This document shows positions 1 through 64,000 of a DNA stretch of 64,000 nt, in pieces. Location: the NCBI RefSeq assembly GCF_001194135.2, contig NC_068986.1, positions 1,353,772 to 1,417,771 of the forward strand. Direction: 5' to 3'. The translations under genes and the position numbers were made by a program. Below the pieces are notes generated by a model. It had not been told where the DNA came from and did no database searches. It saw only the letters and a list, made by a program, of their open reading frames with translations. Origin of the DNA: Octopus bimaculoides (taxonomy: Eukaryota). Position 1 is the first letter of the stretch. Every line of letters begins with the position of its first letter.

Positions 1-235
1 AGAATGAGAGAATGAGAGAATAACTGGATGTGATGTCTGTAGAGGAGGTCAGCTGTGGAATGAAGCGCCTAAGAGAACCTGTGAAAGAAGAACAAGAAAA
101 ACCGAGGTAAGAATAGTCTGACCACAAAGGGATGAACTTCATGAAGATAAAAGACTGTGACAAGCAGGGGAAACACTATGCAGGAGAAGTTCCACCCAAC
201 TCATGCAAGCATAGAAAAGCAGATGAAAAAATGGT
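1..235 (+). mobile_element. Decayed RTE LINE 3' end
   Basis: Ends in ...ccaactcatgcaagcatagaaaagcagatg, the RTE-tail sequence shared with other copies in the window. Confidence 0.45.
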
Positions 236-1020
236 TGGGATGCTTGATGTCCACATTTAGATGGTTCTTGATTATTTGTCCATAGCACTCTTTTTCTCTC
301 CCACCCCACCACCTACATAATGACAGATGGATCTATATTCAGTATTCACTCATTCATTTTACAGCCATATTTTTCTATGCTTGGATGGGTTGGACAGAAA
401 TATGATTGAGGCCTTGCTTTATGGCTGGATGCTTTTCTTTGCCTGTTTTATAGGTTATCTCTTATCTCATGCATCTGCAAAGAAGGCACAAAGTGAGCAG
501 ACAAGTTGTTGCCAAGGAAAGTAACAACATCCTTCATAACAACTGTTGTAGAAAGCAAATGTAAACAGATGCATGCACACACATTTAGAAACATACACAC
601 ACAAACACACACACATACATACACACACACACATTATCATCATCATCATCATTATCATCATCGTCTGTTTTTCCTTGCTCACATGTGTTGGGTGATTTGA
701 CAGTATCTGGCAAGCTGCAAGGCTGTGTTGAGCTCCAGTGTCAGCATTAGCATGATCTCTGCAGATGGATGCCCTTCCTAATGCCAACCACTTTATACTA
801 TGTACAAGATACTTCTTTTGTGATATGGGTACTAGTGAGGTTGCCATGTAACATGGAAGACAGAAACGTAACAAGGAAAAGCAAAAGTCTCATTCTGCTA
901 AGTGGAGAGTATTTGAGAGGGAAAGATCCTGTTTAAGACAGTTTGGTATTCTCTGTAAATGCACAAAAACAGTTTTAAGGGCTCCATACTTTGTATTGTT
1001 GTTATTGGATTAGTGAAACA

Positions 1021-1084
1021 ATTATGAGAACAGATCCAAGGGATAAGCTCCACTTTTCCGGGAATAACCGGGTACATCAGCTAG
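1021..1084 (+). mobile_element. Helitron-like 3' terminus
   Basis: Small hairpin ccgg-gaataa-ccgg, 9-nt spacer, then CTAG followed by T (1085). Confidence 0.4.
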
Positions 1085-1087
1085 TAC

Positions 1088-1161
<74 letters not shown>

Positions 1162-1174
1162 AATATATAAAAAC

Positions 1175-1640
1175 AAAAGGATAAAGAGAGCAAAGGTAAG
1201 GTTGAAGAATTTTATGGATAGAGTCTTACAGCTGTTTCTGGGAAGATCCAGTACTTCCGTTCATCGGAGACAGAAAAAATAAAGTTATCTATTATTATAT
1301 CCATAGGCGGATATTTTTAGTATGAAGTGGTAAAGAGTGTGATGTGCTGAAAAAAGAGAGAACAATACTTGAAGAGTAGTTTCATTCCAGTGGTAAATAT
1401 CCGTGTAGAAATTAGTGCAGATTAATCCTTGTGTGAATAATCCGGAAAATTTATGTTGGAACGAAAGTTGATATAGCTTAGGTGGCAGAGGTATATATAT
1501 TCCATTTTGCAATAGATTTTTGCTTGTTTACTTGAAGGATGTCCAAGCCAAGTGAAAAGTTAGCGGTAATTAGGTCAAGTCAAGACGATAGAATTTGGAA
1601 GGGGATAGAGTGGTTAAATCCAATACCCTCCTCAACCTTA
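1175..1640 (-). mobile_element. Probable Penelope-like element terminal (pLTR) fragment
   Basis: Contains the hammerhead-like motif typical of PLE termini; bounded by (TA)n tracts. No clear RT or GIY-YIG reading recognised. Confidence 0.4.
1223..1271 (-). ncRNA. Minimal type-I hammerhead-ribozyme-like motif (Penelope-type), degenerate
   Basis: - strand GTCT-CCGATGA-AC-GGAAG(tactggat)CTTCC-CA-GAA-AC-AGCT-GT-A-AGAC: stem I GTCT/AGAC, stem II, palindromic stem III, GUA site. The core has U4C. Confidence 0.55.
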
Positions 1641-1668
1641 TATATATATATATATATANNNNNNNNNN

Positions 1669-1727
<59 letters not shown>

Positions 1728-3703
1728 TATGTGAGTGTGGCAGATGGCTTCCACATAGTTTGTTTCTACCAAATTATGCCCACAAAGTGTTGGTTAACTT
1801 GAGAATATAGTAAAAGACATTTGCTCAAGTTACCATTCTGTGGGATTGAACCTGAAATACTACAATTAGAGAATCAACTTCATAACAACACAGCCATGCA
1901 TATCAGCCCCCCACTCATCCTTTTTCGTTTGTTATAGCAAACAGTTTTTAGTCTAAAGATATTTATTTAAAACATTTATTTGTTCATATTGTTATTTTAG
2001 GGACTTGAAAATTAATGTTATCATGTGAAACTATAAGATATAACATATGTAAAGGTACTTAAGATATAACATGAAATATTTTCTAACAGTTATTGCAACT
2101 GAGTACAGTTAGGTCAGTATTTTGTAACTACATAGGGCAGAGCAAATAGCTGAGACAGCCGGTCACTTGACTGGATTCATCACATAATTTAATATCAACT
2201 TTCTATATTCAACTTCTGTCAAACTCTATGATGAATGTGCCTCAAAACCCCATTAATTACACCATTTGTGTAGCATTGTTCCTTGGGATTTCTGTTCCTT
2301 ACAGGAATATGTGGTCTTTAAAATTTACACTGTTATCCATCCTTAAAACCTAAACAGCTCCAAAGAGATTCGTTTAGGATAAGTCTTACCAGACGTTAAG
2401 GGCTTGTGTAAGCCATAGCACTGGCTCTTCCTCCAAACCCAGTAAGTTAAAAAAAATTGTGTTGGTATGGCTGTATGGTTGGAAGTTCACTTGGGAGCTG
2501 AGTGACTTTGGGTTCAGTCCTAATGCACAGCATCTTGGATAAGTCTCTTCTACTATACCTCCAGGCTATTACATGTGTGTCTGTATGTATAGTTGTGTTT
2601 GTCCCTAATTGATTGACATCTGGTGTTAGTTTGTTTACATTCTTGTAACTGAGTGGCTTAGCACAAAGAGACCAATGTAAGTATCAGGTTTAAAGTAAGC
2701 ACCAAGGTCAGATTAATCAAGGCAGAGCCTCAGCGTGGCTGCAGTTGAGCAAATGAAGCATGTAAAAGAATCAAAGAGCAGAATTGCAAAACTAGTTATA
2801 AATGTAAATGTCTGGAATATTTTATTTAAAAAGTTTTTTTTTTTAAACTAAATTTGACACTTTAAGCAGAATGTTAAAAGTGTAGAGGATTTTGGCAAAT
2901 GAGCTATAACATCATTTTGAAATATTTATATAGGAAAAAATAGAAAAAAACAATGAAAACCTTTTAATTTTGACTTCACTAAAATAACAAATTCACCAAA
3001 ATAGTTGAACAAGAAAGAACAAAATATTTGTGCACATGTTTAAAATATTTAAACTGTCAGTTAAAATCAAATATAATGAGATTACATAAAAAAAAATGTT
3101 ACTGTCACAACAAGTCTGTTGATAGCATGCTGCTTATATTTGCCATTAGTTATTAAATTCATGATAATTGATAAAATCATTAAATATTTCAAAATAAAAT
3201 CGTTTTTTTTTTTCATTAGTTACTGTTTTATAACGAAAATATGTGTAAAAATGCAGGTATAGCCATGTGGTTAAAAAATTTGCTTAGAAACCATGTAGTT
3301 TTGGATTCGATTCTACTGCACAGCACATCATCTTTGGCTAGTGTCTTTACTTGTGGCCTTGGGTTGATCAATACTTTCTAATTGGAACTTGATAAATGGA
3401 AACTATGTGGAGGTTCTTTGTATGTAAATCTGCATGTCTCTGTTTATGTTGCATTCCTTTTAGTCCCATAACTAACTCAGTACCATCTTGTTTGAGAAAT
3501 AACCCAAAAACTGTGACACACAGATATTGTTTTGAGCTGAGTGGGGGTGCTAGATTCCCTTGTTTGAAAATATGAGGACACAGATTGTGTCGTGTAGCCA
3601 GCTGGAGATGATGTCTCCTGGGGCTAAATTACAGCAACATTCGTCCTAAACTAGGACTGCAATATTATGTTGGCAAACAATCTTTACTACAATAGATAAT
3701 CTT

Positions 3704-3916
3704 TTCTACTTTAGGCACAATGCCCGAAATTTTGGGGGAGGGGGTCAGTCAATTAGATTGACCCCAGTACGCAGCTGATACTTAATTTATCGACCCCAAA
3801 AAGTTGAAAGGCAAAGTCGACCTCAGCAGAATTTGAACTCAGAATGTAAAGACAAGACGAAATACTGCTAAGCATTTCGCCCAGCATGCTAACGTTTCTG
3901 CCAGCTCACCACCTTA
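3704..3916 (-). mobile_element. tRNA-headed SINE, family A (Meta-domain-like core), near full length
   Basis: A/B-box-like ctggcagaaacgttag / gagttcaaattc and core gcctttca.c.ttt.ggggtcgataaa.taagta. Other copies about 5176-5310, 25960-26160, 26490-26660, 35375-35595, 43895-44015, 56100-56270, 62905-63125. Confidence 0.85.
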
Positions 3917-4950
3917 AGATATAGATAATCAGATAAATGAATTTTTTAATATTGTTCAGTTGAAAAGATAACTAATCAATTGGTGATTCTTATCTATTAG
4001 TTTAAGGTTACTTCTTTCTTTCATTGTCATGATAACCAATATAATTTTATTCTTCATTGTTATAGATTGACTTAGATTTTTCATTTGACCACATTTTTTA
4101 GTATTCCATTTGTTAATGACAAAAACGTGGTCTTAATTACGTAATGGGTGAGGTGTTTTTGTATGTATCAGTTTAATTACTTTGGAAATAGATGTAGTTT
4201 TCTCATTAAATTCATGTTGTATGAGTTCATATGAGTCCATTTTTTGGATTATTATGTCGTTAGTACTGAATTAAGATGAGCAGATATTTCGATCGGGAAT
4301 ATTTAAATCACAAATATATTACAAATTATATATTTGTCAATATTGATGTTTAAATCACATTAGAAAATTCATTTAACCCATTAAAATCAGTTTGTTAGTA
4401 CAATAGCATTCTTAAATAAGTATAAAAATTGACCCAAAAGATCAGACTCATTTTCCACTGTATACTGTATCATCCATTCAAACTGTAATTAATCTAGACT
4501 TCAGAGTTGTTTCCCTTGCCTTTTTTGTCAAAGATTATAATTAACCCTAATGATATTTCTTTTCATTGCCAGCATAATTTTAGATGATTAAAAAATGTAT
4601 GGGCTTACGACATAAAGTATATTAAGCCTCCCCCATTTAACTAAATGAGTGAAGTAGTGATTAAAACTCTTTTCTCTTTCAAGATGAAAATTGATTATGG
4701 AATTTTCTACTTGCTTTCAAGAGTTAATACTTCACACTAATATTGATTGCATATTGTTTGTTTTGTTTTTTTTTTCTTTAATTTCATCTTAAGCTATTGA
4801 TAATTAGCTAACATATAACATTAATGGTATTAATGATGAGAAACTTCTGTCTTTTTGCCTGTTTCATTCCATTTACTAATGTGACCTTTAAAGTCATAAA
4901 ACTATTTACTCCAGTTGAGAAGACAATTTATTTTTGATTTTAATCTTTAG

Positions 4951-5059
4951 GTACATTCTGAAAACAGCAACAATAACAATAACGTGCACTCAACAACTAA
5001 TATAAACAGAAGTCTGCATCATCGCCAAAATTCTCCATTTAAACGACATTCCTACCCTG
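4951..5059 (+). CDS. ESPN: Espin/forked-like gene, internal exon (phase 0 to 1), VHSENSNNNNNVHSTTNINRSLHHRQNSPFKRHSYP
   Basis: Acceptor ttttaatctttag|, donor cctg|gtaagt, 109 nt open; phase 1 end joins in frame to the exon at 11898/11904. No homology recognised in this low-complexity exon itself. Confidence 0.65.
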
Positions 5060-5673
5060 GTAAGTATATGTTTTTATTCAGTGGCTTATCTGTTTTTTTT
5101 TGTTTGTTTTTGTTTTTTTAGCTACTCAAGTTAGATATGTGTTGACACCGATATAGAGACTGTTTACTGTTGATAATTTCTGAAATGAAGCTAGATTGGC
5201 AGAATTGGTTGAGCAACAAACAAAATGCGGTGTGATCATTAGTTAAATCCTTTTATGTTTTGAGTTCAAATCCTGCCGGGGTTGACATTCCCTTTTATCT
5301 TTTGAGTGTTAGTAATTTCTGCTATCAAGATGAACTGAAAGATTAGGAGAGTGATGAACAAAATACCTTACATTATTTTAGTTAAGTCCATTTTCATCTG
5401 GATTTGAAACCCTGCTGAGTTCAGTTTTGCTTTCCTCTCTTTTGAGTATTGACAAACTAGAGTACTAACCAAATACTGGAGCTATTCCAGTCTACTGTGA
5501 CCCCCACCACCAGCTCTCTCTCTCTCTCTCTCTCTCAAATTTATGTTCTCTACTTCCCACTATTGCTGCCTCTACTGTTCACTAATGTATCCCTCACAGC
5601 TGCAGTTGCTACTGTTTATCAATCTGATCTCTACTGCTCACAGCTGTATTTTCTACTGTGCGCACCGCCTTTA

Positions 5674-6015
5674 GTCAAGCAAATCGACCCCAGGTCTTAT
5701 TCTTTGTAAGCCTAGTACTTATTCTATCGGTCTCTTTTGCTGAACCGCTAGGTTACAGGGACGTAAACACACCAGCATCAGTTGTCAAGCAATGTTGCAG
5801 GGACAAACACAGACACACAAACACACACATATATATATACATATACATATATACGACGGGGTTCTTTCAGTTTCCATCTTCAAAATCCACTCACAAGGCT
5901 TTTGTCGGCCTGAGGCTCTAGTAGAAGACACTTGCCCAAGGTGCCATGCAGTGGGACTGAACCCGGAACCATGTGATTGGTAAGCAAGCTACTTACCACA
6001 CAGCCACTCCTGCAC
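5674..6015 (-). mobile_element. tRNA-headed SINE, family B, near full length
   Basis: gcaggagtggctgtgtggtaag...ggttcagtcccactg..ggcaccttgggcaagtgtcttctac. Other copies about 1735-1900, 2457-2745, 3255-3420, 8169-8275, 37590-37700, 42420-42575, 44593-44724, 53920-54269, 59667-59816. Confidence 0.85.
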
Positions 6016-6035
6016 CTATATATATATATATATAT

Positions 6036-6598
6036 NNNNNNNNNNNNNNNNNNNNNNNNNNNNNNNNNNNNNNNNNNNNNNNNNNNNNNNNNNNNNNNNN
6101 NNNNNNNNNNNNNNNNNNNNNNNNNNNNNNNNNNNNNNNNNNNNNNNNNNNNNNNNNNNNNNNNNNNNNNNNNNNNNNNNNNNNNNNNNNNNNNNNNNNN
6201 NNNNNNNNNNNNNNNNNNNNNNNNNNNNNNNNNNNNNNNNNNNNNNNNNNNNNNNNNNNNNNNNNNNNNNNNNNNNNNNNNNNNNNNNNNNNNNNNNNNN
6301 NNNNNNNNNNNNNNNNNNNNNNNNNNNNNNNNNNNNNNNNNNNNNNNNNNNNNNNNNNNNNNNNNNNNNNNNNNNNNNNNNNNNNNNNNNNNNNNNNNNN
6401 NNNNNNNNNNNNNNNNNNNNNNNNNNNNNNNNNNNNNNNNNNNNNNNNNNNNNNNNNNNNNNNNNNNNNNNNNNNNNNNNNNNNNNNNNNNNNNNNNNNN
6501 NNNNNNNNNNNNNNNNNNNNNNNNNNNNNNNNNNNNNNNNNNNNNNNNNNNNNNNNNNNNNNNNNNNNNNNNNNNNNNNNNNNNNNNNNNNNNNNNNN
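6036..6598. other. Assembly gap (largest); others at 1659-1668, 17162-17383, 19758-19786, 44279-44592, 48527-48800, 59850-60043
   Basis: N runs, mostly abutting (TA)n/(CA)n/(CT)n tracts. Confidence 1.
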
Positions 6599-6639
<41 letters not shown>

Positions 6640-8280
6640 TACAAAGATGTATATACATACGTAGTGAAATAAAAATGAAACTATTGAAAGGGAAACAAAA
6701 TAAAAGTGAAACTATTATATCACATTACAACAGAAATGTTATTTTTTCACTTTTGGCATGTAATACCGAAACAGTGTAAGAGATTGCTCTGGGCTTGCAT
6801 TAAGTAAGAAGTTTAAAAGTTTTCTCACCCATGACACTCCATGGACCCTAAGTAAAGCATGTTTAAAATTTGAATGAAATTGGTTGGGTAGTTCTAGCGT
6901 TTTAGTGATGCACACGTACACACAGACAGACACATACATTATAAGTTTTATATATATAGATATATATAAACATGTATGATTGTATGACTTAGAAACAGTT
7001 TACATGAATGACTTACATTACTATATGCCTTTATGCATATTTGTTTAGAAGTTCTTTCTTGAGTCTCCTGTATATTATAATACATTTTTATATTCTTCAT
7101 TAAATTTATTCTTTAAAACATAAGTTTATTTATTTATATGAAGACTTATTTTCCAATTCTATAACTTTCAATCATTTTATAGTAATGCATTAAAAACCTA
7201 CATGTGGTGAAAGCATATTAGCAGGTGCCAATAATTTTTGTTGCTGTGAAGAGTGAAAATTCTTGATATTTCAGGCATAGATCCTTAAACCTCATGGGAA
7301 CTAAACTTATTGACATGTACATTCTGGCATTTTATTAACATTGTTGTCAACACAGATTTTCTGCCGTTTCCTCAGATTTCAAATTTTACACTTAATCAAT
7401 ACAAAGCACTTACATTTTTCATTACTTGAAAACCATATTTGTTTCTTCTGCCTCGTGGTAAGAACAACATTTTATTTTTAGCACTGCTTGTTGCCATAAT
7501 TTGATTATCAAATGACAGTTTGCAGATTTGTAATTTTAACACAAACTTTCTGAAAGATTATATTATCTCATTCTCTCCCTAATGGAAATTTTCAACCAGT
7601 CAAGAGTGGCTAACTGCAATCTAAATGCAGAATAATTGGTTTTAAATTTAGTTTGTTTTGTTTTGTTTTTGCTTTTGTTCTTGTTCTGTTTTTCTTCACT
7701 GGAGTGAAAAAATAATGAGATGAAAGTGCCAAGCCAAGCAACAGCAAGATTTGTTTGAACTGATAACAGCCATTCAGGGAATGTATAGAGTTTTGTTCTG
7801 TAATTAAACTTTGCTGCAATAATAAAGAAACTAGTACCAGTTTCAGTTTGCAAACTAGCTAATAACGTGTGTGTGTGTGTGTGTGTGCCTTTATTTGAAG
7901 GTATGTGGCCAGGTGATTAGGTTGTTGTATTCATGATCACAAGATCATGATTTCAATTCTGACTCAGTGGTGCATTGTATTCTTGCTTCTTCATTTCACA
8001 ATGCTTCAGTCCACTCAGCTGTAAATGAATAACTTTGTAATGGACTGGTGTCCCATTCTTGGAATAATGTTGGGATCTTAGTTACTTATATGCCATGAAA
8101 ACTGGGTTACCAGAATTATGAGTTCTAGGGCTCAGGACAGTAATGCCCAAGGGTTTTGCTTTCTCTCTAGGCACAGGTGTGGCTGTGTGGTAAGAAGTTT
8201 GCTTCCCAACTACATGGTCTTGTGAGTGTATTTGGCAGACAGAAACTGAAAGTAGCCTGTTGTATTTATATGCATGTGTA

Positions 8281-8349
<69 letters not shown>

Positions 8350-8473
8350 GTATGTATATATATATATATATATATATATACATACATATATACATATATA
8401 TATTTATATAATTATGATAATAATATCAGGGAAAAATTCAATTTAATTTATCAAAATTGAATTAAATTTCACA

Positions 8474-8507
<34 letters not shown>

Positions 8508-8825
8508 CTCATGTCTCCCAACAGGGCTGTTTAAACCTTTGGCATTTAAACAGCTATATCTGACTAAACTGGCAACCCCACCAGGCCTGCTTTGTGAGGT
8601 GGGTGCTTGTTGAACACCCTGCGGGACAAAAAATAAGACCTGCCAAAGGGCGGAGGAACTACAATGTAGTCACTGGCCATTCAACTACATGTGTTTGTGG
8701 AGTGTTTGTGTGTGTGTATTGTATATATTGCATTTTAAACTGTGTATGTGCATATTGTATATATTTTATTTCAGCATGTGTGTGTACATATTGTATATTG
8801 TGTTCTTAAATTGTATATATATTGT

Positions 8826-10275
8826 ATGGCGGCTTAGCTTCTAAGCCCAGCGGAACTGCTACCACTGATGGGAGAAGGGGCAAAGGTGGGTATCTGACAC
8901 CTCAAAACCAGTTGCTTCAGGCAGGTGGGGGCTTGTCAACCCAGGAGGGCAGCCCACCTGGGGGAAGGGAAACCCTGATTTCAAACCTCTGTCATCTTGT
9001 GGGATACCTGGTCACAGGGAAGGCTTCAGGAGTAAACCTTAAGGAAAAATCAGGAGTCAGAGCCCCTAAAGCAGCTTGATGTTGACTTCAACTTCATCCT
9101 GGCTGCTCCTGCAACCATGTTGGCACCAAACTGTAGCAGCCCACTGTTCCTTTGGATTCGTCAGCAAGGTGGAGAAGGGGGGAAAAGTGCATGGGCAACA
9201 ACCTGTTCTCCATACTACATTGCCCTGGCTCACATCCGTCCACGCCATCATTAAACATGCACACCTGCACCTGGAGAGGAAACTCCAGCTTCACCATTTA
9301 TTTGATGTCAACACAACACAGGAAGCAGCAGGTACTGGTTATAAGCCTTTACTCAATTGGCGTAGAGTGTGGCACCAGGGGTTGCTTCTGTCGGTGGGAG
9401 AGATCTTCGAGTCTCATTGGACAGCTACCACCCGCCTCGAGTTACGCAGACCCCAGCCAGTAAGGTGTTGTCCTGCTGTGGCTTGCTTTCCCCATTGGGT
9501 GCATGAGGGATTAGGAGAACATCCGACAAGCAGATTGTCGACTACCGAACCAGGTAAAAGCAGAAAAGCTATCAAAAAGTGACCAGTTCTAAAACTGGAA
9601 CATTGGAATGTCCGGACAACGATGCCTGGCCTCTCTCAGGACCTTCAGGACATCATTGACACCAGGAAAACAGCAGTCATCAACAAGGAGCTCAAGAGAC
9701 TGACATATCAATATCGCTGCTCTGCAGGAAACATGGTTAGCCAATGAAGGCACACTGAGGGAGAGAGACTACACATTCCTCTGGAAGGGAAGAGCTCTGA
9801 TGAGCTCAGAGAACATGGAGTAGGCTTTGCAACAAAGAACAGCTTGCTGAGAATGGGAAAACCAGGCATCAGTGGCTCTGAGTGGCTCCTAACTCCCCAC
9901 CTCAACACTACCAAAGGCCCTGTCACCCTCGTCAGTGTGTATGCCCCAACAGTGTTCACTGCCCCGGAAGCTAAGGACAAGTTCTACGAGAACCTTGTAT
10001 CCACTATCAAGAGCATCCCCATTAGTGAACAACTATGGATTGGTGAAGAGAAGCTGTCAGCTGCAGCTGTGGAAACTTGAGCCCAATGTAAGGGATCAAC
10101 AGCCGACAGACCAGAATCCATACACAGATGCGATCTATGTGACCGAGACTGTCATTCTCACATTGGTCATCATAGCCACAGGAGGCACTGCTCAAGCCGA
10201 GCGACCCAAACAAGACAACAAATGGACAGACGTGATACCCATGGTCAGCCATGACTGAACGTGGCCTAAGAGGAT
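8826..10275 (+). mobile_element. RTE (BovB-like) LINE, internally deleted: 5' region + AP-endonuclease + 3' zinc finger/tail, RT absent
   Basis: Frameshifted EN: LKLEHWNVRT..., IAALQETWL..., GPVTLVSVYAPT...KDKFYENL. At about 10040 it jumps to GEEKL...CDLCDRDCHSHIGHHSHRRHC and the 3' tail. Confidence 0.85.
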
Positions 10276-11455
10276 ATATGCAGATATGTGTGTGTGTGCA
10301 TGTGTATATTTATGTATGTGTTTGTGTTTATGTATGTGTTGTGTGACCAATGCTTTGTGAGTGAAATTGGCACTCAGAAAGTGTAAGAGGCCTATTGTTT
10401 ATATATGTGGGTGTATGTGTTTATTTGTTTTGTTTTTTTGCTTAGATGTTGTGTACATACATATTATGTAAAAACAAGGTCACTGAACTAGTCATAAAAG
10501 CAGCTTTTTTTTTTGTCACAATTTGCTATAGAAACATGTCCAGCCAATAAGCTGTCTGTTGTTTGAAAGGCTAGAGGAGATATTACCTTACATAGAAATA
10601 AGTGAGAGTTGACAATAGGAAGAGCATCTAGCTGTAAAAAAAAAGCTGCCTGTTTACGTTTTGTCTAACTCTATGCCAGTATGGAAAGTAGATGTTAAAA
10701 TGATGATGATAGTAATGATGATGATGGACGGGGGAATGAAATATTTGGGCATCAAAAAGGACTAGAAAGTTGAATCCTGATTAGAAATCCACATAGTGAA
10801 GTATTTGAAAATTGAATTTTCTAACTTGAAGATCCACTGATTGAAGAATAAATGTGTGATATGAGATTAATATGGATGTTTGTGTTTTTTCACTATAGAA
10901 GCAAAATATTTTCCTCTTTAACTGATTTCCATCTTTATTCAAAAAAAAAAAAAAAAAAAAAAGAGAGAAATAATTAGATTAAACTATCAGCATATTCAGT
11001 ACTTTTACTACTTTTGAACCAAGTTAGATATTTAGAAAACATAAATGACCAAAAATAAACAATCAAAAAATATGTCAACCACTTGTCAATACATAATAAT
11101 TTATCTTTGAAGAAACTAATAGCTTAGGTGTTCCTGTGTCTGCTGACTACATAATATGGACAGAAGTAAAAAGCACTTAGATAGAATATATTCTACCAAG
11201 CAAGTAAAAATGATGAAAGCTCTTGTACATTACCTTTCGGTAATGGAAAATGACACTAGAGAAGAATTGTTAAAACATATATAACTGGAATGATTATTGA
11301 CTTCTTTGCATTGTATTGTAAATAAACTAAAATGGTTCCGATTAAGTAAGACACAAAATGTTTGTTTTGCTCTCGTGTAAAAAATCTCTGAGTGCACTGT
11401 AAATTCATTAAAAAAAAAACTACTTATATTTTTGTACTCATTTATTTATATTCCT

Positions 11456-11494
<39 letters not shown>

Positions 11495-11897
11495 CTCCTA
11501 TATATATGTACCTATGCATACAGGTAAACATGCATATACATGTAACATCCAACTGTTCACTCTCGGAATAGAGGATCTGTAACTATAATTTCTATGTTTT
11601 GAAATTATTTTTTATATTATTATTTAATGGTTTTATATGTAAAATTTAAATCAGTTTCAAATTATATAAATCCCATTTAATATAAATGTTAAAATAAATA
11701 GCAAAAAAAATCAATATTCTAAATGTAAAAAAAGAAATATTTATGTTACATTATTAATTATCAATGTATAATATTGAAACTGTATTCCCTAAGCTGTTCA
11801 TCATTATGTAATATTATCATTGCTATTATTTGCTAATTAACTTGCAGATGAATTATCAAATTTTCAGTGTCTAACATGCAGTTGTATTTTATCTCAG

Positions 11898-12951
11898 TTG
11901 CAGACCACATAAAACAGTCGTCGTCAATACCACCCCCTCCACCTCCACCAGCAGCCAGTTCTTATTGGAAGACTTCTTCATCTCGCTCCAACCGTCACTC
12001 AACGTGTGTAAGTTTCAACTCCTCCTCGTCTCCTTCTGCATCACCCCACAATTCTGCTTCTCTGAGCATTGGAGCCGGCTTGCCAGCACATACGATTTCA
12101 TTACCAGCTTCTGCAGTGAGAATTTTGCCCCCACTAACAACAAACATTATACCGCCAACACCTCCTCCACCACCGACACCACCTGCCCCATTCAGTTTCC
12201 CATATTTAGCAGAGAAATCTGCGACAATTCCAGGAGCTTCCAATAGTAATCAGCCATCGACTTCAAGTTCATTGAATGCTGCTGAAGAGGACAAGCAAAA
12301 TGCAGAACATTCTTCCACTTCTCCAGGTCAAAGAATGAATCCTTCACAGGTCCTTCCATCTTCTGACTATCGTAGCCGTCCAATAGAAGGTTCTGAAGAC
12401 TTCTATTCCTGGTCTAGCAAAGGAGATTGCAGTGGGCGTTCATCTATTGAGAAAATCCAGATAAATAAAAAGTTTGCTCGCAAAATGGATCCTGTGCAAA
12501 TTAGTAAAATTAACAATAACTACACAACCTCCATCCAAGTAGGTTCCAAGAAACTCTCAGAAGCCAATGCTGAGAAGCTGCCAAATCACTTTGATAAAGA
12601 AGAGGAGGAGATTGCTCGAATGACTTCAGACATGCCCAAATACTTACACTTAAGTAACCCGAGTAGAGAAATGGGCTGTTCTCCTTCGCCTCCACCGCCT
12701 CCACCACCACCACCACAATCTCTTATTGAAGAGCTGGAGAAAAGCTTTTCATCATCACAGGACACTGACAGCCTCTCTATGCAAAGTGATACTGATGACC
12801 TACCACCGCCACCACCTCCACCACCTCCTCCTCCTCCTCCGCCGCCGCTGCCTCCACCTCCCCTCTTTCAACATTCTTTACCATCATCATCCTCTCCTAT
12901 GTCTGCTGCTTGTGAAGTAAACAGAACTGCACCGTCATTGTCCAAATCAAG
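11898..12951 (+). CDS. ESPN: Espin/forked-like gene, large proline/serine-rich exon (phase 1 to 2)
   Basis: Corresponds to ORF 11867-12955. Two in-frame acceptors (exon start 11898 or 11904), donor aag|gtagat at 12952. Several poly-Pro tracts; phase 2 joins the WH2 exon. Confidence 0.88.
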
Positions 12952-13379
12952 GTAGATATACATACCTTCTAAATTTCTTTTCTTTTAACATTTTTCTGTT
13001 TTCTTTTTTAAAATAACAATTATCATAAATTTTCAACAGAAACATCATTATTAAGCATATCTTCATTAAATGCATATACATTCATATTTTTTCAACACCC
13101 TATTATTTAGTGACGATATTTACAATGTGATTCTAAAAGTCACTATGTAGTCTTGAAGTAAGTTTTTGCAGAGCTAAGTTTATAATTTAGCTTTGAATTC
13201 AAGCTCCAGCTGTAAGCGTTTCACTTCCAACTCTAATACACATCAGGAAGGTAAAGATCTGATTATTTTGCCTTTATCTATAAACATGAGACATTTGAGC
13301 GTGCCATACATAGTCGCACACATGCACACATATATTTAATTTGTTCTAATACATTTCCTAGTCATCATTTTCACATCCA

Positions 13380-14300
13380 TTTTGCTATGCTTGTATGGGT
13401 TGATTAGATTCATCAACACAGCACTTTGTCACTTGTTGTGATTCTATGATGTCACCTTTATGAGGTTCAGTATCAGTCTTTACTTCACGTCTTCTTTGGT
13501 CTTCATTTTCCACAGACTCCTTCCGTGGGATCTCTTTAGCTATATTCCTCCATATGCATCACATGTCCATACCAGAACAGGTTGCTTTCTTGCATACATC
13601 TGATTTTCTTTATATCCAGCTTTTCTCGCAATACATTTGGGGTTTACCGTTTGTGCACACTAACATTACACATAAAGCAGAGCTTGCTTGATTCATTTCT
13701 TTGCAGCTTTTTTCACCTCCTCCACATTCACTGCCTATGTTTTATTGCCATACAACATTACACTCTATACACAAGCATTGTATAATCTGCTCTTCACTCA
13801 CTGAGATAAATCACTAACTCTCTGAAGGTTCCCATTCTGTTTTTACTCTGGATTTTATGCTTTTGGAATACTCACCTCCACTGCTATATAGGTTACCTAG
13901 ATAAAAGAAGCTACCAACTCTTAATCATTTGAAAAAACATTTTGCAGATGCTCTTATTACTAACCACTCCTACCCACTTGCTACCTACAAACTTTCTCTT
14001 TTCTACCAGTTCAGGTATGATACCACTGCAACTCTAAGGCGCTCCCATGGATTACATTGGATACATCACATGAAGTTCTCAACTTACTCTTTTCCTGTAT
14101 ATCAAGTGTGAACACTTTTCCATTTCGCTATATTGTCCTATCTTCTTTCCTACTAACACAAATTTTTGTTGCTCTGAGTTTACTTTAAGGCCTTGGATTC
14201 TAGGTTTTGCTTCTGTCTTTGGAATTTCTGGTATTCTCCACCAGAAATTGTTAGTAAAAAACAGTGTGATTGGTTGAATGTTTTCCACAGGCCAACTACC
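13380..14300 (-). mobile_element. Heavily decayed RTE LINE 3' half in espin intron
   Basis: Reverse complement resembles the RTE tail and the CIQCNPW (PHD) region of the 58.8-59.7 kb copy. Confidence 0.5.
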
Positions 14301-14339
14301 AATGTAACATATTTCGGAATTTGAAAGTGACATATACAC

Positions 14340-14380
<41 letters not shown>

Positions 14381-15251
14381 CATGCATGCGTGCACATGTC
14401 TGTGTGTACCTTTGTGTGTGTGTGTATTTAACACATTCCTGTACACTAGAACAAATACAGTGTTTGCTGCAAAATTTTGTCTCTGAGAAAAAATGTTTCC
14501 TTATTTTTCCTTATAGACTCAGTGGACTACCTGACATAGTGTTTCAGTGTAGTTTTGCCTCCTCAGTATCATTTGGAGCTAAGCTAGAACATCTGTTCCT
14601 GTACAGAAAATAGATAACTATAGATTTGTTTCGTTTTGGGATTTGGTTTGCAAAGACATACAAAACTGAAATTAATTTCTTTGCAGTAGAATTTTGTCTC
14701 TGGGAATAATTTCTCTTAACAGACTTTGTGTTTGAAAAGACACCAAGCCAAGCCAAGCTCCAAGTATTGGAGCTCGGCTAGATGCGTTTTTCACACAAAA
14801 TCTATGGGGAGATATTTTTCTCTGAGAAAATCTTACTGCAAATGCTTTTCTCATTCTAGTGTTCAAAAATGTATTAAAAATAAATGTACACATCTTTACT
14901 TTGATTCATGCTGCTTTATGAAAGATTGTTTATAAGATATTTAGTTACACCATCTCACATACATTTCATTAACATAAGTGATTATAGGTTGCATAAGGCA
15001 GAATAAATAATCAGCACTTACTGTTAACTTGTCGGAGACATTTAACTATCATATGCAATACTATTAAATTGAAAAAATGATGGTAAATACTGTCACCTTT
15101 CCCCAAGTCCCCACTCACCTGGAGTAAAAATCAAGAGGATTCATGAAAAGAGATGATGAAAGACTGATAGTTGTAATGGAGTGGTAAGCTCTGCCTTTAT
15201 GTCTCTTTCTCACCCTAATTTCTCTCTCCCTTATGTGTACACACACACACA

Positions 15252-15302
<51 letters not shown>

Positions 15303-17079
15303 ACACACACTCAGTTGTAATGATGAAGTCAAACCAAATAGTGATATTTTGAATTGGTTTGGCTTTGTTATTACAGTGTATACAACTTGATGCCAGTACA
15401 AAGTAGCCAGTCCAGATTCCACTCATGCAGATCCTCAAACAATGATTTGGAGTAGTTTGTTATATTTGACATGAGTCAAAAATCCTGGTACCATGCACAG
15501 CTTCTAAGCATATATATTGGTTTGGTACTTCAAGCAGGAGAGATAGAACTCCAAATATGAGTATCAACATCATCATTATCATCTTCGTTATTTCATGCCC
15601 ATATTCTATACTGGCATAGAGTGGAGGGTTTGACTGGATCTGATGGGTCCAAAGACCAATAGTTTCTTTAGCATGGTGTTTATGACTGTTGCCCTTCCTA
15701 ATACCAACTATGTTACAGTGTGTACTGAATGTATTTTTGGATCATCAGCACTATTGAGGTGTCAAAAAGCTCACACATATATAAAAGATACAGATATAAA
15801 TATTGTAATATTGTACAACCGCTGCTTTCAATGACCTTATTTGGTACTACAGGCTATGTATAAGAAGGACTTATGCCAATTTTTAATGGATGGAGGAAAA
15901 TTTACTATGTGGCTAGTCCCTAGAGAGATAATTATTTTCTGATATTTTCTTTTATATGAAAAATATAAGATATTGTTTCCATATGTTATATTCATATTTG
16001 AATGAAAATTTATGATATCCATGAATTTTAAGTTGGTTATATTTAATTTACAGTAATTTGCTTCATCAAGCTTTGTTATGCAATGGTTGTAACATTAGGT
16101 TCAACTTGTTGTCCATGCAAAGTGTTCTTCAATCCAGAAATAAAATCCTTTCTGAGAAACCATTTATTTTTCCATCCGCCAATGCTGATTGCATGCTCTT
16201 CTAACCTATTCACAAATGAAATATGGCTTTTGTGGACCCATATTGTTAGCCAAGTAACATGCAAATCACTTTGAGATCTTTACACAACATCCATTCATAT
16301 TATTTCTTTCTTCTTTCTTTTTATGCGATCTTACAATTTCATTGGTTCCTTTTAAATGAACAAAACAAACTTCTGGCATGAATGTCTATATCACTCTTCA
16401 ACATTCAGTACCTAGCTTCCACACCAATTCCAAAATGTCTTTGGAAAAACAGAAGGACACTCTCTCATCATGAAAATTAAACAAAATCTTTCTCATACTT
16501 TCTGTATCAAGCAAAGACAGTGAATGCCTGCAGATTGTTTTCAAGCAGGTTAGACACCAAATGTTCTGTTGAATTTTGGGAGCAGATTCTGTCACCTGTT
16601 AAGTTGTTCAGCTGGGCTTATGTTAATGATTTATGCTCTCTTCAAGAATATTATCATTGTCTAAATTTAGATCTTAACCGGTATTATGATGATCCAGGCT
16701 GTTGAGTGGATGAGTAACTAGAATAAATAGATCAAAGAGTACAGATTTGATTACTGATGGAAGATCTGGGTACTAAAAGCTTTCTGTATTCTTAGAACTG
16801 TAACCTTGAACGTTGCATGCACAGAAGTTGTAGTCAGTGATAGGATTTCATGGTTCATATACCATCACGATTCTAAGAGCCAAATGTTTTCTTTTTACCA
16901 TGACTTCAGTATCTCAATGCAACTCTTATGTGACAAATCTGGTGTGGAACAACTTTTGTCATGATCTCCTACTTTTATTTTGAAGTAAGCATGATAAAAA
17001 AAAAAGGTTGATTAAAAACGTTTGTTACATCTTGTCTTTGCTTTTAGCAGCAGATATATCACTCACACACACACACACA

Positions 17080-17161
<82 letters not shown>

Positions 17162-19710
17162 NNNNNNNNNNNNNNNNNNNNNNNNNNNNNNNNNNNNNNN
17201 NNNNNNNNNNNNNNNNNNNNNNNNNNNNNNNNNNNNNNNNNNNNNNNNNNNNNNNNNNNNNNNNNNNNNNNNNNNNNNNNNNNNNNNNNNNNNNNNNNNN
17301 NNNNNNNNNNNNNNNNNNNNNNNNNNNNNNNNNNNNNNNNNNNNNNNNNNNNNNNNNNNNNNNNNNNNNNNNNNNNNNNNNNNTTTATGATTTTTCTCTA
17401 AAAATTCCTGAAATATAAAAACAAATGTAAATTATATTATTTAAAGCTAATGTGGTATTTAAGTTCACAAATATACATCAAAAAGTTTTATTGTACATTT
17501 TGTCAGTTAATGGGATAAGTGTTCAAAGAATGTATAAAAACTTAGGAAGATACAAAAAGGTTTCAGTAATAGCTATTAAACTGTGGATGGGGGCAGGCAA
17601 TGCAAATAGTTTTTTCTTTAATATGGCATTCCAAATAGCTTTAAAATCACTTCTCAAAATGAAAATGAAATTTAATGCAATCTGGTGTAATTTGTTTAAA
17701 GTTACATGATCCAATGTTCACAAAAAATAATTTGTCTCAAATTAGAATTAATTAACATTTTAATTTTTCTATCTTATTTAGATTTGAAATAAATATTTTA
17801 CAACAGAAGCAAATATTTTGTGGAATATAAAATATAAACCATGCAATTTTTTAATGAGAAAATAAATGGATTGAAGAAATTATATTCATCTATATTATGT
17901 TAGCAATATAGAAATAAAATGTATAATACACTTTTTTCATATTATGAATGTCTGCAAAGAGTAGAACAAAGAAATTATTGGGTGGTCAAAATATGACTCA
18001 GTTTTTATGTTGTTATTTTGTAGTTCAGATTAGCTTCTGTAGTATTTATTAATTAGAATCTAGACGAGTGTTTGTTTTTTTACTTTATTGATATCAATCT
18101 AAATTTTATTTTGGCTTAATATCTAAATTTCGCTATTTGAAATAGTGATAACAAAGATATTAACTATGGAGATAATAATTTATTTTCATAGAATAATCAT
18201 AAACCTAAACAATGGAGATTGAATAAACTGTTCTTTTATATGCCTGCATTTATTAATGGTTTGCTTTTATTTTGATGTTTAAACTGACTTGCATGTCTTG
18301 TAAAATTGATATCTGACAGTGTTAAAACCATAAACTTGTGATTTCCTATCCCATGCATTTGTTTTCTTATTTTCAAATTTATACCATGTTTTCATCAGAG
18401 GCTATATTTTGTGATTAGAATTAAAATGATTACAATGATGAAGATGGTGATGATAATAAAGTTATTGCTTACAAAGATCAATAGGAAGAAATGTACCCTC
18501 TTTGATGTTAACATGTCATTTGATAGCTGTATAAACTGATTGGTAACATGTCATTTGATGGCTGTACAAGCTAACTGTGAACCCATTGATACTAGAATAA
18601 CTAGAATTATAGAAATAAATTGTTTTGGTGGTTGGAGCAACAAACTAGTCCTCTTATTTTGTATTTTGTTTCCTTCCAAAGCCTGTCTTTCAGATAATTC
18701 AATTGATTGTCTTCATTAGATGATTACTCCATCCATTACTTTTAGAAGTCAGTTGCAGATTTTTGTATTTTCTAAATAAGTTGGTGATTGTCCTGTTTAG
18801 TTTTTCTGGTTGCTTTCAACAACATAGTGATGTTGACAACCATTTTGACGTAGATATAAGGTCTAGACTATCACACACATTTCTGCAGGTGCCTCAAAAG
18901 AACAACTGGTATGAATAAATCCATTTTCTGCATTTTTAATTACAGTAGCCTTGTATCTCATGAATTGACTAGGTTGGAAAAGTGAACCACAGAACTTTTA
19001 CTATAACTAATTTAGTCAGAAGAAAAAAGGAAGTAACCATAACCTTTTTAAGTTCTGCCAATCTGGTACGAGAAAATGATCCTCTAACTTGAGACCTGAA
19101 CCAAATGCTTGTGATGAAATGGATTCTATTCAATATATCCAATGACTTCATTGTGATATTAAACCAGGAAACTGATTAAGTCTTTTACTAAAGTGCAGAT
19201 CTGAGATCATCTGTGCTCTTTTGTATGTTTTTTTGGGGGGAATAGAAAATAAAAAAGCCTGTAATGCACCCTACATGCTTGGATGGGTTGTTTTGCTCTC
19301 TGTAAATAAGGATAAGGGGAACTCAGTTATCAACAAACAACAGCTTTAGGATAAGTTCTGTCTCTAGACTTTGTATGAACAGAGAAATAGTGGAAGTCAA
19401 AGATGCATTCCTCTACCTGGATCTTGAACATAGAAACTCTCTTTTGTATCATTGTCTGATACTAATAACATCAAATAACTGGAATTTAGGAAAAGATAGA
19501 GACATAAAGGAAATACAAACATTCCTATTGTAGTTAACTCAACTTTTCAGACTTCAACTAATTACTGGAAAAATACATCAACCAAACATTTTTTCCTGTT
19601 GACTCCTGGAGTTGTATTCACTTCCACATCTTCTCTGAGTTAGGTCCTGTTTCAAGATGTCACAGATATTTAATCTTGCAGCTAATGCTTTCATCAACCC
19701 GTATCCCTAA

Positions 19711-19757
<47 letters not shown>

Positions 19758-19786
19758 NNNNNNNNNNNNNNNNNNNNNNNNNNNNN

Positions 19787-19833
<47 letters not shown>

Positions 19834-20555
19834 CCTCTTTTGATTTCTTCTCCACTGAACAACCTCTATCTGTACATCAATGAAATTTCCAACCACACCA
19901 AATTAAGGTTTTCCACCACACATCTAAATAACTCACCTCACCCTGCCACAAACAGTTATATCTCATCAAGTCAGCTAATTGATTGAAACTAGACCAGTTC
20001 TAAGCTGCCTATGATTGCAAGCAGCAATCATACCTTGCCTGTCACTTATCCTGTACAGAATAAATGATGGCAGACCATCATGCTAGAAGTAGAAGCCAAA
20101 GCTTGCTCAAATCACATTTTACTAACTTAGGAAAAAAGCACATGCTTAACCTTTTTGATACCATCCTGGCAGAAACCACCTCTGGCTCTGTAGTAAAAAT
20201 GTCTTGTTTGCAGAAGTTCTGAAGTAAAATCTTCCACTAAACCTTTGTCACAATTTATGTTCCTAACACTAGCTTAATGATAACTAAGTTATTTTACTAA
20301 ATTCTTTGTTATATTTAAAATTAATTGAAAGCAACACAGAGTATCTCAACAGAAATATGGTAACAAAAGGGTTAAAATGGTTTTGGATTTCTTGCCCAAA
20401 GGAAGATAAGAGGTTTGTTAATGATGGAATCCCTTGGATTTTAATCTGCATAGTCAGAGCTGAACTTTGACTAAGCAACAACTGGAACTATTTTCTTTTA
20501 AATGTCTTTGCTCATTCCAGATACAACCAAAGTCTGTTACCTAAGACTCTCCAAC

Positions 20556-20864
20556 TAGTTCACATGTAGCTGTGTTGCCTAAGTAATTCACATATAGCTG
20601 TGTTGCATAAGTAATTCACATGTAGCTATACTACATAAACCACATGTTGCTCTGTGACTATAGTTGTTCACAGATAACTGTATGACTGCAGTAGTTTTCA
20701 TGTGACTGTGTTACCACAGTAGTTCACGTGCAACTGTATTACTGCAGTGGTTCATATGTAGCTATATTGCTACATTAGTTCACATGCAGCTGTTGTTGCT
20801 ATGGTAGCTCACATGTAGTTTTGTTGCTGCAGCAATTCACATGTAGCTATGTTGTAGTAGTTCA
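20556..20864. repeat. Degenerate ~28-bp minisatellite, about 11 copies
   Basis: Unit approximately tagttcacatgtagctgtgttgc.(a/g)cag. Confidence 0.85.
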
Positions 20865-21763
20865 GGCACCAAACAAGACCAACAACAAATGAAAGAAAAT
20901 TTCTCCCATTTCCCCCCCCTTCCACCAATTCCTGTAATACTACCCTCTGAAAAGGTAAAAATCAATGCCTCCATGCTGGGCCATCTTAGCAGCATTTTAG
21001 GTCCTTGGCCAAATCATGCACTAGGCCCTACAGTATTTATCTATTGACAGAAATCCACAGCATGGGCAGATCAGTATTGGGCTCCTAGACCCATGGCGTC
21101 CCCGTATGGCAGTCCAGTGTGCCCATGTCCTAAGATAACACTGCTTTCATGCATGGCTCAACCTGCAATCTTTCCCACCTCCAGTTGCATCCTTCTGAAA
21201 ATTTTCTCTAAATTTACAGACTTACATAACTCCTTGACCTACATGACTCTATAAGCAGTTTGCCCATGGACGGACCTTTCATGTATGCTACCCACTTTGC
21301 ACCCAGGGCACGCACTTGATAAAATCCCTTCCAATTTTTTCTTATCCACTCCATCAATCTCACCACTACATACCAAGTACAGAAACACTTCTTGCTGTTC
21401 TAAAATACAAAACCATAGGTTTTTAAAGTGTTTTAGATGAAATCCTTCCATAAAATTTTATGTTAATTTATGTTCCAAATTCCAACTTAATAATAATAAA
21501 ATTGTTTTAATAAACTTATTTTATTAAATTCTTTATTATTTTCAAAATTAATTGAAAAGTAAAAGTAGCATATTTCAACAGAAACGTGATAACAAAAGGG
21601 TTAATTTAATTTCCCTCATAAGTCTCATTTGGGTGATATATTACATTTAAAAGTTAGTTGATATTTTAAACTTTTATTTAATATGGTAAATTTTGATTAG
21701 TAAAATAGAATAAATTAAATTATTTTTTTAATTAGAATATATGTATATCATATTAGAATATAT

Positions 21764-21794
21764 ATGCTTTGATATATATTTCTAATTAATATTA

Positions 21795-21828
<34 letters not shown>

Positions 21829-21859
21829 TAATATTAATTAGGAATATGTATCAAAGCAT
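21764..21859. repeat. 96-bp AT-rich palindrome centred on (AT)n
   Basis: atgctttgatatatatttctaattaatattatgat-(AT)n-atcataatattaattaggaatatgtatcaaagcat; 2 mismatches. Confidence 0.92.
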
Positions 21860-24800
21860 TACCCTGTTAGTTTTCCTTATTTTCTATAGAGTGTGTGTAT
21901 ATAAGCCACTGGCAATTAAACTTTAATGTTTTAAAACTGTGAAATGTTAAATCAATAGATATAATTAATAAATATATAGATAATTTGCTTGTAATATTTT
22001 CTCTCTTGATTTTCATTTGATTGTTCATTTTCTATAAAAACTCTTTAAAATAATCTAATGTTCTTTTAAAGTAGTTATATTTATCGTTCATGTGAAAAAT
22101 GAAGCTTTTGTTAATGTGTTAAAGTTTAATTATGTATGTGTTTATGTGTGTGTGTGTGTTAAATGTTTATTACAAATTAACAAATAGTGAAAAAAAGATG
22201 GCAAAATAATGCCTTGTGATATTTATATATCATAGAATTAAATTAATATGTAGTTCTCTTGCCTCCAAAATAAAAACACAACACTATAGAATTGCTCCAG
22301 TAGTATTATGTTGTTTATTTTTTTTTTATTATTACCATTGATTTCCTTTTTTTATTTCCTGTCAGATTTTCTTAAAAAGACTATTATTATTATAAGAAAT
22401 TAAAACTTTTACTGCAATTAGCAGAGATGTAAAATGTAATCAGAATTCTAATTTGTTGATTAAAAAAAAGAAAAAAAAGAATCGCATTTCCTTTTGCAGT
22501 GATATTAATTTTTAGTGTTTGAATTGCTTTCAATTCCTTTTGTAGGTCTTTGCTGGCATTCCTCACACCACCTTCTAGGTCAGCTATATTCTCGTGATAT
22601 TTGTTTGCTTGGAATGGAAAATACATTTGTTTTGCTTTCTTTTGCAATAATTTTATATTGTGGCAATAATTTTTTTATTTTTTGCTGTTGACATTTAGCT
22701 TTTATTTGGCTCCTTTTTCCTTATTGTTCTTTGTTTCCCCAATGATTACCTACCCTTCTTTTATTTCTTCAATGATTACATCCCTTCCTTTTTTTCTTTT
22801 CTTTTCTTTTTGCTTTCAGCGTCTTCATTTGCTTTTCATCTATTATTAGTTTAACACACACACACATAGAATATATATTAAATACACATAAACTCTTGAA
22901 CTAAACTGTACTTGTATGGTTTGAAAATTATGATGGTTGTTGTAGTTTTAGAATAGTTCAGAAGGTCTGGTGAAATGTAATTAACACCTAATTTCTAATT
23001 CCTTCACCCTAATGAAGAGTAGGATCCTTACTTAAGTAACTAAACAAATTAGACTCAAGCCAAAAATATTGTTCTAATATAGTTTAATTTAAAATTATAA
23101 TTATGAATATCTATCTGAACTGGTCTCATCAAATTCTTTGAATAAATTTATGAGTTTTGATGTATCTTTCTTATAGTCAGGTCTGTGTTTCCACAGTTTC
23201 AATATTATTGATTATGTAAAACATTGAAGTTGTACTATTTTTATTGTACACTGACATATACAGACTAGTGTCCTAATATTGGTTGTTGTAGTCACTATGT
23301 TTTGGCTGTAGTACCTTCCAGTCATCCTCAGGTGTCTGTCATATTTGCTACTATTCTTGGGATTTCATTTTAAAATTCTAAGAACATTATTGAAAACAGC
23401 AAGCATCTAAGGAATGTTGTTAGGTTTTATGACCGAAATGTTGTGTCCATAAGAAGCAAGTTGAGGACACGAGGTAGAATAGGTCAGTGTTTAATAATAA
23501 TAATTTCTCATCTCAGAAATTCAAAGGAAATTAGTTTTATTTCATTTTACCCCCAAAATTACATTTTCAATGACTTACTCAGAAGAAGACCTCTATAACT
23601 GGTGGAAGGAAGAGTGGGAAATGTTTTTGAAGCAAAGACCTGGCCAGGGTGCTTGTAACAGTGTACTCTGCTAAAGGCAACCAGATGTCAGGCGGAGATG
23701 TTAAATTAGAAAATAAGTTTATTCCACACTTCTAAACAGGAATTGTCTCTTTTGCTGGGTTCTACATACTTTCTCTTACCCAATTTCACTCATAAGACTT
23801 TGGTTAACCTTCGACTATGATAGAAGTTACTTGTCCATGTTGCTGCTGTCCAGTTTAAAATAACTCTTTCTCACATAACTTCTCTTCCACACATCCATTC
23901 CTTCATATAGAAAATATGTTCCCTTAGGTGGTTTCTTTTATTTTCAAAAATGCTAAATGTTTTTGTTTGTTTTTTATGCTTTGGGAAAAATTCTAACAGA
24001 AACACAAGACTGTTGACAAAAATATCCTTAAATTGAATCTGATTAAGAAAGTGGTAAAAGTAGAAACAGATATATTGTAGTGTTTGGGGTTCCTAGAGTT
24101 TTCTGGCATTTTTCTGTCATTTCTTTAAATTAGATAAAAATATCTTAAAATAGCTGACACCGAATCAAACGTATCTTGTTTAATGTGTTGCATTTATGGA
24201 ACCAAATGTTAGCAAATGTCACTGCTGTACACTTAGACATCAACAAGACTTTTCCTCTATCAGCAACGCAATATAGTTAGAAACATATCAAATAGTTGCA
24301 AATTATTATGCTGGATAAATTACATGCAGTGTATCATAATTGGTGGAGAATGCTCAGCTGAGCAAAGTCATGAGTTATGTTCTCTAAGGAACTATACTGA
24401 GTATCAGGCACAATTCAATTTGACTATACACCTGGAAGATGTAAAAGCAGCTGGCTACATGGTTTTATGTTTACAGTTTACAGATTAACAGAAACGATGT
24501 TGTCTTCAGCCATAAACTCAAAACCACATGATCACCCACTTTTACCTACTCAAGTATATTCACGGGTTCAAAGGATTAAGTAATCCTGCTAGCCTACTAC
24601 AGCTATGTCATCCACTTTTGCTGTAATCAATTTATCAGATCCTCAGTTTCTCATTAATGAGTCAATGAACTAACATGAGCTTTATTTTTTTTCTGTAGTA
24701 AATAAAATAAAGTGTCCTTGAAGCACTTCAGTCGATATATATAATCAACTATATACCTTCCTTCAAACTTGCACCTAAGTTAAAAATCAATATTTGGTAT

Positions 24801-25663
24801 ATCTATGGTTTGACAGAGTGGCAGAAATGGTAAAGTGCCATATTAAATTACAATGTTTAATTATTGACATCCTCTTAATATTCTCAAATTAAATCATGCT
24901 ACTTCAACAAGAACAGTAAAGGCTAATCTTCTGGAGGAAGTCAGAATAAGGCCAAAATATGTCTAGAGTTGTCTTCCATACTTGCCAAAGAAAGGAAAAT
25001 AATATTGATCATTGGCTAATATTGATATTATCTCATCCCTTTATTAGTAAATGTTAATATGTCACTTATCATTTTTCATACATTTCTTTCTTTTTTTATA
25101 TACATATTTAAGAATTATGAATTATAGGTAGATAACTTATACCAGGGTGAAGGGTGACAAGTTCTAATAAGCACTTTGTGGGAAGAATCATATGCAAAAT
25201 TCTTTAAAAAATATATTTCTTACAATTTAGTGGTATTACTTTGTATAGTAAGAAAATGTGGGGAAAATGGAAAAATTGTCATGTGAGGAAAATGGGAAAA
25301 TTTGATGGTGATGCATAATTTGCAAACAATATTACACATTTTTCTGAAAATATTAGATAGAAATTGGTTTAATAAATTTTATAAGGAAACTCTTAATTAA
25401 AAAAAATATGCTTAATCCTGTAATTTTCAGTATATTTTGTTGTTTTTTTTTTTTTCATGGGTATTTTATCTTTTCATATTATATACCCATATTATATACC
25501 CATAGAAATGTGTTCATAATCTTGATATGTCTTGGTAAATATCTTTGGTATGTTTCAAAATTATTCAAATATTGTTTCTTTATTCATAAATATACATTAA
25601 TCTTGTAAGACTGATTGTATTAATGTATTCTATTTAGGTTTTCCTGAACTGAAAGTGTAGAAG

Positions 25664-25955
<292 letters not shown>

Positions 25956-27022
25956 TTTAGGCAGTGAGCTGACAGAATTGTTGTCATGCTGAGTAAAATG
26001 CTTACTGGTATTTCGCCTGTCACTATGTTCTCAGTTCAAATTCCACCAAGGTTGACTTTGCCTTTCATCCTTTCGGGATCGATAAAATAAGTACCAGTTG
26101 TTGTAATCAACTCATCCTTTCCCTCCAGATTGCTGCCCTTGTGGCAAAATTGAAACCATTCTTATCATTATTATTAGATTAATGATTATGGTTTTTAGGT
26201 GTTTTATCAATAATTAGGTTTTAGAAAAGAAAACATTTTTTAAATATTTAATTTCTTCTATTTTATATTCTATTAATTGTAATTTAATTCTTATTAGTTA
26301 TTGGACACTAAGTTTGTTATTATTGTTAATACCCATAGAATAGTCTCAGTAATCTCTGTTGGGGACACTTGGGAATCTAACTGGAAATATAACTGGGTCC
26401 TACTGATAGGACCCTGTAGAGGAGGTGCCTGAGGATTCCACCCCAACAACCCTCCCAGGAATAGGGGACAGAAAAGATGGACGGTTGAGAATATAAGGAT
26501 AGTGGCAAAATCAGTTGAATGATACAAAATATTTTGTGGTATCTAATTACATATCTCAATGCTCTGAGTTCAAATCCTGCTGTGATCAACTTTGCTATTC
26601 ATCCTTTTGGGGTTGATAAAATGTACACCAGTTGAGTACTGAGATTGACTTAACTGGCTATGTCCACCTTCTACATTTGAATCCTTATGTTAGAAACAAA
26701 TATTATGTAACCTGAAGTTAGTACTAAACTAAAAGCAAAATATGTCATATTTTGCACCATTCAGATTTTCTAATCTGAGTGCAATCTGAACATCTATGGT
26801 CATGAACCTTCAGCCTTCTTCAGAGCCACATGCATTTTCTAGTTTATTCAAATTGAACCTCGATATTCCAATATGTATAAAGCATTAGAAAATATCAAAT
26901 AATTATGATTAAATTAAGTAATTAAGCAAAAAATATTACAGGTTAACTAACATTATTCTCTGGTCAAGCAATTCCAGATTCTTAACCATTGTCAGTGGAA
27001 GTATAGCTTTTATCATTCCTTG

Positions 27023-27073
<51 letters not shown>

Positions 27074-27904
27074 TAAAGCTGGAAAATGAAATTAGAAAAA
27101 ATATATTTGTTTATAATCATTTATTTATTCTTCAGTTTCATTTAAATTTAGTTGTTCTAGGATAAAATTATTGTATTTTTATTTATGTCTATTTTTTTTT
27201 TAAACTCTTGAACTTTTAAATGTGGTTGATTCCTTTGCTGGTACCAAGAAAGAGATATTTATTCTCTATTATTTCTGTAATTTTAGGTAATAAATAAGAT
27301 TTATAATTTCTCAAAGAAAATGTAAAAAAAAACGTCTTGTAATTGTGTCTACAGAAATTTTTTTTTGCATCTTTTTTTTTTTCTCTGTCATTCCAATGTC
27401 TTTCACATACTAATTTTTGGCCAAAGATGATGAAGTTTGAGATTTATAGTAGGTAAAGTTCAGTTTGAAGACTTCAAATAGATAAAAGAAAAATTTTCCA
27501 CCTGACAGCAAGTGTCTTCATCAATTTTCTTCTGTTTGATTTATATAATCAGAGTTATTCATTCACTCAAAACATTTTTATTTACTCTTTGAACTCTCTC
27601 ACAATTATCAAGATGTCTTCTATTCCATAAGAAGAAACAAATTCCTGCAAAAGTTGCATTTTAGAGCATTAATATTTATCTTTTTTAAAGTCAACTACTT
27701 CATAATAGCTTCCTTTAAAGTTATTTATCTCAAGTTCTTTTATTTTTTCATGTTTGTTTCTATTACAACATTAATACAACAATTTCTTTAGATATTTTCA
27801 AGGTATTTTTTGGAATTGCTTTTCTTTTTTGTCATTGTTTTTTTGTGTATGTTCTCATGTGCTTTTGTTTTACTGTTAATTATTTTTATTTTTTAAAGTT
27901 CCAG

Positions 27905-28448
27905 AAATTCACTGGGTTTCACTGTCAACGAAGCTAAAATGAACAGTCCGAGCAGAGCATCGATTCCAAACGCTTCCCCTGGAAGCTCCAGTGCTGATCT
28001 AATTGCAGAGATCACTGCAAAAGGAAAGTCTACTTTGAAGAGAACTCCACGACCAGAGCCTACTGTGATGATGTACACTGAAAAAGGCATGGTCCCTGTA
28101 ACAACTACCTCACCATTGTCAGCTGCAGTTTCTCCTACATATTCAACTGCAGCACCAACGACAACAACCACTACCACAACAACAACAACAGATATTAGCA
28201 CTTCTTCTAACAACAACAACAGTACTGTAACCAGTATTACTACTACCACTACTACCACTCGTAGTAGTAGTAATATCAAGTTGAATGACACAAGGACAAA
28301 TCCTACAACAAATTTCTCACCAAATGTATCAGCAAACACAAGCCATGTCATTACTGCCAGCACGCCTATTGCCACAATCACCAACAACACCAGTGAGGCA
28401 CCAACCCCAGTGCCAGCAGTTGCTCCACAGCTGCTGCCTAAAGCAAAG
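27905..28448 (+). CDS. ESPN: Espin/forked-like gene, WH2 exon plus Thr-rich linker (phase 2 to 0)
   Basis: Acceptor ccag| (alternative aaag| giving start 27899). SADLIAEITAKGKSTLKRT resembles the espin WH2 motif (ELLAEIKAGKSLKPT). Internal donor gcaaag|gtagga at 28449 is phase 0, matching the exon at 35107. Confidence 0.9.
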
Positions 28449-29834
28449 GTAGGAAATGGACACTATGAAGATACTGTTAGTAGTACTTCATTGCGTCGAC
28501 AGAAGTTTCTGGAAAGTCATAAAAATAATTCTCTTATTGAAATAGAAGAAGAGGTGTCTGTTAATGAAAAAACAATATCCCCAACACATACAGGGGACAG
28601 TAGTCAGGAAGACAGTGAGACAGATAAAAAACAAACAGAGGATACTTCAAAAGAAATAAAGTCAACAGTAGATAGTAAAACTTTTCATTCGGGAAATAGT
28701 TGGGAAAGTAAGCTTCTTCCTTCTGGAAGGAAATTACCAATGTTGAATGGAAAAATATCTACATTTTGGCAAATGGGAGGGAAGAGAAGCTTTGAACTTC
28801 CTAAAAAGAAGCATAATATTTTGTCTAGAATAAGTCAAGAAATCATAGAAATACCATCAGATGTTAATAATAAAAGTAATGAAACGAAGCAAAAGAAGAT
28901 TGATGACTGTGATGTAAAAACCTTATTGAAAAAGCCTAGTGTGGGTTTAAATGGGAAAGTAAAAGAAGCTACATTAGTTTCTCCACAAACCAATAATGGC
29001 ATAAAAAGGAATGTAAAAGAGTCTAGGTTAGGCCGACCAGAGACATTTAAAAGTCTAAGAGGAAGACTCAAAGAATCTAGTCTGTCATCAGAAACATCCA
29101 CAGAATCCAGATATACAAAGTCTTTGGGGATTTCTGAAAATAGATTCTCTTTACAATCTAGTTTTTCTTCAGAAACATCTACTGAATCCAAGAACTTTAG
29201 GTCAATGGATTCCTATGAGAGAAGATTAATAAAACAGTCCAGTATGTCTTCAGAAGCATCAACAGATTCTAGAAGTATAAGATTTGCTGATGTCTCTGAT
29301 GATGTAATGGTTAAAGATTATAGTATATCATCGGAAATGTCTCTAGATTCTAAGCATTTCAAATATGATGACAGTGAGACATCTGCTGGTAATGAGACTG
29401 ATGAGTCTGAATCAGATTATGCTTATGGAGGAGTTTATGATAGATGTAGTGGCCGAAGGATTGGACCGATCGTTAATGAAATCAAATACAAAGCAGAATC
29501 ATTAAAAAAGGAAACCTATAATTTTACAAAGAGCTTAGTTAACTTCAATCAAGGATTATATGTGGAAGATGTTGATGATGATTATGATGATTGCTATTAT
29601 TATTCTGACTACGATAACCAAAATTATATTGAGGAAAGGAACAAAACAATGAGAAACCACATGCTTGAATTTAATATATGTAAACAGCCAATAGAGCATC
29701 CATTGAAAACGAGGCAATTTAGAAGTCTTGTGGATAGAAGACATATTCAGATTGGCACCAACTTTAGAGATTACGGTCAGACAAGATATCAGAATTTGCC
29801 GAGGAAATCACATTATGAAACCTTCATTAATTGA
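28449..29834 (+). CDS. ESPN: Putative alternative terminal extension of the espin WH2 exon (461 aa, no bundling module)
   Basis: Frame stays open 1386 nt past the internal donor to TGA at 29832-29834 (ORF 27939-29834); AATAAA at 29941-29946. Confidence 0.72.
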   Translation, partial: VGNGHYEDTVSSTSLRRQKFLESHKNNSLIEIEEEVSVNEKTISPTHTGDSSQEDSETDKKQTEDTSKEIKSTVDSKTFHSGNSWESKLLPSGRKLPMLNGKISTFWQMGGKRSFELPKKKHNILSRISQEIIEIPSDVNNKSNETKQKKIDDCDVKTLLKKPSVGLNGKVKEATLVSPQTNNGIKRNVKESRLGRPETFKSLRGRLKESSLSSETSTESRYTKSLGISENRFSLQSSFSSETSTESKNFRSMDSYERRLIKQSSMSSEASTDSRSIRFADVSDDVMVKDYSISSEMSLDSKHFKYDDSETSAGNETDESESDYAYGGVYDRCSGRRIGPIVNEIKYKAESLKKETYNFTKSLVNFNQGLYVEDVDDDYDDCYYYSDYDNQNYIEERNKTMRNHMLEFNICKQPIEHPLKTRQFRSLVDRRHIQIGTNFRDYGQTRYQNLPRKSHYETFIN

Positions 29835-29940
29835 ATAGGTTTCTCATTTAAGCTTAGGAAATGATCGTTTATCCTTGTTAAGAACAATTCTTGTAGCTTA
29901 ATCCAAAGAAAATTTCATTAAAATGTCTAGAAATCTATTT

Positions 29941-29946
29941 AATAAA
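29941..29946 (+). promoter_or_regulatory. Candidate polyadenylation signal for the alternative espin terminal exon
   Basis: AATAAA about 107 nt after the stop at 29834; weak evidence alone in AT-rich DNA. Confidence 0.4.
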
Positions 29947-31709
29947 TTTATTGTATTTTTGCTGCCCGGTCCAGGAATCAAACCCACAATCATAAGGTTG
30001 TGAGTTTGATTCCTGGGCCAGAAAGTGCATTGTGTCCTTGAGCAAGGCACTTCATTTCACATTGCTCCAGTGTACTTAGCTGGCAAAAATGAGTACCAAC
30101 TGTTGCTTCAGCTCTTTCTCCTCCACCACCACCACCCACTCTTTCAGCTGTCACATCCTGGATGTTTCTCTGGGTCAAAGGTGAGAGGGTTCAGAGAGTG
30201 TCTGTCTATGTTTGTCCACATCTACAGCGTATGCTTCTACCAAGTTCTGCTTTCTTGCATACAACAATAATGGGATGGGGTTTAATATATATTTTCATTT
30301 TTTATTTCATTTCATTTTAGAAAGACTTTGATGAGGACTATTTTTTCTCCCGATAACATTATCCAGAATATATTTCAAAAGAGAAGAGAATTCATGATTC
30401 GGGAAAAATTTAACTTTAATTTCATTAATTACATTTACTCATTCTATCAAGTGTCAGTTTACAAAAGCTTTTTTTTTTTATATTTTACATGTCAAGACCC
30501 TCTCCTATGTTTTACTCCATTCTGGCTTCTTAAAACGAATTACAGAGCCCTTAACTTGTATCTTATGCATCATAACATTGATATGTTAATGACAAAAATC
30601 AATGTATTGTGCAATCACACGTTGCAAAAAGATTTGTAATTTATAATTTCACAATATTGATATTTTTTTTGTTATTTCTTTTATTTAGAAAGCTTTAAAA
30701 ATTAGATAGTATCATATTTTCAAAATTTATTAGAATTTATCTTGGAGAAATATAATAATGGATTCTTAAATTTACAATCATAGCAATATTCCATATGGAA
30801 GCAATATTTTATACTAATCATGTTTACTCTTCGAATTCACTGAGATTTAGTGATTAGTGAATATTTTCATAATTAAATACAGCAAACAAATATTTTTTTC
30901 TTGAAATCTGGGAATCAACTAAAAGAGAAATTTATCTCATGATCTTTAATAATTTTAGAATTAAAGGAAATATATTTTAGTCTTATATAGCTTGGACTTG
31001 AACCATTAAAAAGAAACTTTCCAGATGTTATGCGTATAATTTTGTTAATGCCAATTGTCTGAATGAAATGATACTTACATAAAAAATTAAAATTTTATTT
31101 GGGGAAAATGCATAGAAATAATAACAAAATTGGTGTTTATTTTTGTTGAAATCCATTGATTTGCTTGCTAATCTGAATATTAAAAAAAAACTTTTTCCTA
31201 TATCATGAAACTATTCTATGAGACAAGAAAAAAAAAAGTAATATTATGTGATTTGTGATACTGGTGAATGCATAAATATATTTGCAAGAATATATGTTGC
31301 AAAACTCTGAATTCTAAATAGTTTTCTATGAAATGGGATCTCTACTTATATGTAAATATTGGATATACCAGAAAGTTTCTTGATCTATGAAGCTATCGGT
31401 GTTGGTGCCCATTTCTGCATATAAAGGTAACACCTTTCTGGTTGTTTTTATCAAATCACTGCAAAGATTGTAATTCACTAGTAGTCACACAAGCAGTTGT
31501 GGTGATGTCACATCTTGATCCCTGATAAAGGAGCAGTAAAAATCAGGAACTCACAAAACATACTCTGTAACTTACAATATGTAATTGCTGTACAATGAAA
31601 TATTCTTTTATAATTTTCTTTTTTCTATTAATGATAACCACGCACCTTATTTTTGAAATCCTATTTTTAAGTTTAAAATTTTGTTCTTGTAGGAAAATTA
31701 ACTTTATAA

Positions 31710-31750
<41 letters not shown>

Positions 31751-34700
31751 TTATATATATATATATTTATTTATTTATTTATTAATATAATGGGTATGTT
31801 TTCAAAGTGCTGGACTACACAAGGTCAATGATTCAAACTTTGTCAGTCATTGTGCAGTGCTTTAAGAGAAGACAATATTCTGTTGCCACAGTCTGTCAGG
31901 TTTTCATTGGGTTCTACTTCCACTTTATAGTTGTATGATTAGCACCAAGAAAACCACAGATCTTTATTAGCCATTACTCCAGAAATATACAAATGTTGAA
32001 ATTGCCATCTCAAATATGATTGCATGGAAAATGTATATAAAACTGTAAAAAAAATGTTTTGTAAAAATTAAAAAAATTACCATTAGTTAGCATATATTCA
32101 TTAAGATTTTTATAAAATTAAATTTACTGAGAAATGTTCAGTTCATCTTTATTAGTAATTAATAGCTTTTTGAAACCTGCTTATTTTATGAGATCTTGGT
32201 GCATAATGTTCAAGATTAATTAGAAATGTATGCTTCATTAAAGTCTATTATCTGATACTAATTATTTTCAAGTTAGAAACTTCAGACTGGATTAGTTAAT
32301 TGATATTCAGTAAATTTAATTACTTTGTTGTTAAATTTATCTCTCAAAAACAAGTCATATTTTGAGTATATTATATTAAATTAAATATTTAAATTTGCAT
32401 CTAGTTTGAGAATTAAGATTGATTAAAGAAACAACAAGAGAAGTTTATATGCAGTTGCTCAACCTGCTAGAAATGGCCATCAAATCTCCTTAAATTTCCC
32501 TTGGAAGACAACCTTACCTTCTTAAAACAAGAAGGGACACATTGGATAATATAGACCTGGATATATGAAAATTGGGATGGTCAAAACTGGTACATCTATG
32601 ATCATAGGTTTGCTCTGTCAGAATTGACTTGTGAAGGATTGAAAGAATACATATTTTAAGCAATGGTTAGAGACTGGTTACCTAAAATAAAGAATCCTAA
32701 AAATGTGTTCTCTTTTTTGGGGAATTCTCTATTGTATTCCAACTTTTCCTAATTCATAAAATAAAATCAAAAACTTGGATTGGTTTAATCAACTGATACT
32801 AGTTTCTCCCGATATTTTCTTAAAGAGACCACAGTTGAGAATCCCATCTTTACAGTACTATCTGTGTGTGCTTTTAAAGCAGACAAGGGTGTGATGCCAT
32901 GCACACACACTGGAACATTCCATAAATAACCTTATAAGTGACAAGGTATGCAGTACATCCATAACTGTGTCCAATGCAAGTCAATATAAGAAGATTGTAT
33001 TCATATAAGCATAATGTCTGAAATTTATTTTAAAATATATTACGGAATTCAATTAAAACTGTAAACTTATTTTCTAAATTATTTCTAATTTAGAAAAATA
33101 TATTTTCATACATCCTAAAATCCTGATGTATCTTTGTACATGTTTAAAATCAGGACCTCTTAATTAAAGAGCTGCTAAACATCTTCCTTAACATATTTCT
33201 AATGAAATGCACTGTCTATTTATTTTGATTAAATTTGAAAATGATCAAGTAAATTGACTAACAACTACATTATTGAGATGATGTCTGGAATATTACAAAA
33301 GGTTCTTTCATCTAATTATGAAAGAACAATTAAATTTATAGTTTTTTTAGTTTAATATATGAATGTTATAAAACAAATTGTTTGTTATCATAAAACCAGT
33401 AATAACTTCAGGTGGGTTGGTATCTCAAGGATTTACCTTTTCTAAACTATTGTTGGGTTAAAATTGAAATTCTTCAAAAAAGAAAACACAGTTTAATATT
33501 GAAGTGTTTCATTGTAACAGCATTATATATTTAAAGAATATTTTCAGAAGCAATGTTTTCATAGCAAGTATGTATGTTGTGTATTCTGAGTGGTCACTTG
33601 ACAGAACTCATTATAAAGCAATGACTTTCACTTTCTCTGTTAAATATAACTTAGAAATTTTAACAGCATGTCACCACAGTTCATTAATCTCATGAACATT
33701 CAGGGTAAAAACACTGTTTGAATGCTTTGCCGTTTGGAGAAAAGAAAGCACAGTTGATAGCTTCACCTTCCTGAAAAGCATGTCACTTCGAGAAATGTTA
33801 GATAATAGTACAATAGTTGCAAGTCTCTTATATTCAGTTCACTTAAATTCCAACATTTTAAATTTCACAGTTTTTTTAGGGGGGGGGGGGGTTTGTCACA
33901 AAACCACGTTGTCCATTTATTTTCGCTCAGTTTCCTAATTAATAATTTTTGAGTATAACTGTATATTATTTAATTTTAGTTAGCCATTTCTCATTTGTGG
34001 CTTTCTTTTTCTCTCATTTACCATTCTTGATTCAATACACTGAACACACTTATATATGTCAATGCTTTTTAGAGATCAAATTTTTAAATCTGTAGTTACT
34101 GTGTGTTTGTCTAGATGCAAACATTACACTAGATATCTTTAACTTAAAAGTTTTGGGCCCTAGGCAACACCTGCAAACTTGGAGTGTTTGAACTCTGAAT
34201 TATAGGTTTAAAAGTTGATAACAAAATGTCAACCTATACATTAGTAAATAGAGAATGCTCACTTTAAAATTTAGGTCTTAAGTCTTATAATAACATTTTC
34301 ATTCATAACAGACTCTATTATCTAATTTATGATATATTCTTTTATAAAGTGAGCCTCTCTTGTGTCCCCAGATAAAACTTAATGCTGTGTCCTCAGACAA
34401 GACGTATAATTCTATATTTCCCAGTTTACTTGTGAATAATCACTCTGATATTATAGGTAAATTACCTGTAATAGATTTGTATTTTATCCAGAAGATCTAA
34501 CTTGCATCAGCTTAAATCAATAGAATCTGCAGATAAGAACTATACTACATAAGATTTAGTGCTAATAAAATGATTAAAAATAAATATATTTTCTTTTAAT
34601 ATAAATTAATATATGACAATTTAATAATTTTCTGTAATTAACATATTACAAAATTACATAATTTATTTCTTGAATTTTAAATTTATCAAACTGTTTCTTC

Positions 34701-35106
34701 ATATAACATACACTTTTGAAATTTCCACCACACACACAGTAATGTTAAATACATCAAAGATATATGCATAATTTTTAGTTACCTTATTCTGATGGGTATA
34801 CTGTATCACCCCTTCATGTTGCAAGAAACAACTAAATAGTTTGACATCCAGAAGGGCATCCAGCCATAAAATGCAACCTTAAAAATGTCCTACATACATG
34901 TATACCTCCTCACACACACACACATATAGGTATAAAAATATAATTGCACAATACATCTGTACATTAGTTCCTATACACTGCTAATATACATATATGTTGT
35001 AATGTAATGGATGTATGAAATATTGATGCTATTGTTTTATAATCTCCTTTAACATATGTTACTATGTTCTTTCTTAAAAACACATTCTATTCCTGTTTCT
35101 TATTAG

Positions 35107-35274
35107 GAACGATCAGAGCGAACAATACTGGAGGGTAACTTTGATCCTAAGAATTTCTTAGATCAAGTTCCTGATAAGGATGCTGCTGGGCGAGTCATTC
35201 CTCCATGGAAACGGCATGTATTAGCACGGCAGATGGCAGAGAAGGCAAAATCAGAAGAAGAAGAAAAGAAAAGA
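35107..35274 (+). CDS. ESPN: Espin actin-bundling module exon 1: ERSERTILEGNFDPKNFLDQVPDKDAAGRVIPPWKRHVLARQMAEKAKSEEEEKKR
   Basis: Acceptor ttcttattag|, donor aga|gtaaaa, 168 nt phase 0/0; strong resemblance to vertebrate espin [20 protein letters not shown]...EEEEQRR. Confidence 0.93.
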
Positions 35275-36190
35275 GTAAAATAAGTTTTCAATACTCTGCA
35301 TGCTTTTTTAAATTCTTTCATGAATCATTTTTGGTTAAATATCTTAATGTCGGAGATGAGATATTAATATGATCTTAAAGACAGTAAGTTAGCAGAATTG
35401 TTAGCATGCCAGGCAGTGTTTTGTGGCATATCATCCATCTTTACATTCTGATTTCAAATTCCACCCGCCGAGGTCAACTTTGCTTTTCATCCTTTCAGAG
35501 ACATTAAATTAAGTACCAGTTAAACACTGGGGTCAATGTGAACAACTGGCCTCCTCCCCACAAATTCCAGGCTTTGTGCCTATAGTAGAAAGGATTGTTA
35601 ATGTGATAATGGTTTTTGCTCATCTGCAGAAACAACAAAAGGTTTAATATTTACACCTACATGGCTGTATCATTATGAAGTTCTTAGAGCCATAGTAGAA
35701 AACACTAGCCCAAAGTGCCTGCAAGAACCCTGTGCCAGTACCATGTAAAAAACACTTGTGCTAGCGCCATATAAATGTACACATGTCAATGCAATGTTAA
35801 AAGGACCCAGCACACACTGTAAAGTGGCTGGCATTGGGCAGGGCATCCAGCCATAGAAACCCAGCCAACCCAGACTTGAACCTGGTACAGCTCTCCAGTT
35901 TACTGGCTCTAGTCGAACTGTCCAACTCATGCCAGCAGGGAAAGCAAATGTTAAATGAAGATGTATGTATATGTCTGTGTGTGCATGTACGTGTTTGTGT
36001 GTTTACCTATCTGTATATATATGTACATTTCTGTGTGTGTGTGTTTGCATGTATTTTGATATTGCACAGCTTTGCTTTTCACTGCTGCCTAAGTAAAAAT
36101 GTTTTATGGTATTCACATTCTTTGTCGACATTATGACCAGCCATTCTGTGCTTTCAAAGTCTAGTGGAATAAAAGATCCATTACTATGTA

Positions 36191-36222
<32 letters not shown>

Positions 36223-36470
36223 CATTCGAGTGAGATCATTGCCAGTGCCAATGGACTGGCTCCTGTGCAGGTGGCACATAAAATACACCATTTCGAGCAT
36301 GACCATCGCCAATACTGCCTGACTGGCCTTCATGCCGGTAGCACGTAAAAGCACCCACTACACTCTCGGAGTGGTTGGCGTTAATATACAAGAACTTTTG
36401 TGGAGTTGATTGCTTAACCATTCTTTTGAGTTATTGTTGCACACTACTCACACTAAATTAGTTTCTTCAG

Positions 36471-36550
36471 CAGGCAGAAGAAGAAGCCCGTTTTAAAAAT
36501 GTTCCCGCTTGGAAACGAGCTCTTATGCAGAAGAAATCAGCCGAAAACAA
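36471..36550 (+). CDS. ESPN: Espin actin-bundling module exon 2: QAEEEARFKNVPAWKRALMQKKSAEN
   Basis: Acceptor ttcttcag|cag (NAGNAG), donor aa|gtaagc, phase 0 to 2; resembles espin [21 protein letters not shown]. Confidence 0.93.
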
Positions 36551-36845
36551 GTAAGCATATACTGCGGAAATTAAAAAATTCCTTATCTGTTTCTTTAAAA
36601 GTTGATTAATTTTCTGTAAAGTAAAAATGTGTTTAACAGAGTTCAGGAAATAAAATTCAACATAGACCTGCATTTTTCATCATATTCTATGTATATAATT
36701 GAGATCCTTGCTTTTATCTTCCTAAACAACAACGTTGGTTTCTTCTAGAGGATAAAAACATTTTTTGTTGATTTAGTATACTGTAACTAAATCAGATTAA
36801 TCTAGTGTTTTATAGCATAATCTTTACCTTTGCTTCTAGCCTTAA

Positions 36846-37045
36846 CCCCTTAGCTTTTAAACTGGCCTAACTATTATCCCTGTTTTTATGTTCATACCAG
36901 CCTCTCACACCTAGCCTTTATTGTCAAGCTCAAAAATATACAATCACATCATTAAAATCTTGAAGCTACAAATTAATGCATGATTAATTCAAAACGATGT
37001 AAGTAAAGAAGCATTACATTTACAGAATAATCTGAAGCTAAAGGG
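36846..37045. mobile_element. piggyBac-type MITE
   Basis: TTAA-CCC...GGG-TTAA termini; related copies at 55727-55950, about 47400-47510 and about 62630-62800. Confidence 0.75.
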
Positions 37046-38134
37046 TTAAATATTTACAGGAAGACGAAACACATTTATTTACATGTAACACGTAGTTGTT
37101 TCTTTAGCTTGATATAGCAGTCTTATGATCAGTGATGTTCTGGTGATGACCACCTTATCTTTTTTTCCGGGCACACCTTATCTAGAACTTCATTATCTAA
37201 TATTTCTCTTTCTTTTCTGAATATAGTAGGGTGTGATTTGAAGGAGATTTAGTTGTTATTGTTAGCAGCTCACAAAATCAATTTGAGGCAATCTTGTTGA
37301 TTTGTAATAAAATACCTTGTGGTGCTGAAACGAATTTATATTACTGATCCCCTTTGTAACTGTTTTTAATCTCCATATAAAATTTACTGAAATTAAAGAA
37401 GCAATATGGTTTTCAAGCACAATAAATAGTGTTTCATTGTAAAAATTTGCTAGCTGGGTCTAGCAAAAGACCATCTCAGTTTTCATTTTTTTAATGTTAA
37501 AACAATATTGAATGCGTCAGTTATGTAAAAGCAATATAATCCATAATAAGCACAGGTGTCAATAAATAGACATTCATTTGGTTTCAAGTTCAGCCGCATA
37601 GCACAGTACTTTATGCAAGTGTCTTCTACAACAGCCTCAGGCCAACCATTGCTTTGTGAGTGAATTTGGTGGATGGAATCTGTACAAAACCCATTGTGTG
37701 TGTGTGTGTCTCAAATAGCAGCTTTGTTGTATTTTGAGCCTGAATGATTGCCTAAAAATACACAGCACACTATACAAGCTTGTTCAACCATTGTATTTTC
37801 TGAGGTATGAAATTAATAGTAGCTCACATTTAAATCTTTTGTATATTGAAGGATATATGTAAATATTTATATTCTGCACATTGCGTGAGATATCATTCAG
37901 CTATGGTTGGTAATGTTTGTAACATTTCCTTCTCAACAACTCATCCAATAGCTCAGTGCTTTTGAATGAAAACTCCCTTACTTAAAAGGGTTAGTGACAG
38001 GTAGATCATTCATCTGTAAAACAACACCTTAACTATATGTATTTGTCTAACCCATACTAGCTTGGAAAACACATGTAAAATTTCTTGAAACAAATATTAA
38101 TTTTTTTTTTTTTCTGTGGTTGTTGTCTTTTCAG

Positions 38135-38261
38135 AGCTTCTCAAATTCAAAAGGAGACCAAATCACAACTCTTTGCAGCACCCAAAGTAGCCTCTCGTGG
38201 TGTAGTTAATGGAGAAGGCAACATGATACCTCCTTGGCAAAATGATTTGAAGGGAAAATAA
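38135..38261 (+). CDS. ESPN: Espin terminal coding exon: KASQIQKETKSQLFAAPKVASRGVVNGEGNMIPPWQNDLKGK*
   Basis: Acceptor gtcttttcag|, phase 2 start, TAA at 38259-38261; the third PPW motif resembles espin's terminal LAPWQRQ. The six exons total 2076 nt = 692 codons with no internal stop. Confidence 0.88.
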
Positions 38262-40989
38262 GCTAGATGGTTTGTCTGTTAAATAATATTCAATAGTACC
38301 ACAGATGCTTTGGTACACCCCCAACCCCCATTGTGTTCTTGTATTGATACATGGTACCATAGAAGCTCAGGGACAGCTTAATTAACTATTCACACCTGGC
38401 TATGCTACATAGGCTTAACAACCATAGATATTAACTAAAAATGGACAGGTATATGATTTAAATGCACAAATTAATGCATTTAATACATTTATTTGACGTT
38501 ATATATTTCATCAGAACATAACTCTACATTTATCCCATTTTTTTGTTATATGGCAAAGGTTTTTTTTTAATCTTCTGCGAACCTTATTTTGTTCTTCTTT
38601 ATCTTGATATATAAAATTATACAAATTTAATAATCTTCATTTGACTTAATTGATTTTGGAACTGCACATTTTAGTCAAGTTTAATTTATATATCTAAACA
38701 AAATTTTGGTGAGTTTTTTTCTTTTAATTCAAATGCTTTAAAGAAAAACCAACATTGGTGATCTCTATACATTTTTTTTTTTTCAAAACACAAGAAAAAA
38801 TATTTCAACACAATTGACAAGACAAAGAATTTTATTTTTTATGAAATTTTAAAAAAGAAATTATAATTACTAACTGAAGAAAAATACTCTGCACGACTTA
38901 TTTTATTCTTTTCTTTTCCTGTCAAATTAAAGAACTGAGATGAAAGATATAATTCTTCAAATGGCTAGGTGACATTTTGAAGATGGAAAGTGGGATTTGT
39001 CTGTAAAAAAAAAAATTGAAATACCATTTCCTTCATTTCAAGATTGATAGCATAACTGGGCTGTTACTAAGACTTGATTTCATTGAATGAATTATAAAGT
39101 CTTTTGGTATTTATGACTTTAAAATGACAAAACAATGGTGAAAGGAAAATAATACAAACAAAGGAATTCTTAATTTACTTTATAAAAATATAATGTATTA
39201 ACATAATTTTTTTAAAAAAAAGGTGATTAATTAATTATGAAAATATTTATTTGTAACAAATTAAAACAATAATTATCTTTAAATAATTCTCCAAGAGATA
39301 ACATTTTCATGACTTCAGACAACAGTATCTGGTGATTGGATAAGTTATATGAATAGCCTGATCGATTCCGATATTAACTTATTTCTACTAGATCATTTTC
39401 TAGTATTTATTAAACTTATATTTATTAAACTTATACTATATCCAGTGATATTTCAAAGACTTGTATTACAATCAACTTATATAAATATAATTTTTTTCTT
39501 TATATTATCATTAAGGAATTTAAAACACTTGCAATAGTTTTTTTTTTTTTTTACCTTACAAGACATAATAGTCAACTGCTCTGAGAAAAATACAAGGATA
39601 TTGACTAGAATAAAGTACTTGAAATTGAATATTGAGCTAAAGCAATTCATTTAAATTATGTGATAATGCCAAATTAATTTGAGGATCATATCCAGACTAT
39701 TGGAATAGTTTGGTGACATTGTTTTAGCCAGCTAGTTCCAGGAAAACATAAATGGGTAACATTTTAGTGAGTTTAACTTATGTATTATATATATTTCTCA
39801 TTAGAGATATTCCAGTTCTTTTTGTTAATTATCAAGGAAATAGGTAACTTCTTAAAGTTATCTAAAACTGAAAAACAAACGACTTAGTATGAGTGAGTAT
39901 TTGTGTGTGTGTGTGTGTGTGAGTATCTGTGTGTGTGTGTGTAGGCAGTAGTGACTGGAGGATATGAAGTGCAGAAACCATGGAATAATGCAATGGAACT
40001 CCCATTACATATACATATATATATAGTGCTGAAAAGAGAGGAACATAATAATTGCACTTTATAAGACAGTCACCATTGATATTACATTATTAATTAATCA
40101 ATTTAATTTCCACTCTATGGAAAGGTTTGTTATATTCACGTAAATATTATAGGACTGAATGAGAGACTGAGTGAGAGACATGTTCAGTGTTATGTGCGTG
40201 AGTGGTTGTAGTGTCAGCCAAATAAACACAATGATAAGTACTACAGATCCAATTGTAAACATGTTCTCTTTGCTACTAATACTGTGGCTACCGATATATG
40301 ACTAAACCCAAGCTTACATAAACTATTATGCCACCACTAGTTTCATCTAAATTTATTTTAAAAAATATTAATATTTTTGATTTTTTTGAGAGTTGTTTCT
40401 CAATCCTTGTTGTTTTGTTATGTTATTATTATTATTATTATTAACAAATGATTTGTTTTTGTTATTTCTTTTAGAACGTTTCTAATAGTCCTGCTGTATC
40501 CCAAAATTGAACATATGTTATTACCACTGTAGCTTAATGTTTTATCACTCAATAAAAGTTATTCAAATATTTTCGTTGTTTTAAAGCTCATTCATTATAC
40601 AAATTGTATATTTTTAACTTTCATGTTGCCTCTTGGCAGCAGTTAAACTTCATCACAATTGGTTTAACATCAAGTTTCCCATTCTTGCTGCATAGGTCAG
40701 ATGAAATTTTGCTCAACCAGATTTTTCTACAGCTGGATGCTCTTCCTGTTGCCAACCCTCACTTGTTTCCAGGATGGATAATATTTCCCCAAGTCCTTTG
40801 AACAATGAACAGCTCAGTGTACTAGGTTGATGCTCTGTATGAGATTAAAAAAAAAGAGTGGGTGTATGTTTCAAGCATAGTTCTGTGTCTGAAAAATGAG
40901 AGAGGAAAGATCCTCTTGTCTGATTTGGCATGGTTTCTATGGCTGGATGCCCTTCCCAGTGCCAACCACTTTAAAGAATGTGCTATGTA

Positions 40990-41190
40990 CTTATGTGGCA
41001 CTGCAAGGGCACTTTTACATGACACCACACAGGCACTTTTAAGTGGCACTGCATGGGTACTTTTATGTGGAACACACACAGGCGCTTTTGCATGTCGTCA
41101 CACTGATGTTATTATGTGACATCGCATGGGTGCTTTTGCATGTCACTGCATGGGCACTTTTATGTTGCACCACCAAGAGTGCTTTACACT
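40990..41190. repeat. Degenerate ~22-bp tandem array derived from a family C sub-motif
   Basis: Repeated atgtggcactgcatgggcactttt-like units continuing a - strand family C copy. Confidence 0.7.
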
Positions 41191-43299
41191 ATCAGAAGGA
41201 TCAGTGTTAACACTTCTGCTGTGGGGTATGGGTCTTCTTGAGTACAGCCAGGCATCAGGTATCTCAGTGCTTTGTCATCTTGCCTGAAACGTTCAGCTTC
41301 CTGAGGTCATGCTTCAGGTACTTCATCCCATGTCTTCTTGGCCATACCTCCTCATACGAATACATATATATATATATGTATTTGTGGTTATAATACATAC
41401 CTCATATATTTATAGTAAATACAATATTTGAAGTAAATTCAAGTATCTTAATTTTCTCATAAAAATTGTTGCTGCTTTGGTGGCCCAGTTGGTAAGGGTG
41501 CTTAAAAGTAGTAACAAGACACTAGCAGAGGTTTCTAATCTCTGCCAGGAATTACAGTGGGGTCTTATTAAACATTTTCATTTTTTATCTCTGGAGATAA
41601 AAAAAAAAAATGAAAAATTTTAGTAAGACCCCTTAATGCAGGCCCTGGGTAGGATTGAACCCTGCCCAGGATGTTCAATGTGTCGGACTAATTATGTCTC
41701 TACCCACGAGACCACCAAGACACCCAACATTAATGTAGTAAATTAAGAGATATTTAAATCTATCATAACAAAAGATAAAAAACAAAAACTCTCTCATCAC
41801 AGCTGTAGCTCAGTAATTAATCCCAAATTGGGGACCTGTTTAGATGCCTTTGTAGGTAAGGACATTGATTAGTAAGTAGGGATTTAATGCACTGGGAGAA
41901 GGTTTCAATCTGTACCTCTCCCAAGGAATTACAAGAGCAGTGGAGTGCAGGGAGTAAATACATTATTTTTTTTTAAATTTCAAATTTTGTCTTGTTATTG
42001 TATTTATTCTTCCTGTTTCTCCTCTACTAGATCCTTAACTTCTTTACCCAATGCAATCTCTCTCAGAATTTATTTTCTGGAATTCACTTCCAGTGACAGA
42101 TGTTTGCTGCAGACATTCAAAGTGAACAGCAGTTACATCATTCTCATCAGATTTGGAAGACCTTCATAAATTATCATCATCATCTTTTAACATCCACTTT
42201 TCCATGCTTGCATGGATTGGAGAGAATTTGTTAATGCAGATTTTCTACAGCTGGATGCCTATCCTATCACCAACCCTCACCTATTTTCAAGTAAGATAAT
42301 ATTTACCATGAAACACATGTTTTTACAGAAGACTGGAAATAACGGATACTGCTTGCATGATGGTGACATTTGTTTTACAACTCTCATGTGAAGTCAAGGA
42401 GATACACACAAATACCACAATAGGCCTCTTTCAGTTTCTGTCTATCAAGTCCACTTACGGGCTTTTGTCAGCTTGGAGCCATAGTAGAATACATTTGCCC
42501 AAGGTGCCATTTGGTGGGACTGAACTTAAGACATTGTGGTTGGGAAGCAAACATCTTACAATATCTGCACCTGCAAATTATATATAAAAAGAAAACATGA
42601 GCAGTAGTAGAGAGATGTTTTGCATTTCTTTTTTCAGACCTATCTAGCATCATTCAGCAGAGAGAGAGAAGTGAGTCACAAGAGAATTTTTTGCTTTTAT
42701 GATGCAAAAGAGTTTATCCATGTTGTCAGGAAAAGTAAGGGGGGGGGGAGAGGGATAACATAAACGGATGGACTTCCAGAAATTGGGAATACTATACAAT
42801 ATCATGCAATATACTGGAGTCTGTATTGAGCAAAACAAACCTAGTTTATGAAGTTGATTAATTTGCATACATTGTGTTAAAAAACAGTTTTGTTCTTTAC
42901 TGTTTTTTTATGTAGATTCATAAAGATTAAACAAATTCTGCTTTAGAATTGCATTAATTTGTACCTATGTCTCTACAATAAAACCATGATCTTTACTTTT
43001 CTTTGTTTAATTTTTCATCCTATTGTATGCACAGTATGACTTATTTTAAGAATTTCAAGCAGATTAATAAATATTTAACAGACCCTGCTTTAGAAATGCA
43101 TTAATTCAAATCCATCATGTAAAATTTAGCTGCTTACTTTTCATAGTTTATTTTATATTTTAAGTATATATTTAGGCTGTTTTCAGAAAACTGGAAAATC
43201 CAGTCCACTTCTGGTCACAAATTTGCTGGATATTTTGGTGTGGCTTTGTACAATGGTTGTGATGAAGACAATAAGACTCAATAAAAAATTCATAAATAC

Positions 43300-43305
43300 T
43301 TTATT
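43300..43305 (-). promoter_or_regulatory. Candidate poly(A) signal of MRPS18A
   Basis: AATAAA on - strand, 15 nt after the stop codon. Confidence 0.55.
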
Positions 43306-43319
43306 ACAAGAGAAAAAAA

Positions 43320-43432
43320 TTAATGTTTCTTCAGAGGTTTTTCATAATGTACGTTGTATTTCAGATATTTATATGGAGGTTTATAGTTTGGTTTTCCATC
43401 TGGTCCGGGGGGAGCCAAGCTTCGAAGCAAAC
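43320..43432 (-). CDS. MRPS18A: MRPS18A exon 5 (terminal): (G)LLRSLAPPGPDGKPNYKPPYKYLKYNVHYEKPLKKH*
   Basis: Acceptor tttcatttctacag|, phase 1 completes RAG-LL; TAA at 43322-43320. Total CDS 504 nt = 167 aa. Confidence 0.85.
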
Positions 43433-44722
43433 CTGTAGAAATGAAACAGTGATTTGAAATGATGAAATTTTATAATTTCAGAACAGACAGTAATCTCTTA
43501 AGAAATGTTTACAAATGAAATATATATATATGCAAGCAATTAATTTTGTAACTGAACGAATTTGAATAGATAAACTGGTGTAATAGTGAAGCAGAAACCC
43601 GTGTCCATAGCTCTCCTCTTGGTTTATATAAATAAATACATACATAAAAGACTGGTCTTTTATTTATTGGCATGTCAATTTCAGAGAAATTCTTGAGTCT
43701 TGAGACTGCCTCACCTTCTCATTTGGAGTTGGTCACAATTGCCACCAGGAGTTTGTTTATCTTCTCTCAAAGTGAAAATAATTTCAATCTCTTTGTATTT
43801 GTTCAACACATGCATTTCATCATTGTGGATGTTTGGAATCCTGCATAAGCATTGGATGCTTAACCACAATGGATCATTAGTGAATACACTATTGCACCCA
43901 AAAAGATGAATGGTAAAGTCAATCTCTGCTGAATTTGAACTCAGAATGTAGCGGCAGACGAAATACCACTAAGCATTTCGCCTGGCATGGTAATGTTTCT
44001 GCCAGCTCGCTGCCTTATCACAGGCTCCAACCTGTTCTGGCAAGGTTTCTACAGCTGGATGACCTTCCTAATGCCAACCACTCTGAGAGTGTAGTGGGTG
44101 CTTTTACGTGCCACCGGCACAGGGTCCAGTTAGGCAGCACTAGCATCTATATATATATATATATATATACTTTTATTGTTTTCATTTACTTGTCTCAGTC
44201 AATTGACTGTGTCCATGCTGGAGCACTGCCTTTTAGTTGAAGAAACCCGACCCCTGGACTTATTTTTTGTAAGCCTGGNNNNNNNNNNNNNNNNNNNNNN
44301 NNNNNNNNNNNNNNNNNNNNNNNNNNNNNNNNNNNNNNNNNNNNNNNNNNNNNNNNNNNNNNNNNNNNNNNNNNNNNNNNNNNNNNNNNNNNNNNNNNNN
44401 NNNNNNNNNNNNNNNNNNNNNNNNNNNNNNNNNNNNNNNNNNNNNNNNNNNNNNNNNNNNNNNNNNNNNNNNNNNNNNNNNNNNNNNNNNNNNNNNNNNN
44501 NNNNNNNNNNNNNNNNNNNNNNNNNNNNNNNNNNNNNNNNNNNNNNNNNNNNNNNNNNNNNNNNNNNNNNNNNNNNNNNNNNNNNNNNNNNNATCCACTC
44601 ACAAGGCTTTGGTTGGCCTGTGGCTATAGCAGAAGACACTTGCCCAAGGTGCCACACAGTGGGACTGAACTCGGTACCATGTGGTTGGGAAGCAAGCTTC
44701 TTACCACACAACCATGCCTGTG

Positions 44723-44761
<39 letters not shown>

Positions 44762-45217
44762 TTCGTCTGTAAAATAGTTGTCATTAGCAAGGACATCCAA
44801 CTGTACAAACCATGCCAAACAGACTTTGCCAGTGCTGGTGCCACATAAAAAGTGCCCAGTCCACTCTGTAAAGTGGTTGATATTAAGAAAGGCATCAAGC
44901 TGCAAAACCCGTGCCAAAACAGACAGTGGAGTTCGGTGCAGTCCTCTGGCTTACCAGCACCTGCCAAACTGTCCAACTCATGGCCACCACAGAAGACAAA
45001 CATCAAATGATGATCTATATAAAGAATTTTAATTTCTAAGAAGTACTCTGGTTTCCAGTTTACAAACTGGTAGATTTAAAGTGTTCCCTAATGATCTGTT
45101 GTGGTAAAGAATTCAATTGCACTTAGAACATCCAGTGCTGTCATTCCAAACAATCACAATGGTGAAACATACATAGAAACTAATGACATAAACTTGGGTA
45201 TAATTCTCATACATATA

Positions 45218-45443
45218 CAAGGTTGGCCAAAAGTCACTCGACAGTAAATCAAAATCCCATAAATACTTAATATTCGATTTTATTTATTCATTCCAATTAT
45301 GAATGCTGTGAGTTAAAATCACCATTTTTTTCTTTCAACATTTGTCTATTTATTAGCGAAGTCTCATATAAAATTATTCTTTGTTTTAATCTTGGAATTA
45401 ATTGGGTTCTGATTTACCGTCAGGTGACTTTTGGCCAACCCTG
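45218..45443. mobile_element. Tc1/mariner-type MITE (226 bp)
   Basis: About 45-bp terminal inverted repeats (CAaGGTTGGCCAAAAGTCAC..GAC.GTAAATCA.AA.CC); TA on the left, CA (probably mutated TA) on the right. Confidence 0.8.
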
Positions 45444-45454
45444 CATATATATAC

Positions 45455-45504
<50 letters not shown>

Positions 45505-46091
45505 TTGGTCTGTAAAATGGTTGGCATTAGGAAGGGTATCCAACTGTGAAAACCATGCTAAACAGATCTTACTAGTGTTTGCATAAAACGTGCCCAGTCC
45601 ACTCTGTAAAGTGGTTGGCATGAGGAAGGACATCTAGCCATGAAAGCCATACCAAAACAGACCTCGGTGTTGCTGGTGGCATGTAAAAACCATTGGTGTA
45701 TATATCAAGAATTTTAATTTACAAACTGGTAGATTTATAACAATGGTGTTAGTAGTAACAACCTGCCCAACTCATACCAATAAGGAAAGCAGACATGAAA
45801 TAATGATAAGGTAATAAATAATGATGAAGGTGATAGCAAGAGTGATGTTGATTATTTCTGGTCAAGAAAAGTAGAAGAGACTGAGCAAGTACAGTGATAA
45901 CTAGGGACATGTTCCAGTCTCATCAGACCTCCTCAGTGAAGCACAGTTTTATCAATACTTGCAGGATCTTCGATGACTGAGAAAATTTATAACGATTTTG
46001 AACAAATGAAACGAACAGATGTGATGTGTTATGATATCCAAAGACTAGCATTTTAGCCAAAATCAAGTTCTTCTACCACTATATATATAGT

Positions 46092-46244
46092 TAGGAAGGG
46101 CATCCAGCTGTAGAAACTCTGCCAAATCAGACTGGAGCCTGGTGTTGCCATCCGGTTTCACCAGTCCTCAGTCAAATCGTCCAACCCATGCTAGCATGGA
46201 AAGCGGACGTTAAACGATGATGATGATGATGATGATGATGATGA
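46092..46244 (+). mobile_element. Short RTE-tail-type element (family C), young copy, (GAT)n tail
   Basis: taggaagggcatccagctgtagaaac...catgctagcatggaaagcggacgttaaac(gat)n; nearly identical to 60080-60228. Confidence 0.85.
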
Positions 46245-46801
46245 TATATACACCTTCAATATTTATTTCAGAGTTATCTCCCCTACTCTTCTTCCGAACC
46301 ACAATTGATCATTAAGCAAATGTTTTTCTTCCTTACAATTATTTTAATAAATGAATTCTTTGACTCACTACATTAGGTTTGTTAACATATTTTATATACC
46401 TCAAGCCACCTAGCTGCTAGCAACAAGGCACAAGAGTGTAGTACACAGAGCCTCCTGCTCCAGTCACCAGCTAGGGATTTTACTTTTTTACTTAATACAA
46501 AGCTGATAGCAACTGGCAGCAAATCATTAAGTATGTCAGTCACCATTGTCTTAGATGGACTGAATTATATAGAATAAATATCTGTCAATAGGAGGCATCA
46601 GGTCTGGAATATTAACTGTAATAAAACAAAATTCTGTCCAGGAGGAAATATTATCCTCCCCGGCTTAATGCTACAGAAACTATCATGAGATACCAATCGA
46701 ATGGAAGATTTTAAATGGATTAACTTTAGTTATTTCCAAACAAACCAATGTACCTAGAATGAAGTGGAAAGTATCATTTAGAAGACGAATTTCAACATTA
46801 C

Positions 46802-46925
46802 CTGCTCTGGTTGCAAAGTTGACAAGCATGTTCATGTGTTTGTGTTGGCGATTACATAGCTTGGTCACATGCTGAGGTAACAGTTTACCAAAAGCATCAA
46901 CAAACTGACTAACAATTAGTACATC
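46802..46925 (-). CDS. MRPS18A: MRPS18A exon 4: DVLIVSQFVDAFGKLLPQHVTKLCNRQHKHMNMLVNFATRA(G)
   Basis: Acceptor tttcctctccag|, donor gcag|gtaatg, 124 nt phase 0 to 1; S18-domain core (human [24 protein letters not shown]...AHRAG). Confidence 0.95.
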
Positions 46926-47759
46926 CTGGAGAGGAAAAGAGGAGAGAAGAGGGAGAAAATTTTAGTAATTAAAATGAAGTTGTTTTAGCTATGATTTATT
47001 TTCATCTTTTCAGACAAGAAGTTCAATTCTCAACCACATGAAAAACTGCAGAGCTACAAGTGCTGGACTTTGTGGTAATTTCCCTGTCAACAAATCATCC
47101 ACTGGCATTACACTTTCAACAGTATGTGAAATAAGATATACCTTACTTGGAAAACAGGCAAGGGTTTGTGTCAGGGAAGGCATCCTGCTGTAAAACGATG
47201 CCCCAGTAATATATATTTGTCTAACTCATGCAAGCATGGAAAAATGGAGGTGAAAATAAATGAATTAGAAACTAACAAAGTCAAAACAAAGTATTTAGCT
47301 GAAACACAAATATGGGCCACAGCAGCAGTTCCACGTTGATTTGAATTAATCATGCATTATCTTGAAGCTTCAAGTTTACAATAGTGTGATGGTCTATTTT
47401 TATAATGACATTGTAGAGAAAGTATGAGAGGCCAGATCTGGCCAGTTTGAACATAAAACAGGTAGAATATTTGGGCTGGATACGGTGGGTTTAAATGTTG
47501 CAGGGTTAATATGGGTCTATAACAGTCACAAGGTCACACATTTCAGAGTGAAGATTACAGTTGATTAATTCAACACCTCGTACTAAACTGGTACCTTATA
47601 TTATTGTCCTTTCTTTACTAAGGGCAAAGTTGGGTCCAAAGGAATCAATTAACTATTAAGGTGTTGAAAGAAAAATATATTTTTTTAAATAAATAAAAAT
47701 GAAGGAGCAAAACATGTTGTCTGTGAATTCTTGAATCAAAGAAGTTGATGAAAACTCAC

Positions 47760-47873
47760 AGAGTATTTGACTTTGAGGTTTAGTCGGCACAAGGGACATG
47801 CAGTTGGTTTGCTGAAGTATTTCTCAGGGATGACATTATCCTTTCGAGGTGAGGGGATTCGAACCCCTTCAAT
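47760..47873 (-). CDS. MRPS18A: MRPS18A exon 3: IEGVRIPSPRKDNVIPEKYFSKPTACPLCRLNLKVKYS
   Basis: Acceptor ttgcttcag|, donor tct|gtgagt, 114 nt phase 0/0; CPLCRLNLKVKY matches human CPICRWNLKHKY. Confidence 0.95.
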
Positions 47874-48175
47874 CTGAAGCAAGAAAATAATTCTAAATAT
47901 TATCTTACATGGTAATAACATATTTAGGTATATCATAGGTAAAGATTATATAAAAAAAAAGAAGAAGCAATAAAACACACGTTTTTGGGTTCAGTCCCAC
48001 CAAAGTTCTGGGAGCTCTTTTTGTGACTACAAACCTTTTAAGGCAATGCTCCAGCATGTCCACAGTCAAATGACTGAAACAAGTAAAACAACAAAAGAAT
48101 AATCCATCATAACATTATGACAGATTAAAAACAGAAAATGAAATCAATGAAAGATGTGAATTAAACTAAACTTAC

Positions 48176-48207
48176 AGTTGTCACGTTGCCTTCTGTTTTA
48201 CATACAA
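48176..48207 (-). CDS. MRPS18A: MRPS18A exon 2 (32 nt): (I)VCKTEGNVTT
   Basis: Poly-T acceptor tttcatttacag|, donor act|gtaagt, phase 1 to 0; aligns with human VVETQEGKTTI. Confidence 0.9.
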
Positions 48208-48421
48208 CTGTAAATGAAAAAAAAAAAAAGATCAGTAGAAAAGTTTGACACAAAAAAAAATACCAAAACTTTTTCTATCACAAAAGCTGTTTCAGTAAAA
48301 AACCTTTTACACAGAATTGAGTTTCTTGACATAACTCCAGTCGACTAATTGCCTATGTTTCTTTTTCCTTCAGTAATAGCAGACCAAAGAAGAAATATAT
48401 TATTTAAAAAAATTTTATTAC

Positions 48422-49105
48422 TATCCGGTCATCCCATAATTTCTGTCCGATTTTACTTTTGTTAAAATTGAATGAAACTTAATAGTATTTCAGAATGTCT
48501 AATGGAATTAAAAATTATTTTTATGCNNNNNNNNNNNNNNNNNNNNNNNNNNNNNNNNNNNNNNNNNNNNNNNNNNNNNNNNNNNNNNNNNNNNNNNNNN
48601 NNNNNNNNNNNNNNNNNNNNNNNNNNNNNNNNNNNNNNNNNNNNNNNNNNNNNNNNNNNNNNNNNNNNNNNNNNNNNNNNNNNNNNNNNNNNNNNNNNNN
48701 NNNNNNNNNNNNNNNNNNNNNNNNNNNNNNNNNNNNNNNNNNNNNNNNNNNNNNNNNNNNNNNNNNNNNNNNNNNNNNNNNNNNNNNNNNNNNNNNNNNN
48801 TGATAAGCTCCTTGAGGCATTACTTGAAGAAAATCCTACATTATCAGTTGAGGAATTGGCGATAAAGCTTAGTTCAAACCATACAACTGTTCATCGTCAT
48901 CTTCAACAACTTGGAAAGGTTCCTAAACTTGGAAAATGGGTGCCTCATGGATTGCCCGAAAGCAACCGCAAATCCCGAGTTGACATCAGCTTTTCTCTCC
49001 ATTCTCACAAACTCATTTCACCCTTTTTGGATAGACTTGTGACTAGTGACGAAAAATGGATTTTCTATCGAAATGTTAAACGTCGTAAACAGTGGCTTGG
49101 TAAAA
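48422..49105 (+). mobile_element. Mariner transposon, 5' half (left TIR + transposase fragment across a gap), in MRPS18A intron 1
   Basis: ta-tccggtcatcccataatttctgtccg TIR-like start; HTH region, GKWVPHGL (WVPHEL motif), VTSDEKW (first catalytic D); truncated at about 49105. Confidence 0.9.
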
Positions 49106-49649
49106 GGTCGGCTCAATTAAGACTGACGTGAGGCTAAACAACTGGATTTCTTACAAAAATGTTCAAAAGCTCAGACTTACTACGTTAATTCCCCATCTTT
49201 TTCAAGGATATGAACGGTGTAAATAACTTCAGTGGTAAATAAAAACAGGTTCTCGGACTCCGAAAGAGATTATCTTTAATTTATGGTACTCTGAGTAGTA
49301 TCGACGAAATGAACACATCGCTTGTCGATGCATTTATTTTCTGCCAACGAAATACAGGCGTCTGTTGTTTTATTTCTTACTTTAACAGAAAATTTAACAT
49401 CATTGGTTTTTTTATTGCGAATGAATGAGGGTTATTTTTGTATGCTTTTTAAAACTCATATTCAATAAAAGTGACTGAATTCTAGTGACTCTGATATTTA
49501 TAAATATCAGAGTAAACAAATGCCAACAAAAAAAAAAAAAGAAATGTCTTTGGAACGATTACTCACCAAACACGGGGCATGTGTAGATTTAATTAAACTT
49601 ATACACATAAATCAACAACAGAGATTAAAATAAAAAGAAGAAACCTTAC

Positions 49650-49770
49650 TTTGTTTCAGCTGCAATCGTTTGGAAGAAGAAAAGCTTGCGATCACAGGCA
49701 GAGTTCGACAAATCGAAAGATTTTTCCTTAAAGGGGCTCCGAACAATCGCAAAGTGATTAGGGAAGCCAT
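49650..49770 (-). CDS. MRPS18A: MRPS18A (mL66) exon 1, mitochondrial presequence MASLITLRLFGAPLRKNLSICRTLPVIASFSSSKRLQLKQ
   Basis: ATG at 49770-49768; Arg/Ser/Leu-rich with no acidic residues; donor caaa|gtaagg, phase 1. Confidence 0.88.
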
Positions 49771-49989
49771 TTTAACCTTGATAGTCACACTGCCAAATAG
49801 AGTTGTTTCCCTTATTTTACCGGTGTTATCATTTATGTTGTACCTGCGTAAAAAATTGATTGTCTCCACCTCGTGGAAGGACCCTTTAATAACAGACAAT
49901 GCTGTTGAATCCGCTTAAAGTCTGAATTTATTTCATAAAATACAGTAAAATTTACCGTAAATTTAACAGCTTTGAGCGTTAGCCTAATG

Positions 49990-50593
49990 TGGCACTGTCA
50001 TGGTATTAGCTGTCAGAAGTGAAAGTAGAAAAATCTGACAAGGAACGTTACTGCTGGTTTGAGTTGATTCTTTGGCTACTGACAGCTAATACCATGACTG
50101 GCCGGAGCGAGCTATCTGTCTGTCTCTCTCTCTATCTATCTATCACTCGAAAGTTATTGGAACAAATTTGACACCTATATCCATGCGTTTGAAAACACAC
50201 AGAGTATAAGGGTACTACTAAAGCAGAGTGGTCCCGGTCGCGCGTCCGCGCTAGCTAGTCGTGAGTGGTCCATCCTACTATTTTGAAACTTCAAACTTCA
50301 TTTGTTTTCTATTTTGATAAATTCTCTCTGTTGAAAATTATATTTTTATATTTTAAATAATTTGCAATTTCAGAAAATATATTTTTATATTAAATTTGCG
50401 TTTTCTAATTTGATAAATTCTACGGATACAAACAGAGGTGAACGAGTGATAGATAGATAGATATATAGAGAGAGATAGTGAGATAGACAGACAGCTCCGG
50501 CTAGTCAGTAGCCAAAGAATCAACTCAAGCCAGCAGTAACGTTCCTTGTCAGTTCTACTTTCACTTCTGACAGCTGATACCATGGCAGTGCCA
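49990..50593. repeat. Long inverted repeat (foldback), about 155-bp arms (49990-50149 / 50443-50593) around a ~290-bp spacer
   Basis: Arms align directly, e.g. ctgacaaggaacgttactgctgg(t/c)ttgagttgattctttggctactgac versus its reverse complement. Confidence 0.9.
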
Positions 50594-51100
50594 AGAATGT
50601 TCCTACCATGTAGTTGCTTCAGTTTCACTTCACGGTACAACTTCGAAATTTCTAATTTGCTTTAATCATAATAAAAAGTGAAAGTAAATTGTCTCCCCCC
50701 AAAAAATTGAAAAAAACCGAAAGTGACGAGTGACATACCAAAATTTCATGAAACACTTTTGATGTCCAATGGGTGGGCTTCCTGTGTGGGTCTCATCAAC
50801 ACGATAGCACCAATACTCAGCTACAGAAGAGTGATAGTTGATCACCGAGAAGAAACAACTGAGGCGACAGTGTGGAATGAGGGATGATCTATAACATCGT
50901 ATCTTCATGAGCATGTGTGGCGAAACAAATTTAGAGATCGTATAAAACTATTCACAAATCTTATTTCATACATCAATGACTGTTATAGAAATAATATATT
51001 TCTAAATCTCTCGGAGAGCTTTATACAGTAGTAACACTATAAAGTGGTGGTATGTTGTCAACTTAATGTGACAGTCCCATGAAAGGGAATAGTACTACTG

Positions 51101-51561
51101 CTATTTAGCCCTAGGAAGCACCGCTTCCTGTCGGCTTTGACACATTTCTTGTGTCCTTATGTTTGGCATCAATGTCCATTTCTCTCCCTGTATCATCCTG
51201 ATGGAGGATTTTTCCACCTCCTCTTCTGATACAAAGGTTACCACTATAGACGCATATCTCTTTCCTCTCGTAAAAAACGCTATGCAGTCTCCTCTATGTC
51301 TTTCCAAAATTTCTTCTATTTCTTCTTGCGGTGCGTTTTCAATTCTTCTGTTTTTATTTGAAAATGTTCTGAATATTACCGTCTTCTTTTCCATTTTCAC
51401 TTTTCCTCCTCTGGCAGGTTCAGTTTTATATTTGACCCTTTCTTCTCTACCATAATACTATATTTTTCTATCAGCTCACTTTTGCACTCTACCATCTCTT
51501 GTTTCAGCACACTTGGGTCTAGGGGAACTTGACCTCCAGTAGCTTCTGCATAACTTTTCAT
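51101..51561 (-). mobile_element. LINE ORF1/gag-like relic (frameshifted)
   Basis: MKSYAEAT... then KTVIFRTFSNKNRRI...RGKRYASIVVTF; homologous to the + strand ORF at 51885-52301. Confidence 0.55.
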
Positions 51562-51884
51562 TTTTCTCAATTATTCACTACCACCCAACAATGGTGGTTT
51601 CACACAAAAAAAAATTGGCTAGAGTTCTTCAAAAAACAACATGAGAGATTTAGAAATGTATTATTCCTATTTTCGAAATCAGTGAATGTATTTCACTTGA
51701 CTTATTAATATGTTTAAAGAGGCAGATAGGTATCAATGGCTGGCAAGTCATTTTTGCTACCCTTTGTTATTTGAGTTCATTTCAGTCTGTTCCTTGTTTA
51801 TTTGTGTTATTGTGAAAAATCTTGACTGGATTTGAACTACTGGAATAACTTTTTAAGTTCAGGAATCTGATAAAACAAAGTGGA

Positions 51885-52330
51885 GTGGATTCAAAGTTGT
51901 TGCCACCCCCAAAGACGGTACAGGCCATTAATGCCAAAACAGTTGTATACAAGATATATAACATCAAAGAGAAAAGAATAATGGATGTTAAAAATGAAAC
52001 AGTAGAGAAATGTATAGTGCCAATATGGCATAAAGTTCACTACGTTAGTCGAGGGGCGAGAAGTGCCACTATCGAGGCACAGTTTGAGTCGGCTGGCAAA
52101 GCAAAGAAAGTGTCAACACAAACGTTAAAGAACAACGTGATAATGCTGCTACCCACTTACTTGGGTCGCAGGACCGCAAAAATAACAGTTGATGAAATCT
52201 CAGTAGGGTATGAGGTAATGTGGGTAGCGGCTGCAGTCGTGTTCGACATAGAAGAGATTTCGATTTTGCAAATAAAGAAAAAGGAAGCAATGAACTGGTG
52301 AGGAGAATCATTAGAAATGGTCGTTGAAGC
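51885..52330 (+). mobile_element. LINE ORF1/gag-like relic, paralogous to 51101-51561
   Basis: KTVVYKIYNIKEKRI...RGARSATIEAQF...LLPTYLGRRTAKITV; premature stop. Confidence 0.55.
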
Positions 52331-53013
52331 GGTCAATGTGACCCTCAAAGATTTGAGGAGTAATTTGAATGCTAAACGATTAGTCAACAATTGGCTTGCA
52401 GATTTAATTTTCCAGGAGATTCTCTCATACTCCTTGTCAATCACTATAGCACTATTTATATTGTGGCAATATTCATTTCTACAAGATACAATTTCAAATT
52501 TATAATTCAAAATTTTATTAATTCTTTCAAAATAAAGACACTAAGAAAAAAGTAATATTTCATTGTTTTACTGGTTTCTCTTAATTGACTATGTCTATGC
52601 TGGAGTACCATCACCAAAAGATTTTGTTGATTATGATGACCACCAGTAATTATTTCAATTTGGTACTTATTTTATCGATCTCTATTTGTCAAACTGCTAA
52701 GTTAGAGGACCACTAAGTTTTCTTCCAGATTCATTAATAAACAAAATTTAAATAATGCAAACTAAATTTAGATCATTATAACATTTTTGTTATGCAATTT
52801 AACCAGTAAAAGAGGGAATTTGGTTAAATTTCTCAGACATTTTAAATGGAACATAAAAAGAAAAATCTTTCTCATGAATTCCACTCACATACATGATCAG
52901 CCTTGTCTGATAAAGACTTCAAATTAAAAACTAAAAGGAGAGTCTGCAAACAAGGAACTAGGGGCTGCTGCGAGTACAAATACAAGCATGAAAACATTTG
53001 ATTGGAAATCCTT

Positions 53014-53370
53014 TTAATATGCTTGAATGCTAATGCTTTTCCTCAAGCCCACACATTCCACCTCATCTACGAACAATGATTTGGCTTTAACATCAATATC
53101 CGCTTCCAAGTCACGCTGGTTTTGAAGCAATTTCTTCATGGTGCTGTTTGATTCATAGAGACAGTTCTGTAGTTCTTTAATAGAGAGGCGCAGTTCATGG
53201 ACTTCTTTAATTAGTCTGTACTGCACTTGATCACGACAGAGCTCAATGTTAGGACGGAAGTCCCGTTTTTCAAGACGTGTTTCAGCTAACTTAAGTGGCT
53301 GCTCCTTGTCAGCTATAGCAATCATCAACCTGCTTATGTTTTCTTCAAGTTCTAAAATCTGTTGATGTAT
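53014..53370 (-). CDS. TEKT1: Tektin-1 terminal coding exon (IHQQILELEE...RPNIELCRD...DEVECVGLRKSISIQAY*)
   Basis: Acceptor ttacttgcag|, phase 0; tektin nonapeptide RPNIELCRD; QYRLIKEV and IDEV.C..RKSI-type tail fit the tektin-1 subfamily. Confidence 0.93.
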   Translation of the reverse strand: MHQQILELEENISRLMIAIADKEQPLKLAETRLEKRDFRPNIELCRDQVQYRLIKEVHELRLSIKELQNCLYESNSTMKKLLQNQRDLEADIDVKAKSLFVDEVECVGLRKSISIQAY

Positions 53371-54268
53371 CTGCAAGTAAACAGACCCTCAATTAGATGG
53401 AGTATAAACGTCAAGAACTCCCAGGGAGTAAAAGATTCAATGCTTAGATATAGTAATTGATGGGACCATATAGATAGAAGACAACCATTTAGTGACTACT
53501 GAGTTGGTTCAGGCATATATATATATATTCTTTGAAGGAGATTTAACTGCTGTTTCATTCAGGTCAAGATATTATGTAGAAATTCTTTCATTAGTTCATA
53601 CATAAATACACACACACTCGCACACACATAAAAAATGGCTTAAGTTCAGAAATCAAATAGAATGGAGAAAGGTAAAATAAAAGAAGAAATGTTTACATTT
53701 CTCAATAGGCTTTTGAACAGTTTTAAGATATGAATCCAAACACAATGCTGCTGCACATATCAAATTAAATGCCAAACAAAACTTCAGTGAGAGATGGCTA
53801 ATAATGATATACACGGTTTTCTGGGTGTTTAGTTTGTATTTTCTGAATAAAATGCAGACACATACATAATCAAACAGTTTATATATATACAGAAAAAATA
53901 TATATATACACTTTTATTTATTTCAGTCATGTGACTGCGGCCATGCTGGAGCACTGCCTTTAGTCGAACAAATCGACCCCAGGACTTATTCTTTGTAAGT
54001 CTAATACTTATTCTATCGATTTCTTTTGCCGAACCACTAAGTTATGGGGACGTAAACACACCAACATCGGTTGTCAAGCAATAGTGGGGGGAACAAACAC
54101 AAACACACACACACACGTACACACATAATGGGTTTCTTTCAAATCCACTCACAAAGGCTTGGGTCGGCCCGAGGCTGTAGTAGAAGACACTTGCCCAAGG
54201 TGCCATGCAGTGGGAATGGACCTGGAACCTTGTGGTTGGTAAGCAAGCTACTTACCACACAGCCACTC

Positions 54269-54304
<36 letters not shown>

Positions 54305-54345
54305 CTTTTTTTGTACCTTTTATTTGTTTCAATCACTGGACTATA

Positions 54346-54872
54346 TATTTAGGGTGTTCAGAAAGTAATTGCATTTTACCAGAAAGGATATAAAAACGAA
54401 TCTAAACAATGTTTATCTGAATAGTTTTAATCAGGAATGTAATCACCATCGTTTTCAATGACTGCAGTCCAATGGGAAAGTAACTTTTTATACCAAATTC
54501 AAAGGAACCTGTTTCTTTTCCTGAAAAAAAGTCTGAAAGACTGTTCTCAACTTCCTCTCTGTTTCTGAATGTTTTGTCTCTAATAAAATGTTCCAGTGAT
54601 TAGAACAGATGGAGGATATGGAAAACCTTCCCATCCTCAGAATCTTATTTTTATGGGGATTTATTTCGACGAGTGGCTGTGCATCGTCATTCAGGAGAGT
54701 AACACCTTTTCTCTTTACCAAAGCTGGCCACTTTCAATGCAATTTTTCATTTATATGATCAAGTAGTAGGCAATGGACATCTGAATTGGTGGTTCTTCCG
54801 TATTCCAGTAGCTCGTAATGGATGATACCTTTCATGTTCCACCAAACACAGAGCAAAACTTTTTGTGGATGG
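54346..54872 (-). mobile_element. Mariner transposon 3' relic in last TEKT1 intron
   Basis: - strand KVLLCVWWNMKGIIHYELL...KW PALVKRKGVTLLNDDAQP (decayed HDNARPH); TIR-like ttagggtgttcagaaagtaattgc at 54348. Confidence 0.85.
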
Positions 54873-55102
54873 AGTTCTAGTTTTGGTGTTGGCACTGGCC
54901 TCTCTCTACATATTTGTGTGTGTGTGTGTTATATTTATATACATACACATAATATATATCTATTTGTGTGTATATTTCAATATTGTCTCATGTCAATTAG
55001 ACAAGTAAGTAGATCATCACAATGGTAGAAGATTTGGCTGCTATTTCTCTGAGTTCAAGATACCTTGTAAATAGCAAAGGTGACAAAGTTATGGCTACTT
55101 AC

Positions 55103-55325
55103 TTTATTTAGATTATCTCCTAACTTCTGTTTGGTATCTCTAGTTTCGGAAATTCTACGAGAAAATGCCAAATTGACAGCATCACACTGCTGTTTCATGT
55201 CGTTGGCAGTTTGCTGAAGGATGCCATCAATCAACGAACGGAGGTTGGTTGAGGTTTCTCTTTCCTGTTCTGTTTTCTCAATGTTTTTGTTGGAGAATTC
55301 CTGCCATTCATCAACCGTTACAGAT
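55103..55325 (-). CDS. TEKT1: Tektin-1 exon: SVTVDEWQEFSNKNIEKTEQERETSTNLRSLIDGILQQTANDMKQQCDAVNLAFSRRISETRDTKQKLGDNLNK
   Basis: Acceptor ttattgtag|, donor aaa|gtaagt, 223 nt phase 2 to 0; resembles TEKT1 SVSLEDWLDFS...ILSQTANDLRKQCD. Confidence 0.93.
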
Positions 55326-55726
55326 CTACAATAAAAATCAAAGAAACTCCATCAGGAAACCAACACCGAAACATAAAAGTGACGTTCTACTTACTACTAC
55401 TACTACTACTACTACTACTGCTGTCTGTGAATAGCAAATGGGTTTCTCTTTATAAAAATATCCCCAAAAAACTCAATGCCCCAAGGAATTTTGAAAGGAA
55501 CCCAGCCTCTCCACCAACACCAGAGGCTTGAAGGAAATCTTGTTCTGTCTCACGAAATTTCTCTTAAAAGCCTTCCTAGTAGGACTTCAAGCACATAACT
55601 AACACTTGCCAGGTGGCTTTAGTAGAATGACCTATACTGATAATGCTAAGTGAACAACAAATTATATTGTGAAGATAAAATAGTATGGTTCATAGAGCAG
55701 AAAGAACATTATAGAATCTAGTTTAA

Positions 55727-55950
55727 CCCTTGAGCATTTAAACCATTCAGGTATATTCAACCCAAATGTTCTACATGTTTTATGTTCAAACTGACCAGGT
55801 TCAACCTCACACACCTACCTTACAATATCATTCTAAAAATATACCATAACATCATCGAAGTCTCAAAGCTATGAGATAATCCATGATTAATTCTAAACAA
55901 TGTGAATAAATAAGCATTGCATTTGACAGAATAATCTGGATGCTAAAGGG
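55727..55950. mobile_element. piggyBac-type MITE, same family as 36846-37045
   Basis: ttaa-cccttgagcatttaaac...gatgctaaaggg-tgaa. Confidence 0.7.
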
Positions 55951-57224
55951 TGAAGGAAATAGATTGGAAAGGAAGGAAGTAATTTGTAGTGTAAGTAGTA
56001 AGGATATAATGGCTCAAATCCATCACTGTCCACATTGAGAGCCTCTGCATCAGAGCATCAGACAAAATATCTTGCAAGATATGTTTGTTCCATGTGTTTT
56101 GAGTTTAAATCTTGCTGCAGTCAACTTTGTCTTTTGTCCTTTTGGGATTGATAAAAAGTACCGATCCCAGGTTAGAAAGGTGAAACTAGAAGAATGTTGG
56201 ACAGGCTGCCTTGTAGTATTCGTTCCGGCTCTTTGCACTCTGAGTTCAAATCATACCTTAGTCAACTTGGGTAGCAGACTTAACTCATCTCATGGTGTAA
56301 CACCTGGCATCTTCAGTGCTTTAATGGAGTCCACTCTGTTGAAAGTATTTGGTCTAGGTTTCTTATTTTAAGATATTCTATCTCACTCCTTCCCTTCCTT
56401 CTACCAGTTTCAGAGGCCCTGTAAAAGGTCGTGGCTACTAGCTTTCCCCACTGACTAAAAGAACCAAAAAAAAGATTGTGCTTATATTACCAAGTATCAC
56501 TTATTAATCAATTCTTTGAAGTAAGAACTGGAAAATCTTTACTTCAAAGACTACATATATACATTACAAACACTGGGAATTTGTAGTTTACCCTTGGAAA
56601 TCTGACAACCTTTGCTCCCAAAATAAAGGGGATATGCATGTGATAATTATTTTGATTGGTTGCAGCAGCTCTCAATATATTTTTGAATAAGACAGTCCCT
56701 CATACACCTACCCATAACCATTTCTGATACCAGCCATTCATGAACCCGCAAAACATACATGTCTGTCTGTTGTATTGTTTCTTATCTGTTGCAAGATACT
56801 AAAGAAAATATTAGTCGAAATTCTATATTTATTCTATCACTGTTATTACAGAGGTAAAACTGGCAGAAAATATTCACCTGTCTTCCAGTTGGCTCTAACA
56901 AGGAATGGATCATCAGTCTAAATCATTACAAACAAAGAAATAATGTAAACTAGCAACAGTAGATTCTAGCAAAATAACTGAACTTTATCTTGTTTGCCTA
57001 CAATTTGAAACAAACTGTTTATTTATAGATGTTACTTATTTCTTAAGCTTTACTGCTTACAAATGTTAACACACACACAAGCATGCATGCACGCACACAC
57101 ACACACACGCACACACACACACATGCAAGCAAGCAAACTCTATTACCATTCATCAAGGTATTAGAGAAATAGTTTTCAAATGTAGACTGGAATTCATTAT
57201 AAAACTAAGAGAAAAAAAAGGTAC

Positions 57225-57368
57225 TTTGGTGATATTTTTACTGCAGCATCATTATAGTCTATGTCCGAGGAATGGCTTTTAAGTTGTTGGCAGTATTCAT
57301 CAATGTTAATTCCACTCATCTTGTCTTTAAGATCCAACTGCAAGTTATACCTGGCTTTTCGGTTACGG
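57225..57368 (-). CDS. TEKT1: Tektin-1 exon: RNRKARYNLQLDLKDKMSGINIDEYCQQLKSHSSDIDYNDAAVKISP
   Basis: Acceptor ttatttttcag|, donor aa|gtacct, 144 nt phase 2/2; resembles TEKT1 NRSAKYNLEKDLKDKF...IDD.C. Confidence 0.92.
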
Positions 57369-57534
57369 CTGAAAAATAAGAAAAGATGTTTTCACCCATG
57401 ATACAATTCAGAAAAAAATCAGTGATGGAAATTGAGGTGAATACACAGTGGACAACAATTCTCTTGCCTTCAGGTCTTGGAGAGGTGGAGTAGACACTTT
57501 TACAGTCAAACCTTACAGTCTTTCCATCCTCAAA

Positions 57535-58035
57535 CTCACTGGCATTAACGAGCAATTTAAAACTGGCTACTCTTGGGAGCTCCTCTACACTAATGACCTT
57601 GTAGATATTGTTGAATCACTACCACAACTAGAGAAGAAATTTCAGATAGGGGAGCAATAATTGGAATCAAAGGGCCTTGGAGTTAATTTAGCAAAGACCA
57701 AAGTTCTAATAAGTAGGAAAACAGACAAATAACAGAGCTCCACATTCAAAGAGATGGCCCATTCTCAATATGTAGAAAAGATGTCGGGAGAAGCTCCATA
57801 TGGTGTACCCAGTGCAAGTTATGGACACATAAGAGGTGCAGCAGTATCACTGGAAGACTGATAGAGGGAGTAATCTTTACATGTGGCAGATGTACAAGTA
57901 CATTAAACACCAGGAATGTACAAAAACTAGATTCTCTCAAATGTCAGGGGGACATTAGAAGTAGTTGACAATTTCCATTACTTATGTTACCAGGTTAGCA
58001 GTGGTGGAGGTTGTTCTGAAAACAAAGCTGCTAGA
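57535..58035 (+). mobile_element. Degraded second copy of the same RTE RT/PHD region
   Basis: GYSWELLYTNDL (decayed YADD), WPFSICRK, CTQCKLWTHKRCS; stops and frameshifts. Confidence 0.85.
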
Positions 58036-58799
58036 AAAAGCACCTATGTGCTGGTGCTGCAAAACAGCACCCAATACATTCTGTAAAGTGATTGGGTGTT
58101 AGGAAGGGCATCCAGCTGTAGAAACCAAGGCAAAACAGACAAATGAAGCCTGGGCAGTTCTTCAGCTGACCAGCTCCTGTCAAACCATCCAACCCATGCC
58201 AACATGGAAAATGGACGTTAAATGATGATGATGATGATGATGATGATGATGTTGAAGTTCCTAGAACCCATTTTCATGATTGATTGAAATATGATTCAAG
58301 GATCAAATGTCAAACTTGCTATCTTAAGATTCCAATTTTGAATATTGTCATAAAATCAGAAAACTTATTGGCAAAGAAAATTATAAAGCCACTGACAATA
58401 GTAAAGATGGATGAGATGGTTGAATAAGGAATTGAATACTTCATGGAATCTAATTTGGAGTGAACTGTGCCAAAATTGAATATACAAAGTGATTGACTTT
58501 TGCTTCTGGCTCCTCGATATTGATAAAATATAGTTAGTAACAAGATAAGATCAATCATTTTGCAACCTACCTTCTCATAAAATTCCACATTATTTCTAGT
58601 TCAAAGAAGTCAATATAGTAAAGCAACAACAAAACCCTACAGGCAGCTAAATGTAATTTACTCTCAAAATAGTCTTTTATGATTTTGCATAATTGCATAC
58701 AGGCCTTCAGGACTCTCTAGCATTATATACAGGGTTATTCAAAAAGAATGACCCAGTTTCATTATGCAATATTTTAATAAAGAAAAACAGTAGAAAACT

Positions 58800-59666
58800 C
58801 CACTGATGCTATATTTCTGGTTAGACAGCTGCAAGAGAAATACCTAATCAAAGATAAACCTCTGTACCTGGCTTTCATCAACATGAAGAAAGCCTTTGAC
58901 AAGGTCCCCCGATCCCTTATCTGGTGGTCAATGAGGAGATTAGGGATAGATGAATGGCTAGTGAGAGCTGTGCAAGCCATGTACAAGGACTCTGTCAGTA
59001 AGGTGAGGGTTGGCAACAAGTACAGTGAAGAATTCCAAGTAGGGGTAGGGGTCCACCAAGGATCAGGCCTCAGCCCACTCTTATTCATCATAGGCCTCCA
59101 GGCAATAACAAAGGAATTCAAGACAGGATGCCCCTGGGAGCTCCTCTATGCTGATGACCTTGCTCTAACTGCTGAGTCACTATCAGAACTAGAAGAGAAG
59201 TTTCAGGTGTGGAAGCAAGGATTAGAATCAAAGGACCTTAGAGTCAACCTAGCTAAAACCATAGTCCTAATAAGTAGGAAGGCAGACAAACCACAAATGC
59301 CTTCAGGTAGATGGCCCTGCTCGATCTGTAGAAAAGGCGTAAGTAGAAACTCCATAAGATGTACCCAGTGTAAGCTATGGGCACATAAGAGGTGCAGTAA
59401 TATCAAAGGAAGGCTAACTGAGAAGATAGTGTTTGTATGTGGCAGATGCTCAGGGGCAGTAAACACTGAAAATGTGCATAAAACAACTTCTGTCACATTC
59501 CAGGGAGAAAAACTAGAAATAGTTGATAGCTTCCATTATCTAGGGTACCAAGTCAGTAGTGGGAGTGGATGCTCTGAGAGTGTAGCTGGTAGAATAAGAA
59601 TAGCCTGGGCAAAGTTCAGAGAGCTCCTACCTCTGCTGGTGAGAAAGGGCCTCTTGCTCAGAGTAA
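58800..59666 (+). mobile_element. RTE-clade LINE reverse-transcriptase fragment, open frame, with embedded PHD finger (antisense in TEKT1 intron)
   Basis: STDAIFLVRQLQEK...KKAFDKVPR...GVHQGSGLSPLLF...YADD, then a C4HC3 motif; truncated at both ends. Confidence 0.95.
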
Positions 59667-59814
59667 AAGTTTCCGTCTACCAAATCCACTCACAAGGCTT
59701 TGGTCAGCCCAAGCCTAAAGTAGAAAACATTTGCCCAAGGAGCTATGCAGTGGGACTAAACTTAGAAACCATGTTGTTGGGAAGCAAGCTTCTTACCACA
59801 CAGCCACACTTGTG

Positions 59815-59849
<35 letters not shown>

Positions 59850-60043
59850 NNNNNNNNNNNNNNNNNNNNNNNNNNNNNNNNNNNNNNNNNNNNNNNNNNN
59901 NNNNNNNNNNNNNNNNNNNNNNNNNNNNNNNNNNNNNNNNNNNNNNNNNNNNNNNNNNNNNNNNNNNNNNNNNNNNNNNNNNNNNNNNNNNNNNNNNNNN
60001 NNNNNNNNNNNNNNNNNNNNNNNNNNNNNNNNNNNNNNNNNNN

Positions 60044-60228
60044 CAGGTGACACGTAAAAGCACCCACTACACTCTCTGAGTGGTTGGCGTTAGGAAGGGC
60101 ATCCAGCTGTAGAAACTCTGCCAAATTAGATTGGAGCCTGGTGTTGCCATCCGGTTTCACCAGTCCTCAGTCAAATCGTCCAACCCATGCTAGCATGGAA
60201 AGCGGATGTTAAACGACGATGATGATGA
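60044..60228 (+). mobile_element. Short RTE-tail-type element (family C), young copy
   Basis: 4 mismatches seen versus the 46092 copy over about 135 nt; older copies near 660-840, 35740-35960, 40700-41000, 42170-42350, 44020-44140, 58045-58250, 61420-61670. Confidence 0.85.
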
Positions 60229-60714
60229 TATATATATATATATATACGTGCACGTGTAAACTTAAATGTACAGTATTATATATCCATTACAGCTGTTCTT
60301 AACAATTGGTTTCACACTAAGGACTCAACAGAGTGTTAGGTAACAGCCCAATTATGTAACCTTGTTCTCTTCAGAGATGAAAGTAATGGAAGTTATGCAA
60401 AGATTCGCCGTAATGAATATATAATACTGTACACTTTGATTAATATACCCACTCTACCGACAAATATACGAGTGCATTTTTTTTCTAATTTATGGATTCT
60501 TAGATGGCTTTATATATATATATATATATATATATGAGTTTAGTTTGTGGTTCATTTTCAATTTTGTTTTAAATCTTTTAAAACTAATAACAACAGATAA
60601 AGACTGTATTCAATAACTTATTGTCAGTTATAAAGTGCTATAATAGCATGAAATAAAAATACAATAATGAAATATTGAAAAAGGGAAGAGAAGGTGATTA
60701 TAAAAGCATCTCAC

Positions 60715-60843
60715 CATAATTGTTCTTTGCTTTGTTCTATCGTGCGGGTCAGCAATGTTATTGCTCCTTCGATAACCTCACATTCCTTCAATAACTCTTT
60801 CTGAACATCATCATGAACCAATTCAATGCCCTCTCGATGTTCT
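60715..60843 (-). CDS. TEKT1: Tektin-1 exon: EHREGIELVHDDVQKELLKECEVIEGAITLLTRTIEQSKEQL
   Basis: Acceptor ttccattctgtag|, donor tatg|gtgaga, 129 nt phase 2/2; tektin GIDLVHD motif. Upstream exons were not found in the window and presumably lie beyond 64000. Confidence 0.93.
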
Positions 60844-62194
60844 CTACAGAATGGAAACAAGATTTTGAGAGCCAATTTATTTAGTTAAAAAATTAAATAA
60901 ATAAGATATTTATTACTATAAGGGAAAGAACATTGTTGGTTTCTTAGATTTTAACATGGTCTTTTATCTTTTATATATAATGCAGAAAATGTAGGTTTGC
61001 CATTTTAGTTCATGAATGCATTATCCAATGTCAATGGGTCCATTATTTTAACACAGTTGGGTGTGATTTAATGAAATTTGGCTGCTATGTTGAGAATCCT
61101 GTTTAACTCCAAGTAAGCACTGATAACGAAGGATGTTCTAGCTACAATGATTCTGTCTTTTCTTTTGCAGATAAATTTCAAGAAACAAACAAGAACAACT
61201 TCTGTCTTTGTATTGTAATCCATAATCTGGACATAAAATTTAGTTCCATTTTTTGGAGGGTTTGAAATAAGTCATGTATCTTTCTATAGCAAGACATTTG
61301 TGCTGATCCCTCTCAACACCTGGTATAATTATCCTTCCCTTTCTACTACAACCCCACCCAGTCAAGGGTGTTTTTTTTCTTTGTTTTGTGAATTATTTGG
61401 TGACCTCAAAAGTGCTTATTGCATGATAAAAGCAATCAATACACTCTGTAAAGTAGTTGGCATTGGGAAGAGCATCCAGCTGTAGAAACCTTACCAAAAC
61501 AGAAACTCATACTAGTTAACTCATAGCTGGGACCCTAACAAGTGCTACTACTCCGGGTCAAAATGGAGAAGTATTGGATCCTGTCAACCATCCAACTCAT
61601 GCTAGGATGGAAGACACAAAATTAAATGATAATGATAATTATGATGATGATGATGATGATGATGATGAGTCACAGGGCTACATTATCCAATGTGCCTTTC
61701 CTCTTTTTCTTATGACAGTAGTGTAGGATTTGAGGGAAACTAGGTAGTTATTTTTAGCATGTTCAACAACCATGGCAGGGATTCTTGTTGGCTCATGTTT
61801 TTAAAGTTGTCAGTTGTTGTTGTTTTGACTCTTGAGCCATCACTGATTGAGCAAACCTAAGATCAAAGGCGTTCCGTCCATGACCATCTCATTTTTTGTA
61901 TATGAAAGGAAAGCATTGCTTCACATATCTCTTCCATTTTAAATGATGGCATGAGGTATGAGGGAATTTAGATTCCATTTCTAGCAGATCAAGCAACCTT
62001 GCAGAGACTTCCTCAATGGCTTACTGCTGCTGCTGTTATTTAGTGCAAAGGGGACCTTAACTGAGTATGATCAAAGACGGTCCAGCTGTGACCATCCTGT
62101 TTTTTGTATGTCTCCTGTGTGTTTTTAGGGTGTCATGTAAGTTAAATTGGTTACTATGTCTAGCAAACTGAGTGACTGCATAGAGGCTCTTTTG

Positions 62195-62346
62195 TTGTTG
62201 TTGCTGTTGTTGTATTACTACTGGTGGCGATGGCAGCAGCAGCAGCAGTGGTGGTGGTGGTGGTGATGATGGTGGTGGTGGTGGTGATGATGGTGGTGGT
62301 GGTGATGATGGTGGTGGTGGTGATGGTGGCGGTGGTGATGATGGTG
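62195..62346. repeat. Compound (TTG)/(CAG)/(GGT)/(GAT) microsatellite
   Basis: Seen directly. Confidence 0.9.
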
Positions 62347-63953
62347 AATGTGTAGAGTTGATAGGAGTTAAACCAATTTGGTGATCATATTTTCCTTTGG
62401 AAGAGGAGAAGGGAGAGGATGGCAAGTGGTGTAATTAGCATCGAAGTATTATGACTGAAATAATGAAAGCTATTGAGAGAGAGAGGAAGAATGTCATAAA
62501 CAATGCTAGGAACTTGGTCAATGTTTATGATGACAGAATCTTGTTTAAGCTTACGAGTGCTAAAGTACTGAATTCATCCTAACAAGTTACTGCGTCTTTC
62601 TAACTCACCAGTCACTAACTCAATAGCATTTTAAACTGGCTATATCTGGCCCAAGTATTCAACTGGTTTTAAACTGGCTAGAGTCAGTTTCTCACACCTA
62701 CCCTGCAATTTGCTTCTAAAAATAAACAATTAGATGATCAAAACTTTGAAGCCTCAACTCAAAACTGTGACTAAATAAGAATTACACATGACTGAGTAAT
62801 TTGAACACTAGAAAGTTACACCTGTCTAATTCATCAATACTAAATTTATCTTTAAGTTTCCTATTATAAATTCAGTTCAAGAAGGTTTGGTTTCTTTATT
62901 TATAGACATTGGTTTCAAATTCTGGCACAAGGCCAGCAAGTTAGGGGGAAGGGGGCTAGTTGATTACTTTGACCCCAGTATTCAACTGGTACTTATTTTG
63001 TTGATCCTGAAAGGATGAAAGGTATAGTCACCCTCAGCAGTATTTGAACTCAGGATGTAAAGACAGATGAAATAGCATTAAATATTTTGTCCGGCATGGT
63101 AACAATTCTACCAGCTTGCCACATTGTCTTTATTTACAGATATTGAGAACATCACTGTCAAGAACTTCTCGCATTGTCATCAGCATCATTCTTGTTACTG
63201 ATGTCTTTGTTGTTGTTTAGTCCCAGGTGAGTTTTGAGCGAACAGACAGGTAATCAAAGCCTTGACTATTTTGTCTTTATTTCAACTTTATTTCAGGTGG
63301 TGTATCTCGGACTTCTGAGACCAAGTGTCCAAACTGAAGCAGCTACACTGAGGAAGAACCATTTAACAATAGACGCAGCTGTTAAAATCACTTTAAGCTT
63401 AAATATATATCATGAGGTATGACCTGGTAATTGACACAGTTCCACTGCAATTCTCTGGAGCTATCTTTATCTAATGCATCCCTTTATCACATTTGCTTGC
63501 AATTTCTAGAACGTTGAGCAACTACTTAGAGACTTTCCTCTTTTTTGAATGCAGAAGCATCATCACTGTTGTTGTTGTTATCATTGTTGCCACCACTGTT
63601 GTTGTTTCTCAGTAGCATCAGTTCTATAGATCTGCTAGATATCCCCGTGCTTTTCTATATTATCTCCTTTTTACATGCAAGTCTATTGTCGCCTACAAAG
63701 ATAGAAGATCATGAGGCACTCAACTACGAGAAACACTAGCTAGTACATAAATATGGTGATGTAAATGATTTAAATAACATCTTGTGCATTTATCTCCATT
63801 TTCCATTATTTTTATGTTCTCCAAAATATGTCTCACTTCTCCTCGGAATTAACACCCATGCAAGCATGACTACTAATTTCTTAGGTGTTTATGTGACATT
63901 TGGCTACCTTGTAACTGTTCTCTGGATCTTTCCTTGTAAATTGAAGATATATA

Positions 63954-64000
<47 letters not shown>

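What the first reader, a model, noticed from the sequence alone, without database searches (positions are those of the whole stretch)
27905..35274. Espin C-terminal switch: bundling module versus a 461-aa unrelated tail from one composite exon
Seen: the WH2 exon has a phase-0 donor (aag|gtagga, 28449) in frame with the espin actin-bundling exons (35107, 36471, 38135). The same frame also runs 1386 nt further without a stop to TGA 29834, with AATAAA at 29941. In DNA this AT-rich, 461 stop-free codons by chance is very unlikely, so the extension is probably coding. Known: vertebrate espin isoforms vary mainly at the N-terminus and share the C-terminal bundling module. Inference: this gene may make both a bundler (692 in-window codons) and a WH2-containing non-bundler (1029 in-window codons) by alternative donor use and intronic polyadenylation, which could act as a scaffold or antagonist in microvilli-rich cells. 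Alternatively, a later phase-0 GT in the extension (gag|gtgtct at about 28555, aaa|gtaaaa at about 28959) could splice to 35107 and give a longer cassette.
Basis: partly seen in the sequence, partly recalled or inferred. Interest (0 to 1): 0.8.

Follow-up and report, generated by a model that had tools for sequence, protein, structure and literature searches.

The report
Espin-like gene with two alternative tails
In this octopus-like espin gene, the exon carrying the actin-monomer-binding motif can either be spliced to the usual actin-bundling end or be read straight on into a 461-residue tail; comparison with a related species shows the tail is genuine protein-coding sequence, but no RNA data were available to show that both versions are made.

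Summary
One frame is open from the acceptor at 27905 to TGA at 29832-29834 (645 codons, the longest in the window). A phase-0 donor AAG|GTAGGA lies at 28448/28449, and AATAAA lies at 29941. Three downstream exons (35107-35274, 36471-36550, 38135-38261) join in frame.

The 461-codon extension is real coding sequence. A 3.5-kb genomic contig from a related species keeps the whole frame and the same stop. dN/dS is 0.105, 52 of 73 substitutions are at third positions, and all indels are multiples of three. Intron-level divergence ends at 27905 and does not return at 28449.

The two-isoform reading is well supported but not shown. The 28449 donor is the best-scoring GT in the exon. The bundling exons can only be read in frame from a phase-0 donor. 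Skipping the exon breaks the frame.

No transcript data could be reached. The tail has no detectable relative, domain or confident fold. It contains four 27-residue serine-rich repeats. Assignment to the espin family rests on architecture and motifs only.

Verdict: a probable composite terminal exon with intronic polyadenylation, giving an espin form without the bundling module. It is a new variant of a known kind and of moderate interest.

The parts
11904..12951 (+). Upstream proline-rich exon of the same gene. It holds four poly-proline runs. It starts with two bases of a codon and ends with two bases of a codon.
   Evidence: A 367-codon open frame at 11852-12952, with acceptor ttgcag|AC and donor AG|gtagat. 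It joins exon part A in frame. No Pfam hit.
27905..28448 (+). Common part of the composite exon (181 codons). It carries the WH2-like motif and a Thr/Asn-rich linker. It ends on a codon boundary.
   Evidence: Identity to the related species is 95.7%, against 87.6% in the intron just upstream. dN/dS is 0.21 and both indels are 3n.
27993..28046 (+). WH2-like actin-monomer-binding motif, ADLIAEITAKGKSTLKRT.
   Evidence: Read from the translation. It is invariant in the related species. The match is at motif level only: the Pfam WH2 model did not score at E<=1.
27939..27941 (+). In-frame ATG 34 nt inside the exon. It is a possible start codon for a short isoform made from an internal promoter.
   Evidence: conserved. 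Use as a start codon is an inference by analogy with small espin (PMC2132824).
28449..28450 (+). GT of the internal 5' splice site AAG|GTAGGA, phase 0.
   Evidence: It is the highest-scoring GT in 27905-29834 (8.5 bits on an approximate donor matrix). It is identical in the related species.
28449..29834 (+). Read-through extension: 461 codons plus TGA (29832-29834). It encodes a Ser/Lys/Glu/Asp-rich tail with no detectable relatives.
   Evidence: dN/dS is 0.105 in this frame and about 1.3 in the other two. Substitutions by codon position are 12/9/52. The three indels are all 3 nt. The stop is at the same place in the related species. The only hit among 1.84 billion representative proteins is the orthologue P0001.
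29055..29378 (+). Four tandem 27-residue repeats, each with the core S-x-S-S-E-x-S-x-x-S followed by a basic and aromatic stretch.
   Evidence: Exact 27-residue spacing of the motif at tail residues 211, 238, 265 and 292. The block 29142-29372 has 8 synonymous and 0 non-synonymous changes.
29941..29946 (+). AATAAA, 107 nt after the TGA. It is the candidate poly(A) signal of the read-through form.
   Evidence: The hexamer is intact in the related species. The 233 nt after the stop are 92.7% identical, against 87.6% for the intron (p=0.008).
35107..35274 (+). First exon of the bundling-module-like C-terminus (56 codons, phase 0 to 0). It contains IPPWKRHVLARQ and a Glu/Lys-rich stretch.
   Evidence: Weak Phostensin_N match, below the cut-off (E=0.0086). 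That is a lead, not a test.
36471..36550 (+). Second exon of the same module (80 nt). It contains VPAWKRALMQKK.
   Evidence: The donor is AA|gtaagc.
38135..38261 (+). Last exon of the same module. It contains IPPWQNDLKGK and ends in TAA (38259-38261).
   Evidence: The joined reading 11904..12951 + 27905..28448 + these three exons has a single stop, at the very end.

Best explanation
The stretch 27905-29834 is a composite exon of an espin-like actin-cytoskeleton gene.

If the internal 5' splice site at 28448/28449 is used, the WH2-containing part is joined to three small exons (35107, 36471, 38135). These encode a 124-residue C-terminus that resembles the espin actin-bundling module.

If that site is not used, the transcript reads on. 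Translation continues for 461 more codons to TGA at 29834, and the RNA probably ends at the poly(A) signal at 29941. The protein then keeps the proline-rich and WH2 parts but lacks the bundling module. In its place it carries a conserved, mostly disordered tail with no known relatives. The tail has four 27-residue serine-rich repeats and a helical, tyrosine- and acid-rich end.

Shown: the tail is translated sequence under purifying selection, continuous with the WH2 part. Inferred: both forms are made, the choice lies between splicing and intronic polyadenylation, and the tail-bearing form cannot bundle actin through the usual module.
For: Coding status of the extension:
- A 3458-nt contig of a related species (L001) is colinear with window 26590-30067.
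- Identity is 87.6% in the intron, 95.7% in part A and 94.7% in the extension.
- The intron has 20 indels, 14 of them not multiples of three. The exon has 5, all multiples of three.
- dN/dS is 0.105 in frame and about 1.3 out of frame. 52 of 73 substitutions are at third positions. The p-values are 3.5e-18 and 4e-11.
- Both the proximal (28449-28988) and distal halves show the third-position bias.
- The frame in L001 is open from the acceptor to the same stop.
- Divergence per 100 nt falls at 27905 and does not rise again at 28449.

Splicing to the bundling exons:
- 28449 is the best-scoring GT in the exon, is phase 0 and is conserved.
- The proline-rich exon joined directly to 35107 gives a frameshift and an early stop, so these exons need a phase-0 donor such as 28448.
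- The joined reading has one stop, at its end.

3' end of the read-through form:
- AATAAA at 29941 is conserved, and the 233 nt after the stop diverge less than the intron.

Literature:
- The bundling module is described as shared by all espin isoforms (PMC3953818).
- Five of six Drosophila forked isoforms share the C-terminal peptide, so one does not (PMC2132824).
Against: No RNA evidence was reachable for the 28448-35107 junction, for read-through or for the poly(A) site. The protein databases returned no spliced product of either form.

The bundling exons could not be compared with a second species, because L001 ends at 30067.

Conservation of the donor cannot be separated from conservation of the codons it lies in. 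Zero differences in 28440-28479 is not significant.

Family assignment is weak. There is no Pfam WH2 hit, and the only Pfam hit on the module is below its cut-off. No named relative was found.

The donor matrix I used was written from memory for vertebrate-like sites, not trained on this organism.
Confidence: 0.62

Rival explanations
1. There is a single product. The whole of 27905-29834 is the constitutive last coding exon. The three downstream exons that resemble the bundling module are not joined to it; they are relics or belong to another transcript.
For: The tail is clearly translated and ends in a conserved stop followed by AATAAA. No evidence for selection on the downstream exons could be obtained, because L001 ends at 30067.
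Against: The three downstream exons have good acceptors, matching phases and a single terminal stop. They carry three spaced PxW[KQ] motifs in a Glu/Lys-rich setting, as recalled for espin. They have no upstream in-frame start of their own except a Met late in the first exon. The strongest donor of the big exon sits exactly on the one phase that reads them.
Confidence: 0.08
2. The spliced (bundling) form uses a later phase-0 donor inside the extension, such as 28554. A piece of the tail is then a cassette shared by both forms.
For: GAG|GTGTCT at 28554 is phase 0, and its GT is kept in the related species.
Against: It scores 5.6, against 8.5 for 28449. Even if this donor is used, selection on the distal tail up to the TGA still requires read-through.
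Confidence: 0.1
3. The tail-bearing protein is made mainly as a short product from an internal promoter in the upstream intron. Translation would start at ATG 27939, giving 631 residues (WH2 plus tail). It would then be a small-espin-like isoform rather than a C-terminal switch of the long protein.
For: The in-frame ATG at 27939 is conserved and has A at -3. The intron stretch 27590-27789 diverges less than the rest of the intron. Vertebrate espins use internal transcription starts (PMC3953818, PMC2132824).
Against: The frame is also open and conserved from the acceptor at 27905, which has a good polypyrimidine tract and joins the proline-rich exon in frame. This rival concerns the 5' end and does not exclude the switch.
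Confidence: 0.15
4. The extension is not coding. The open frame is a chance or compositional effect in an intron or a 3' untranslated region.
For: There are no relatives, no domain and no confident fold.
Against: The chance of the open frame is about 1e-15 or less. The frame and stop are kept in a second species, dN/dS is 0.105, substitutions favour third positions, and indels are 3n only.
Confidence: 0.02

Closest known systems
Vertebrate espin (ESPN) isoforms
   Same: The same order of parts appears in the window: proline-rich peptides, a WH2-like motif, then a C-terminal module of about 120 residues rich in Glu, Lys and Arg, with spaced PxW[KQ]R motifs. Several products come from one gene (PMC3953818, PMC2132824).
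   Different: Vertebrate isoforms are described as differing at the N-terminus and all sharing the C-terminal bundling module (PMC3953818). Here the variation proposed is at the C-terminus and removes that module. The 461-residue tail has no counterpart.
Drosophila forked proteins
   Same: This is an invertebrate espin relative with several transcripts. [quoted passage not shown] 1993). That is a precedent for a product without the module.
   Different: No similarity between the octopus tail and forked could be tested here. The way the forked exception arises was not examined.
Espin-like protein (ESPNL)
   Same: It is a long espin paralogue (1005 residues in mouse). It has ankyrin repeats and a proline-rich peptide but only a 27-residue piece of the bundling module (PMC3953818). 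It is therefore an espin relative with a divergent C-terminal region.
   Different: ESPNL is a separate gene, not an alternative end of the same gene. No sequence comparison with the tail was possible.
Composite terminal exons with intronic polyadenylation (for example the immunoglobulin mu secreted versus membrane choice)
   Same: An internal 5' splice site competes with a downstream poly(A) site in the following intron, and this gives two C-termini. This is established general knowledge, not tested here.
   Different: The mechanism is inferred here from sequence signals only.

Membership tests
Espin / forked family | A C-terminal actin-bundling module of about 116 residues with the forked-homology peptide | tested here: inconclusive
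   The three exons encode 124 residues with IPPWKR, VPAWKR and IPPWQN motifs and a Glu/Lys-rich centre. No database hit even at E<=10. The Pfam hit is Phostensin_N at E=0.0086, below its cut-off.
Espin / forked family | A WH2 motif upstream of the module | tested here: inconclusive
   ADLIAEITAKGKSTLKRT fits the LLxxI...G...LK[KR][VT] pattern by eye and is invariant between the two species. The Pfam WH2 model gave no match at E<=1.
Espin / forked family | Proline-rich peptides in the large isoforms | tested here: met
   Exon 11904-12951 carries four poly-proline runs, one of them more than 20 residues long.
Espin / forked family | N-terminal ankyrin repeats in the largest isoform | not tested
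   No ankyrin-coding exon was identified in the window. The 5' part of the gene probably lies upstream of the window.
Espin / forked family | Binding and bundling of actin filaments | not testable with these tools
   This needs recombinant protein and sedimentation or microscopy assays.
Composite terminal exon with intronic polyadenylation | An internal 5' splice site inside an exon whose read-through stays in frame and ends in a stop | tested here: met
Composite terminal exon with intronic polyadenylation | A poly(A) signal shortly after the read-through stop | tested here: met
   AATAAA at 29941 lies 107 nt after the TGA and is conserved. Its use is not shown.
Composite terminal exon with intronic polyadenylation | Both the spliced and the read-through polyadenylated RNAs are observed | not testable with these tools
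   No transcript data were reachable. The protein collections returned only one genomic ORF.

The most novel reading that the evidence does not exclude
Octopods make an espin that keeps the parts binding actin monomers, profilin and (upstream) myosin III, but swaps the bundling module for a lineage-restricted, strongly constrained 461-residue tail. The four 27-residue serine/acid repeats of that tail would act as a phosphorylation-controlled docking platform. The cell could then switch one gene between a filament cross-linker and a non-bundling regulator or antagonist by choosing between splicing and intronic polyadenylation.
Probability: 0.3. Interest if true: 0.6.

Novelty: new variant of a known kind. 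Interest (0 to 1): 0.42.

Why it matters
Espins set the length and stiffness of microvilli and of sensory hair bundles. In vertebrates every isoform is described as carrying the same bundling module. A conserved isoform without that module would be a natural separation-of-function variant. It could show what the WH2, proline-rich and ankyrin parts do on their own, and how an invertebrate with elaborate mechanosensory and chemosensory epithelia tunes actin bundles.

The tail would also be a clean example of a long, constrained coding sequence with no known relatives, attached to an old gene. The mechanism (a composite exon with intronic polyadenylation) is ordinary. Automated gene models may already list both forms, which limits the surprise.

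Tried and rejected
Searches that found nothing useful:
- Word-indexed search of 5.8 billion proteins with the tail: only the orthologous genomic ORF P0001.
- The same search with the 124-residue module: nothing at E<=0.001 or at E<=10. A typical vertebrate match of about 44 bits would not be significant at that database size. The null therefore says little. I cannot tell whether cephalopod proteomes are in the collection.
- Exact look-up of the window's 631-residue ORF: not on record.
- Exhaustive phmmer search of the tail against 1.84 billion representatives: only P0001.
- Pfam on exon part A plus the tail, and on the proline-rich exon: no family.
- PDB sequence searches: none.
- AlphaFold2 on the tail alone: mean pLDDT 41. 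It is disordered except for helices at tail residues 339-369, 390-407 and 435-460. I therefore ran no fold search, because its matches would be meaningless.
- Tandem Repeats Finder did not see the 81-nt period of the protein repeats at DNA level.
- Rfam on the whole window: no family.
- Literature: nothing on espin in cephalopods, and the run accession of L001 appears in no paper.
- A search for in-phase cassette exons between 12952 and 27905 with good splice signals: none.

Ideas considered and rejected:
- L001 as a transcript. It carries 1.3 kb of upstream intron and has no poly(A) at its end. Its upstream end lies in a dispersed repeat. It is best read as a genomic contig, although unspliced RNA cannot be excluded.
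- A nested independent gene on the minus strand. The minus-strand frames over the exon are short and full of stops.
Full report
**1. What is in the sequence**

On the + strand a single frame is open from 27897 to 29831, followed by TGA at 29832-29834. At 645 codons it is the longest open frame in the 64-kb window on either strand. The next longest is a 367-codon proline-rich frame at 11852-12952.

A good acceptor (tttttaaagttccag|A) puts the exon start at 27905. The first 181 codons carry a WH2-like motif (ADLIAEITAKGKSTLKRT, 27993-28046) and a Thr/Asn-rich linker. At 28448/28449 there is a GT on a codon boundary, in the context AAG|GTAGGA. The frame then continues for 461 codons. AATAAA lies at 29941, 107 nt after the stop, and ATTAAA lies at 29917.

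Downstream there are three small exons with good acceptors: 35107-35274 (168 nt), 36471-36550 (80 nt, donor AA|gtaagc) and 38135-38261 (ending in TAA). Read from the 28448 donor they give a 124-residue C-terminus with one stop, at the end.

- The second small exon ends at 36550.
The difference between the two forms (337) is the same.

**2. Is the open frame more than chance?**

With the local or window-wide base composition, 461 stop-free codons have a probability of about 2e-18 to 1e-15. The other five frames of the same stretch contain 23 to 76 stops.

**3. Is the extension coding?**

This was the key test, and it could be done.

A protein search with the tail found exactly one relative, P0001, at 94% identity. 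It is encoded on a 3458-nt contig from a public sequencing run (L001). That contig is colinear with window 26590-30067 at about 90% identity. It includes 1.3 kb of the upstream intron. Its upstream end lies in a dispersed repeat with other copies in the window. I read it as a genomic contig of a related species.

Region by region:
- Identity: 87.6% in the intron, 95.7% in exon part A, 94.7% in the extension and 92.7% in the 233 nt after the stop.
- Indels: 20 in the intron, 14 of them not multiples of three. There are 5 in the exon (2 in part A, 3 in the extension), all multiples of three. At the intron rate, 21 indels would be expected in the extension (p=1e-6).
- Differences per 100 nt: they fall from 8-37 to 2-11 exactly at 27905 and do not rise at 28449.
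- Codon positions in the extension: 12, 9 and 52 substitutions at positions 1, 2 and 3 (p=4e-11).
- dN/dS (Nei-Gojobori): 0.105 in the reading frame, against about 1.3 in the two other frames. The deficit of non-synonymous changes has p=3.5e-18.
- The proximal part (28449-28988) and the distal part each show the third-position bias on their own.
- The last three 77-codon blocks have dN/dS of 0.00-0.05.
- The related species has the frame open from the same acceptor to the same TGA.

The extension is therefore translated sequence under purifying selection, and it is continuous with the WH2 part. The intron-like character does not begin at 28449.

**4. Is there a switch?**

Three sequence facts favour it:
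- On an approximate donor matrix (frequencies from memory, so indicative only), 28449 scores 8.5. That is the best of all GTs in 27905-29834. It is in phase 0 and is identical in the related species. The other phase-0 sites are weaker: 28554 scores 5.6 and 28941 scores 5.1.
- The upstream proline-rich exon (11904-12951) ends two bases into a codon. It joins 27905 in frame. Joined directly to 35107 it gives a frameshift and an early stop. The three C-terminal exons can therefore only be read after a phase-0 donor, which exon part A provides.
- The read-through stop is followed by a conserved AATAAA, and the sequence after the stop diverges less than the intron (p=0.008).

Selection right up to the TGA means the read-through product must exist. 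The intact, in-phase module exons suggest that the spliced product exists as well.

The missing piece is RNA. None of the tools gave access to transcripts of this organism. The protein collections contained no spliced product of either kind. The module exons could not be compared with a second species, because L001 ends at 30067.

**5. What is the gene?**

The order of parts in the window fits the description of espins (PMC3953818, PMC2132824):
- a long exon with four poly-proline runs;
- a WH2-like motif;
- a C-terminal module of about 120 residues rich in Glu and Lys, with three spaced PxW[KQ] motifs (IPPWKRHVL, VPAWKRALM, IPPWQNDLK).

That is a lead, not a test.

The tool-based tests were inconclusive:
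- Pfam found no WH2 match.
- The only Pfam hit on the module was Phostensin_N, below its cut-off (E=0.0086).
- The large protein searches returned nothing for the module, even at E<=10. For a 44-bit relationship in 5.8 billion sequences, this is expected.

I therefore call it an espin-like gene by architecture.

**6. What is the tail?**

- It has no relative other than its orthologue among 1.84 billion representative proteins.
- It has no Pfam family and no PDB sequence match.
- AlphaFold2 on the single sequence gave mean pLDDT 41. The model is disordered, apart from helices at tail residues 339-369, 390-407 and 435-460.
- Its composition is 14.5% Ser, with abundant Lys, Glu, Asp, Thr and Asn.
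- It contains four exactly spaced 27-residue repeats (29055-29378). Their core is S-x-S-S-E-x-S-x-x-S, followed by a basic and aromatic stretch. This region has no non-synonymous change between the two species.
- Further on come an acidic tyrosine cluster (YVEDVDDDYDDCYYYSDYDNQNY) and a basic end.

The serine/acid pattern looks like a cluster of sites for acidophilic kinases. That, and any partner binding, is speculation.

**7. How it most likely works**

The model is a composite exon:
- Recognition of the 28449 donor removes 28449-35106 and yields the bundling form.
- Failure to use the donor lets the polymerase reach the poly(A) signal at 29941. This yields a form that keeps the upstream parts and the WH2 motif but lacks the module. 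[quoted passage not shown]
- Such a protein could still bind actin monomers and upstream partners without cross-linking filaments.
- Whether it antagonises the bundler, localises differently or binds actin through the tail is unknown.
- A conserved in-frame ATG at 27939, and a less diverged intron stretch at 27590-27789, leave room for short forms made from an internal promoter, as in small espin.

**8. Comparison with what is known, and novelty**

Vertebrate espin isoforms are described as all sharing the C-terminal module (PMC3953818). In Drosophila, five of six forked isoforms share the homologous C-terminal peptide, so one does not (PMC2132824). The paralogue ESPNL keeps only a 27-residue piece of the module (PMC3953818).

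Composite terminal exons with intronic polyadenylation are a common mechanism. I found no paper on espin in cephalopods. I could not check whether automated gene models already list both forms.

I rate this a new variant of a known kind, with moderate interest. The coding status of the tail is solid. The switch is probable. The function is open.

Noticed in passing
window 29968-30019: A 22-nt inverted repeat (91% complementary, 8-nt loop) begins 22 nt after the AATAAA at 29941. It is also present in the related species' contig. It might be part of a short interspersed element or a structure near the cleavage site.
   Followed up: partly
window 27590-27789: This intron stretch, 100-300 nt upstream of the exon, shows 8-9 differences per 100 nt to the related species. 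Most of the rest of the intron shows 10-37. It could be a conserved non-coding element, such as splicing control or an internal promoter ahead of the in-frame ATG at 27939.
   Followed up: no
window 57436-60076 (+): Remnants of a non-LTR retrotransposon: a reverse transcriptase domain (RVT_1, E=8e-19) with a PHD finger, and a second PHD-finger frame at 57717-57965. The element is interrupted by an assembly gap at 59850-60043.
   Followed up: partly
window 26563-26620; also 3786-3843, 35447-35495, 43897-43945, 62977-63053: A short dispersed repeat with at least five copies in the window, on both strands. The related species' contig breaks off inside the copy at about 26590.
   Followed up: partly
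window 25648-25989: A long triplet-repeat array that reads as poly-His/Tyr, poly-Ser or poly-Ile depending on the frame. It lies in the intron upstream of the composite exon.
   Followed up: no
window 1659-1668, 6036-6598, 17162-17383, 19758-19786, 44279-44592, 48527-48800, 59850-60043: Seven runs of N (assembly gaps). None lies between 27905 and 38261, so the gene model discussed here is not affected by gaps. Many (TA/CA)n-type microsatellites flank the gaps.
   Followed up: yes
window 35107-35170 (residues 30-50 of the C-terminal module): The start of the bundling-like module gives a weak match, below the cut-off, to the Pfam family for the N-terminus of phostensin. Phostensin is an actin-associated protein, and taperin has regions similar to it. 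The N-terminal part of taperin is reported to bundle actin (PMC12139522). The match may reflect a shared short actin-binding motif.
   Followed up: partly
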